DNA of 64,000 nucleotides. Origin: Sporopachydermia quercuum. Its lineage: Eukaryota. The stretch's first letter is position 1; each line of letters starts with the position of its first letter. Shown here one piece after another: positions 1 to 64,000 of the stretch. The notes under the pieces are model-generated. The model was given only the letters and a program-made list of their open reading frames with translations. It was not told the origin of the DNA and did not search any database. Made by a program: the position numbers and the translations under genes. Location: assembly GCA_001599295.1 (NCBI GenBank), contig BCGN01000002.1, forward strand, positions 1,984,001 to 2,048,000, read 5' to 3'.

Positions 1-484
1 GGCAGGAAGCATAAAAATTCTGGTATATTAGAAACATCTGTCTAGCAGTTTTTTAGGAAAAGTTTAACTGTTGGAAGCGTCCCCAATGATTGCACATCAA
101 GTCTGAATCTTCGTTAATGATACCTCATTTGGCTAACGATACAAATAGATCAACATGATATAGACATAGGATAGAAATAGGATAAATTTATCACTATCTT
201 TGTTGCATTGCAGTAGAAATATATTCTAACGACTTAGTCACGATTCTCTCTTTATTCATAGAACATATAAGTTGAAACAAGACTCATATTTCAGAGGTAG
301 ACAACTTATGTATGTTGAAGGGTTCATCTTCCTTCTGCATTTCACCAGATCTCTATTCTGATATGACTTCATTCTAGAAAACCGTTGGCCTGAAATCAGT
401 GACAAATGACCTAAGAAGATTCCGATTTATCGTTATCATCTATTGTATATCGATCATAAAAGTTTTACTAGTAAATAGACTGTC

Positions 485-744
485 TTACTAAAGATAAAGT
501 TTATCTTTAAGCTAAAATCTAGGCTCTACATGTGTGACAACATTTTCTTACCGATCTTTCTTCTTATCTAAGCATTGTCGTGTTGTTGAGAGGATCAACA
601 GAAAGAAAGGAAAAATTTATTCATCAAACATCCAATATTTTTGCCATACTATTTCAAGCAGTTATTTATTTCATCATTTCTTTCATCTCATTTGATCCAT
701 GTCATTCTTAGACTTCTGAATCATCTCGCATCTTACTTTACTAA
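485..744 (+). promoter_or_regulatory. Two Yap1-type response elements (TTACTAA at 485-491 and 738-744) upstream of thioredoxin
   Basis: Exact TTACTAA matches; a variant TTAGTCA lies at 234-240 and TATATAAA near 864. TRX2 is the classic Yap1 target in yeasts. Confidence 0.5.
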
Positions 745-1250
745 GTGGATTAATAAGCAATTGCGTTACCGAACACTTCTTTAACATGGGATTAAAAATC
801 AAATCACTCCAACGCCTCAATTCATTATAAATACTTATCAATTATTTACAGCAGAGACTTTCATATATAAATAGCTGCTCATGCCTTCCTTTTCTTATTT
901 TTCTTTAATTCTTTAATACCTTTCGCATCCTTCCAANTCCTATCATTAATTCCATATCGTCATCATACATTTCATCATATCATCTGTCCCATTGCTCATC
1001 CTTCAGGACTCACGTACAAACATCATATGAAAGGGGAACTGGAACGGCCATCAATCACATCACCATATTAGCATTAATTCTGTTTCACTTCTTCACCTAC
1101 TGTATTATTGTGCTATATCATAGAAGCTATAGAAAAGAATCCAATCAATCAATCCATCGGATATAAATCGACGAAAAAAAGATTAACCTAGTCAGTATAG
1201 TATACATTTAGTACTAAATCAAATCACCAGCGTACAATAAATTCATCACA

Positions 1251-1562
1251 ATGGTTGAACAAATTAAATCAGTTGAACAATTCAAAGAAGTCACATCTGC
1301 TTCAAATTTAGTCGTTATTGACTTCTTTGCTACCTGGTGCGGACCTTGCAAGATGATTTCACCAGTTATTGAAAAATTCTCAAAGGAATTCACTGATGCC
1401 AGTTTCTACAAGGTTGATGTTGATGAATTATCATCTGTTGCTGCTGAAAACGACATCTCATCAATGCCAACATTTTTATTCTTCAAAGAAGGTAAAGTCA
1501 TTGGTAAGGTGATTGGTGCTAATCCATCTGCTATTAAAAATGCTATTCAACAAGCTTTATGA
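1251..1562 (+). CDS. TRX2: Thioredoxin (TRX1/TRX2 orthologue), 103 aa; probable readthrough extension to 1580
   Basis: WCGPC active site, DFFATW and SMPTF motifs, strong CACA-ATG start context. Confidence 0.97.
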   Translation: MVEQIKSVEQFKEVTSASNLVVIDFFATWCGPCKMISPVIEKFSKEFTDASFYKVDVDELSSVAAENDISSMPTFLFFKEGKVIGKVIGANPSAIKNAIQQAL

Positions 1563-2323
1563 CTATACAGCAAGCTATAAACAGGTCAAATGGAATGGTC
1601 TATTATATAATATGTTTCTTTATAAATGATTGAATATATGTTCATTTCAAATAGAACGAGCGTAGATACTCGTATTGTATATGTACTCTAGAAGCAAAGG
1701 ACAAAGGAAGAGTAACGGAAGCAATGAATGTATGTAGAGCAAACCAAAATTAGAAGAGATAAAGAGTAAACCAAACCTGTATATAGTTGAAGTATTTCGT
1801 AGCGAAATATATCATATTCTGAGAGAGGTCAAAATAGCCGGATGTTAGAATGTTCATATATTTGTTTACTTCTAGTAAACCTGACCTTCAGTTCCTTGAA
1901 ACAACTCTTCCATATTTGTCACTGTCATCTACTTGGAAAGCAAATATTGATTACTTGATTTTCTGAATAAATTGATGGATATTAGGTGAGTCTTTTGATC
2001 ATATTATTTCTAATCTCTTAAAAACTCATTATTCCTGTAACTAGTCCTCTGTCAATGGAACAACACCAGCAGTACCATTGATTACTTGAGCGAATGAATG
2101 ATAAAGAGCAGAATGAAAAATCTCGATTGATGCCAAGCACCAGCAACTACAACAGAAAAAAGTGTCAAATTAATTAATAGACAAACATTCAGAAATCAAT
2201 CGACGGAAATCTAGATATTCGTTATTAGCAATAAGTACATACTGTTACATTCGGAACAAAGCTTTACTTAACAAACTTTCTTCTTGCCCTTACTGACTAT
2301 TTCCGCACACTCCATCCATCAGA

Positions 2324-3193
2324 ATGAGCCCATTACGGAATGGTGAGAATTACTACGATCAATTCTATCGTGAATCAACTGATTTCGTAAAAGAACTCGC
2401 GGAAGAACTGAACCATTCAGAATTAAAAGCATACTACGAGAAGGATTTTCAACTCCTATCAACAATCCGCTATGATCTTGAATTGTCATTACGATTCTCT
2501 GAGGAATCCTTGAATAGCCCTTACTTTCTGTTGAAGTTTCATTTAGATCGGTTAAAATGCGAAGTAGAATTTTTCAAATGGCCTCTTGAACTATCAGCAG
2601 ATTCCTTAATTGAACAATTAGATCCTCTGATCCCAGATTACTCTAAATGCTATAAAATAAGAGTATTGGTTAACAAGGAAGGCAAAGTGAAAGTAGAGTT
2701 CTACGAAACAGTTTCATTACCAGATTTCATGTCAATTTTTGAACAAGACTATCTATCAGCGAGATATGATTTTAACTTACCAGGATTAGGATTAATTGAA
2801 GGTATCGATGATGCGCCATTATGGAAACTTTATAAAGACGAGAAGAGAATGATTCCCTCACCATTTACCAGTTTTAAGACGGATAAAAGACAACACTACA
2901 ATGAAGCTAGAGAAAGATTTGATATAACTGTTGGTTCAAAGAAAGAAGTGTTAATATTCAATACTACTGATCAATTGATGGAAGGGTCAATAACTAACGT
3001 CGCTATAAGGAAGTATGATTCATGGGTTACACCTATGTTGACTTCGGGTTGTTTATGCGGAGTGATGAGGACTCATTTGCTTTTGCATGGTAAGATTAGA
3101 GAAGATATAATATTATGGGACGACCTAAAAGAGGGCGATTTGGTATTATTGTTTAATGGTATAATGGGGGTGGTAAAGGCAATTGTCTGTTGA
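2324..3193 (+). CDS. ABZ2: 4-amino-4-deoxychorismate lyase (aminotransferase class IV); possible 11-nt first exon at 1975-1985
   Basis: FQLLSTIRYD, SPFTSFKT..R.HY..AR, EGSITNVA, TP.L.SGCLCGVMR and NGIMG motifs match yeast Abz2. Confidence 0.9.
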   Translation: MSPLRNGENYYDQFYRESTDFVKELAEELNHSELKAYYEKDFQLLSTIRYDLELSLRFSEESLNSPYFLLKFHLDRLKCEVEFFKWPLELSADSLIEQLDPLIPDYSKCYKIRVLVNKEGKVKVEFYETVSLPDFMSIFEQDYLSARYDFNLPGLGLIEGIDDAPLWKLYKDEKRMIPSPFTSFKTDKRQHYNEARERFDITVGSKKEVLIFNTTDQLMEGSITNVAIRKYDSWVTPMLTSGCLCGVMRTHLLLHGKIREDIILWDDLKEGDLVLLFNGIMGVVKAIVC

Positions 3194-3592
3194 ATATAAT
3201 ATGGATGGTCATAAGAATTCTAGCAGGTATACAGTCAAATTTGTTTGTAGTAGATGATGAGAAAAGTAATAACTTCAGAGTAGACCCCAATTAGTTGATC
3301 ACACTTTATAGCCAACAATGTAACTAAAAGAACCACATTGTAAATTGGTAGTTGCTTTATTCTATCAGAATAATTGAGTCCAAACATTCTTCATAATTAG
3401 AGCGCTTAAAACCCTCTATACAAACTATAACCTACAAAATATCCAATCCGTTTACACATCTAAATTCTATTTTCATTACTTCATCACAATATTCACACGT
3501 TCTTCATAACATATAACATCAGTTCTTCGCCAATTGAATTTTTACTTAATATTCAACCGATAGCATATTCTATTTAACACAATCTAACGAAT

Positions 3593-4747
3593 CTACTCCT
3601 TTAAGGCATCTTCAATTTCTGTATCATTCCATCCAAGGATGTACAAAGCATCCTTTAAACTCTTGGAGTTTAATCTGCTAGGTGCTTGCTTTTGAACTGT
3701 TGGCTTAGCGTTCCAGGCAATGCCAAAACCAGCTTTAGCCATCATTAACAAATCATTGGCACCATCACCAATTGCAACTGTGCTTTCCAATTGTATATTT
3801 TCCTTAGCAGCTATTTCAACGAAAAGCTCTTCTTTCCTCTTGCCATCAACAATATCACCAACCACTTCACCAGTTAAAGTATTGGTTGCTTCATCAACTT
3901 CTAACGTGTTGGCAAATGCATAGTCAAGACCTAGTTCATTTTTAATATAGTTAGCCAATGGGACAAAGCCACCGCTTAAAACTGCAGTCTTCACACCGTT
4001 GCTTTTGAGCACTTTGATCAATTCTCTAGCACCATTCGTAATTTTCAGTTGCGGTTTCAATTCTTCAAAACAGTCAGCCGTGACGCCTTTTAGTAGCTTA
4101 ACTCTTTCGTTCAATGATTGCTTGAAGTCAAGCTCACCATTCATAGCTCTGGTTGTGATATCTCTGACTTGATCTTCGACATCAGCATATTTAGCAATGA
4201 GTTCAATTACCTCTTGTTCAATCAGCGTTGAGTCCATATCAAAAACAACTAGTTTCAACGAGTGCTTTCTATACTTATCTCTGTCATTTTGAATCAAGAT
4301 GTCAATAGAATTATCATCACCAAATTTCAATGCTTTCCTTTGAAGTTTGGCTGCCATCAATTGTAAAGCTAGTAAAGGATCCTGAATTGGGATCAACGCT
4401 TTCAATTTTTCATCTTCTGGATCTAATTTTTCATCTTCCTGTTGTTTTTTCAACGATGCTAAATGCTTGTGTTGATGATGAGTTGAATGATGGGAATGCC
4501 CACAAGGATCATGGTCATTGTCATGATAGTCACCAATACCATATTCGTCTCTCAAATCAGAATCAACCTTCTGAGAGATCAATTCATCAATGATAATTCT
4601 TAATTCGTATTCGATTACTCTCTGCGGGCTAACAATCTTGATTCCTGATAGTGTTGTTTGATACTTCTCCAAGAAGTCGTTCATCTTGGGAAGAAACTCA
4701 ANATTGAGACGTTCGTCTCTTGGAATGCAAGTTGCAATGTATGGCAT
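3593..4747 (-). CDS. SER2: Phosphoserine phosphatase (HAD family) with a His-rich N-terminal insertion
   Basis: VFDMDSTLIEQEVIE (HAD motif I), LSGGF and IGDGANDLLM motifs. Confidence 0.96.
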   Translation of the reverse strand: MPYIATCIPRDERLNXEFLPKMNDFLEKYQTTLSGIKIVSPQRVIEYELRIIIDELISQKVDSDLRDEYGIGDYHDNDHDPCGHSHHSTHHQHKHLASLKKQQEDEKLDPEDEKLKALIPIQDPLLALQLMAAKLQRKALKFGDDNSIDILIQNDRDKYRKHSLKLVVFDMDSTLIEQEVIELIAKYADVEDQVRDITTRAMNGELDFKQSLNERVKLLKGVTADCFEELKPQLKITNGARELIKVLKSNGVKTAVLSGGFVPLANYIKNELGLDYAFANTLEVDEATNTLTGEVVGDIVDGKRKEELFVEIAAKENIQLESTVAIGDGANDLLMMAKAGFGIAWNAKPTVQKQAPSRLNSKSLKDALYILGWNDTEIEDALKE

Positions 4748-5238
4748 CGCGAGCGGATTCTCTGTATATTATAATTATGAATAAACAACGACAAGCTAAC
4801 CTAATTACTATGAAAATTTCCGTTCAATTCTTCCTCAAAACAAGCTAGTGAAGATCAGTAGACCATTAATTCTTTATGTTGGAGCAAATGGCGTGGGATA
4901 AAAGTGTCAATGGCAATGGGCACAATAATAAAATCTATGACTAACCCTAATTAGACAACCACCACTGATTGGATTGAAAGAATGTTACGAACGCAATTAG
5001 AACTAATAAAAGGCTTCCTTTAATCTACGAAGAGTATACTTTATCTCCAGTTCATGATAGAACTATACAATCAATCAACCATCAACAAATCAGTAATTTC
5101 CATTGCTCCATGTTGAGGGGTTGTTATGAACAGAATGAAATAACAGTGGAGCGAGACTTGATATCCACGATGAAAATAAGTCTCCGCAGATTATGTAATC
5201 ATGATTACTTTGTCATTCTGTTTAGTTAACTTATCACA

Positions 5239-5403
5239 ATGATAAACAATTATATGTTTGGGTGTAAGTCAAAAACTTTTTCTCTCTATTGCTTCCCCAA
5301 CAACAACCAGAAGGAGATCTGATGTCTACCTAAGTGAAAAACTGGTGGTGCTAACATATTTGTAGATGTGGGCTTACATTGGACAAGAAGGCGATTTGAC
5401 TGA
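5239..5403 (+). CDS. Candidate spliced micro-ORF/uORF, 20 aa MINNYMFGYVGLHWTRRRFD (exons 5239-5263 and 5366-5403)
   Basis: TCACA-ATG start context, GTAAGT donor at 5264, TGCTAAC branch at 5349-5355, TAG acceptor ending 5365. No homologue recognised. Confidence 0.4.
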
Positions 5404-5708
5404 TGGAGGTGAACAGAATATACTTGGTTAGCATATACTGTAGTTAATTCATTGAAATCGTTGTTTGGTTACTTGTAGGAAACAGATTCAACTGTTGGTT
5501 TTCTCAGCATTGATATCTGTTAGCTGTTAATATAAAAGCAGGAAATATCAAATATTGAGACAGAGAGAGGAAGTCACATATATTGCGCGGAAGATATTGA
5601 TAAGTTCATCAAGTGGAGGAAGCACGCGAATAGATAGACGTTGATAGCTTTTTTAGACGTTTAGCTATAATCAGAAAGAATCCTGAAAGTTGCTCAAACA
5701 TTGTCAAA

Positions 5709-7535
5709 ATGCTAGTGAAAGATTCCGATGTTCCATTGCTGAAGCAATGGCTTATTGGCAAGTTAGATCCTTTGTCTGACGCCGATTCAGAAGTATTAGC
5801 AGATTATGTTCTCGCATTACTTCAAAATTCAATGTCAGATGAAGAATTAATGACAATCTGTGTAGAACAGCTAGCAGATTTTCTTCAGGATCACACCCAA
5901 TCTTTTGTTAATGATCTCTTTAATGCTATTAACAGTAAGAGCTATCTTGCTGATCTACAGATGAAACCAGTTGAACCCTATGAACCAACTATACCAACTG
6001 CTCCAGCAGCCCAGAATCACCTTCATAATAATGAAAATGACTCGAGCATGCAAACAGATGAAGAGAAACAAAACGAACTGTCAAACAATGGAGAATACAA
6101 TCCTTTCCAAACACATAAAACTGCAGGAAGATATAACAGAGGTAGTCATAAAGGTAACTACAGAGGTGGTTATCCTGGTAATAATAGGAACTACAACAAC
6201 GACAGAAATAATACCAATAATGGCAATTATTATGGAACAGACAGCAACTTTAACGAGTATGCTACTAATTTGAATCAAAACATGAGTTTAGAAGAAATGC
6301 AACACCAGTATAACCAATTGAGAGAAATGGGTAAAGAGTTACAACAGAGTCAAATGCAGTTCCCTATGCCTTCAAATCAAGGATTTATTCCACCAAATTT
6401 CCCTGAGGCGTCATCAACAGGTGTTTATGCCCTGAACAATTTTAACCGTGGCAATAATAACAGACATAGCAATAAACCAAGACATTATAGCGAGATGTCA
6501 TCAACAAAGGAAGATCCTAATGGAACTTCTCTTGTGATAGAGAAACTACCTCAAGAAAAACTCAACGATCAGGCAATCACTGAGTACTTCAGCAGATTTG
6601 GTACCGTTGTTAACGTATCAGTTGATCCTCACAAGTCTTTGGCCCAAGTCGTGTTTGCTGATCACGAACAAGCTAAAACCGCTTGGTCATGTCCTGATCC
6701 TATTTTCGATAATCGATTTGTTAAGCTATATTGGAAGAAAGAACCAAAGCAAAAGTCAGAGAAACCTGCACCTACACCTGCACCTGTGGACATTGAAACC
6801 ATTAAACGAATTCAACTAGAGAAACAGAAAGTGTTTGAAGAGCGGTTAGAAAAGAAGAAGGCTAACGAAAGGGCTTTGGAAGAGCTGAAGAAAAGGAAAG
6901 AGGAGATTCTAAAACGACATGAAGAACAAAAGAAAGCGTTAGAAGAAAAGATTAGACAACAAGAAGGTGATTCAGCTACGGGAACCTCCAATAAGACGGA
7001 GATGTTGAAAGCTCAGCTTGAAGCTTTGAAGAAAGAAGCTGAACTCTTGGGAATTGGTGCTGATGGCAACATGGCCGCATCAACAGGATACACATCATCT
7101 TTCCGTGGAGGAAGAGGAGGAGCCATTCGTGGTAGAGGAGCTTTCAGATCAAGAGCTGCTTTCAATCCTTATGGAAGAGGACGGGGGGGTTTCAGAGGAG
7201 GCAAAACTGCTGCACCGGTAGGTAGATTCAATCTTGATCTACGTCCTAAGAAGGTCAAGTTATCATTGCAACAAGGTGCTGATGTACCAACCGATGGGTC
7301 TTTTGACGAAGCATTACGAGGACACTTATTGAATTTTGGCACGTATGACTTGGAATCGAAAGATGATGGATCAACTATCGTTTCCTTTGCTGATAGAAAG
7401 AATGCTGAAAGATTTTTCAATGATAATGAGATTTTTAGAGGTCAGTTGATGAAAGAGTGGTATAAGGACAATAGCAGTTCAGAGGCTCAAGCAAAGGTTT
7501 CTACTAATGCTTCTGGTGATGTTTCAATGGACTAA
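5709..7535 (+). CDS. PWI + RRM RNA-binding protein, RBM26/RBM27/Rmn1-like
   Basis: N-terminal PWI domain (LK.W...KL.P.SDAD..VLADYVLALL), RRM ending P.PIFDNRFVKLYW, coiled coil, RGG tract, LDLRPK before a degenerate second RRM. Confidence 0.9.
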   Translation: MLVKDSDVPLLKQWLIGKLDPLSDADSEVLADYVLALLQNSMSDEELMTICVEQLADFLQDHTQSFVNDLFNAINSKSYLADLQMKPVEPYEPTIPTAPAAQNHLHNNENDSSMQTDEEKQNELSNNGEYNPFQTHKTAGRYNRGSHKGNYRGGYPGNNRNYNNDRNNTNNGNYYGTDSNFNEYATNLNQNMSLEEMQHQYNQLREMGKELQQSQMQFPMPSNQGFIPPNFPEASSTGVYALNNFNRGNNNRHSNKPRHYSEMSSTKEDPNGTSLVIEKLPQEKLNDQAITEYFSRFGTVVNVSVDPHKSLAQVVFADHEQAKTAWSCPDPIFDNRFVKLYWKKEPKQKSEKPAPTPAPVDIETIKRIQLEKQKVFEERLEKKKANERALEELKKRKEEILKRHEEQKKALEEKIRQQEGDSATGTSNKTEMLKAQLEALKKEAELLGIGADGNMAASTGYTSSFRGGRGGAIRGRGAFRSRAAFNPYGRGRGGFRGGKTAAPVGRFNLDLRPKKVKLSLQQGADVPTDGSFDEALRGHLLNFGTYDLESKDDGSTIVSFADRKNAERFFNDNEIFRGQLMKEWYKDNSSSEAQAKVSTNASGDVSMD

Positions 7536-7665
7536 AGAAGTAGTCGAACCAAAATGAAGAGATGACTCAGTTGGTCTCAATACTGTGTATATTATAGTAC
7601 GAAGCTCAATAATTGATTACATTATATCAGTCATATGCATAAAAGCATACATACTAAAGACTGAA

Positions 7666-7692
7666 TAGTAGTAGTAGTAGTGGTAGTAGTAG
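7666..7692. repeat. (TAG)n microsatellite; a short (AT)n run follows near 7766-7782
   Basis: tagtagtagtagtagtggtagtagtag between two convergent 3' ends. Confidence 0.8.
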
Positions 7693-7968
7693 CCTGCACC
7701 TTTGGACTCTCAATTGCTTTTTTTACACACCAANTAAATTATCACAATTCTTATTCCTTCAATACATATATATATATATATACATTTTTGTCTAAATCGC
7801 TGCTGCTTCTATATCAAACTTCAAACAACTTCAAACCACTGAACTTTTATCAATATCAGCAGTCCAATAACTGCTATAACCATTACAATATAATACATTA
7901 ATAGATTCACAAACTTCGTCACATCACCATCACCATTGTATAGACAAATCATGCAATTTTCAACCAAA

Positions 7969-9155
7969 TTACTTGAAAGCTCTAAACAAACAACAGACAA
8001 TATTGACGAGTAATCCACCCAGTCCATTTGACTCCTTTTGAGGCTTTTGCTGTTGTGATGAATACGGTACTTGGGGTTGGTGCCCAGTTGGATAGGATGG
8101 GCCAGATAGCTTGCTTACTCCTGATGGCAAATCTACAATCAGAACGCCAGCATTTTTGGGATCGACTTGAAAATGAAGATTATTCGCTTGGCATAGAGAT
8201 TCAACAGCTGGTTTTAGTTTGGCAATTCCATCAGCCGAATGGATTCCTTTTCCGACAATGCTAATTCAAAGTTTGTTAGTAATTAGGATAATGCTATAAA
8301 GTAGTTGCTGGAATAGAATTGCTATAGAAAAGAGGAGAATCGAGGAATTGCTAATTATCAATTTATGATAATTTCAGTGGAGTTGATGATATGAGAGGTT
8401 TATTATGAACTATTACAGTAGTTTAATATCAGAACTGGTAGGTATCACAATTCCAATTGAAAAGTGGTAATTAACTCAGCAGCAATAATAATACCATCAA
8501 CACTATTTCTATCATCCTATCAGTATCAACCACTATCGTTACTACTTGCATCAAATCCAATACTCACACTTCTAATTGCTTATCCCCTTGACTGATAGCA
8601 GCATTGATTCTTGTTCTCAGAAAATACTCAGCTTCTATAATTCCAATATTAATATAACTATATCCCATACCAACACCCCAGAAAGATAACCCCACATATC
8701 TCCTACCCTGAAATATACTGACCTTTAACATATAACCCATGCAAATCAATCTCATTAGCACTGCTGTCCGCATTGTTCTCTCGGAAGACATACTCAGCAG
8801 CTTTCAGATTATATTCATCAGCTAAAGCAGCCTGCTTTTTTGCCAATTCACTTAATCTCTTAGCTTCAGCTCCATCGCCAGATTTATACGCGGCTTGCGA
8901 CGCTTCTGAGTACTCTTTCCTTTTATCATGTGCAATTTGAGCTTGGGCTCGGTACTGTTTATACTGTGAATCCTCAACATGATTATAATCACGCAAAGGA
9001 TAAGCTGGTCAATGTTAGAGGAGCATTCGTCTCAATGGTTTCTATAAGGCTCTAAGACATAAATACAATGACAATATCTATGTTTTATATTAAGATAGGT
9101 ATTAAATAGGTTGATAGTACATACAATTGTTGTGTTTTACACCAGCAGTACTCAT
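7969..9155 (-). CDS. DUF1771 + Smr-domain protein (YPL199C-like), 223 aa; exons 9155-9125, 9004-8723, 8634-8568, 8260-7969
   Basis: Spliced frame is continuous: MSTAGVKHNNSYPLRDYNH...EIDLHGLYVK|EAEYFL...LEV|IVGKGIHS...NAGVLIVDL...VCCLFRAFK*. IDLHGL and IVGKG.HS are Smr motifs. Donors GTATGT, GTCAGT, GTGAGT. Confidence 0.92.
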
Positions 9156-10658
9156 GATGGCTGGAACGAGTGGATAGGAGTCTACCGTCTACCTATTGTC
9201 ACAGGATCCTTTAGGGATCAAGACATTCAATAACTGTGCGTCGATAAAAGCTCTAAATGCATGTAGCCTGTTTTATGAAACATGTTATATATAATGAAAT
9301 TGTATGTCTTTCAATAGAAACAATATTGTAATTTTAGTACTGAACAGAAATAGCATTGAGGTTCCGGGGGAAAAAGAAGTAGGACTTAAATTATGAGGAC
9401 TAGATGTGTCAGGGCAGAGGTATGGTATGTGGTCATGTGACATAAAGACATGGGTCGCAGAGTTTACTAGGAATCAAAACTGTGAGGTAACGATGATATG
9501 TCTTACCTTTGATGGATAAAAAATTGACTTGTAACATTGCTTTTAGATGGAAATAATAGATTTTGACGTCTATTAAAAAAGAAAGTTCGTAAATGTAATT
9601 GCTGCTAATTATAAATATTCCTATGAACATCTGTTTTGTCAGCACACAGTCCACATGTCTGACATGACATTTGTTGTTTGTCAGGAAAAGCGAACCCTAA
9701 AGAATAATAGAACCATAACTCAAATTGTATAAACATACTTCAAAAGCAAGAGAACATCACTAGAAAAGTATCAAAATTCCCTCTAAAACTTACCATATTC
9801 AACAAATATTTATTCCAATGCAACCGTAAGCTTACCAGTGGAAAATCAAGTATCAACTCTGCCAATTCTTCCCATCCATTTTCTTGTTAGCCTACTATTC
9901 TTACACCGGATGCACTATCCTGTACTTCCCAAACCTTATTTCCAACTTGCATGACAACGAGATGAAAACTCTTTCTCATTGCAAATGATCACCACAGATC
10001 AACCCTTCATCAATCAAATGATGGTATCTTCTCCTGCTATCGTTTCTTCATATTCTTTCCTTACCTACTGCTTTTTCTCTTCCAACTCAATGATCGTCGT
10101 AAACCAATTATCTCCCGAATTTCACGCTAGCCAATCCCAACTACACCATTATTCATTAGATAATCAATAAATCTCCTTGGCTTCCAACTGATCCATCTCT
10201 TTTACTGATTAGTCTATCAAATATTTTATATGAAGCAGAGCCCTTTGCTTTCAGTGTCTGCTAGGTACTTACATCTACCGATTTGTGCTACTGTTAATGC
10301 GGCAATACTTCATTTTTTATTGCTAATAGAGCACTGAAATAATAGCATATTTATACTTTGGAGAGCTATCGACAAAGTAGCTTTTTTTCCATATAAAATT
10401 TAGAGAGCAAATAGCGAGAATACACCCAGGTGTTCGTTCCTTTGCGGAGATAGTTAGCACCTTGCTTGGAGTACGGCATTACAAGCATTGTGCCATACAC
10501 ATATACATATATATGCTCATAAAAGGCATAAATTTAGTTGGATACGATTTACGTCTACATTCAGCTCACATTTTGTCAACAGGATAATCAACAACTGTCG
10601 GGAGTCATTTCATTATTTATATAAGTAAAGAAAGAAGATACCAACCAGATTCTAAACA

Positions 10659-12980
10659 ATGAGTAACTCAAAACAGCGTGGGAAGAAGAACGGCAAACCA
10701 TTAGATGAACTGGAAAGGAAAGCAGTACAAGGATCATCGCCAAATTCAGTGGGAAGCTCATCGAGACGACTTCCTCTTTCTTCCTCAGCTTCTGCTTCTG
10801 CTTCAGGAGTCAATTCTCACCATCAAGAAAGAAGCGATGCTCATTCCACTCAAGATGAAAACACTGTAAGCTCTAATACTCGTTTATCGTCAATTCCTAT
10901 TGGCAATACACCTCCAACATCTGCATCTTTCAATTCGAGAAGATATTCAGCCAATCTGAGAGAAACCCCTTCGTTATCATCGAGCGTTCAGAACAAATCA
11001 GTATTGACGCCCTTCCAGCCAGGAAATGGCCACTCTCATGATGATGCACATTCTTTCTTCACGGACTCTGCAAGACACACTCCAATACAACCTTCAATGC
11101 TATCAGCTCAAATCCATAATCCCGATCCTGAAGTTGTAAGAGTTGTAGGACGTCATTTGGTATCTGAAGCTGATAACGTGTCAACTCATAATAACAGTAG
11201 CAATAATATTACTAATTCGCACACCAATGATGGCGATACACCGTCAACAGAAGAAACTGAGGAACATACAGGTGAAAGCTCCGGTTTTGACTCGTTACAA
11301 CTCCAAGGTGGAGATATAACGCGTCAACTTTACAATTGGAAGAAAGAACATGAAAACCCCATCAAAAAACCAAGAGCAAGATCAGTAGGACCATCAGCAA
11401 GACCATCAATTGATCCTGAATCTTTAACTGCTCACGATATCAACGTTCCTGGAGGATTCAGAAGATCTTTCCTGCTGCAAAGAGCCATGAATCATCCAAC
11501 TATCGACGCCCGAACTGGGGCCTTACGCCATAAGAAACCAACATTTATTGCTCGTAATTTTATTGAATTCCTAACATTATATGGCCATTTTGCTGGTGAA
11601 GAACTCGAGGACGAAGAAGACGAAGGTCTTGATGAATATGAAGATTTCAGTAGCGATGCTCTCAGTTATACTGACGATGAGCGATATGGCCATCATGGCG
11701 GGGGCAATGGCAATGGCGAAGAAGAAGAAGGTTATGATGAGAATACACCCATAATCGCAAGACCAAAGCTTCATAGGAATAAGCCGTCTTTCAAAGGTGG
11801 TAATGCCAGTGCTACGAAAGCTATTTTATTACTATTGAAGTCTTTTGTTGGCACGGGTGTTTTATTTCTGCCCAAGGCTTTCTACAATGGTGGTATTTTA
11901 TTCTCATCGTTAGTATTACTATTCTTTGCATTATTATCTCATTGGTGTTTTATTCTACTAGTCAGAACTAGCAGGAAAACGGGCGTCAGTAGCTTTGGTG
12001 ATTTGGGTGGATCTCTCTATGGAACCGCTATGAGGAAACTTATTTTATTTTCTATTGTTTTATCGCAGATTGGTTTTGCTGCTGCTTATATTGTTTTCAC
12101 CTCTGAGAACTTACGGGCATTTATTGTTGCAGTTTTTGGTGTCACGTTGAACATTGAATCGTTGATATTTATTCAATTGACCGTCTTTATGCCTTTGTCG
12201 ATGATTAGAAACATCGCCAAACTGTCAGGAACAGCTTTAATCGCTGATTTCTTCATTCTGCTTGGTTTGCTTTATTTATACTACTGGAGTGGATATGTGA
12301 TTGTTACTCAGGGTGTTTCTAACATTGAACTGTTTAACAGAAACGACTGGACATTGTTTATCGGTACGGCCATTTTCACTTTTGAAGGCATTGGATTGAT
12401 CATTCCCATCCAGGAAGCAATGAAGAAACCAAAGCAATTTGAACCAGTGTTGGCAGGCGTCATGATTACTATTACGGCCATATTTGTTTTAATGGGTGTT
12501 CTCTGTTATAGTGCATTTGGATCGTCTGTTCAAACCGTTGTGATACTCAATTTGCCCCAGGATTCACCTTTCGTCAATGGAATTCAACTCCTATATTCAA
12601 TTGCTATTTTGTTGAGTACACCTTTACAATTATTCCCTGCGATCAGAATTATGGAGAACGGATTGTTTATTCGCAGTGGAAAATATAACAATAAGATCAA
12701 GTGGCAGAAGAATTTCTTTAGGTTTTTAGTTGTTATTGGAACTGCATTAATAGCTTGGGGAGGAGCTGATGATTTGGATAAGTTTGTTGCTTTGATTGGT
12801 AGTTTTGCCTGTATTCCCTTGGTGTATATATATCCACCGATTTTACATATTAAGGCGTTCGAGGGCTCATCGAGTGTTGCCAGCAAGATATTCGATGGTG
12901 TTGTGTTTGTTTTCGGAATCGTTGCTTTGGTGTATACTTCGTCGACTACTGTTCGCAGTTGGATTCTAAATAGCATTTAA
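10659..12980 (+). CDS. AVT3: Vacuolar neutral amino-acid exporter (AVT3/AVT4 family)
   Basis: GGDITR, PGGFRRSF, FIEFLTLYGHFAGEEL, LLKSFVGTGVLFLP and multi-TM Aa_trans domain; long disordered N-terminus. Confidence 0.9.
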   Translation: MSNSKQRGKKNGKPLDELERKAVQGSSPNSVGSSSRRLPLSSSASASASGVNSHHQERSDAHSTQDENTVSSNTRLSSIPIGNTPPTSASFNSRRYSANLRETPSLSSSVQNKSVLTPFQPGNGHSHDDAHSFFTDSARHTPIQPSMLSAQIHNPDPEVVRVVGRHLVSEADNVSTHNNSSNNITNSHTNDGDTPSTEETEEHTGESSGFDSLQLQGGDITRQLYNWKKEHENPIKKPRARSVGPSARPSIDPESLTAHDINVPGGFRRSFLLQRAMNHPTIDARTGALRHKKPTFIARNFIEFLTLYGHFAGEELEDEEDEGLDEYEDFSSDALSYTDDERYGHHGGGNGNGEEEEGYDENTPIIARPKLHRNKPSFKGGNASATKAILLLLKSFVGTGVLFLPKAFYNGGILFSSLVLLFFALLSHWCFILLVRTSRKTGVSSFGDLGGSLYGTAMRKLILFSIVLSQIGFAAAYIVFTSENLRAFIVAVFGVTLNIESLIFIQLTVFMPLSMIRNIAKLSGTALIADFFILLGLLYLYYWSGYVIVTQGVSNIELFNRNDWTLFIGTAIFTFEGIGLIIPIQEAMKKPKQFEPVLAGVMITITAIFVLMGVLCYSAFGSSVQTVVILNLPQDSPFVNGIQLLYSIAILLSTPLQLFPAIRIMENGLFIRSGKYNNKIKWQKNFFRFLVVIGTALIAWGGADDLDKFVALIGSFACIPLVYIYPPILHIKAFEGSSSVASKIFDGVVFVFGIVALVYTSSTTVRSWILNSI

Positions 12981-14182
12981 TAGAGAGATAGAGAGAAGGG
13001 AGATAATAGTGAAGGAAAACAGTGGATACTGTTTGGCAATAAGGGAATGTATTAATACTATTTCTTTATATTATTGCCAATCTTCTTTATTGTCACATGT
13101 CTTTACTTAGTACATCATACTTATTCATAGTTTATATATTGGAATATAATCTGCGTATCTGGTTAGCTATTCATTGTACAAAGTGCGGCAGCTCAAATAT
13201 TCAAGCTATAAAGCACCTTCGAGTCATAAAGTCACTACTGAGTTGTTTTCGGCGGTACAATGTAAAAAACTTCTAANTGATTCAATGTCAATAAAAGCAC
13301 ATGATAATAAATCTAGCCAATTGCATCTTAATCGACAGTAGCCATAACAAAATAAATGTATGACAATATGACTTTATTTTATGTCAGAAATACTTTCAAG
13401 AAAGTTAGGAGCAACCATAAGTGTTGAAATAAGAATATAATTGGCATCAGCTGGTGTCACTACTTATATACTAGTTCAAACTAAACCAGCAATACAGCTA
13501 TCCACAATTTCCTGGATCTGAAAGTGACTGGTACCAAAAAGCTGAACTCTTTATCATTGAAGGCGAATGAGAATGTTGCCTCGTTACTCATATTGTCTAT
13601 CCTGCCGATGATACACCAGGAAGCAAGTTCCTTTTGGTCTCTATTGACCAAATTCAATGAATAGCACTTCAATATGTAGTTGACTTACATGTCCTTCATC
13701 CTTCAATATACTGTAATTACGTACTTATTCTATCTATGAACATCAGGGTAAAGTAACCCTCAATAAGGAGATTTCTGTTACACCCGCGGATGACAACATT
13801 GTTGCTGGCTTACTACAGGAGCTATCACCAGACTATAAGCGAATTCATAAAAATAAGAGTCAACTACAATAAATCAAAACAAATGGCCTCGTCTACCTTC
13901 ATAATGCTATACGATAGTGCCATCATAGTCCAAAATCCTTTTTTTAATGTTCATCAATTGTCATTGAAACTACATTAGCAACCTACAAAGCTACCCATTA
14001 ATCATAATGTATTCATGCATACGTCCCAATAAAAACAGAGAACACCTACTAACATAAACAGATTATTAATCTATATTTATAAACATAACATAATAAAAAT
14101 ACAATAGAAAAAACTTTTATACCACCCAGTGAGCCAAAACATAACCATTACCAAATCATTACTAAATCTAACTCAAGTTTGT

Positions 14183-15079
14183 TCAAATTAAAGTATAACC
14201 ACCATCAATCACAATGTCAGAACCAGTTGCAAAAGTAGAAGCATTAGATGCTAACCAAATACAAGCACCAGTCAACTCGTCAGGTTGACCAAGTCTTCCC
14301 ATTGGTGTTCTGTCTGACCATTCTTGGAATAATGTAGTATATGCTCTGTTCAAAGGTGTATCCATATAACCAGGTGAAATGGAATTACACCTGATACCAT
14401 AGCAAGCCCATTCAGCTGCTAATGATTGCATCAAATGCTTAACACCGGCCTTTGAAGCATTATAAGCACATTGAGGTTGAGGCCAGTTGACAATGAGACC
14501 AGACATTGATGCAATGAAAATGATAGAACCGCCTGTTCCTTGAGCAATCATCTTTCTACCAACAGCTTGAGCAACTAAGAAAGATCCATTGAGGTTGATA
14601 TCAATGACTCTTCTGAATTTATCGGCAGAATAGTTTTCAGCATTGACTAAATCTGCTACACCAGCAGAATTAACTAACACGTCGATAGATCCAAAATGGG
14701 CATGGGCAGAATCAATTGCTTCATTGACAGATGCTTCATCGCGGACATCGACTTTAAAGAATTCAGCATCAGTATTGTAAAGATCATGAAGAGTCTTCAC
14801 TGATTCTTTACCTAAATCTTCTTGAACATCTAAAATAGCGATACCTTTCAAACCAACGGAGCATAAGGATTCAGCCATAGCGAAACCAAGACCTCTGGCA
14901 CCTCCAGTGATGACAGCTACTTTGCCATCTAATCTAAATTGCGATAAGTAGTTCTTAACACCAGATTCTAACTTTGGAGCAGAAGCATGGGCAGCAGCGA
15001 TCTCTTCAGCCGTTGGTGGTGGTGGGACAACTGCCTGCTTAGCAGAATTTCTCTTAACTAATTCAGGACGAGCAGACAT
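14183..15079 (-). CDS. Short-chain dehydrogenase/reductase of the polyol type (D-arabinitol 2-dehydrogenase / sorbose / L-xylulose reductase family)
   Basis: TGGARGLG, NSAG, ASMSG.IVN.PQPQ..YNASK, NSISPGYM.T, TGSDIVIDGGY. Substrate cannot be assigned from sequence. Confidence 0.9.
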   Translation of the reverse strand: MSARPELVKRNSAKQAVVPPPPTAEEIAAAHASAPKLESGVKNYLSQFRLDGKVAVITGGARGLGFAMAESLCSVGLKGIAILDVQEDLGKESVKTLHDLYNTDAEFFKVDVRDEASVNEAIDSAHAHFGSIDVLVNSAGVADLVNAENYSADKFRRVIDINLNGSFLVAQAVGRKMIAQGTGGSIIFIASMSGLIVNWPQPQCAYNASKAGVKHLMQSLAAEWACYGIRCNSISPGYMDTPLNRAYTTLFQEWSDRTPMGRLGQPDELTGACIWLASNASTFATGSDIVIDGGYTLI

Positions 15080-17279
15080 TGTGTGTATGTGTATGTGTGT
15101 GTATATGTGAAACGAGCGCGATAAACGTAGAACACGAATGTTTCAATGCAAAGGATTAAAAAATGTTATATATAACAATGAGATTGTTAAATTGCTTATT
15201 TATGGTTTGATTTCTTGTTGATAATAATAAAAATGAACAGAAAAAAGTTTCACAAGACAGATCATACTAGCAAAACAGCTCTTGAGCAAGAGATTTCTTC
15301 TCTCTTAAATACTTCTCCAGTCTTTCTTGCGAGGAGGCATGTGTGTGTGGTTTGTATCACTTTCATTTTAATCTCAGAAAATAATGTTTGAACCTTAAAT
15401 CATAATTTTTCACTTTTAGCCAGTTATACCGAATGTTTATTACTAGATTTGGAATTAGAAATTCAATCAAAAATAATATTTGCATGAGTATTGTGGAAAA
15501 GAAGTGACTAGTTAACAGCGGATAATATGTACGTAAGGATCAGTTTCAAGATCTAAATTTGGCGAGCCGACCCCAGAAAGTCAGCGTTTGATAAGCACTT
15601 GATCGTTGTTGTTGGAGAAATAAATTGTTTTCTAGCATTCACTAATATTAATATCACTTGAGTGAGTATTTATTTTTAAAAGTTTGAGTAGCTTTTATTT
15701 TTTATGAATAATGTAATTGATGTTCGAATTGAGCCTATTTGAGAGAGAAAGAAGCTTTGCGCTGAAGCCTATTATTACAATTGGGAGTTAGACAGCTATT
15801 ATTAGATCAGAGAGTTCAGACTTTATATCGTGAAGAAGTTAGATGTAGAATCAATGACACAATAGCAATTTCATAAAAGTAAGGAATTGGCGCGTGAACT
15901 GGTGCTTTCTAGGAATTATAATGAGGGAAAACAATTGAGTACATTATGATAAGAGTGAATATTGGCTGTCAGTCTTTACGTGATGAGGCTGCATGTATTA
16001 GAGTGGATCATACTGATCAACATGTGTATTAGTTGTAATCCAAAATTCTTGTTGGACTTAAATGAGAGGAAAACTTTCAACTGCTCAATAGATACAATTC
16101 CTACAATCAATGGTTACTTGGACGTATCTTAAAAACATCTATGAAATGAGTCGTGCTTGTTACTGTGGCCTAGACACCTACCTCCATGTCTACTTGATCT
16201 ATTTATACATTGTATTGTATGTGACGTTTTAACAATTGGACCCTGTAAATACTGTTTTCTTTTGTTCTCCCCAGTTCTTAGTATGTTGTTATTTTATTTA
16301 AACATAGGGGCTGTAAGTAAATCCAAGTGGGTTGATTAAGCGTATCTGTCAATCATGAGTTACAAAAATAGATCCTGGAAGTGAATAGTATATTGTATTT
16401 AATTCCTCCGTACACTTAGGGATTTGCTGCTTTTTTTGGAAATATAGCCAAATAAACCTTAATTGATAAACTTTTATCTAGTATTTAGTGTGAAGTTAGA
16501 TGACCTTGAGAAAGCCGTTGGAATGTTGCGCATACCTCATTAAGTTTAGTTCAACTTTAAAGTGGATAATTCTCCGATCGGGGCGTGAGTATTGAGAAAT
16601 TTATACTGTTTCATTTGAATTGAAACAAGGAGCAAAATGAATTGATAAAAATAAAAGAAATATGTAATATTGATTTTCATAATACAAGTTATTTGATATA
16701 TTAAAATCATATTGTAAGCGTTTAAATGAATAATGTTTTAGTATATTAATAGAAACTATGGTAGGCGAGTGATTAATGCTAAATATGATTGTTAGCAAGT
16801 ATGATCTAAGTGGTTGGCAGGTCCTACATAGTAACTAGAGGAAATGAATATCCTCATAGAAATGAATAGTAAAACAGTTCCATCAGATTTAAAGCAGCAG
16901 CGTTTGTAAGTAGTATTCGAGGATTGATTAATTTGATGATTATACTATTAATTTGTAGATTCTTTATATTATCAGGTGTTGTAGTGATAGCTGACTATCT
17001 TTCCTATAGAACCAAGGCAGTCACATAATCAGTAAAATATGAAACAAGCCTACCCTTCTGCACAAGATACGATTTCGATATGTCAAACTGTGTATAGTAA
17101 ACAAAAGAACTTGTTGCAGTTCTGAAGTTTTCCTCCACCTGCAAAGCTTAAGGTTCTAAATTAGAGATAAAGTATAAATGATTCTCTGGAACCTTATTAG
17201 CATAGGCTTATTGTTGTGAATAGAACACCGGTCAATTGGTACTTCTAGCAAGATTCATATTTTATTTATTCTTTAGTCA

Positions 17280-18476
17280 AGTATTGAGTACTGCCTCATC
17301 AGGTTGAGGTAAAACAACATTTACAGTTGGCTTCAACTATTCTTCCTCACAAAACATACGAAACAATTCATTTAGACAAAGTAAGAGTCAAAATTTGTTT
17401 AATCTTACTCGCAAGTTGATATTGAGCCACAACCAACTCTGCCCGACTCGATTACTTTCTATTAAATCACTGAAAACAATTGAATTTAACAAGAGAATTG
17501 TACAAAGTGCTGTAAGAATGGAGTACAAGCAATCATTTGACAAATACTGTACGTTTGTAGATTGTAATAGTGACTAAAGATGTAGGCTCATCAATTGAAA
17601 AAATCTTCTAGCCAAGACAAAGTTAAGGTTTTTCAAGGCTATTAAAGTTATCTGGGGTAAATCTATGAGAGAAAATTATTTCTGTAAGTAATTAAAAATT
17701 TTCAAGCAGCCATTAATCACTGTGCAGTTTGCAGTTCAGTTGGCGTACAGATGGGTACTAGAACAAGAAAATTTCAAAAGAAACTTAAGGGAATAGCCGT
17801 TAGAACTACAGAAGTTTTGATATGGCTGAAGAATAGTGTCTGTTATCTTTTATGAAATTTCGTATGTGAATCTTTTTCATGCAAGGAATTTGAGTTCAGA
17901 AACTGGACTACATTGTCACTAATATCTGAGATTATGGGGTTTCGAATACTTTAAAGTTAACTGGTGTGTAGAAAGTAGTTTCATGGAAGCCTGCCTAATT
18001 TCAAAGTCAATGTATAAAACGGTTGAATATTTATTTATACTTAAATTGTAAAGGCTGAATATAGATAGTGAACTAATTTTATCCCCTATCTTACTATTAA
18101 ACGTAGAGTGCAGAATCAAGGTCTGAAAATATTCCACATCATTCGATGACTGGGAGGCTGTAAACTTTTGTAGGCACTCAGTGAACTTGTCATTCTTCTG
18201 TTCCATCTTTAAATTCAAACTTTAAATCTTAAACCTTTTTGTATACGTGAACAAAATGTCTGGTGAGACCAATCCATCATTATGACAATGAGTGTAGTGC
18301 CATAGTGCCAATGTACAGTAAATATTTACGTCTGGCGTCAATTGAGTTTATAACTCAACATCATGGTTCCATTTTCAATCGTACTGATGAAATTTTTTTG
18401 AAAGAGAAGTCTTCACTCGTTGTTGTACATAGCCAGTGTTGGAGTCTTTGACCTGTTGCTGTTCTACACGGGGAAT
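17280..18476 (-). pseudogene. Possible decayed coding relic (long frames with sparse stops and frameshifts)
   Basis: The 99-codon ORF 18218-17919 extends upstream in frame to about 18476 with only 3 stops; further mostly open frames run down to about 17280. No family recognised. Confidence 0.25.
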
Positions 18477-20969
18477 TTAACATTTAATCAGTTTCACAAT
18501 GCAGATAGCAGTTGAGTTGACAAGAGTTTAATGAGCAACCCGAAACAAAAGCATTTTCATGTCTAGTTACATAATAGGTAGTTTTATTTTGTTTTCCGCA
18601 GAAGATATTAAACAGTCTGACCACGTAATACATGAACAACGATGAGTACTTACCTAAGATCACGTAATCATAGATTATACATTAGGTTGAAGTCAGATGG
18701 CATATCACGAGATCTTACCAAGTGTTGTTGCCTTCTTCTTAAGTTCAAATGTTCAAATATATAACAAAAAAAAGAGAGAAGAATCAAATTCGATATGGAT
18801 GGGTACTTGCGAAAGCATTGGGTAAATTTCTGGCTATTTCGCACTTTGGTTCCTTGACTTCAATGATGTTATAGTGAAACCTATGAATGTTTCAGGGGTT
18901 AATTGAACCATTCTCAAATATTTCAGATATTTTCTATTATATCTACAAAATCAACTTCTAAATCGTATTTGAAAATGAAATAGTAGACCATAGCTAGCCT
19001 AATTGGTTAAATGGTATCCGAGGTTTCTAATATTTTGAACCAAGTTGTCTTTATAATAATGCTTTGAGAGAACTGGAAGTTACGGCTATTATTCAGTAGT
19101 CAGTCAATATTAGAGTATCACTGGTTTCATATCTGTCTCAAAAGTCGACGATAGTCTTACAGAGTAAAGTAAACTGTCTCAAAAAAGTAAAATCTGATAC
19201 CTGTTCTTTAAACAAACCACAGTATTCACACATTTATCTGGTTTCAATTTTAGAATCTTAAGCATGAATGACTGGGTTGACTCCTTTAATGATTATTTTC
19301 TCTTTGCTCTTTGGTAAGCTGGTACATTTGTATCTTTTACCATTAAATTAATATAATCGAACTCCAAAATTTTATTCTCATTTTTAGTTATTGTCCTTAT
19401 CGGCTTCCTCCTTCAATGTTCTTTAACTGGAGAAGAAGATTAGAATAAAGCTTTCCAAGAGGCATTTAAAGTTTTCCCAATACAAGAAACTTTATTTTCC
19501 TAACGGGATATGATCGGCAATACTACTAACCAGCCAACTTACCATGAATCGTCAGTTGTTAATGTTACGACTATGTGAATGATACTTTTGTCTCGAAATT
19601 TTTTGAAATCTGACGTCTGTAAGGTTTATCTTCAATAGTTTTAATTACGAAGACAAAAACTAGACAGAAACAGTGGAATCGTAGTTTGGTCGATAAGCCC
19701 AAAAGAACTGTTTACTCAGACATTAAGATGATTCAAATAGGGTATATGAACACTTCAACGGTCAAAATCCAAGCGAGATTTACCAAACTTTAGCTATTTT
19801 CGGGAATACCAATAACAATTCATATATATGAACAGGTTTCTCATAGATGTAGAAGCAACTGTAATGCTTACAGGACTCTTTGTTTGAACCTAGCTGAATC
19901 TGCCCGAAGTCTTACAAGAGATATTAAAACGTCACGGAGATGGCTGGTGAGCTTACAAAATTTTTCTTTATTTTTAATAAAATAATCTATTTCTCAAGTT
20001 CTCTAACTTATTATAAAGTTTTTGTTTCCTTTTCGACACTCACATCAGTTGGATATAATCATTCTAATCAAGTGTTATTGCTTCTATTGGAAGCGGAATC
20101 CGTTCATTGAATTCACATCATTAAGCTCTAATACATACAATCCCTCTACAGTAAAATACTCTGATTTATTCGAATGCTCTCAAAACCCTCGAATAAGTAA
20201 TTAAATAATTCTGGTTGGATACAATAAATACTAAATTGGAGAGACATTAGAATTGCAGTAAACACAACGTCAAACTTGTGAACTCATTGAGTTTGCTCCA
20301 GGGACTATGGACCATGTCGTGTGAAACTACCCCAAATACATGCCCATAGTATGACTATTGATAATTCATGGCATTTAACTTTTTATTGCCTGAGAGCATA
20401 GTTTCTGAAATGCCGGAGATTCTATAACATTATACGAAGACACTAAAGTAGCATAACAATCATTCATACATTACGTTGGGTTAATAATTACAATGCCTAA
20501 ACTGTTTCTATTTCTCTTATCCCCGAGGCAACTAGAAATACACTCTCTAGGTTCAAGTAAGCTAAAATGTATGATAACCTACATATTAATTGTTGCTCAT
20601 CAGACCTGTATCGTAGTCAGTGGTCAGAAAATGCTTATAACGATGGATGAAGATTCAGTTGATATAATTAGCCAAAACCTTCTTTTGCCTTAACTATGTT
20701 TGGTGCAAGCTCGTTAAAGCCGATTAAGACTTCGCTTCGTAATTTCCAAAAACGGAAATGCACTTCAATCGTATATGTTGAATATTTCACTTCACCCAGC
20801 CATTTTCTCTTTTTATANTGTTTAATGCCTAATTGATTGTTTTCTTCATGCTTGTAAGATAATATATGCTCAATATAATTATTAGATTCAGCAAATATGT
20901 CATATTAAAGTATCAAATACATTTTGGACAGTTTTTTCTCTGAAAGGGGATGAATAATACAACTTTTAA

Positions 20970-20980
20970 GGTTCGAACCC
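20970..20980 (+). promoter_or_regulatory. Isolated Pol III B-box (GGTTCGAACCC), ETC-like TFIIIC site
   Basis: Perfect GGTTCGANYCC match with no cloverleaf or A-box around it. Confidence 0.35.
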
Positions 20981-21960
20981 CATTTGCGAATCATCTACAT
21001 TAGAAACGGGTCTTGCAACANGTCCCATAGAATCACAATTTGTCAAATTCATTACTATTTTAACTTTCTTTGCTCCTTTTGACAGATATTTAAATGACTT
21101 GCGCTAAAATTGAGATAATATTGTTCAAAGTTTACTCATTTCTAACTCAAAACATCTGAAAGAAGGTCATGTTGCAAGCCATCTCACTCTTTTGCTTTAC
21201 TGGAACAGCTTCACCGCTTCTGAAGTTTTCTCTTCGATGTAATCTCGGCAAACGGAAAACTTATGGCAGAGATTTTGTTAGATTGAATATGTCTAGACCT
21301 CTTCTTCGTTTATTCAACTACGATGTAGCGCTACTAGATTCTCGTTTATCTCTTGATTGCAAGCCATCTANCTCTAACATAATTTGTTGTCATCTGTAGG
21401 AATCCAAATTTTGACTAAAATTACGACGNTCTTAATCAGTCTTAAGGAAACTAACAGGCAATTATTTTTTTCAGGAGATATATTACAATGTTCTCCTATT
21501 GTTTTTGTCTCGTATATATTGAACTTGGCATGCTCTAATTTTTTTTGGTGAATAGCATAGTCTTCATGGTTTGTTATGGTTCCTTTCCTACTTTTTCATT
21601 TGTAATACTATTATACCAACCGCGCAAATACAAAAAAGAAAGTATTTTTTAAATACAAACACGAACAAAACATTTAATTTATAATCTTTAACACCAAGTT
21701 TGAGCAAATTTTTCATCATTCATTGAACGATAACGACATCAATTTGCTCTACTTTTTCATTCTTTTGTTAAAGTGATAAAACAGTAGAATCAGTCAATTG
21801 CAATATACGATAAAACGGACNGGTTGATCAAACGTATTTCACACTCGTTTTTCTTTTTATGCAGCTGAAAATTATTATTGGACAGTTCATCCACTAGAAG
21901 TTATAATTATAATTATACCATTATTATTTTCACACAACCATCAAAGCTCGGACCAACAAA

Positions 21961-24312
21961 ATGTTCAAATCACTATTGAGTATTTTGATATCGGGGTTGA
22001 GTATTCTCCAACTAGTAAGTGGATTCTCACCTGACGCATCTACAAACATGGTCATTTATTGGGGTCAAGCCTCTGCTGGCCATCAAGATCCATTGGCATC
22101 ATACTGCTTGTCTGAANATGTCGATGTAGTCATTCTCTCTTTCATGCATGTCTTCCCCGGCACTAATGGTATTCCTAATCTTAATTTTGCAAATGCTTGT
22201 TGGGAAACTTTTTCTAATGGAATGCTTCATTGCCCTANTATTGGACAAGACATCAAGACATGTCAAAATGCTGGTAAGAAATTATTGTTATCAATGGGAG
22301 GTGCAAGCGGTGCCTACTCTTTTTCTAGTGATACCGAAGCAATTGACTTTGCTGAGACTGTCTGGGATATATTCTTTGAAGGATCTAGTGACACTAGACC
22401 TTTTGATGATGCTATTATTGATGGTATCGATTTAGATATTGAAAACAATAATCAAATTGGATATGTCGCTTTTGTCAATCGATTGCAAGAGCTAATGGCT
22501 GAAAGTACTAGAACGTATTATTTCGCTGCTGCACCTCAATGTGTATATCCTGATGCTAGTTTATCTTCAGTTCTTGACCAATCCGAGCTGGACTTCGTAC
22601 TTGTTCAGTTCTACAACAATCCTTGCTCCTTGAATGGTGCAGAATATAATTGGAATGTCTGGTCTGATTATGCCAAAAATGTTGCTGTTAATAAGAATAC
22701 TAAAATCTATCTTGGTTTACCAGCATCTAAAACTGCTGCAGGCAGCGGTTATGTGGATTCATCTGTTGTTCAGAAGGCGATCTCTGATATCGGTAATGAT
22801 CCATATTTAGGCGGTATCATGTTATGGGATTTCTCTCAAGCTCTTGACAATGTTGATGCCAATGGCGATAATTATGCTAAGCAAATGAAAGATATCCTTC
22901 TTTCCAATGCTGTTAGTGGTGGCCATACAACTCCTGCAACCTCTTCTATTTCATCTGCCACCACTACACCTGTGACTACTTCTATTTCACCGGCTACTAC
23001 TGTCTCTACCTCGACTGCTGTAATTTCTGCAACATATTCTGTTTCCTCAAGTAGCACCTCCTCTTTTGTATGGTGGACACCCGATACCCCTGTTAGTTCT
23101 ACTACTACAAAATCTTCTTCTTCATCGTCGTCCAGGAGTTCTTATTCTGAGGTTACTAGTTCCTCCAAACTCTCTTCTTCGAGCGAAACTGTTCCAACTG
23201 GTATGGCTTCCACTACTAAAAGCTCAAGTAGCTCTGTTGCACTATCTACATCTGAGTCACTGATACCACAATCCAGTAGTTATATTTATACTTTCGAGCC
23301 TTCAACAGCTGGTGAAAGCTCAACAACCAAGATTTCTTCTTCAGAAGTCTCCTCTACATCAAGTTCTTCAGTTGCTGAGACCTCTGAAACAAGCTCAGTG
23401 GTTAGATCTATCAAATCATCGTCATCCATTAGTTCAACCATTAGCTCAACAAGAACTACAATTGAAAACACAGAATCTAGCAATGAGGTCGTTGCACCCA
23501 CTGACACTTTATACCCCGGTACTTCAAGCGTTGTCTCTTCGAGTATTGTTACTGCAACTACAGATTCTACTATAGTGACTGGTGTATTGACAAAAACTTC
23601 AACGAATGTCGTTACTGCTACTACTGAAGCCGATATTCCAGTATTCACTAATCCTGCATCAAGTTTTGTTCAAACTGCTACTTTAACGGTTACAGAATCA
23701 TCTCAACTCTACACGTCAACTGTTGTAGTCACTATTGGCGTCAACACTGACGCTCCCTCCACTAGTAGTTTAGTAGCTACGACCGTTCAAACAGAGATTT
23801 CTAAAGAAACTTCTTTCTCAGATCTTGAAACTACTTTAATTACATCTAGAGTCATCAAGGATGGCCAGGCTACGTCCTCTAACACTGATGGAGTCGACAT
23901 TACTTCTGCTCCTGACGTGCCAGCCACAACTGGATCCGTCATTACTTCTGCTCCTGAACTGCTAGCTACAACTGGATCTAATAGTGGACCTATAGTACCA
24001 AAGATCAGCACGGACTCACATTCTGGTTCTGGTTCTGGAGTACCAAAAGAAACAGGGAATGCTTTAGATTGCTCGTCAGTAGTTGGACCTTCAAAGGCTT
24101 CATGTTTAAATACCAACTTTGAAAGAGGTCATTTCCTCGGTGAAGGTGAAGAATGTACTACTGGTGAAATCGCTTGTAATGGTGATGGAAACTTTGCCAT
24201 GTGTAACTTCGGTTCATGGGTGATTTTCCAATGTCCTGCAGGTACTGAATGTTATGCATATCTAGATGCCACTGAAAATGTTTTCATCGGTTGCAACTTC
24301 ATCCGGTCTTAA
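21961..24312 (+). CDS. CTS1: Secreted GH18 endochitinase with Ser/Thr-rich stalk and C-terminal CBM19 chitin-binding module
   Basis: Signal peptide, YWGQ, SMGGA, catalytic [26 protein letters not shown]; Cys-rich C-terminus (C..GEIAC...G.FAMC.FG.W...CPAGT.C). Confidence 0.95.
23899..23982 (+). repeat. Two-copy 42-nt in-frame tandem repeat in the chitinase stalk
   Basis: [14 protein letters not shown] / [14 protein letters not shown], both starting attacttctgctcctga. Confidence 0.85.
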
Positions 24313-24941
24313 AGGAAACGCAATAGTTTTCTTATCTGAAAAAAAAAAATACTAAATGTACTATAGTTAAAGTAAAAGAAGATTGGGCTCAGAAATTTTA
24401 TCGCATGATGAAAGATACTAAAAGTGGATAGGAGGTTTTTTTGTTTACTCGATTCACTGCTTTATATGCAAAATCAGCAAATCAAGAATGTATAATTGTT
24501 CATAGCTTAACAGATATAGAACATCAATTTCGAACCGTAATGTTAAAGGTGCAGAAGTCGAAATTAATTGTTCTTTGACCTGCATGCGTTGAAATACCTA
24601 GTTATGTATTGACTTTTATAATCGTTCGATACGAAGGTTCTCTTATCTTAACAAAGGCCTTGAATGTTTTTTGATTGTAGTATAATCTCTAAAATTTGGG
24701 GTACAACTATGCATACTTAGGGTTTTCATTACTCTCGCTTTCTTGTAAAAGCACATTTTCAAAAAGTGCAAATAAATAGATCCGCCAGCTAGACTTTGCT
24801 GTGCTCATCACGTCTTTTCTCTTATGAACTAGACTTACTGCAGAAGTGCAGGAATGTAGTCTAATTACTTATGTCGCGGAATATGATCATGAATATCTGA
24901 CCATTGCAATTGACTTTATCAGTAGGACGAGCATCAATAAA

Positions 24942-25715
24942 TCAACTTATTTTAATGTTATCTCTGACCGAAGGTAAGAAGGTAAGAATATAACCATAGA
25001 CGCTGCTTCTAACTGCAGCAGTTTCTTCCTCCTCTTCAAACATCGGAGCCCAAGTTTCTCTCAATATTTCTTCGACATTGAAGCCAAATTCTTTAGCGGT
25101 TTCAAAAAATTGTAAATCATCATTCAAAAGATGCGCTCTATGAGGTGTAAACACTACAAGAATATTTCCATCTTCTGCTAAAGCTTCTGTGCATGTTTTC
25201 AGTAATGACTTATGTTCGCTATGATTGAATACCAAATCTGACAAGATAAGAGTATCAAACTTTTTCCCATTATTAGCTTCGACTAACTCATGGACTGATT
25301 GACCCCAAATATATCCCCTAACTTTTGTTCTTCCGACAATTTCTGGTATCAGATTGACGTTATATTCAAGATTCTTAATTAGTTCCAGATCAGGATAATC
25401 AGTGATCACAACGTTACTGGCATCGTTAAGTGCTGCAACAAGACTTGGTAATCCAGCACCAGCACCTAGCTCTAAAACTGATTTTCCTCTGCATAATAAC
25501 TCTGGATTAGTGTCTAAGTAATTCGTCGTCACTTTTCCAGCATTCCATAATAAATGACCCCACAAAGGTGACTTTCCTACCATTTTCACTTTAATCTTTC
25601 TAGGTTCTTTACCTTNAAGTCGTTCAAAAGTAGCAAAATGATCTTCCAATGGTTTAGGTAAGAAATCTTCGGGTTCTTCAAAGAGCCCACCGAATGATTC
25701 TTCACCATCAGCCAT
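24942..25715 (-). CDS. NNT1: eEF1A N-terminal/lysine methyltransferase (Efm7/Nnt1)
   Basis: GLFEEPEDF, VGKSPLWGHLLWNAG, VLELGAGAGLPS, TDYPD, LSDLVFNH, FTPHR, PMFEE motifs. Confidence 0.95.
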   Translation of the reverse strand: MADGEESFGGLFEEPEDFLPKPLEDHFATFERLXGKEPRKIKVKMVGKSPLWGHLLWNAGKVTTNYLDTNPELLCRGKSVLELGAGAGLPSLVAALNDASNVVITDYPDLELIKNLEYNVNLIPEIVGRTKVRGYIWGQSVHELVEANNGKKFDTLILSDLVFNHSEHKSLLKTCTEALAEDGNILVVFTPHRAHLLNDDLQFFETAKEFGFNVEEILRETWAPMFEEEEETAAVRSSVYGYILTFLPSVRDNIKIS

Positions 25716-25920
25716 TTCCTAGGGTTCAAAAAGCTGCTCAAGAGAGTGAATAAATTCTAGTGTAGCGCTCACTTTGGAAAATACTACCGCTTCATTCAAT
25801 CTAATATTATCCATGTTTTCCATTAATTCAGTTCTTATCACAGGTTAAAGCAAGATAATTACAGGAAGAGAATCTCCAATGAGTTAGAACACATAGTGTC
25901 TCCTCTTGTGTTCTTAACTT

Positions 25921-25929
25921 TCACGTGAC
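25921..25929. promoter_or_regulatory. Cbf1/CDEI-type E-box TCACGTGAC in the divergent NNT1/DUF202 promoter
   Basis: Full GTCACGTGA consensus on the minus strand. Confidence 0.5.
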
Positions 25930-26168
25930 TAACATTTCAGAGCTTAAATTCTTTTCCTTGATCTTTGTCTGGGTATGCAGTATATTGCATCATTGCAGGA
26001 CCGAACTAAAACAGATATATCTGAACAGGTATAAAGAAGCTTTGTCTTCACAGAATCAAAAGTATGAGAAGGGTTAAGAGTTAAGAAGGGAAAGAGCGAG
26101 TATGTTCGAATTGTGAAGTAGTGGTAGCATCCAACTCGTGATAACAATAACTATACAGGAAGACAAAG

Positions 26169-26841
26169 ATGTCGCTGCGAGAGATATTCAGTAAAGATAA
26201 CTTGGGGTCAGTAGTATTGGAGAATAAAGGGTCAGTAGCTCGTGATCATGTAAGTAAAAGAGATAGGCAGAGTAGTATATCATTTGATGTTGACATGGTG
26301 GTAGGTTAGTTGAATTGTAGATTTTCTAACGTTCATTTTTAGTTGGCAAATGAGAGAACGTTCTTGAGTTGGTCTAGAACAAGCTTGGCCTTTGCATCAA
26401 TTGGGGTTGCAGTGACACAGTTGTTTCGACTTATGTCAAGTATAGAGAAACCAGAAGAGGGACATGAATCGTTGAAGATGATTGGTAGACCCATTGGTGG
26501 TACGTATATGATATGAAATAATAGATCAGCTTTGAAAGAAGGTTTTACTAATAGACACAAATATTAGCTGCATTCATCATAACCGGTATACTAATGTTGG
26601 TTATGGGAGCTTATCGATTTTTCAGAACTCAGTATCTGTTACAAGATGGCAAATTCCCAGCAGCAAGATCTTCAATTCTTATTTTACTTTTATTAGCATT
26701 AACTGTAAGTATTGAGCTTTCAAATGCTCTTTTCGTGGTTTCCTACGATGTAGTGTTTCATGGTATATATTTATCTACTAATAATTACTATTTTAGCTGG
26801 TAGTCTCAACATTTGGTGTCATTCTAGGGTTTTCAAAATAG
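26169..26841 (+). CDS. DUF202 (YidH-like) small three-TM membrane protein, 139 aa; exons 26169-26249, 26343-26499, 26568-26704, 26797-26841
   Basis: Spliced frame LENKGSVARDH|LANERTFLSWSRTSLAFASIGVAVTQLFRL...GAYRFF..Q..L..GKFP; donors GTAAGT, GTACGT, GTAAGT; total length 420 nt. Confidence 0.9.
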
Positions 26842-27083
26842 GTACACGAATAAATAAAATCGCATTCTAAATAATTTCATCTATAAAACTACTTTCCTGT
26901 ATCTTTATATTTATTTCAAATTTGCAATAGACAATAAAGAAACGATAAAGATATTGCCTTATCTATTCTATCTAACCGTTGTTCCTTATGATTGTGTGAA
27001 AACTCTATTAATGCATTAGTTGCATGAAGCCGCATGAATCTATCAACCTATACTAGTTACTTCTGCATAAAGCCCTGTTATAG

Positions 27084-27150
27084 CACGTGATAGTCATGTG
27101 CTTTATTGCCAATCAACGTCACAGTTTTCTTTAATACTCTCTTAGGGGAA
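27084..27150 (+). promoter_or_regulatory. RPS30 promoter with a Cbf1 site (CACGTGA 27084-27090) and a TTAGGG Tbf1-like site near 27142
   Basis: Motif matches; the Cbf1/Tbf1 pairing is known for ribosomal protein promoters in yeasts that do not use Rap1 there. Confidence 0.35.
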
Positions 27151-27385
27151 CATCTAAATAAGACCAAAGCAATTTAGGAACCTCAGCTTGGCTTGTAGAC
27201 AGACATGCCTATCCCTCCCACACAATCCTTTCTCTTTCTTGCCATAGAGCGCTCGATACAGTAGACAAATGTTGACTTGTAAATTGACTTTATCCACTGT
27301 TATGATACTTGAAAAATAGAATATATATATAAATATATAGCTTCTATTAATCAACAAAGATATATATTAATTTTAGTTATTCAAA

Positions 27386-28007
27386 ATGGTACGTTACAAC
27401 AAGCGAGATTAATCATGAACGGTAGCAGCAGTATGGCTAAACGAAAATTGATATGAAAGTGGTGGCGCATCAATACAAAAGTATTACAGTAAGAGCTTCA
27501 ACGGTATGGATATCGCTATGAGATGAGTGGGGTATAATTGCAAATCGGTTTCTAAGAGTTCGATGTCACTAATAGGTGTAATGCCTTTCAGTGGCTCTCG
27601 AATTATACAGTGTCATTATGCGGCACAGTAATGATCAAGAGGTATAATGGAAAGTCAACTGGAGCAATTTCGACTAGTCGCACGCTAAATCGAAGATATT
27701 TTAATTTATATTTGGTCAAGCAAATCAATTTTCGTTTATGCATCATATTTGTATCATGTCAAACAATCTCGGTTTTGAACTGTGATCATGGCAAGTACAA
27801 TTATTAACAAACTTCTAGGGAAAAGTTCACGGATCCTTAGCTCGTGCCGGTAAGGTCAAGTCTCAAACTCCTAAGGTTGAGAAGGAAGAAAAGCCTAAGA
27901 GACCTAAGGGAAGAGCTTACATGAGATTAAAGTACACTCGTCGTTTTGTCAACGTTACCTTAACCAACGGTAAGAGAAAGATGAACCCAAGTCCTGCCAA
28001 CAAATAA
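27386..28007 (+). CDS. RPS30: 40S ribosomal protein S30 (eS30), 63 aa; ATG exon 27386-27388, intron 27389-27818
   Basis: [23 protein letters not shown]...[25 protein letters not shown] donor, TATTAAC branch, TAG acceptor. Missed by the ORF track. Confidence 0.97.
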
Positions 28008-28335
28008 GAGTGTTGAAAGAAACAACAAGATCAAAGACGGAATAAGCTGATATTCGTTGATATATATGTATGATCATCANGTGTATCGAAATGAGTTAAT
28101 TTCTTTGGTTGCGTATACATCCTTCAACGGGATATTGGTGGTCAGGTTTCATGGTCTCTTTAATACTTGTATTTCATAGGAGAAAGAATCTTAAAAACAA
28201 TATTTAATGGATCGATTGAATGTAAGTTGTAAGCTATTTTGGCTCCTGTAGAGTTTATGTATATATTTTAATATTTGGCGGCATGATNATACTTTATTTG
28301 TATAGTATTGAATGTGTATTAAGTGATTAAATGTA

Positions 28336-28914
28336 CTATACAATCAAGAATGCTGAAAGACCGAGCAACAACCGAAGCTTGACGTTGTCTAAATGTACTT
28401 GTGCTGAATCAGCAGCATTTGTCTTGGTAGCGTACGTTCTTACAGTCCCCACAGAACCTGATATACTGCCTAATCCAATTGATCCGACCGATGGTGATGC
28501 TACTGTGGAATAAAATGATGAAAATGTCTGATAATAAGTTGACTCAGTTGTCGCCAGAACACCTGCTGCATTGGTACCAGTGACCCATACCATAGTGGGG
28601 GATTGGGTAGAAGAAGTTGTGTCTGTATCAGTGTCTGTTGCTATATCTGTTCCAGTTGTTATTTCTTCTTCTGTAGCTGCTGTTGTTGAGAGTGTTGTAA
28701 TGGGAGTTAATGCCGTCGTAGTAGGTGTTGATACTGTCGAAGATGATGTTGAAGTTAGCGAATGTAGATCGAGAGAGGGTACTCCAGTCGTGGTTTCTGA
28801 CGTTGTCCCTACATTTGCTCCTCCTGGTGGTACTCCACCTGGTGCCTGAGCTGATACTAAGAACAGCAAATAGGAGCACACTATTNCTATGACATTTGTG
28901 AATGCTCTTCTCAT
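28336..28914 (-). CDS. KRE1: Kre1-like GPI-anchored cell-wall protein (beta-1,6-glucan assembly)
   Basis: Signal peptide, Thr-rich region, WVTGT...YYQTF...P..GSIGLG.I.G.VG.V motif, hydrophobic C-terminus. Confidence 0.8.
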
Positions 28915-31900
28915 TGTTCAATTTGTATGTGAGTTGTATAAGGTTGTTGGAATTACAACCGGTTTTGCAAGTACAGCTTTACGGCCTTTAGAAGATGAAT
29001 GACTAGAATAAGAATCGGAAATCTATTGTAATTTAAGCAAACCAGATTCAATGACTCAAAAACCCAGGTTTTGCAATGCAACTNAAGTAAATTATGTAGA
29101 TGATATCTTGCCGATACGACGAATTATCATTCTATCATATTAATCTGGATAGAACCACCAGCAGGATTTAGAATGGTTGCGATTTCCTTCTCTATGTACT
29201 TTCTGTAATGTTATATAGCCTCTACTATAATTAGTACTAATCATCGTTGTGCTCTTAGGCATGCATGGCATTCCTCATAATACATAGAGATAAAAGTTTA
29301 AACTCTACCAGCAGTAAAACGTAACTTTCTTTATGAATCAGGAAATAGTTTCTTTCTTTCTGCTAGATAAAACTAATTTACATGCGAACATAGGCAGTAN
29401 CGCTTTCATGGAGACATATTGTTCAATGTTCATTTTATGTATTTCATAAAGATTTGATACTTGATGTTTAACCTTACATAATTAAAGTTTCGCGTATTTC
29501 TTCTGTCTTCCATCATTAAGATCTCTGAATGACAAGAATTTTATCGAAGACGTCTATTTCATAATTTAATATCGATTTAGGAAATTGCGATACTTCAAAA
29601 CTACCAGTTTCAATAATAATAAAATAAAATAAAAATAAAAATTAGAAAAAGAGCATTTTCTATGAACAGTTCATTAATCAATAAATCATCAATCAATTGA
29701 CAGCTTTTACTGTAGCTTAAAGGTTTCAGCTAAGTCTCAAGCTAAGGTTCCTCATATGCACAAAGCTTTGCTAAAAGTTAAGGTTTATTAACAGCCTTTG
29801 AAACCGTTAAAAAGTTGTGGTGCGCCATACCAAAGTATAATTGAGTTAAATATAAATATAGAAAAAGCTCAGTGTATTAATTCCAGTTGNTATTCAACTC
29901 CTAGGCAATTTCTGTAACCTAAATTTTCTTCTTTTTTTGTGAACAAATTTGATTATGAGTTACTACTAACACAATTCTGATTGCTTCATTAAAGAAATAA
30001 GTTTGGTATACATGAAACAGAGATTCGTAGGTAATTGAATGTTGGTGAGTATTGAAGCAGACTTACATAGTTTCCAATGTTTATTATATATGCCGGAATC
30101 CACTAGTTATAGAAGGAAGTCAGTGATGAGATCTATTTTGTTAAGATACCTATTCGATATCGATTGTTTTGAATAATCGTTTTGGTAGTCAGTTCAGTGT
30201 CATATGATTCGGTAATATATTCTATGACACCGAATCAATCATATTTGACCCGCGTGCTTTGCTCTTTTGAAGTTCACTACTGGCAACCTAGTTTCTCTCT
30301 GGGTATATAAANTAAAATTTCATTATTGAATTTGTTCATTAGATCTCTTGTTCTCACCATAACGGGATCGTCGACAGGAATCGACGACATCAATAATAGG
30401 AAAGAATGATATTACGCTGCGAAGGTACAATCTTCTTCAATATCCCTTACTTTCACAAGTAACTTGCTATGCTTCTAAATCTTCTAATAAGTGTTGTCGA
30501 ATTAGATATTGTGAAGATGCTCTTGGCACCGATGCATATTTCTCGTTCTCTTTGTTGTGCACAATTAAATCCATGCTAACAGAATTTTCCATCTCCTTCT
30601 CTGAATGTTCTGATAAACTAACCTAAAAGAACCAAATCCAAAAAAACCTTCGAGGAAGCTTAATCTTTTACGAGGTCTGTAAACCTAAATTAAGACTCTA
30701 ATACGTTTGCAACTATGAGCTGTCAGAAGTTGTCTTGAAATAATATAAAAATAACAGAACAATAGACGGAAAGTACAATGAGATCAGAAAAGCAATTATT
30801 AGATAAATAGAATTTATAATGTTTAAAATTTAATCTTAAATGGAGCATTCTCTCTTGCTTTACTGTTCGCCTGTTTTCCTTCTCCTTGGGCACCAAATCA
30901 CCTTCAAATTGACTTAAATTTATGTTTATACTATGATGTCATACCTCAAACCTTTCGGAATGAGTCTTTTTCGTTTGGTATGATGATTTCTTTTTTAGAT
31001 TAGTTGCAAGATCAACAGATGAATTACTCTATGAAATAGGTATGCTTGCTTCTTATGGATTTTTGCATAGCTAAAGTAATCAGAGGGTATTTCCTTTGAA
31101 AGGTTGTTCACCTATTGGTTTTGGTGTTGGGAATACTGCACATGTGACAAGAAGTTGAGAGAATACCGTAGAAACTTCAACTAGAAGCCTACATACTTTT
31201 ATACTCTTTGAGGAAAAAATACCAATGAGAAAGTATGTCGATGATTACTGTTAGTTCGAAATTTCAAGAGACGCTGAATAGATAATAGATAATACATGAT
31301 GCGAACATTGTACATTACATTATGCATACCTACCATGTAGACAAAGGAATCACTTAAATGAAATAGCAATATGAATTTCAACAACAAAGTACATAAATTA
31401 ATTAATTAATAAATTTCTATTTTTACTACTTTTTTACTACGAATGAATTACTTCGAATGAAAAGCCTCCTATATAAAAATTACTAATTTCCAGAATACGT
31501 TACTACTTCAATTAATTAAAAACATCTGACAAGTAGCTCAAAAATTAGCAGGTCTCAAGAAGTTATAATGCTTGTGTTCTTAATGAAAGGAGGGTGCTAA
31601 ACTTGTTGGTGGCACTTGTCTCATTGATTGATAACATGACTCTGTTTTGAACAAGGATGGCTTAAAGAAACAATAAACAATAAACTACAAAACCCTCCGG
31701 CAGAGAATGGAAGAATTAATCAACATGGGATATCCTCCTATCTAACGATTACCCATACGGTCTCTGCTCAGAGCAAATCACCACTAATCAGCACTGAATA
31801 TTTATCCTCATTTATCCTCATTTGTTCACATCTTTTTTCCTTTTTTCCCCTCTTTACAACTAGCACGTTGTTTGATTCTCAATACAGAACGTCGAAAACG

Positions 31901-33299
31901 TCCCGTTATTAACCAATATTTTCTATCTAATTCTCTAATCTTCATCGCATTTCTTGAAACCGCTTCTATCATATGAAGGAATTACAATAATAGCCGTTGA
32001 ATTACTCAAATCGACGCCAGAAGCTCTTTTCGGTCTTCTATCAACAAGCATACCATAATCTTCCTTGCATGACCTCACATTAGGGAATTCACATGTCCAT
32101 AATATTTTTTCGCTTCCCAACATCAGTTGTTTATATCTTAAGTGACCTGCACAGATTATAAGGGTTTTGGGGGAAATGGGATATGAAAGAACTAACGATT
32201 AGCATACAACATAATGAAGCAACAAGTCCACTGGGTTATAATAATTGCTACAGTTTCTTTGTTTTAATTTACTACCGTTGTATCAAGAAGAATAGTTTGA
32301 TTCGTTTGGGTACGTGCATATGGTACCAAGAAAGACAAAGAAAGTAAGCATATCGTAAATCCTTTTCGATCATCATCTTCTTCTTCTTCATTTCTAGAGC
32401 TTTTGCTGTTGAAGTGAATGGTTTAGGGAGGGGTTTCAGTGTAGCCACTGCACAGTAGAAAAACTCACCTGTTCGTTTATTCTTGAAATTGACCTTTTAT
32501 ATTTATGTCCTTGCATTGATATCCTTTCTCTTTAATGGCCTACCATCATCCCTGCCATGATCCCATAATATCGGACTGCTCTTCCCATTAGTCCAATACC
32601 TTCATATTTCAGTATTGGTATCCGCTTTCCCTGTCCGATGATATGATGGCATCCTATTTCATTCTGCTCAAAATGAACCAATATTTGGAATTGTTCCGTC
32701 AAAGTTCAAACTCTATACAAGGTATATTATTTAATGGGCCGTTTGTTTNTCTTTTTTGGCTTGTTTTTCTCTTTTATCCGAATTTAAAGAATTATAGCGA
32801 TATTTTTCTTGAGTTGCTTAGAAAATTGAAAGATAACAAAAACGATAATAAAATGATTAGTAACTGGACGAGATTATTTTGAGATAGTGATAAATGTATA
32901 AAGACAGTTTGATTAATTAATCAATCAATAAAACGAAGGACATTTTGTACAGTTTATGCAGGAATAAGTGAATAGGTGACAGGCCAGGAAGAGACAAGTT
33001 AGTTGCTCAGACAAAGCAGCTCGCTAACATAAACACAATTCTCGACTTTTGTGACAGGAAACAATAAAAAAATATACTAGGAAACATTCAAGGTATCCAA
33101 GGTACTAGANCAAGGGAATGTGAATTGAAGAATAGATTTTCATCACTTCTATTGAAACTGATTTGACTAATTATAGATATTAGAACTTGAATTGGTGAAC
33201 GGTTTTCAATTGACCCATTCTACTGGGAGCGAAGAGTTTGATCTAACACAAGATAATCAGAGTCCNCAATTGATAATAACAACAGATATAAAAAACAAT

Positions 33300-34274
33300 A
33301 TGACAGAGCCAGCAATCGACTATCAGGAAAGCGATTTCTTTGGTGGAGCTGTGAAATCTGGATTGCCATCGCTATTCATAGATGCAAGTATTTTCAGAGA
33401 GATTCCTGATCACCAGGAAGTTAGAATTGTCGGTACAGAAGAATTTGATTTAAGGAGACAGTACAATGACCATTTAGAAAGTAAAGGATTGCTAGATCCA
33501 TCTGATGCATGTTTTGATGATGAAAATGTATGTGAGATTCCAATTACAACAGAAAAAATCAAGAGCAAAAATAGCGGCAAACCAAATATGTCTTACGTTA
33601 TAAGTCGTGATGATTCAGTTGTGATTGAAATAATGGAAAAGGTACCTGATACTACTGCATCTGAATGTCTAGCTGTTCATTTTGAAGAATTGGCTAATAT
33701 TAATGATGCATCAGGCCATTGGAGAATCGTACAAGCCACACCACTGAATACACCTTTGATACCAAAGGCCAAAGATGTTGAAGCACATATTGCTCTAGGG
33801 TATGAACCAAGCAAAAAATGGGGTAAACCTGATATACTCATCGACAATGTAGGTGATGAGATTGATGAAGTTAGCCTTGATGATGGAGCTGATGATATAC
33901 CAGTAAGTCCAGACAATGAGAGAAACAGACGTTCTAGCTCGTTTCCGGCACAGGAAACCAAAGTTTTAACTCCGACTTTGGCAATTGTATTAGCCGTTAT
34001 CAGAATAGAAGCAGTAAATGCTGATATTCTACTATCCTATAACGTACCGTTCAATAAGGCGTCTGATTTATTAATACTCCATGACTTAATCGCTAAGAGA
34101 TTGTCAAGGTCAGTACAAGAAGAGTTTTTCAGTGTAAACTTTGGTGATACTTCCTACGTTACAAATCTAGTTGAAAGAAGAATATATACAGCAAAGAAGG
34201 TAATTCAAGCGGCAGTCCACAATCTTCAAATTATGGACTGGTCCTTATTTCCCGAATCAAAGGACTTGTTTTAA
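33300..34274 (+). CDS. MOG1: Ran/Gsp1 nucleotide-release factor Mog1 with insertions, 324 aa from the first ATG
   Basis: FGGA...LP..FIDAS..REIPD.QEV, DDS..IEI.E, HF.E.A..N, KWGK, IR...VNADI and terminal I.DWSLF motifs. The track's 33192 start is a TTG. Confidence 0.85.
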   Translation: MTEPAIDYQESDFFGGAVKSGLPSLFIDASIFREIPDHQEVRIVGTEEFDLRRQYNDHLESKGLLDPSDACFDDENVCEIPITTEKIKSKNSGKPNMSYVISRDDSVVIEIMEKVPDTTASECLAVHFEELANINDASGHWRIVQATPLNTPLIPKAKDVEAHIALGYEPSKKWGKPDILIDNVGDEIDEVSLDDGADDIPVSPDNERNRRSSSFPAQETKVLTPTLAIVLAVIRIEAVNADILLSYNVPFNKASDLLILHDLIAKRLSRSVQEEFFSVNFGDTSYVTNLVERRIYTAKKVIQAAVHNLQIMDWSLFPESKDLF

Positions 34275-34963
34275 AACATTTTCGTTGATAAAGTGGAAGA
34301 AGTTACTAATTATTCAGTTCTGAAGTGTTCAAATTTCAGTAACCTTCTGGTTCCCCTGCATGATGTTTACAACACAATTGATACGATTTGCATTACAATA
34401 ATAATAGTTTCCTACCTCTGCACAATAACTCTTAGTGCTGTTATCAAAGTCAAATGTCATCAGTTTAATTTCTTAATGATCACAGATTTATCATTTGTTA
34501 TAATAGCTCAAAAATAATTAATTTAATGCTAAATAGTATAGTTTATGATCGATGCTTTAATAAATCTATTTAGTTACTTATAGTAAGAGATAACCCGTAG
34601 GAAATCTGGGTACAAAAACGTTGCGTATTGGAAGGATTCTGTTGATAGATNTGGATGGGATGACCTTCGGTGTTATGATCCGGTAAATTGTATCACGTGA
34701 AAGGCTGAACAATAAGTGAAAAATAAAAAAGGTGTATGCAAGCGTCTGCATGTTTCATGGACTCTATTTGATAGTGAGCTCAGTTCAATGGTTGAAACTA
34801 GTTGAATTCCTTCACCAAGACAAGACAAATGATGGAATAGTTGTAAATATAATTGTTCATTCTATAATTTCATCCAACAATTACCAGATTACGGTCTTAG
34901 CCGTATATTGATTATTCTATATATCTAACATATAATAACATCCTACCACAATCTATATATCAA

Positions 34964-36670
34964 TTAACTGGATTCAACAAAACCTGTAACTTCCTTATCA
35001 CCTGAGACACCGGAAATTTCAATCTTACCATTGACATCTAAATCAACAGTTAAAGTAATATCAGAACCCTTAGGAACATCATTCAACACCAAATCGAGAA
35101 GTTTTTGTTCGACCTTGTAAACTTTTTCTCTAACTTCTTCATCTTCGTCATCAGAATCAGAATAATCAGAGTCATCATCATCGGCTTCAACCTCTTCCTC
35201 AATCTTAGAAGACTTTTCAATGGTGGTCACCTTGATTTCGCTGCTACCTTCAGCAAACGATAACAAAACATCATCAGCTTCGGCACCAGATGCAAACTCG
35301 GCAGGAGCCTTGATTGAGAGTGTCTTTCTAGTAGGATAAGCAGTAATGGCATCCAGAATGGGCTCGAAAATACCGTTAGCATCCACTAAACCTAACGCTT
35401 TCGTTAGGTGTAGAGTATTGATAACAACAGGTTGAGTGAATTCTTTGAAGTCTTCTTCTTCTTCTAGTGACTCTAAGATAGATGCCTGTAAAGCAGCACC
35501 AATAGTAACTAATTCTGAAGGATCAAGGTAATCTGGAGTGTCAACATTGAATTTAGTTGATTCAGGGAAGAATAACTTCATAGCATCAACAAGTTTGTTA
35601 TTCTTGGAACTTCCACCAACCAGAACAACTTCATCTATATCTAAAGGATCTAAGTTAGCCTTCTTAAGTAGCTTTTCAACAAAGTGAACAAACTGACCGA
35701 ACACTGATCTTCCAACCAATTCATATCTCAATCTGTTGATAGAACTATGGAAATCATATCCAGCGGCTAAAGAATCAATTGACACAGTAGCAGATTGAAC
35801 ATTACTCAAAGTCTTCTTAACTGAATTACTTTCCAACTTCAGCTTGGCAACAGCTCTAGGATATTTTCTTGGGTCTTCCTTGAACTTCTTTTCAAATTCT
35901 TTAGAAAAGAACTCCATTAAGGCGTCGTCAAGTCTGTTTCCACCTAATTCGTAATCGTGCTCCGTAGCGAGGATAGTCATTAAGCCACCTCTTGAAGCAA
36001 TAATGGCTGCATCACTTCTAGCACCACCAAAATCAGCAACTAAGTATAACTTATCTTCTCTTAGTCGTTCTTCACTTCCATCTTCAACAGATGAAAGATG
36101 AGCTAATAATGCAGCAGTAGGTTCATTGATTAATTGCAAAACAGGAATCTCGGCCTTTTCAGCGAGTTCTATCAATTTAGCTTTCTCAACTTCAGTGAAA
36201 TCAGTTGGAACAGCAATCACACTCTTTTCGATTCCCTTTCCAACAAAATCTTCTCCGACTTGCCTTAATTGCTTCAAATGATTCAACACGATATCATCAA
36301 CACTGAGAATTTGTTCTTCGTACTCAGGTTCTCCTTCGGCATTTTCGCCAGCTCTCTTATTCTTAATCTTGTATCCAATACCTCCATCAGATAGCTTAAC
36401 AGCTTTAGCTCCTCCATCAGCTAATGTCAAGTCAACATCATCAAACTTCTTACCGATGAAATCACGGAAATTGAAAACCGTATTTTCTGCATTTCTAACA
36501 ATTTGAGCTAATGCTTGTGATCCGTGATATTCGTCTTCACCTTTGTACGATAAAGCTGAAGGAATGCTTCTTTCACCATCACCATTAGCAATCACTTCAA
36601 TCTTACCTTCAGGCTTTGCATAAGCCACTGAGGAAGTAGTGTTACCGAATGAAATCCCAAAAACAGTCAT
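34964..36670 (-). CDS. SSZ1: Ribosome-associated complex atypical Hsp70
   Basis: GISFGNTTSS, IANGDGERSIPS, ADFGG.RSD, TILAT.HDYELGG, SINRLRYEL; truncated SBD with acidic tract. Confidence 0.96.
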   Translation of the reverse strand: MTVFGISFGNTTSSVAYAKPEGKIEVIANGDGERSIPSALSYKGEDEYHGSQALAQIVRNAENTVFNFRDFIGKKFDDVDLTLADGGAKAVKLSDGGIGYKIKNKRAGENAEGEPEYEEQILSVDDIVLNHLKQLRQVGEDFVGKGIEKSVIAVPTDFTEVEKAKLIELAEKAEIPVLQLINEPTAALLAHLSSVEDGSEERLREDKLYLVADFGGARSDAAIIASRGGLMTILATEHDYELGGNRLDDALMEFFSKEFEKKFKEDPRKYPRAVAKLKLESNSVKKTLSNVQSATVSIDSLAAGYDFHSSINRLRYELVGRSVFGQFVHFVEKLLKKANLDPLDIDEVVLVGGSSKNNKLVDAMKLFFPESTKFNVDTPDYLDPSELVTIGAALQASILESLEEEEDFKEFTQPVVINTLHLTKALGLVDANGIFEPILDAITAYPTRKTLSIKAPAEFASGAEADDVLLSFAEGSSEIKVTTIEKSSKIEEEVEADDDDSDYSDSDDEDEEVREKVYKVEQKLLDLVLNDVPKGSDITLTVDLDVNGKIEISGVSGDKEVTGFVESS

Positions 36671-36828
36671 TTTGTATAAATATATATTGCTGTTTCAGTT
36701 ATTTGTGTGAATTGTACTAAATCAATATCTTTTAGAATATCTAGTTCTGATAGTACGTTCTATTGTTTGGTGATAGTTATTTCCAACTTTTGCTAATCAC
36801 ACATTTGTAAATTTCCTTTTCTTTTTGG

Positions 36829-36857
36829 GAAAATTTTTTACTGTGAGGGATCACGTG
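36829..36857. promoter_or_regulatory. RRPE-like GAAAATTTTT plus Cbf1 TCACGTG upstream of SSZ1
   Basis: Motifs 160-190 nt upstream of the SSZ1 ATG, typical of translation/Ribi genes. Confidence 0.4.
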
Positions 36858-37369
36858 GGGAATATTTTGCAATGATAATGTTATCGTAAATGAATTATTC
36901 TATTGATTACCTAATCAATAAAACATCGTACCGCTGAACACTACTATAGAACAAGAAGAATATATGGCAATAACGATGAGACAAAATGTTGTTGATATCA
37001 AGCTAGACAACAAATAACCATGATAATTTTCCAGTTATCAAAATCTCGGTAACTCAACCTAATTGTAACGACTATTGTTAAGCAAGCCTATGCTTATTAG
37101 CCCATAGAATCATCTCAGAATTAATGATCTCCGTAATACTTTTAGCTATCCTTTTCATAATCTCCGAAATAATTCTCGANGCAATTTAAACACCTCATCA
37201 CCCTTTTTCAACATGAATATGGATCTCAAGATAACAGAAGATAATTCACTGATACAAAGCCTTCCATTCCATTGATAAAGCCAATTGAACCACTAAACAT
37301 CTATTTGAAACAAATCTTCATTCGTTTCTTACATTCATACACATATAGGTTTTCTAATTCAAGGAAGCA

Positions 37370-39625
37370 ATGTCTACGCGAGGTCCTTGTCAGTATAAGA
37401 AAAAACTTGGAGAATTAAGAGTTGAACAAAATGAAGGTAGGATTCATTGGAAAGGTGAAGGAAACGGCAATGAGGTGATTGTCAATTTTGACGATATTCA
37501 AAGTATGTGGTTTGCATTAGTTAATATAAATTATCCTTTCTGTTTATTCAGCTATTGATAATAGTAAACTCTTTTATCAATCTCTTCATTCGAATGTTAC
37601 AATGCTAACTAGAAATTGGTTCTAGACCTACAAGCTACTCCAAGTTCAAGTCCTAAAATGATGTTAAGGGTTATTTGTAATGTCACTGAGGGTCAGCCAG
37701 CAGTTCAATATGTGTTTTCATTTGCATCAAGACCAGTGATGACAGAATTAAAAGATGCTATTCATGAAGAAATAGCTAGAAGGAAAACAGCTGGCAGTAC
37801 CACTAGTTCCGATGCCAGTCAATCTTCAGCCTCAGCGAAGCCAAAACCTGATGATCACTCTAGCAAATCTTTCAATAGCAATTCTACAATCACATCTTCA
37901 TCGTTAACATCAGATGTAGCAGCTACATCATCATCAGCTGACAATAAAATTACGAATGAGGACGAGAATGGACTTGAAGTATTACTTAGTGACAAATACT
38001 TGCTTCAAAGTTTAGAACTCCAAAGAAATTTACTGATCAAAGATAAAGAACTATACAAAATATTTCAAGACACAGTGATTGGCTCCAGTAATAGCTCTCC
38101 TTCAGCCACTATTACTGCAGAAGATTTCTGGTCTACAAGAGTACATTTATTACGAGCATTTGCNATGTCAAATTATCAAAAGAGAGGTAGATTCAATGTT
38201 CTTAGCACTATCAAACCAGTTGCTACTAGTGACAATCAAGTAAATGTGTCGGTTTCAAGGGAAAAGATTCATTCCATTTTCAGTTTATACCCTGTTGTTC
38301 AAACCGCTTATGATGAGAATGTACCAAAACTATCCGAGAATGAATTCTGGGCTAGATTTTTCAATTCAAAGCTTTTTCGTAAATTAAGAGGAGAGAAGAT
38401 AGCTCCGACAAGCAAAACAGACATTGTTCTTGATAAGTATTTAAATTATGACGAAAACTTTCAATATTTAGGTGCTAGATCAGGAAAAGGAGGAAAAGAT
38501 CGTGTTTATATAAAACCAACCGCTCAACACAAGGTAATTAAGATAATTGATGTTGAAGGCAACTGTGAAGACAATCCAGAAAGGCATGGCAATAGACCAG
38601 ATATAACAATGCAAGAAGGTAAGAATAAAGAAATGGTTGATGTTTTAAGAACAATGAATAAGCTTAGCGAGAAAGTAGTTTATGGCTGGGGTGAAGATGG
38701 TAAATCTGTTTCTTATGAAGTGGACAAGGATTATGACGAACAGGAAAATCTTGAGACTGAAGAGCTGATATTTTCTGACTTAGAAGATAATGATTCAACA
38801 GAATACTCGAAACTGAATATTAAACGACAAGATGATTTAGTTTATGGATTATCGCATGCCGATAATGGAGATAACGAAAGGTTGTTAAAAAGGATTAAAA
38901 TTCTGAATTTTTATGAAAGTAATTGTAATTATTTTGGTACTGAAGCCGTTATGCTAGATGATGATATGGATAATGATAAAAATGATACTGTTACNGGTAG
39001 ACCGAAGGAACTTCCCAAAGCCAAATGGCAAGCTAGAATTGATCTCCAGAATGTTTTTTCACAAGAACATAAACCGTTTATAGCAAAAGCAAGTAAGGAA
39101 ATCATGGAATCTGTAAGAGTTAGTTCAAAAGAAGCTAAGCAGTGTTGGAAAGGAAGTTTAGCAGACAATTCGACAAATAGTGCCTATGCAATTGCTAATA
39201 ATAGTAGTAGCAATGGTAGCGCTTCTGCAGAGTTCAATACTGCAATTGACGATACATCAGCCATGAAGGATATTCATTTAAATTATGATTTGTATCAACA
39301 GTTGCATATGTGCCACTCGACATCAATTGAATTTCTACGTCATTTTTGGGTGAATTTCAACTCAGGCGATTATACTCAGGTACAGACTTTGAAAAGGTTG
39401 TATGATTCTTTACATAAATGCATTGAAAGGATCGACGCAATACTGGATTCAATACCCAGTGATGAGATCATAAATGCAGCAGCTCATAGGAGGCATAATC
39501 ATCCACCAATTGCACTGAGGTCAATTGCCAGTGGTACAATGCAACCATTGATTGAATCATTGAATAGTGCCATAGGAGTTTATGATGATGCTGTAGCATC
39601 TGCTTCTACTGTTGAATGTGAATAG
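37370..39625 (+). CDS. TFB1: TFIIH subunit Tfb1/p62, 710 aa; exons 37370-37502 and 37626-39625
   Basis: PH-like N-terminus joined across a GTATGT...TGCTAAC...TAG intron (DIQ-N-LQATP.SS.KMML); BSD domains (FWSTR..LLRAF; E.EFWARFF.SKLFRKLRGE); EFLRHFW. Confidence 0.95.
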
Positions 39626-40041
39626 GGGAGGAGAATTAAATTTAGTATGTATATAGTATGATAGTATAATGAAAGGGAATAAAAATAAATGGATCAAATA
39701 AATGGATCATAGATAAATCGTATACGAGTGGTACAACCGTAGGACCAACTGAAGAGTGATGAGCTGATATGTTTATTAGTCGTACGTGTATTAACTCTTT
39801 TTAATCATAGGTGTATTTACTTAATATCTAGAAATTATATCCACGCATAATGAGACTATCGAAACCATATGATTTTACTTCAATGTTCAATGATAGCACC
39901 CATAAGAACATAATTAGGTATATAAATAAGATGAGACATAAGATATATCATAGCTAATATACTCTTTCTCATGTAGTGTTGAGAGTAATGTTTACACATC
40001 ATGATCCATCATGCTATATATCAACTTCCTTTCTCTCTTTT

Positions 40042-42477
40042 TCAACTAATCTTATTAATCACTTTGAATTTATCCCACGCATTATTCAAAGTAACAAATA
40101 CAGCTTGACAGATCATCTTATCCTCTGTTGTTCTTATCAAATTAGATATTTTATCAGGATGAGTCTTGCTAATAGCTTTCATATAGTTAATCTTTACTTT
40201 CTTATCCAATATCAAGTCTGATATGGAGATCTCTTTCCAATTTAAACATTCAGGTAAAACATTCTGTAGTGTAGATAGTAACGCCCTTAGATTATCTTCT
40301 TTGCCGTATTTCCATTTATTAATTCTCTCTTCAACTTGATCATAAAGACCGAATTTCTCATTATCAAGCTCTTCGGCTTCCTTCGCTGCATTACGAATCT
40401 TAGAAACAGCTGAGGAATTATCAACTGATGTTTGAGTGGTCGGTCTAGATGGCTGCTTGCTGTTTCTACTAGTGTTAATTCGTTGTGCTGTGCGTTGTTT
40501 TGACTGTTGATTAGTAACATTCAAAGCAGAGCCATCGCTTTTTCTCTCTGATTTCAAAGCTGCTAAACAACGATTCTTACCGTCAATGACAGTTTTAGAA
40601 GCTCCTCCNTTATGTAGGAGTAGATTATACTCATCTAGAGCTTCTGAAAACTTATCAAGAAATTCTAAACTCTCAGCTTTCCTTTGCATTAATTTTANCC
40701 AAAAGCTTTTGAACGATTTGTCACGTTCTAGTAGTTGGTCCATAGAGCCATTACTTGTTAAAGTGAGTGAAATAACATTTAAGCCTGTTTCAGCGTCTGT
40801 TAANCTTGACTTATAGTCTCCTAGTTTGCTATGACAAAGTGACCGGTTTGACAATACAACAATGGTTAAAGGATGATTCGAAGGTAACAGATTTAAGCAA
40901 GTAGTGAAGTGAATCAATGCTTCAGGGAAATCTCCTGAAACAAATGCCTCGCGACCAGTAGCCCTTTCCAAAGTGAATTCTGATTCAATAAGATTTGGTA
41001 GAGGAGGAATAACTACTGTTGAAGTCAGTTTTGAAGAAGATACTGACACTGGTTGGAAAGCAGGAGATTTTGCTGATGCTCTTGATTGAAGAGATGATGG
41101 TGCTGAAGTACTAGAATTAATAGGTGTCCTGGTTGATTGAGACGTGTTTACANGAATATCAACATCAAAACCTTCCAGTAAAGCAGGAGTAGATGCTCTT
41201 GATGACGCAACACTGCCATTGGATACTGGCGAGCTGGCTTCGTTGGCTAAACTGCTACTTGTGTCTACCAATTCGATTTTGTTGCCATTGGTTCTATGGT
41301 TCACCTGTCTATGTCTGTTTGGTCTTGTTGGTAATACATCGTCTGATTGAAACCTTCTTTCTGGTCTTTCTTGTCTCATTGTTCTTGTTTGTCTTACTGA
41401 TGGTCTGACACTATGATTAGAGAGTTCATTATCATCATCAGCTGTTCCCTCATGTCTATATTTTGCTTGATTTCTCATCCAAGCAGGTGTACCATCAGAA
41501 CTAAGAGAGGATTTCTCTTGGTATTGTTCAACTACTTTTGAAATATTCTTCTTACCTTTGCTCCAAAGAAAAGAAGCTTTTGTCATAAATTGCTCTGAGA
41601 GCTCTGAAACCTTTTTGGCAATATCTTCGGCATCTACAGGNACAGTTGGTGATTTGTTGTCAGACATCCATTTAGGAGTTGGTGATGATGAAGCTGAAGC
41701 AGATGATGGAGATTGCGGAAAATGAGATTTTTGTTCTCTAGAAGACTTTTTGGGTGAAACTTTAGATCTATTGTGAGCTTGAGTCATAATATAGTCAATA
41801 GCTTTAGCAACATCAGTGCCTGATTCAGTTNTGTCTAAAGCTTCTTCTGCTTGTTGAACCGTAAATCCCATATCAGTTAGCTCAGCTACAGCGGAAGCTC
41901 TTTTNCTTACATTCTTGTTATTTCGATTGGAATTTGCATTCCCGTTGGTTAAGTTTGGTGAGGGTTCGAGTTTTGATGGCTTCTTAGAGTTCTTTTCAGG
42001 CTCAGGTTGAGTGTTACTCTTAGGAATAATAGGTGTATTGAATACTGCAAATAACTCATCTAAATCTTGGCCACTACTGCTAGTAGTTTCTACTGTATTC
42101 TCATTGAGAGAAGAATTGGATGCTGATGAAACCTTAGACGCGCCAGGAAGTATGTCTCCTAAAGGAGATTGATTATTTCTTGCCGGAGCAATTGATGGTT
42201 GAGAGCTCAATTGAGTGAATAGATCAGGAGTTGAGATTCTAGAAGGAGCAGTTGAGTTAACAATCGAACTTGCATTTGAAGCTCTATTCGAGTTTCTATA
42301 GCTGGAATCAAGAAGATCTAATCCGCTCCATTCATCGTTTTGGGCTATATTTGATCTGCTTCCTGATAGTTTCTGCTGTTCTGCTAATGAAAGGGTGGAT
42401 CTCGAAGAGGCTCTACTGGAAGATCTTCCTGTCAGCTCCAGTAAATCTGCAAATGCATCTTTATTATTCTTTGTCAT
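40042..42477 (-). CDS. SWA2: Auxilin-like clathrin-uncoating co-chaperone (UBA, TPR and J domains)
   Basis: DAFADL clathrin-box-like start, UBA (L.DMGF...A..AL), SDG.PAWM, TPRs, W..GKEDNLRALL and HPDK J-domain. Confidence 0.93.
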   Translation of the reverse strand: MTKNNKDAFADLLELTGRSSSRASSRSTLSLAEQQKLSGSRSNIAQNDEWSGLDLLDSSYRNSNRASNASSIVNSTAPSRISTPDLFTQLSSQPSIAPARNNQSPLGDILPGASKVSSASNSSLNENTVETTSSSGQDLDELFAVFNTPIIPKSNTQPEPEKNSKKPSKLEPSPNLTNGNANSNRNNKNVXKRASAVAELTDMGFTVQQAEEALDXTESGTDVAKAIDYIMTQAHNRSKVSPKKSSREQKSHFPQSPSSASASSSPTPKWMSDNKSPTXPVDAEDIAKKVSELSEQFMTKASFLWSKGKKNISKVVEQYQEKSSLSSDGTPAWMRNQAKYRHEGTADDDNELSNHSVRPSVRQTRTMRQERPERRFQSDDVLPTRPNRHRQVNHRTNGNKIELVDTSSSLANEASSPVSNGSVASSRASTPALLEGFDVDIXVNTSQSTRTPINSSTSAPSSLQSRASAKSPAFQPVSVSSSKLTSTVVIPPLPNLIESEFTLERATGREAFVSGDFPEALIHFTTCLNLLPSNHPLTIVVLSNRSLCHSKLGDYKSXLTDAETGLNVISLTLTSNGSMDQLLERDKSFKSFWXKLMQRKAESLEFLDKFSEALDEYNLLLHXGGASKTVIDGKNRCLAALKSERKSDGSALNVTNQQSKQRTAQRINTSRNSKQPSRPTTQTSVDNSSAVSKIRNAAKEAEELDNEKFGLYDQVEERINKWKYGKEDNLRALLSTLQNVLPECLNWKEISISDLILDKKVKINYMKAISKTHPDKISNLIRTTEDKMICQAVFVTLNNAWDKFKVINKIS

Positions 42478-43061
42478 TTTTGCTCAAAAAGCTCATTGAC
42501 TTGATTTTTCGTCGTTTTTGCTTGTTTATTCGATATAATTTCTCAAATATATGGTGTATAAGTTGATTTCTGTTTGATTCTTGTTCAAACTGTGCTTTGA
42601 TTTACGGAACAGTAATAATGAAGCAAACCACTCTTCTCCTCATTTGTATTGTCGACTCTCTCAGTAAGATGCCTCATATATGAGAAAATCATGCATAATA
42701 TTAATAATTATAATAACTGGTGTTGTTTTTTCATTGATTTGAAGGAAACTTTGCATGTTCTATAGTACAACGGGTACTTTAAACAAACACTCTATAAAAC
42801 CAGATGCTTGCTATTTCTTGATTNATGTTTGAAACACCAATAACTCTCCATCTATCTTCTACAAGTCAACACCTACTAATCAATATATTTTCACCATCAT
42901 CATCAGAAATTCATTGTACTGTATATGTGTGTCATACGTCTGGTGGTTGCTTTGCTTAACATTGACCGATTTGTTTTGAGTTTTACGTCTCCTCCTACAC
43001 AAGATAAAATTTATAGCCTATCCTATACATGAGTTGAGATTCGATGTTAATATAACTATTG

Positions 43062-43204
43062 CCGGGTAATATTTGAAAAATACAAGTTGAGACTTGATGG
43101 TTTGTACCTGGTAAGATAGTACAACAAATTTTTTCTTTGGTAGGTGAAGTAAGAATGATAGAGATTGATGGATCGATTTGACATACAAAGTAATATAAGA
43201 TGAG
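43062..43204 (+). promoter_or_regulatory. Ribi-type NOP10 promoter: Reb1 site CCGGGTAA (43062-43069), RRPE-like A/T tracts, PAC core GATGAG (43199-43204)
   Basis: Motifs occur in the canonical order upstream of a ribosome-biogenesis gene. Confidence 0.55.
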
Positions 43205-43299
43205 CCTATAGTTTTGATTATTTCTGAACAGAAGGAAGATATTGATTAATAGAGATCTTATCTTTTATATATATTAGAATATTTTAATCTTTTGTCAAG

Positions 43300-43604
43300 A
43301 TGCATTTGATGTACACCGTTGGACCTGATGGAAAAAGAATCTATACTCTCAAGAAGGAGACAGAGAGTGGAGAAATAACAAAGAGCGCTCATCCAGCTAG
43401 ATTTTCCCCAGATGATAAATACTCCAGACAAAGAGTGACGCTGAAGAAGAGACACAATATGCTTTTGACCCAACAAGGTAAGTAAGGTTGCGATGTGTAG
43501 AGAAAATTGAAAAGTCCTTGAATTGGAGGTAGGACAATAGGAGGTAAGAGAATGATGCTTAAGAATGGATTCTAACTAGTAATTTAGTTGCCCCTCATGT
43601 GTAA
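43300..43604 (+). CDS. NOP10: H/ACA snoRNP subunit Nop10; spliced form 64 aa (exons 43300-43477 and 43588-43604), unspliced form ends at 43485
   Basis: MHLMYT...RIYTLKK...[31 protein letters not shown] at 43478, TTCTAAC at 43570, TTTAG ending 43587. Confidence 0.95.
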
Positions 43605-44327
43605 CCTGTTTAATTGGAATATTATGAAGATAATATTGGGAAAATAGGTATGAGAAAAAGAGATTTAGATCTGTTTGTTGGATCAGGTGTCTGTGGATGG
43701 TGGAATGTGTAATCAGATGTAGTGATAAGCTGAGATGGAGTTGAAAGAGTATTGACATGATGTATTGGAATATCAGCGGAATTCTTTGACGACAAATGTG
43801 ATTACAACTCATGCTCAAATTACACTGGAGTTTATGTTTGATTTGAAATGTTTCGTGATTTCATTAGGGTCGTATATACTGAGAGTGAGTAATTAATTAT
43901 TACAAGCTATATATCCACTCGTTCGGCGGAATTTCACTTTTTTGAATCGATACGAGATCTGATAGCATGTGGATTATATAAGGTGGTCGTTTTGCCGCAT
44001 ACTGTTATGTATTAATGCAATGTACAAGATGAAGCTCTGGGATTTGACGTAGACAATACGGTTCTTGGGATCATCCCACTATTTTGCACAACAATCTCCT
44101 TAGGGTCTTCAATATCCAGTTTACGCCAGATAAAACTTCAAAATGTGAACAAGTTTAATCAAATGAATTCATACAATAATATGAAAGAACAGTTCTCAAC
44201 CGACCAGTACCTTAAACTATTATATACTCAATGTTGCAAGACAGTCTTTCTCTCAAAATCATCGTGTCACAAATTATAGATTTTCCAGTTATTCCATCCA
44301 TTATACACTTAATTTCCCCGATGGCAA

Positions 44328-44767
44328 TTATAATGGCTCTTTCATATTTCCTGTGGCTTCTAGATTATATTGAACATTCTTTTGATAAGTTTCCCACATC
44401 TGTGATGTTATCTCCAAATCTATATTATCCTTGTTTATTTCCTACAATTTGAAAATATTAGTTAATTGTTTCGAAATTCATCATCAGATTTGATCACATG
44501 TTGTAATTAAGTTGAAATGACACTAGGTAGCAATTGTTCAATCCTCAGGCTGACGATATACATACCTCCAGTGATCTGTTGATAATGAGTATCGATTCGT
44601 TTAATCGTTCCTAAATCTGTTAAAAATTTGATCAGCAAAAAGTGATAGAGCAACACGTCACGTCATTTATTCTCAGTTTGTCTCTTTCTTTTGAGAGTGT
44701 AACATACTACATTGTTTATTATTCTTGCTAGGATTGCATTCTGTACTTGTTCGTGGGGATTCTCCAT
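44328..44767 (-). CDS. DAD4: DASH/Dam1 complex subunit Dad4, 72 aa; exons 44767-44708, 44610-44566, 44441-44328
   Basis: MENPHEQVQNAILARIINNV|ERLNESILIINRSLE|EINKDNIDLEITSQMWETYQKNVQYNLEATGNMKEPL*; both donors GTATGT. Confidence 0.96.
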
Positions 44768-45483
44768 GATCGTATTTGACTTCTTAGTTTTATAGATGAT
44801 AAATGATTCTTCAGCAATAGTAATAAGTGGGCATTTGATATTTGGTTTCACCTTGTGAAGATAGAACTAAATTTCAATCTTAGGGAATAGCTTACTTCTG
44901 GATTTGATCATTAGTTGATCCTATCTTACCGCGGCGGATTCACTATTGTTTTGGAATGTTTAGAAATGTTTACATTGTGAAACGTGACAGTTCATGTTGA
45001 GAATCGTATGCAGTTAATATGTATCATCATGTATCTTTGCATATTACTACAGAGACTGCAGAGACCTACATGAAAGTTTGGTGGGAATGAATTATGATTT
45101 CAGATCACATAATATTTATTCTACACTTTAAGACTGTGACTTGTGTTTCTAAACTAGGAAATATTGCTGGAAAAAAGGNAATATTGTGACTACTTATACA
45201 GTCTTAACCAAATTGTAGCGTATTTTTCATACCATTAGTATTATACTTAGCACTCTCAATTATTTTTCACGCCTATANCACAACCAAGCGAGTAGACTCC
45301 AGCTAACCTGAACGCAAGGTTGGGCCTGACGACAACTGACTTTGGAAGTATACTTGAATATTCGCTACTAGTTAGATACTCTCACCATTGAAACGTAGTA
45401 GAATTCACGTATTGTTGCGTAACTTGTATTGTTTGTAGATACTCAACAGCATCAATAATATACATCAACAAGTATTAGACAAA

Positions 45484-46273
45484 ATGGTATGTAACGAAAT
45501 ATCATTGCTTGGAAGAAAAGAGTCGACAATACACAGCAAAGAACAATGGAATGATTGACTATAATAGGAGTGAGCGGCAAACTANTTTTCTCAAGTAAAA
45601 TGAAATGAGGATCATGACAACAAGGATAAATCTATTTTATCATAAAATACAACTCTGAGATTTTTTTCTATGGTGTGCAATGTTTCTATCATAAAGCAAC
45701 ATTTGATCGTTCAATACAAGATAGAAAAATATTGAAATTCAACAACATTAGCACTGGATTCGAAGNTCAACCACGATTTTATGAGAACTATANTTTCATC
45801 GACACCGTAGTCATTTGTCTCTTGATTTAGATCTATCTTACTCATTATTGTATTATGCATTATACTAACGTGTTAAATAGAGTGACGCTATTACTATCCG
45901 TACCAGAAAGGTTATCAGCAACCCTCTCCTTGGCAGACGCCAAATGGTCATTGATGTTTTACATCCCAACAGAGCTAATGTCTCCAAGGATGAACTCAGA
46001 GAAACTTTAGCTTCCACCTACAAGACCGAAAAGGATGCTGTCTCTGTTTTCGGTTTCAGAACCCAATTTGGTGGTGGTAAGTCTACTGGTTTCGGTTTGA
46101 TCTACAACTCCGTTGAAGACTTGAAGAAATTCGAACCTGCTTATCGTTTAGTCAGATATGGTTTGGGCCAAAAGGTTGAAAAGCCTTCCAGACAACAAAG
46201 AAAACAAAGAAAGAACCGTGATAAGAAGGTTAGAGGCACCGGCAGAAGACAAAGCAAGAGAAATAGAGATTAA
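45484..46273 (+). CDS. RPS24: 40S ribosomal protein S24 (eS24), 131 aa; ATG exon 45484-45486, intron 45487-45880
   Basis: [36 protein letters not shown]...[31 protein letters not shown]. Confidence 0.98.
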
Positions 46274-47371
46274 GCGTAATATCAAGAGATTGGTTACAAG
46301 CATCAAGAGTATTTCAGTATGGTATATTGGACATTTCTTGGGTCTTATTCCTTATTAGGGGTTGTGATGTTACGGTGGTGAAGTGGAGTGGATTGAATGC
46401 ACAGTCCATGTAAATAGAAGTCAAGATATATACTCTTGGTTTTAATTACATTAATGGTTTTCAAATTGCTCATTTTGTATGTGTACGAATACAAACAATT
46501 AATTATGTTATTCGCAGAGACGTAAAATGTAAAGTGTTCGGTTTCAAGTCCTAAGAAAGCAGTCAAATTAAGCATATACAGAGTGTTCTCGATACATCAC
46601 GCGTTGCAAGTCAATGTTGCATGATCCCAACATCGTGATAAACAGAATGTAGTCAACGTAGAGTGATGAAAACCAGTGGGGAAATCAGTTAATTAAAGCT
46701 TTCATGCTTAGATGATGGTTAAATGAAGGAGGTTTGTTGTAGAAAAGAATGAATTCAGATTCTAGACTCTGAACATTAGCATTTCAACGTGCATAGCTAG
46801 ATAAATTTAATTTATGTCATGAAATAGATTTTTGNTGTTAGTATTGAATGAACCATTCTTTTTTATCGTTTTATTCATTCATTGTCGGAATGTTCACTAT
46901 ATTAGTTTCCTACTGCATGATGATATAGTGAAATGATAGTAAGCACATGCATGCGCATTTGAAAAGTCTCATTTCAATCCAGAACACATGAAAGACATCC
47001 TGATAAATCATTGCCAATTTCATTGAGATATAATCCAATTATATTCAATTCTACTTTCACGACCCCTAAAATTATTCTCAATTCTTTTTAACGCGTCATA
47101 TAAAATAAACCATTTGCCAANCCACCAGCCCATTATGTTCTGTGTAGTCTCTTGTCCCATATCCCATCAATATTTGCTAAGTGCTTACTTGAATGCACAT
47201 GATGCATATTATTCACTATACAGCAAACATCTACAAGCTCTTCTCTACTTGTTACACGAGGGTACATTCGTGGTATAATATAAATAAGTATAGAAATACA
47301 GTAGGCTTCTCATAAGATGGAATATAACAAACTATCGTAGTTAGAAGCTGGTAGAAATTCTATAGTCTACA

Positions 47372-48062
47372 ATGTTTGGGAAATTGTTTTATGGTAAGTT
47401 GCTCAGTATTGAATAGAGAGCTCCGGCTTCTGCAGACATATATCTATATCTAGATATATGGAAGGTAATTCTGATTGTGTCTGAATTGTGAATTTGAATG
47501 AGCAAGGGAATTTACACAAATGTTTAGTATTTTTTGAAGATGAATAATGTGTACTTGAATACGCAGACGTTCTAACCAAGTCTTTACTTTAGTTGCAATT
47601 CTGCTGATCAACTCGATTGCTATCTTGTCGGAAGACAGGTTTCTTAACAGAAGTATGTGCGAGAGAGTTTTGGTGTTGTGAATTAGAGTGTGATTGGCGT
47701 GTCTGATATGAACACATGACAGGAACAGTAACAACAGGGCATTTGATGTGCATAGTATTATTTTTTAAGCTCCTAGATATTAACGTTGCTGATGCATTTA
47801 GTTGGATGGGGAACAAGTTCTGGCCCATCATTTGTCCCACAAGAACAATCAATCAAAGGACGATTAGTTCATTTGATATCAGCTACTAGAACACTACTAA
47901 GAGGTATGGATATGAATATTATATTTACTCATTTATCTGATTATCCAATTATCTGATCATTTAATCTCAATTGTTGAGATGAAAGTATTAACGCAAGTTT
48001 GATTAGTTCCTTTAATAGCTATTAATACAATCGTGATGCTGTATGAACTAGTACTAGGTTGA
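47372..48062 (+). CDS. YOS1: ER-Golgi transport protein Yos1 (IER3IP1 homologue), 79 aa; exons 47372-47393, 47593-47652, 47802-47903, 48007-48062
   Basis: Spliced frame MFGKLFY-V-AILLINSIAILSEDRFLNR-I-GWG...SIKGRLVHLISATRTLLR-V-PLIAINTIVMLYELVLG*; 240 nt. Absent from the ORF track. Confidence 0.96.
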
Positions 48063-48970
48063 TTGATGATAAGAAATAAGGAAACAGAAAAGTAGGTTGA
48101 CAGGGGTTAATACATCAGGATGAACATTTCGGTTGTACCTTACAATAGATACGCATCAAACTATGGATCGGCTTATAATTATATATCGGCAGAATGTTAA
48201 AAGAAACACTATAGGACTCATCAAATTGATGACAACTTATGAGTTCCATCTCATATGANGCTGAGAATAAAACAGGAATAANGAAAAGGTGGAAAGTGCA
48301 TTTTTTTTTAAATAATTATTGACTTTGTTGAAATTGTTTGAATGGACATCAACAGATGTTGTAATTATATGGTAAGTATTATAATTATCAATAGCTGAAT
48401 TTACTTACAATCTATATGAAAGTATCAACATTAAAGCAAGAAGTACCTTTCTCCATTATTCGCGAAGAGTTTTAATAGTACTATTATAACCATAATCCTT
48501 AACCATGATCAGTTCTAGATTGAAAACTCTTACGATTCTTATACTACAAAATGTCCATCCATGTTGATTATGAAACCGAACTTCGAATCTGCCAGACTCT
48601 TTGCTCCTATCCAGAATTTCTTACCTTGAAGCAAATAAAATTAGATTTTCATATTATTATATTATATTGAATGCGCCACACCTATAAATTATATCCTATT
48701 TTACCTCAACAAAAATATGTATATATTGTTGACAACCTTGAAGCCCCTTTTCTACGAGTANTGGTTCTTTTTGGTGTACACAAGAAGCCACGAGACCATT
48801 AATTTTGAACCATTGTTAGTAAATATAAATAAAAAGAAAAGAGATAAAAAGAAAACCCTAGAATAAAATAAAAATAGAAACAACCTATTAAAATAGCCAT
48901 TCATTAAAAATAATAACCCGAAATTATCCGCACCATTCAATCCTGTTCAACACATCCATTCTCATCACTT

Positions 48971-51445
48971 TCATAATTGACATTGATTCATGACATTATC
49001 TTTTAGCCATAATATAACACTTTCATAACATAAGATAAACTGTCTCAAGGTTTGAACCATAGCAATACGCTGTCTTCTGAATTCATGAACCAGAGTGAAA
49101 ACCAAATCCAAATCTCCCCATAAAGGAAGCTCCTTTAAGATATTGATATCAATTTTACCACCATTTATTTTGATTTCCAAAAGCCTGTTGTTGAAAACAT
49201 CAATCAGAGTATCAACTGTACAGAAGGTACCGGTTCTTCCACAGCCAGCACTGCAATGAACAATCACAGGTGCTTCATCAGGGATGATATCGTTTTCGCT
49301 TGCATCTTTCTTCCGGTTATTCATAACTTTGTCTTTGTAATGACACAAAGCTAATAAATCATCTGGAGCAACAGTGGCACCTAAATCTGGCCATGAATCA
49401 TAATGGATCTGAACAACGATTTTACTCTCGTTTTCGTCAGAAGCAGAAGTGAGTCTTAGGACTCTTTTAATGATCTTAGTTTTGTTTTTACAATTAAGCT
49501 CAACAGTTTCTTCACTCATTTGATGAATATGCAACCTTTTGCCTTTCATGTCACCCCAATAATGATGGCATTTGATATAGCCACCTTCTCTTTCAGCAGT
49601 AAGATTTAAAATCACAGGAACGTCATGATTCCAAACAACCTTCCAAAAGTCTTCAACAGTCTCAGGCAGAGGACCTTGTGTGGCAATATATTTCTTCCCA
49701 CTGAGATGAGAGCCAATATAGCTAGCATTAATATAGTCATCACCAAACTGTTTAGAAGACCTTTCACAACCAGGTGTCATATTTGTAGGTTCAACCCTAA
49801 CTCTCGTGTTATCGTAAGGAAAAATGTCTTTATATCTGTTCTTCGTTCCTAATTCTACACCAGCAGAAATACTCACAAAGTCATCATTGGTGATTAGATC
49901 TCCACTAGTACTAAAAGCACGATCCCTGCTTAAAGCTGCTTGCAATCTAAGCTTTTCTGTCTTTTCAATATCGTAGAACTGATCAGATATGTACCTAGCT
50001 GCTTTACGATCCTTTCCATCATCTAGAGTTACCTTTTGGATCCATTGAGGATAATTACTAAGTTCTTCAGGAGTCAATTCCAAGCTTTTGATATCAATGT
50101 TTAATGATAAATCCACATAATGGTATTCTTCAGCTTGACGTATACTTCTCATGGCACAAGGTACAGCTTCCTTGCAGTTATCAGGTAATCGGAATCCACT
50201 CAAAATAGGAGTCATAGTACTGGATCTTCTCTCACCCGGCATAAACACGGTTTCGCCAACAGAAGTATGGAGAGTTTGACAAGACTTGTAGGAAGCTAAA
50301 TTAGAAGTATCAACGCCACGAGTAACAGTATTCGGGATGGACAATTCAATCAAGTCTGGAAAGTTTCCTTCCACTTCTTTGATACCACCTTCAAGGAAAA
50401 ACACGGTACCAGTCCAGTCACTGAAGTTAACGAATTTCAACGCTGTGAAATATAACGCTGTACTGACAGCACCAGCAGATTCCGAAGACTTATCGTATAA
50501 TATGACATCTACTGAATGTCCAAAATTTTCTATCACGGCTCTGTCTTCTTCTGGTAGGATTTCAAAGACCTTAGCCAAGTTATAACCAGGTCTTTTCAGT
50601 AAAGTAGAAGGAATACATATATTTAAAGCAGCCTTTATTCTCCCACTGCTATAATTACTGCATGATCTTACATCTACCAGTAAGAATTTCTTCTTCTGAT
50701 CGCCACTTGATCGGTTGATTTTATCGTTAAGATCCTTCGGGCTTATAGCTTTGACACTGGAAGGCATTTCGAACGTTGGTGATGATGGCACCACATTTCC
50801 AGGCATTCGTCTGGAGTCCATAGAAATGGTGGTTCCGATACTCAAGGATGAAGACCTCAGTTGCGCTGCGGGTGTTGGTAAATTCTTCGTACTTGCCTGA
50901 TTTACAATAGTGGTACCTCCTGTAGTTACTTTTGAGATATTCAGTCGGAGATTTCTTGGAGGGAGTCCAGCAACAGGAGAGTTTGACGAATTAGATGGCN
51001 TCTTGGACAAATTCACTCTTGACTCGTCATTATTTGAAGTAGAACCAAAAGGGCCTCTGAGATTAAATTGGTTGCCAGCCCATAAGTTTTGAGCAGCTGT
51101 AGATGTGCTGCTTGCTGACGTGCTGATGATGTTACTATTACTGCATGAACCTGTGCTGAGATTATTAATAGGAAATGTACTACCTCCAGAATGTGATATA
51201 GTAGAAGGAACTGAAGTATTTGTAAATCCAGCCAGTGGAAATTCCATAAATGATTCCGAATTTTCCTGTTGAGATATCCCTGGGCTTTTTATTTTTATAT
51301 TGTTGCTGAATGAGGCTGAGAATGAACCAGAATGTTCGCGCTTTGGTATGGCAAAATAACTCGTGGCTGAGCTTCCACCCGGAGTAACAAGACAGTTTCC
51401 AGGAGTNAGAGACTCAACCGAGCATGGCGAAGAGATTGAAGTCAT
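48971..51445 (-). CDS. PTP3: MAPK tyrosine phosphatase (rhodanese + PTP domains; PTP2/PTP3/Pyp1 family)
   Basis: DVR...IP STLLKRP rhodanese, KNRYKDIFPY, YINAS, TQGP, WPD loop, HCSAGCGRTG, MVQT..Q; follows RPS24-YOS1 as PTP3 does in S. cerevisiae. Confidence 0.9.
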   Translation of the reverse strand: MTSISSPCSVESXTPGNCLVTPGGSSATSYFAIPKREHSGSFSASFSNNIKIKSPGISQQENSESFMEFPLAGFTNTSVPSTISHSGGSTFPINNLSTGSCSNSNIISTSASSTSTAAQNLWAGNQFNLRGPFGSTSNNDESRVNLSKXPSNSSNSPVAGLPPRNLRLNISKVTTGGTTIVNQASTKNLPTPAAQLRSSSLSIGTTISMDSRRMPGNVVPSSPTFEMPSSVKAISPKDLNDKINRSSGDQKKKFLLVDVRSCSNYSSGRIKAALNICIPSTLLKRPGYNLAKVFEILPEEDRAVIENFGHSVDVILYDKSSESAGAVSTALYFTALKFVNFSDWTGTVFFLEGGIKEVEGNFPDLIELSIPNTVTRGVDTSNLASYKSCQTLHTSVGETVFMPGERRSSTMTPILSGFRLPDNCKEAVPCAMRSIRQAEEYHYVDLSLNIDIKSLELTPEELSNYPQWIQKVTLDDGKDRKAARYISDQFYDIEKTEKLRLQAALSRDRAFSTSGDLITNDDFVSISAGVELGTKNRYKDIFPYDNTRVRVEPTNMTPGCERSSKQFGDDYINASYIGSHLSGKKYIATQGPLPETVEDFWKVVWNHDVPVILNLTAEREGGYIKCHHYWGDMKGKRLHIHQMSEETVELNCKNKTKIIKRVLRLTSASDENESKIVVQIHYDSWPDLGATVAPDDLLALCHYKDKVMNNRKKDASENDIIPDEAPVIVHCSAGCGRTGTFCTVDTLIDVFNNRLLEIKINGGKIDINILKELPLWGDLDLVFTLVHEFRRQRIAMVQTLRQFILCYESVILWLKDNVMNQCQL

Positions 51446-54400
51446 ATTCTATAATTCATGTCCAAAAGAGATTACTTCTTCGAAGATTGAACTCCTGATT
51501 TTTGGGGTTGGGCCGCCGACCTTCTACTTGGTTTGATGTGTCTATATATAACTTCCTTCAACGAAACGACTAAGTTCTTATTGAATCGGTGTATCTGTAG
51601 TGATACAGTGCGATAACCTATTTCCCTAGTTAGTTAGATGTTTTTTTTGCAACTCCGTTTTGTTCTGTTGTTGTTCAAATATTGAGTCTTCTCCGAAAAA
51701 CGTGTATTGCATTGATTAGCTTTTATTTATTCTTTTAGCGAATCGTTTATCTCTATCATATTCTAATCGCCTGTATGGTAAGACCAAACTCTTTTAATTG
51801 AAAGAAATGTTTAAGAGGGAAGAAGAACAAAAAGAATGAGTGAGAATGTGTGTCTCTCTTATTTGTCAGATAGAAAAATGAAGTAACTGTTGGTTCCGAG
51901 ATATGTCAAACGGAGAATAGGAAATTTCAGGGTGAAAAAATGGTCCAGAACATGCCCATTGTATTGTATTCATAAAATCAAAGTTCAGAGTTAAATGCAA
52001 AATACAGATTGAAGTAGTTTAAAACCCGCTAGAACCCCAACTTTAATACACATCCGGTAAAAACTGTCTACCTTCCGTATGAAAGTGGAGAAATGTATAA
52101 TGACGGCATTTCACATTACATGCAAAAGATGATCATCACGCACTCTGTTCAGACTCTGGCATTGTGCGGGTATTATTATTAGGTGTAGTTGATGAGAAAT
52201 AGCGAAGGGTAGAGACTTGCCGTATCACATAGTTTGAATGTCTCAACCGCAAGGATGGGGGATAGTATAAAGGAACGTGTTGAACAGTTGTGATTAGGAG
52301 ACAAAAGGAAATTCGCCAGGTTGAGTGATTCGATGTTTCTGTGCCTGGCGATGGAACTAGTGCCAAAGTATGAATATTAGCTCATCGCATTGTTCTCCTA
52401 AACTCTGGTGAAAATAAATAAACTCTTAAACTATGGAAAAAAAAGTAGAAATGAAATAATTATGTAATTAAGAAATCATAACATCATAAAACGCACTATA
52501 TGTTGCCACAGGTGATTTGAATTTGAAGAGGAGCTGGATGTTTGAAATACTTACATTGAGAATATGATGCAAGCGGACCGGACCTATTGATAGAATCTCT
52601 GATGGCAATATTTGCGTATTTGCGTCAAATCAAGCCATAGCTGAGAAACACAGCTACTTGTAGAAAGAAGTTATCAGTAATACTATCTTCGTGGCAACGG
52701 TGTGTGATGATCATCTATTTTTTGAGATGGCATTTCAACCTGTTATATCTTTTTATCATCTCAGTTTGATAGACAACCAGCACAAGAAAGTTAATGTTTA
52801 AAGTGTCATATGCATCCAGGTGTAAAGTTATTGATATGCACAATGAAGTATATCAAAACCTTAACTTTATTATTAGAACCGATTATCGGGCCAACAAAAT
52901 GAACTTGCTTGATACCAGTATTTTCTATATGTTAGAGAGGAATGTATGGATTGATTTCTATTTATTAATAGGCAAGCGTATAGATGATAGTAGCTAGAGT
53001 AGAGATCTAATTATAGAAGCATTATATCGAAAAAGCTTTGTGAACAAATAGCTCAAGCAAGATTAGGTTGACAGAGTAGACGAAAGTGAATGAATCAGCT
53101 TCTATTTTTAGACACCGAATTGGAGTCATAGAGATAAACTCCCGAGAATGAAATGCCGATTCTGATTAAATGACTGATTATAAGTATAAGGCATTGCTAC
53201 AACTGAAGTATGATTAATCAAATTCTAGCATGTCTTTCGTGATGATTTGATGATTATTGAATGTTGGTACTGAATATTCGAGCCAAAGCAAAAGCTCCAG
53301 AACCAGTAGTGCATGCAGGCGACATGTATAGAAACAGATCGAGTAGAAAATGAACATGGAAGGAGGTTCGTCGCCCACATCTGTGGGCATGGTCCATTGA
53401 AAGATTTAGGAGGCCTTCAATAAACTGATCTGATTTTATATCAGCATTTTTGGTCTCATAATTTATGTTCGATGTACTCCTGTTATCCATCTGAAGGGGC
53501 ACTCACTGAGCCTTGGGATTACTGATTTGGACGATTTTTAGGATAATAACTAAATCTACAACTCTCTCAAACCTCCTATAGAGTAAACCTTGAACTGATC
53601 TAAGTACCAAGCCAATTTGTTTCAATAGAAAACTAGGTACATGTGTTCTTGTTTTAGCTTGCATCATGCTATTCCATGCCAACGGTCTGTACTCTATTAT
53701 GTTTCAAAGTATAAATCAAATCGTTATAGTTTATTACATCCTTCAGGCTACGCACCTGATTCTTCAGGCTTTTAATAAGTAAGAACGGTACTGATCATAG
53801 TAAGGCAAAGCATTAATCAGGAGAAACATTGTGAAACAATAAGACGATGTCTTGATTTGTCATTTGAACAAGTAGAATGGTGTTTCTGAGATTTCCGGAG
53901 AGTCCATGATGGAAAAAATAAGTTGCGTTTTCGATTTGGTTTATTATACCTGTGGAAATCAAATGGTGAATTAGCTGAATAGAATACTAACTTCTAGGAG
54001 AAAAGTTCTATGAACCAGCGTAATGTAGATATTATGATTTATTGTTCACGCGGTTAATAGAAGAACGAATGCTTTGATGACCGTGCCAAAAGAAAAGGAT
54101 TGAATCAGTTGTTTGTCTCCATAATACAAATCTCATCTCACAAGACCGGCATCCTGTTCCCCACCTTTTGGCTAGGTGATTCAATGCATATTCCTGTGAG
54201 TTAAGGTGTACGGAACTATCATCTCTGAACGCGTCTGCAAACTTTTTTGTCTTACAAATTAATCAAGATGAAAAGTTAATTTTCAACCAAATACTAGTCA
54301 CTTCCGCCAAGCAAGAAATCACACTGAGTCCTTGTTATCTTCACTTTATATGTTGGTCAAGCTACTTTTTTATGATAGAATCATGATTATAACAGAACAG

Positions 54401-56230
54401 GTCGTCCAGGTTGCCCAACTATTGTCACTGTTTTATGGAATTGAAAAGAGAATGAAGTAATACCAAATCTTTTCAGGGAGATCAATCAGAAGAAAATGAG
54501 CGAGATACCAGTTTCAATTTCATGAAGAATGGAAGTCAATTCTACCAAACTCCTTCTTGAGATTGTCCTAATGGGTAAGTCGTATGTATGTGTCGTGTCG
54601 TCTTTCCAAAGAATGAATAAGAATAATGTTTTAACTATACTATAGTTTAAACCTTATATGTTATATGAAACAGAAATATGTCCATATTGAGTAACCGTTT
54701 TACGAATCAGATAATTTAAGCTTCAATTTACGCATATGTCATATATAATACTTCCAACTTAATCATTTACCGAATTTCAGAAAGTCTAGAATTTAAAAAT
54801 AGTATTAAAGTATGGTGTAATTATTCTAGCAATAGCATGAAATTTAGAATTGAGAGGAAGTTGTTGAAAAGGAGACTTGAGAATCAAAATGAGCTATTAA
54901 ATGAATCTACCAATAAGGGTGATGCGAGTTTTTAATTAGTAAGGAACAGAAAGATATTTATGATTTAGTAACTCAAGAACTCTGAGGTCANTGTTCTGAA
55001 TCTGGAGTAAGCTATATGTCGGTAGCAATATATCTATATTTGAACTATGGAGTCAATTAATGTATAATACTCAATCATAGTTTGATAACTAAATGAATTA
55101 GTATCGGGAAGTTTCCGGATTTACCAATCATCATAGTATGTATAAGAACCCAAAGTTGAGTCCAGCATCTGTACAGTTTATTCAACAAGCTCTCAGAACA
55201 CTAAAAGAATAGAACACTGGAACAGCATGCATATGTGCATAGTTGAGTGAGTTTCTTTATATTGCCGTTTCATTTACAGATTATTATGGTTGAAATATAT
55301 GAACTAATTTCAAGAAGAATTTGGTTCCAATTCTCCGACCCAAATTCTAAACTGACTATCTATAAGATCCGTTCCTTTGATTGAAAATTGAATTCACCTG
55401 TAAGGCAAGTCAGTGGAATAATGAATTACGGCATTTAGCACATTGTCCAGCAAATGCTAAATCTGTGTATTGCTTCATGAAAAGGCCTTCTTCTTCGACA
55501 GTGAATCGGAAGGTGCTTTGCTTCCCTGTCCTTAATGGCTTAATTGAATATTTCTTGCATTGGCCTAATTTTTTTGAGAACTTCTTTACGTTCCATTAGT
55601 TAATCTTGGTATCTCCTTTCTCTTACAGTTGCATGATTAGTGCTACCAAAACTGTGTCTCGTACTTGAACTAAGCAAGCTCAATGCGTGTTTCGTTCGTA
55701 CCTCAACCGTAGATGCCTCAGATTAATTTGTCTCCTTGTACATGCTTCCTACACAACTGAATTTCATTGTTACCAATTGAACTAAGTAAGTGATAGCAGC
55801 TAAATATATAATTTCATCGCGTCTGATTTCGAGAATCAATTCTCTGGTGTATACATTATTTTAGAGTTGGAAGACTAATTAATCTTAAAATATTTGCGTT
55901 GGTGCTTAATTTTCGACGGCTGCTTGGTTTTCGATGTTCAGCATTTCTAACAGAGAGAATAAGATCAAAAATAAGTACTCTAGGATTTAATGATGGAATG
56001 GGCTTCAGAAACAAACTGTTATTGATTGTTGCCTCATGAAAAATAAAACGTGTTGAAGTTGAATCGGTTTTGTTTAACTAGTAAAAAGACCTTTCTTTGG
56101 ATGCAGGAGGCAACTCAATTTATGAAACAGCACTGATTAACAAATACGAGTCACTAACAAGTTACTACTATGTAAACTAGCCACTCTGGTTATTAATTTG
56201 CTAGTATATAACACTGAGACACTAATGTCC

Positions 56231-56437
56231 ATACTGTTCAACTGAAACAGTATTTCATTATCGATAATCCCAGTTAACTTGTTTTACTTTTCCTTTATTG
56301 TCCAATGAATAGACCATAAGTAAATAGAGTTAGACCTCATTATGTATAAACATGCATGGTGAGGTCTAAGACTGAGGTTTTCAAACCAACCTTAAGTGCC
56401 CTCAAGCAACTATCAATTTGGCATTTATTTGAGCACT
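56231..56437 (+). other. Cluster of stem-loops including an 18-bp hairpin (56330-56369); candidate structured ncRNA
   Basis: Pairings checked by hand; TATATAA near 56205. No Rfam family recognised. Confidence 0.3.
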
Positions 56438-57656
56438 CCCATACTTCGATGAAATTAAGGAAAGTTTAAAATTCATCCTAGCCTACCCCACACTTCAGGT
56501 CATTCTTAGATCAAATAGGCAGTCAAATACTAAGGTCAACGACTAGTGTCAGTTTGCGGGAGAGAGAGAATGAAGTTAGGTAGAACAAGGACCGAAAGAT
56601 AGTTTTACGTTTCGTGTATTTCTGAAATAGTTCAATGGCTTCGAATGACTATGATACAATACCTTATTGAGAAATCTGATATGTAATCGTTTCATTGAAC
56701 GGTTGTCTATAGTATCCGAGTTGTTGTTTCAATTCCTATATGAATATTGACTGCTGACCATCATAGTCATCGATCCATGTAATGTATTGCTTCTCTAAGG
56801 AACGAATTAATAAGCCAACTTGTACACTTAAGACATAGCCGAGATATGCCAGAATAATAGTTAGAATACTACAAACTGTGATGGACCTCTTCTCTTCCAG
56901 TCAGATCAGATCACTTCGAATCACTCTTTTCACTCTCATGTCTCAGGGTGACGATTTAGAATCACGTATTAATGCACTCGAGGAAAACTAGGAACAGCTT
57001 TTTGGATACTAATTAAGGAAACAACTGTTATCACCTTCCAATTCAGGAATTCCGTAATAACTATAAAGTTTTCCTCTTGTTAGTAGATCTTCTAATATTC
57101 ACTATGAAATCATCATAAATGTTGTTTGACACTTCGTTGGACACATGAGCGGAATTCCAGCTGAGAAACTAATGTAGTAGAAGTTTGACTTTTGTTGATT
57201 AACTGATGTTCATTTTGGTCCGAAACAGTTTACATCTAAAAATTTGAATTCACATTCACGTATTCTATATGGCGGAAAAGTAAGTTGATGTGGCACTCCT
57301 TTAGAAAGGACGTTAGTTTCATCGTTCGACACGTTTCGTTGCTATATTTCATTAGTGCCAGTCGTGCAATCCTTCTCTTTTCTTTCTCATCATAACTTCT
57401 TACTGTTGAGGTATATTATACGCAACTTCCATAAACTGGATTATTGATATGTATTATCTATCTCTTTTCTTCATAATTCATCATTTTAGGATTTGAATCT
57501 CGATCAAGCAAAATCAAGCAATATAGAATGAGGACATTTTTCATTTATATCAGATATTTATTTTCTATTCCGAAAAACCTGCCAGTCGAAATACGTTCTT
57601 TCCCCATCTCATTGCCCAAAAATATGGTCTCAATATACACATGCAGATATAAACTC

Positions 57657-60020
57657 TTAACTAATACCTGGCAATGGTTCAATGAACTCATTGGAAAAAT
57701 AATCATATATACCATTCAAAGTATAATCACCATGATTTAATACATCGAATAGTAGTTCAATATCATCATCAGTATAATATCCATCTTCACCTATAATTTC
57801 AACAGGTCTTTCTTTTCCTTCTAAGAACACCTTCTGTTTAGACTTGAACACCAGATGTGATACTTTCACATAAATTCTCAGATCGTCCTTCTTTCTCCAA
57901 TTCTCACTCAAATATCCTTTGTGCCATTTAGCTATCGGGAATTTTCTTTCAAAACCTCTGTATCGTTCAATATCATTGATGATCAAACTGTACCCGTGTT
58001 TATAGATATGCTCACCATAATAGAAATAATCAATATTAGGTAAATCAACTCCATTGATGTAGTCATTCAATTCGTTCAATCCAATCTCATCGTTATTATC
58101 CGTTCCAGTATAATTCCAGCTTAAAATACCCTTGGGATCAACACCTAAGAATTGAGGAACACCTCCGCGACTTAAACCTGGTCCTCCTCTTAATAAGGAA
58201 TCATTAGTTTCAACGATTGAAGCCATGCCCCATCTAGCAGCACCGCTTAAAAATAAACCAATAAGCAACGATTGGAATAGATAGGACACTCGCGAGTTAG
58301 GAAATCTCGTGCCGGGCAGTAGTATTAATGCTATGATATAATGATGTATTCTCAAAGTTTGATGTGGAATCCAGGATAATAAGATACATGCAATAACAAC
58401 AATCGCATAGAAAATAATATACCTTGTGAATAAATTTGTATGAAACAAACTGATTGTAATGTTATTCAAAGACTGTGATTTCAGTTCTGATTCGTCGGGA
58501 GTGTCACTGGTGCTAATGTTCATGCTCATACTATCGGAATTCTCCTTTTTTTTGAATAGTTTTGCTTCGGAGCTATCAACTGTGAATATCAATTTCACTT
58601 GGAAATATATTCCAACAACAACAACTGTCACTATAATCGTTATAGCAAGCCAAGCTCCTGGCTGTTGATTCAGGTCTTTAATAGTCAATCTATCAATAGG
58701 TAATGAATCAAATGTGTAATTATTGAGAATGCCGAAGAAGAATCCGCCTGTCCAGAAGACTGCTCTTGATAAGTTAAGAGGTGATAGCATAATTCTTAGG
58801 GAATCTGGTTTTAATTGATACTTATTGTCAGATAATACTACTGGTGGATTCAACTGGGGTCTGGCAATTACTATCCATACAAGAAAAGCAGCGAAAATAA
58901 CAGGTAAGAATCGCTCGAATCCTAGGGATATCAATCTAGCAACATTCTTTTCATACCTATGAATATCGTCGGGAGGACCGCCTTTACCAGTTCTTGCAAC
59001 TGGTGGATCTGATACTAATACTATGAGCCAATAACCCATAACAATCATTACCCAATAAAAGGCTACACCTTCACCTGTTGCTTGAGTTGTAGTAATTAGA
59101 TAGCCAAATACCAAAGCAAATAGAAAATTGAATACAACAATCCTTATTCTATTATCATAGCATTGATCCTTTCTATAACTTTTATCAACATTGTTAAATG
59201 AGTATTGACCAGGGAAATAACTATCGAACTCAACCGAAGTTATACCTGCTTTTCCTACTTCCGACAAGAAAGTTGAACCTGTACTAGATTCTCCATAAGT
59301 TATAGTAACATTGCCAATGCCGCCTCTAGTATTCGAAATAAAACCAGAATGTACTCCTGCTGCGCATATAAAGGAATCCAGTCTGTAAGAGTTATTTCCA
59401 CCAATCACATAAGGTCGGTACTGCACTAGATCCCGACCAACATACTGTGGTGTATATACATAACTATCTCTTGCACATCTAGCAGGACATCTGAATATAA
59501 TAGTGTCAGAATCTGTATCTAGCTCCGTTTCGGTACTTTCTCTCACATGTTTCACTTGTTGCTGTTTTAATGATATGCATAATTCACCATTGAGACCACA
59601 TGCATCGTTAGATCCTGCCCAGATTGACCTTTCTTCTCCACAAGTAAACAAATGTAATGGTTCAGATGAACATTCAGCATATAATCTACTTCTGACACTT
59701 GAAATGAAATAAATGAGCCATACTAATACATAGGTAGTCAGTATGAGATACCTCAGTATTAATCTAGTTTTCAGAAGCTTAGAGTCTTTCTTGCCGGCCT
59801 TGTTAGTATAAAAATAGTCATTTATAATCATAAACCTANCAGGATATTCTTCAATTTTCCAGTATAATGCTTTCAGTTTATCCCATGTTGTGTTCGTCCA
59901 AGGTTTGCTATAATTTATGCTAGCAGCAGTAGTAGGTAATGATGTGATTGTATCATTACCTGATGACTCCATAAGAGAGTCCATCTCAATATCACGACTC
60001 ATGCGGGATCTACGTATCAT
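57657..60020 (-). CDS. LCCL-domain multi-pass membrane protein, about 787 aa from the first ATG
   Basis: W...N.CGLNG..C, RCPA.C, VIGG...YR.DSFICAAGVHSG (LCCL), DSYFP, many TM segments, LRIHHYIIAL and G.ARWG.ASI.ET motifs. The track's start at 60143 is not ATG. Confidence 0.85.
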   Translation of the reverse strand: MIRRSRMSRDIEMDSLMESSGNDTITSLPTTAASINYSKPWTNTTWDKLKALYWKIEEYPXRFMIINDYFYTNKAGKKDSKLLKTRLILRYLILTTYVLVWLIYFISSVRSRLYAECSSEPLHLFTCGEERSIWAGSNDACGLNGELCISLKQQQVKHVRESTETELDTDSDTIIFRCPARCARDSYVYTPQYVGRDLVQYRPYVIGGNNSYRLDSFICAAGVHSGFISNTRGGIGNVTITYGESSTGSTFLSEVGKAGITSVEFDSYFPGQYSFNNVDKSYRKDQCYDNRIRIVVFNFLFALVFGYLITTTQATGEGVAFYWVMIVMGYWLIVLVSDPPVARTGKGGPPDDIHRYEKNVARLISLGFERFLPVIFAAFLVWIVIARPQLNPPVVLSDNKYQLKPDSLRIMLSPLNLSRAVFWTGGFFFGILNNYTFDSLPIDRLTIKDLNQQPGAWLAITIIVTVVVVGIYFQVKLIFTVDSSEAKLFKKKENSDSMSMNISTSDTPDESELKSQSLNNITISLFHTNLFTRYIIFYAIVVIACILLSWIPHQTLRIHHYIIALILLPGTRFPNSRVSYLFQSLLIGLFLSGAARWGMASIVETNDSLLRGGPGLSRGGVPQFLGVDPKGILSWNYTGTDNNDEIGLNELNDYINGVDLPNIDYFYYGEHIYKHGYSLIINDIERYRGFERKFPIAKWHKGYLSENWRKKDDLRIYVKVSHLVFKSKQKVFLEGKERPVEIIGEDGYYTDDDIELLFDVLNHGDYTLNGIYDYFSNEFIEPLPGIS

Positions 60021-60602
60021 TTGGGTACACTCTTGATAAGCTTTATACTTGATGACGATATCCCTGATTCTTTCATTGTTTTGGATGAACCGCACAGGAA
60101 ATAAGAAGTCTTGATTGAGTATTTTATGTGCTAAAAGTAACACGCGAGGAATGCAATTAGGAGAGTAGTGAACGCAAATATGCCAGAAGCTGCATGATTA
60201 TGCTGAAATATGCAGAACGTCAAATTTATGTATATTGCGCAGAATAGAGCATGTGAGTGCATGATAGCGCATAGGTAGAGACATGGGATCGAGCTGACCG
60301 AAGAAAAAAACATTACGATTGAATGGTTTCTTATTTATTTGGAACACAGATAACTACTAAATTACACAACCAATGCATTCAAGGGAATGATAGGAAAATT
60401 CAAAGGTAATAGTGTAAAAAATATAAGTCTGAAAACTGAAGTATAACCTTACACTATTTATGATCCATTTTCTATAATGGAGGCTTTTGTTCTATTACTA
60501 GCTAATACATACGAGTCTTTTATTTACTTTTGGGATCCGAAACAAATGTTTTATAAGCTTCACTCACTCCACAATTGATAGCCCAGGAAAAAACAATCAC
60601 CG

Positions 60603-61515
60603 TTAATTGCATGATCTCCAAGCATTTTGTAAACCAAAGATTGAAGTTATAGTACCCGCTAATCCAACAAAAACTGGGTCAAAATTAACCAACTGTAAGT
60701 TGGATAAAGGAATACTTGAGTCAAGGAGATCCCAAATAAGTTGTCTTGTAACAGCAGATTTAGCTGATTCGACCTTCGCCAAACTAGAAACGTCTTTCTC
60801 CTTCTCTTGTAAAAGGGCAGCTTCTTTTTCGTGAATACCCTGGTACTTCCTCAATGAAACAACAATACTACTAACTAAACCTGCTAGCCAAAATCTGTAT
60901 GCCATTTCGTTGACATGTTTCAAATCCTTTACCTTATAAACATTAGCTTTATGAAGCTATAAAAAACGGTATGTTAGTGCCGAACTAGATTCTTTTCTTT
61001 TTCTAAAATAGTATTACTCAAAAAATCTTCTTGGATTCTCTTCCCCAATCAACTTACCCAAATGAAAGTGTCATATGAAAGATAAGTTCCCATACAAACA
61101 TTCTTTACAGTTGAGAAAAATCTTACAACTGGATCTTCGCTTTTCTTCAAGTATGTCTTAGCTGCTGTTTGGTATGTAGAAATAGGCTTACCAGCTCTGA
61201 ACAACTTTCTTGCCAGACTTAATTGTCCCTGCAAGTTTTGAAGAAATGGTATCCATTGCTTGGAAACACCATACTTAGAAAAATAACTGAACAGAAATTT
61301 TGCCAAATATTGAATAGTACGTAATAATTTGTCACGTCCCACTATCAAACACATGTTAGCATATAGGTTCTCTCGTTGAAAAGCGGCCTTAAGCCAATAA
61401 TGCTTATTCATTCACGTCGAGCATTTTATCAGAGTCCATCTAACTTGCCTGTTTTCTCAAGTAGCTTGCCAACCTTAGTCACGGTCGGATGATATGCTAA
61501 TACCTCGACACTCAT
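60603..61515 (-). CDS. PEX11: Peroxisomal fission protein Pex11, 234 aa; exons 61515-61449, 61341-61058, 60956-60603
   Basis: MSVEVLAYHPTV...LEKT-V-GRDKLLRTIQYLAKF...ARKLFRAGKP...AYRFW...WDLLD..IP...GLAG.ITS..G....W; intron 1 is GC-AG, intron 2 is GT-AG. Confidence 0.95.
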
Positions 61516-64000
61516 TGTTTTTCTTTTTCTTAGTGGATATTAGTAAGGAATAGTCCTTTCACTTTTCGTTTGCTAATGATTGTTAGTGCGATATGTTTCT
61601 AAAATTCGTTCATAATGGGTTGGTAATTCCAACTATGTCTTTATTGTAAATCCTGACAGTTTTATTCTACATTCAAAGTACATTTCAAAAAGAAAATCGT
61701 CTATTCTTGAGAAATTGTGATATAAAAGAAGAGAACAACAAGTGGACAATTGGAGCATGANGGTAAGATTAAAGTTGCGTGAAGGAATGTTGTGTGGGGG
61801 ATGAATCGGAGACTTTGTTAGGAGAGGTAAAACAAACATGGTATTATTTCCGAAATTTCATTATATAGGAGGATGGATGAATGGAAAGAAACAAAGGGAA
61901 GTAGATAGGTATAAAAGAATAAGTAATAGGAGTTAAATAGAATTATATAATAAGGCAAATCTGAGAATAGGAAGAGAAATAACCAGTAATGAAGTTTGAG
62001 GAATTGACTATTTCACAAGCGATAGTACGTTATAGCTGAATTGCCATACAGTAGGTAATCAATGCACAGGGAAAAGTCAAAATTTGCTTCCTAAGCGAAA
62101 GCATATTCACACACCAACAAGTCAACGCTTGCTATATTTGACTTCTTTTTTATCTTTTCTATATTTGCTTTAACTTCGCGGCCGAATAAATAGTCTAGGT
62201 TGATGTTGGTTACATAATAATGTAAGCGTTGCTAAAATTTCTCGGTAAGTGAAACAAAGAGGTTTGTAAGTGCTTGAAAAATCTGGGGTATCAAAAATGC
62301 CAACTCGTCGGAGAACCTGGTCTCACTTCAACCATCAGCCATCACACATTCTATCTGTCCAATCGCAATAATTCTCCGATAAAAGATAAGACTTCTGGTT
62401 CTCAGTCAAAAGATGTACCACTGACAAATGCTTAAAATTAATAAGTCAATAAATAAACCAATCAACCACGATTTTCAACAACTAATCGACTATTAAAGCT
62501 TTCTCGATCAGATTCAAAGGTGTGACAATTTGGCAGGCGACTTTTCGGTTGAATTTATCATGTATGACACGCATAGTATTACATGATAGTATCAAGAAAA
62601 AATCGGACAAATTCTNTGTCTAAAGGAAATAAGCTTAAACTTAGTTTTTACCCTCAGGTTTGAATACCAACCGAGGTTCTTTAATCCCTTCAAACTATTG
62701 AAAGTCTGGTGGGATTGCTGTTTTCTGACATACCACTGATAGCTGATTGAAGAGTGAGTAGAGTCATGCAAATTATTCAAGGCCAATAAATATGAGGATA
62801 TTTGAAGTAGATGATCAGTTTCACTACCTGACCGCATTGATTTTGCTTCTTATTCTTATCAAGCAGTATCCATAAATTTATAAGGTTGCTTATACTGTAT
62901 TCAGCCTTATGTGAAAACTTAAACCTATTGGTTGCTGCACAGATAACATTTGCAACTATAAAGTTTGTCGAAGACACAATATAATTGCTGAATGAAGCAA
63001 TTTCTTCCAACACTATTGATTGAAATGAGTAAACTCATAATTTTAACTCCAGATCGGTTGAGCAAATTATCCTTCATGCTTTCTATGAATNCATTCTTTT
63101 ATAATTTACCAGCTTTCAGATCTTCCCAGTAAAACTATCCTCTCCACATAAGGTCACATGCTTGAGCATCCAATAATCTTTCTACCTTAATTCTTATCGT
63201 AGATCTTTCCTGCAAAAGGTCTTGTCGTCACTCTCTTTGNATGTATGCAGTGACCTGCATACTCATGTTGTTGTTTTATGTAATACCCAACTTCTTTCAC
63301 CTCTCCTCTGCCAGAATTGCTTGCTAATTTAAGCTTATTTGCTTTTAAAAGTCCCTGTTAGCTCAGACAACTTAAAGTTTTTTGTGCACTAGTACAACTA
63401 AAATCTGCCCTCTATTTAAGCTTAGTTGAACTTTAAGTACAATGACTCAAAGGATAATCATTATGAAGAAATCAAACCAAACCATAATGATTCCAAGATT
63501 GTTGCATTAATTATCGTGAACAAAGCCATTATTTAGTAATTTGAAGATTCATGGTGCTGAAAGGAAATTACGAGAAACCCGATGTCTTCGTGAAACATTC
63601 TAATCGAAGCAAATGCTTTAATTAATTGACATGTTTACTTAGAAAACTGTTGTAAGGTCAAATTGAACGTTGGCTGTCAAGCAAACTATAGTACTTGACA
63701 GGGTGAGCATTTTATTCTATCATGAGACATCCAGATCAAAAACCGAATGTTTTCATTGTTTGTTATATTGAAAGTGGACAATTGTTCAAATGTCTTTGTA
63801 GCTTCCATTGTAAACTGTTGATGGTGAAGATCAAATACCAAAATGAGGCTTCCATTGACTTGCTACTGAGAAGTGTAAAATGAAAAGTTTATTAATGGTT
63901 CATTGGATAGGCAGTCACATTGTTGATGGAGCAAAACTGCTACTTGTCAACTACCCAAATTTATAGAAGGACAACATTGCTCAACCCTTGAGATCATAAA

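Follow-up and report, generated by a model that had tools for sequence, protein, structure and literature searches.

The thioredoxin gene of Sporopachydermia quercuum ends in TGA, and the next five codons, followed by an in-frame TAA, would place the peroxisomal targeting tripeptide SKL at the C-terminus of any protein made by stop-codon readthrough. The sequence that carries this extension is a near copy of the last codons of the gene itself. The best explanation at hand, which we hold with about even confidence, is a young cryptic PTS1 born of a duplication and probably giving trace amounts of a peroxisome-directed thioredoxin, as a by-product or at most as a nascent feature.

The thioredoxin gene and its 3' end

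The sequence analysed, referred to below as the window, is a 64,000-nt (64-kb) stretch of contig BCGN01000002.1 (assembly GCA_001599295.1). The features of the gene and its 3' end are as follows.

1251..1559, + strand: thioredoxin coding sequence, 103 aa, WCGPC, TRX1/TRX2 type, without N-terminal presequence
1543..1559, + strand: source copy of a 17-nt direct repeat, the last codons of the ORF (A-I-Q-Q-A-L); CTATTCAACAAGCTTTA
1560..1562, + strand: first stop, TGA, after TTA (UUA in the P site, A at -1)
1563..1565, + strand: CTA at +4 to +6, completing the UGA-CUA context
1563..1577, + strand: in-frame readthrough extension L-Y-S-K-L, with SKL encoded by AGC AAG CTA at 1569-1577
1563..1579, + strand: second copy of the repeat, CTATACAGCAAGCTATA, 14/17 identical to the source; the CTA, the SKL codons and part of the second stop all lie in it
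1578..1580, + strand: next stop in frame, TAA, directly behind the SKL codons, so that a readthrough product would end in SKL
1604..1609, + strand: TATATA, a possible 3'-end efficiency element by motif position

The ORF at 1251..1562 (+ strand, TGA included) encodes a product reading MVEQ...WCGPC...AIKNAIQQAL, for which 908 homologues were found at E <= 0.001, with PF00085 on those listed. Among the matches listed the closest are from Ambrosiozyma and Babjeviella, at 70-71% identity. The active-site motif (W29 C30 G31 P32 C33) is invariant across 48 aligned thioredoxin sequences, and AlphaFold2 predicts a thioredoxin fold with the usual beta-alpha pattern at a mean pLDDT of 95.6. Active site and fold both agree with membership of Pfam PF00085, and the product is, as judged from sequence and model, an ordinary cytosolic-type TRX1/2 thioredoxin. 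Its C-terminus lies exactly 75 residues past the W of WCGPC, as in 112 of 120 listed homologues; in another 7 of the 120 the distance is 76-78 residues. A single listed homologue, P0059, has an aberrant long tail, and the other longer entries carry N-terminal extensions. Truncation of a longer ancestor by a change of TGG to TGA is unlikely, the length of the ORF being that of those 112 homologues.

Past the TGA the letters are CTA TAC AGC AAG CTA TAA, translating to L-Y-S-K-L-stop. An earlier note on this DNA had described TGA-CTA followed by an in-frame SKL-stop at 1560-1580, and both letters and coordinates are exact. Two public DNA runs of this organism, belonging to two different studies, have contigs that match the region 1000-2300 throughout (0 differing letters, 0 gaps); either run could be the source of the window, and both could be of one strain. 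An assembly slip or sequencing error at the TGA is ruled out by the agreement of the two runs. A non-standard genetic code is irrelevant to the reading of this 3' end, there being no CTG among the codons concerned; the only variants of the yeast nuclear code that we know of concern CUG. The TATATA at 1604, taken with the general rules for yeast 3' ends, suggests an mRNA that extends past 1580.

A microduplication behind the stop codon

The 17 nt at 1563-1579 match the last 17 nt of the ORF at 14 of 17 positions, with a start-to-start spacing of 20 nt. Within the window, comparison of 17 nt with 17 nt across a 3-nt spacer reaches at least 14/17 at 2 of 63,955 positions. When offsets of 17-40 are allowed, 33 of 1,534,932 comparisons reach that level, and these fall in 14 of 2,133 bins of 30 nt. 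Because such matches are so rare across the window, the repeat is regarded as real and not a product of chance. Near-tandem repeats of equal quality in 14 bins also lend something to an explanation that we consider unlikely, in which the SKL comes from a neutral microduplication in the 3'-UTR, termination is efficient, and the extended form is present only at background (about 0.01% or less).

Since the spacing of 20 nt is not a multiple of 3, the second copy is read in a frame shifted by 2. In that frame the source unit would give L-F-N-K-L-Y, and the copy gives L-Y-S-K-L-stop. The CTA of the leaky context is no more than the start of the repeated unit (CTA within GCT ATT), and the KL of the tag goes back to the codons for Gln-Ala-Leu in a different reading frame. 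The earlier note had treated the context and the SKL as two independent signals coinciding within 7 codons. That claim of independence fails, both the CTA and the (S)KL being inside one 17-nt copy, and as far as the letters tell, one microduplication is the source of the leaky context and the (S)KL together. No description of a microduplication origin has been seen by us for the known readthrough-PTS1 cases. In the proposed course of events, a tandem duplication of about 20 nt at the thioredoxin 3' end would have put a frame-shifted copy of the last codons behind the stop; the duplication junction itself would have made UGA-CUA, and the copy would read L-Y-S-K-L-UAA in the thioredoxin frame.

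Between source and copy, in the frame of the copy, Phe is replaced by Tyr (T to A) and Asn by Ser (A to G; AAC to AGC), CTT by CTA without change of residue (T to A), and TAT by TAA, a new stop. The changes AAC to AGC and TAT to TAA are exactly those that turn NKLY into SKL-stop, and the K and L are undamaged throughout. This pattern looks like honing toward a PTS1. That all changes in the copy suit a better PTS1 also speaks for a selected dual-targeting device, i.e. programmed readthrough at UGA-CUA that yields a minor peroxisomal thioredoxin reducing thiol peroxidases or oxidised matrix proteins, which we regard as possible but doubtful. The sparing of K and L, with SKL-stop as the outcome, is likewise counted against a mere by-product. 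Two of the three differences inside the 17 nt correspond to silent third positions in the source codons (ATT/ATA and CAA/CAG), so that here the change may equally well have been in the ORF, later than the duplication, with the copy left as it was. If the ORF changed after the duplication, the SKL was there from the start and the stop alone had to arise.

With the copies still 82% identical to each other (1543-1559 against 1563-1579), the hidden PTS1 looks like a young element, which is a point against a selected dual-targeting device.

Chance expectation

The non-coding DNA of the 64-kb window, both strands, was used as the null for chance occurrence. In this null, 26 of 80,714 start positions (3.2e-4) give an extension that ends in SKL, 2.7e-4 do so within 10 codons or fewer, and 2.75e-3 give any ending of the form [SAC][KRH][LM]. 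Of 1,940 TGA triplets, 27 (1.4%) have CTA behind them; 4.9% have CT and 13.5% have C. Among the 16 genes of the window 6 stop at TGA, and C at +4 is found in the thioredoxin gene only; neither a PTS1-like extension nor C at +4 after TGA occurs in any of the other 15.

By composition, the chance of the strict pattern (TGA, CTA and a short extension ending in SKL) comes to about 1e-6 per gene, corresponding to about 0.006 expected per genome if about 5,500 genes are assumed, a customary figure. The loose pattern (TGA-CT and any PTS1-like end) has a probability of about 4e-5 per gene, or about 0.2 expected per 5,500 genes. Because these per-gene products are so small, the combination of TGA-CTA and SKL goes beyond what composition alone predicts. 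The rarity of the strict pattern, per gene and per genome, supports the possibility that the extension is a selected device for dual targeting, and the per-gene figure is also counted against a mere by-product.

In Saccharomyces, PTS1-like motifs starting 30 bp or less past the stop, all frames considered, occur in about 1% of genes, and few of them are conserved (PMC4526572). The window null figures agree with this published count. The same published figures favour an SKL that is neutral and inert.

Likelihood of readthrough

In Ustilago maydis a UGA needs no more than CUA behind it for efficient readthrough, and of these three nucleotides the first two matter most (PMC4207609). In human cells UGA CUA is the high-readthrough consensus (PMC4359377). 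UGA-CUA as a published short leaky context, as given in the earlier note, is borne out by these sources. That UGA-CUA by itself drives efficient readthrough in one fungus and in human cells also argues against efficient termination with an extended form at background.

The rules known for S. cerevisiae give a mixed picture. Genome-wide, UGA is the leakiest stop and UGA-C the leakiest combination of stop and +4 nucleotide, which again argues against an extended form at background. By ribosome profiling, readthrough is highest with UGA as the stop and with A at -1, C at +4, A at +6 and U at +7, each taken by itself, and all five are present here. In wild-type cells four P-site codons go with lower readthrough, UUA among them, and U at +5 ranks third of four for readthrough; both are unfavourable here and count in favour of an inert extension. 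The thioredoxin stop context may therefore be called partly favourable by the S. cerevisiae rules, UGA-C being good and UUA poor.

The stop shares with the budding-yeast and viral elements of the stop-CAR-YYA and CAR-NBA type a C at +4. It departs from them at +5, +8 and +9 (CUA UAC); no CAR-NBA or CAR-YYA element is present after the TGA, where +4 to +9 read CUAUAC. No stimulatory RNA structure was found past the stop (z-score +0.78, with 162 of 200 shuffles folding as well). The absence of CAR-NBA and of downstream structure are two further points on the side of efficient termination.

A standard UGA-C reporter gave only 0.217, taken here as per cent, which speaks against an appreciable product. 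The residue inserted at UGA in S. cerevisiae is Trp (about 82%), Cys (about 14%) or Arg. We infer that most ribosomes would end at the UGA at 1560, and that a minority, probably somewhere around 0.1-1%, would take a near-cognate tRNA there (Trp, Cys or Arg as in S. cerevisiae). These ribosomes would append five residues and halt at the UAA at 1578. Since thioredoxin is probably abundant, even 0.1% of it would be a countable pool, which goes against treating the extended form as negligible.

Predicted import of the extended form

Acidic residues just upstream of a PTS1 are disfavoured. The tail of the extended product, ...QQAL-(W/C/R)-LYSKL, is without an acidic residue, and the predicted tail ends in a [SAC][KRH][LM] tripeptide with a free carboxyl end. 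In the AlphaFold2 model of the readthrough product containing Trp, the C-terminal helix spans residues 92-106 and leaves S107-K108-L109 outside it at the very end, with a mean pLDDT of 81 for the last block, which suggests an exposed tail. In S. cerevisiae, a reporter is directed to peroxisomes by SKL or AKL alone (abstract of PMC2120261), and SKL is, as had been claimed, a canonical PTS1. Trx-(W/C/R)LYSKL would be bound by Pex5 via its free SKL and imported into peroxisomes as a folded protein. For human LDHBx it has been argued that, the peroxisome being a small compartment, a small readthrough share can reach a concentration there similar to the cytosolic one (PMC4359377).

Conservation

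S. quercuum is, on protein similarity, a budding yeast without a close sequenced relative in the protein collection searched. The best match of its SSZ1 is 53% identical, and the SSZ1 matches are spread over many yeast orders. Two runs of other organisms sequenced in the same study gave no cover of the window. Nearest proteins that are only 71% (TRX) and 53% (SSZ1) identical weigh against reading the extension as a selected device. A metagenome comparison provided 80 thioredoxin loci with 66 distinct 3' ends at 63% identity or less, from eukaryotes and bacteria and including about 2-4 budding yeasts. Among the 80 loci, only L001 and L002 have C-termini like those of named budding-yeast thioredoxins.

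Neither TGA-CT nor an in-frame PTS1-like extension is found in any of these 66 distant 3' ends (63% identity or less). An overt C-terminal [SAC][KRH][LM] is found in none of 268 thioredoxin homologues (0/120 and 0/148), of which the 148 come from a representative search whose best 150 matches are mostly multi-domain proteins with thioredoxin repeats. Both published screens for cryptic PTS1 demand conservation in order to filter out chance PTS1 (one of them is PMC4526572). A lack of hidden or overt PTS1 in 66 distant 3' ends and 268 homologues, and the reliance of the screens on conservation, both tell against selected dual targeting. The by-product reading fits because the element looks young and no sign of it is seen in other thioredoxins.

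The stops of the 66 distinct 3' ends are TAA in 50, TAG in 9 and TGA in 7. That S. quercuum has TGA in place of the usual thioredoxin TAA is in favour of selected dual targeting. The use of TGA in a probably abundant protein, when TAA is the stop in 50 of these 66 thioredoxin genes, is also counted against a mere by-product. On present evidence a selected dual-targeting device is unproven, and the extension is a by-product or at most a nascent feature.

Comparison with known systems

Peroxisomal isoforms made by readthrough have been described for Tpi1, Rpe1 and Art1 of U. maydis (PMC4207609) and for human LDHBx (PMC4359377) and MDH1x (Hofhuis 2016). The U. maydis example in the earlier note had been PGK, whereas the proteins named in PMC4207609 are those three. 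The S. quercuum gene resembles this class in having UGA followed by CU(A) (at 1560-1565), a short in-frame extension to a PTS1 and a stop (L-Y-S-K-L-TAA), and a PTS1 that would be exposed by readthrough only. The parent is, as in the U. maydis and human cases, a soluble cytosolic redox or metabolic protein. The sharing of UGA-CU(A) by genuine readthrough-PTS1 genes in fungi and animals makes selected dual targeting more plausible here. The U. maydis and human cases differ in being conserved across species and shown by reporter and microscopy, whereas the thioredoxin is known from the sequence of one species. The cargo also differs, being a thioredoxin here and a dehydrogenase or glycolytic enzyme there, and, unlike in those cases, the extension is only 5 codons long and can be recognised as copied from the 3' end of the gene itself.

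Cryptic PTS1 in the 3'-UTR have also been reported for IDP2 of pre-duplication budding yeasts and for PYC1 of S. cerevisiae (Yanagida 2015, PMC4526572). These share with S. quercuum a budding-yeast host and an intact PTS1 and stop a few codons past the normal stop, exposed by translational or transcriptional error. The PTS1 of the IDP2 type lies in the +1 frame and needs slippage, whereas that of the S. quercuum thioredoxin lies in frame 0 and needs stop readthrough; there is no run of T or A before the TGA that would correspond to the homopolymer slippage of the IDP2 type. The IDP2 motifs are found in 4 out of 5 species and rescue an idp3 deletion, and the cryptic PTS1 of IDP2 and PYC1 have been proposed as a stepping stone to a new localisation (PMC4526572). 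That a cryptic 3'-UTR PTS1 works for IDP2 in budding yeasts is a further point for a selected role in dual targeting. For the S. cerevisiae TRX genes no hidden PTS1 is reported in the literature searched.

Thiol chemistry of peroxisomes and possible use

No peroxisomal thioredoxin has been identified in mammals and no thioredoxin reductase is known in peroxisomes; the re-reduction of peroxisomal peroxiredoxins is an open question. This gap favours a selected peroxisomal thioredoxin; against it, an imported thioredoxin would act for a single turnover in the absence of a known peroxisomal reductase. The peroxisomal thiol defence of yeast, as reviewed, is glutathione-based and comprises GTO1, a fraction of Glr1 and the GSH-dependent Pmp20 of Candida boidinii (CbPmp20). 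ScAhp1 is, in the words of the same review, "probably not a peroxisomal protein"; both points argue against a selected use. The hidden peroxisomal thioredoxin circuit with Pmp20/Ahp1 that had been proposed finds no support, no peroxisomal reductase being known and the reviewed yeast chemistry being glutathione-based. The statement that no such yeast TRX had been described is consistent with the literature search. In the openly readable texts searched, neither a readthrough PTS1 on a thioredoxin nor a fungal peroxisomal thioredoxin was found.

A thioredoxin with an SKL exposed by readthrough would offer a simple route for thioredoxin into peroxisomes, where the re-reduction of thiol peroxidases and oxidised cysteines is not yet explained and, in mammals, neither a thioredoxin nor its reductase is established. 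The mechanism of a cryptic PTS1 exposed by readthrough is itself already established; thioredoxin as its cargo would, if real, be new. Function aside, the locus illustrates the birth of a targeting signal, a leaky context and an (S)KL from one microduplication of a 3' end, and it fits the "phenotypic mutation first" model put forward for yeast IDP2/IDP3 (PMC4526572).

A fuller version of the selected reading holds that a minor peroxisomal thioredoxin made by readthrough was born recently by duplication, honed (Asn to Ser, a stop after Leu and perhaps TAA to TGA) and kept by selection; we find this version rather doubtful. If selection did act, this would be the first fungal peroxisomal thioredoxin described and a new organelle-targeting signal caught arising from a protein's own coding sequence. 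If the extension is a neutral accident, it serves as a warning that motif coincidences that seem independent can share a single mutational origin.

Upstream sequence and gene neighbourhood

No pattern of the oleate-response-element type was found upstream of the thioredoxin gene, and no CCTCGG in 1-1250. The absence of both is a further point against selected dual targeting. TTACTAA, which we take to be a Yap1-type word, occurs twice upstream of the gene (at 485 and 738); these two copies do not exceed the window-wide frequency, the window total being 16 against 17.2 expected. On the other side of the gene are the following neighbours.

2324-3193: class-IV aminotransferase-fold gene
3593-4747: HAD phosphoserine-phosphatase-type gene, 2 kb from the thioredoxin gene

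In S. cerevisiae TRX2 presumably adjoins SER2. The S. quercuum gene is like S. cerevisiae TRX2 in encoding a WCGPC thioredoxin of 103 aa, in having an HAD phosphatase-type gene 2 kb off and in its two upstream copies of TTACTAA.

Other repeats in the window and words near the thioredoxin gene

The window was scanned in full for the geometry seen at the thioredoxin stop, comparing the 17 nt before a 3-nt spacer with the 17 nt after it at a cut-off of at least 14/17 matches. Apart from the thioredoxin stop itself, the only such site is at 16927-16963 (ATTAATTTGATGATTAT / ATTAATTTGTAGATTCT), a further small tandem duplication that lies in non-coding DNA. Within the thioredoxin ORF, at 1491-1514, a repeat search found a 12-nt tandem repeat (GGTAAAGTCATT / GGTAAGGTGATT, 10/12 matching) encoding the peptide G-K-V-I-G-K-V-I. 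An insertion into thioredoxin was ruled out as its origin, since the homologues are equally long at that place.

Upstream of the thioredoxin gene are two copies of TTACTAA, a Yap1-type site:

485-491, + strand, TTACTAA
738-744, + strand, TTACTAA

Taken alone, this pair is a weak signal because the word occurs 16 times across the window versus 17.2 expected.

Gene content and lineage

With only 16-18 genes in 64 kb, the window is sparse by budding-yeast standards. No ORF of at least 100 aa is present in the long stretches 15100-21900, 25800-28300, 29000-33200, 42500-45400, 51500-57600, and 61500-64000. Extensive intergenic DNA, genes with many introns, or errors in the reading frame may account for them. 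Fifty-two N letters are dispersed over the window, e.g. at 937 and 4702, and give rise to X residues in several of its ORFs.

Two further genes were assigned:

34964-36670, - strand, SSZ1-type Hsp70 gene
45484-46273, + strand, ribosomal protein S24 gene (yeast-type intron immediately behind the ATG)

The SSZ1-type Hsp70 has at most 53% identity to every protein in the collection searched, and its closest matches are scattered across many yeast orders. The source organism is an isolated budding-yeast lineage. In the S24 gene the ATG is followed directly by GTATGT, the two together spanning 45484-45492; TACTAAC occurs at 45863, after which the coding sequence of exon 2 is readable.
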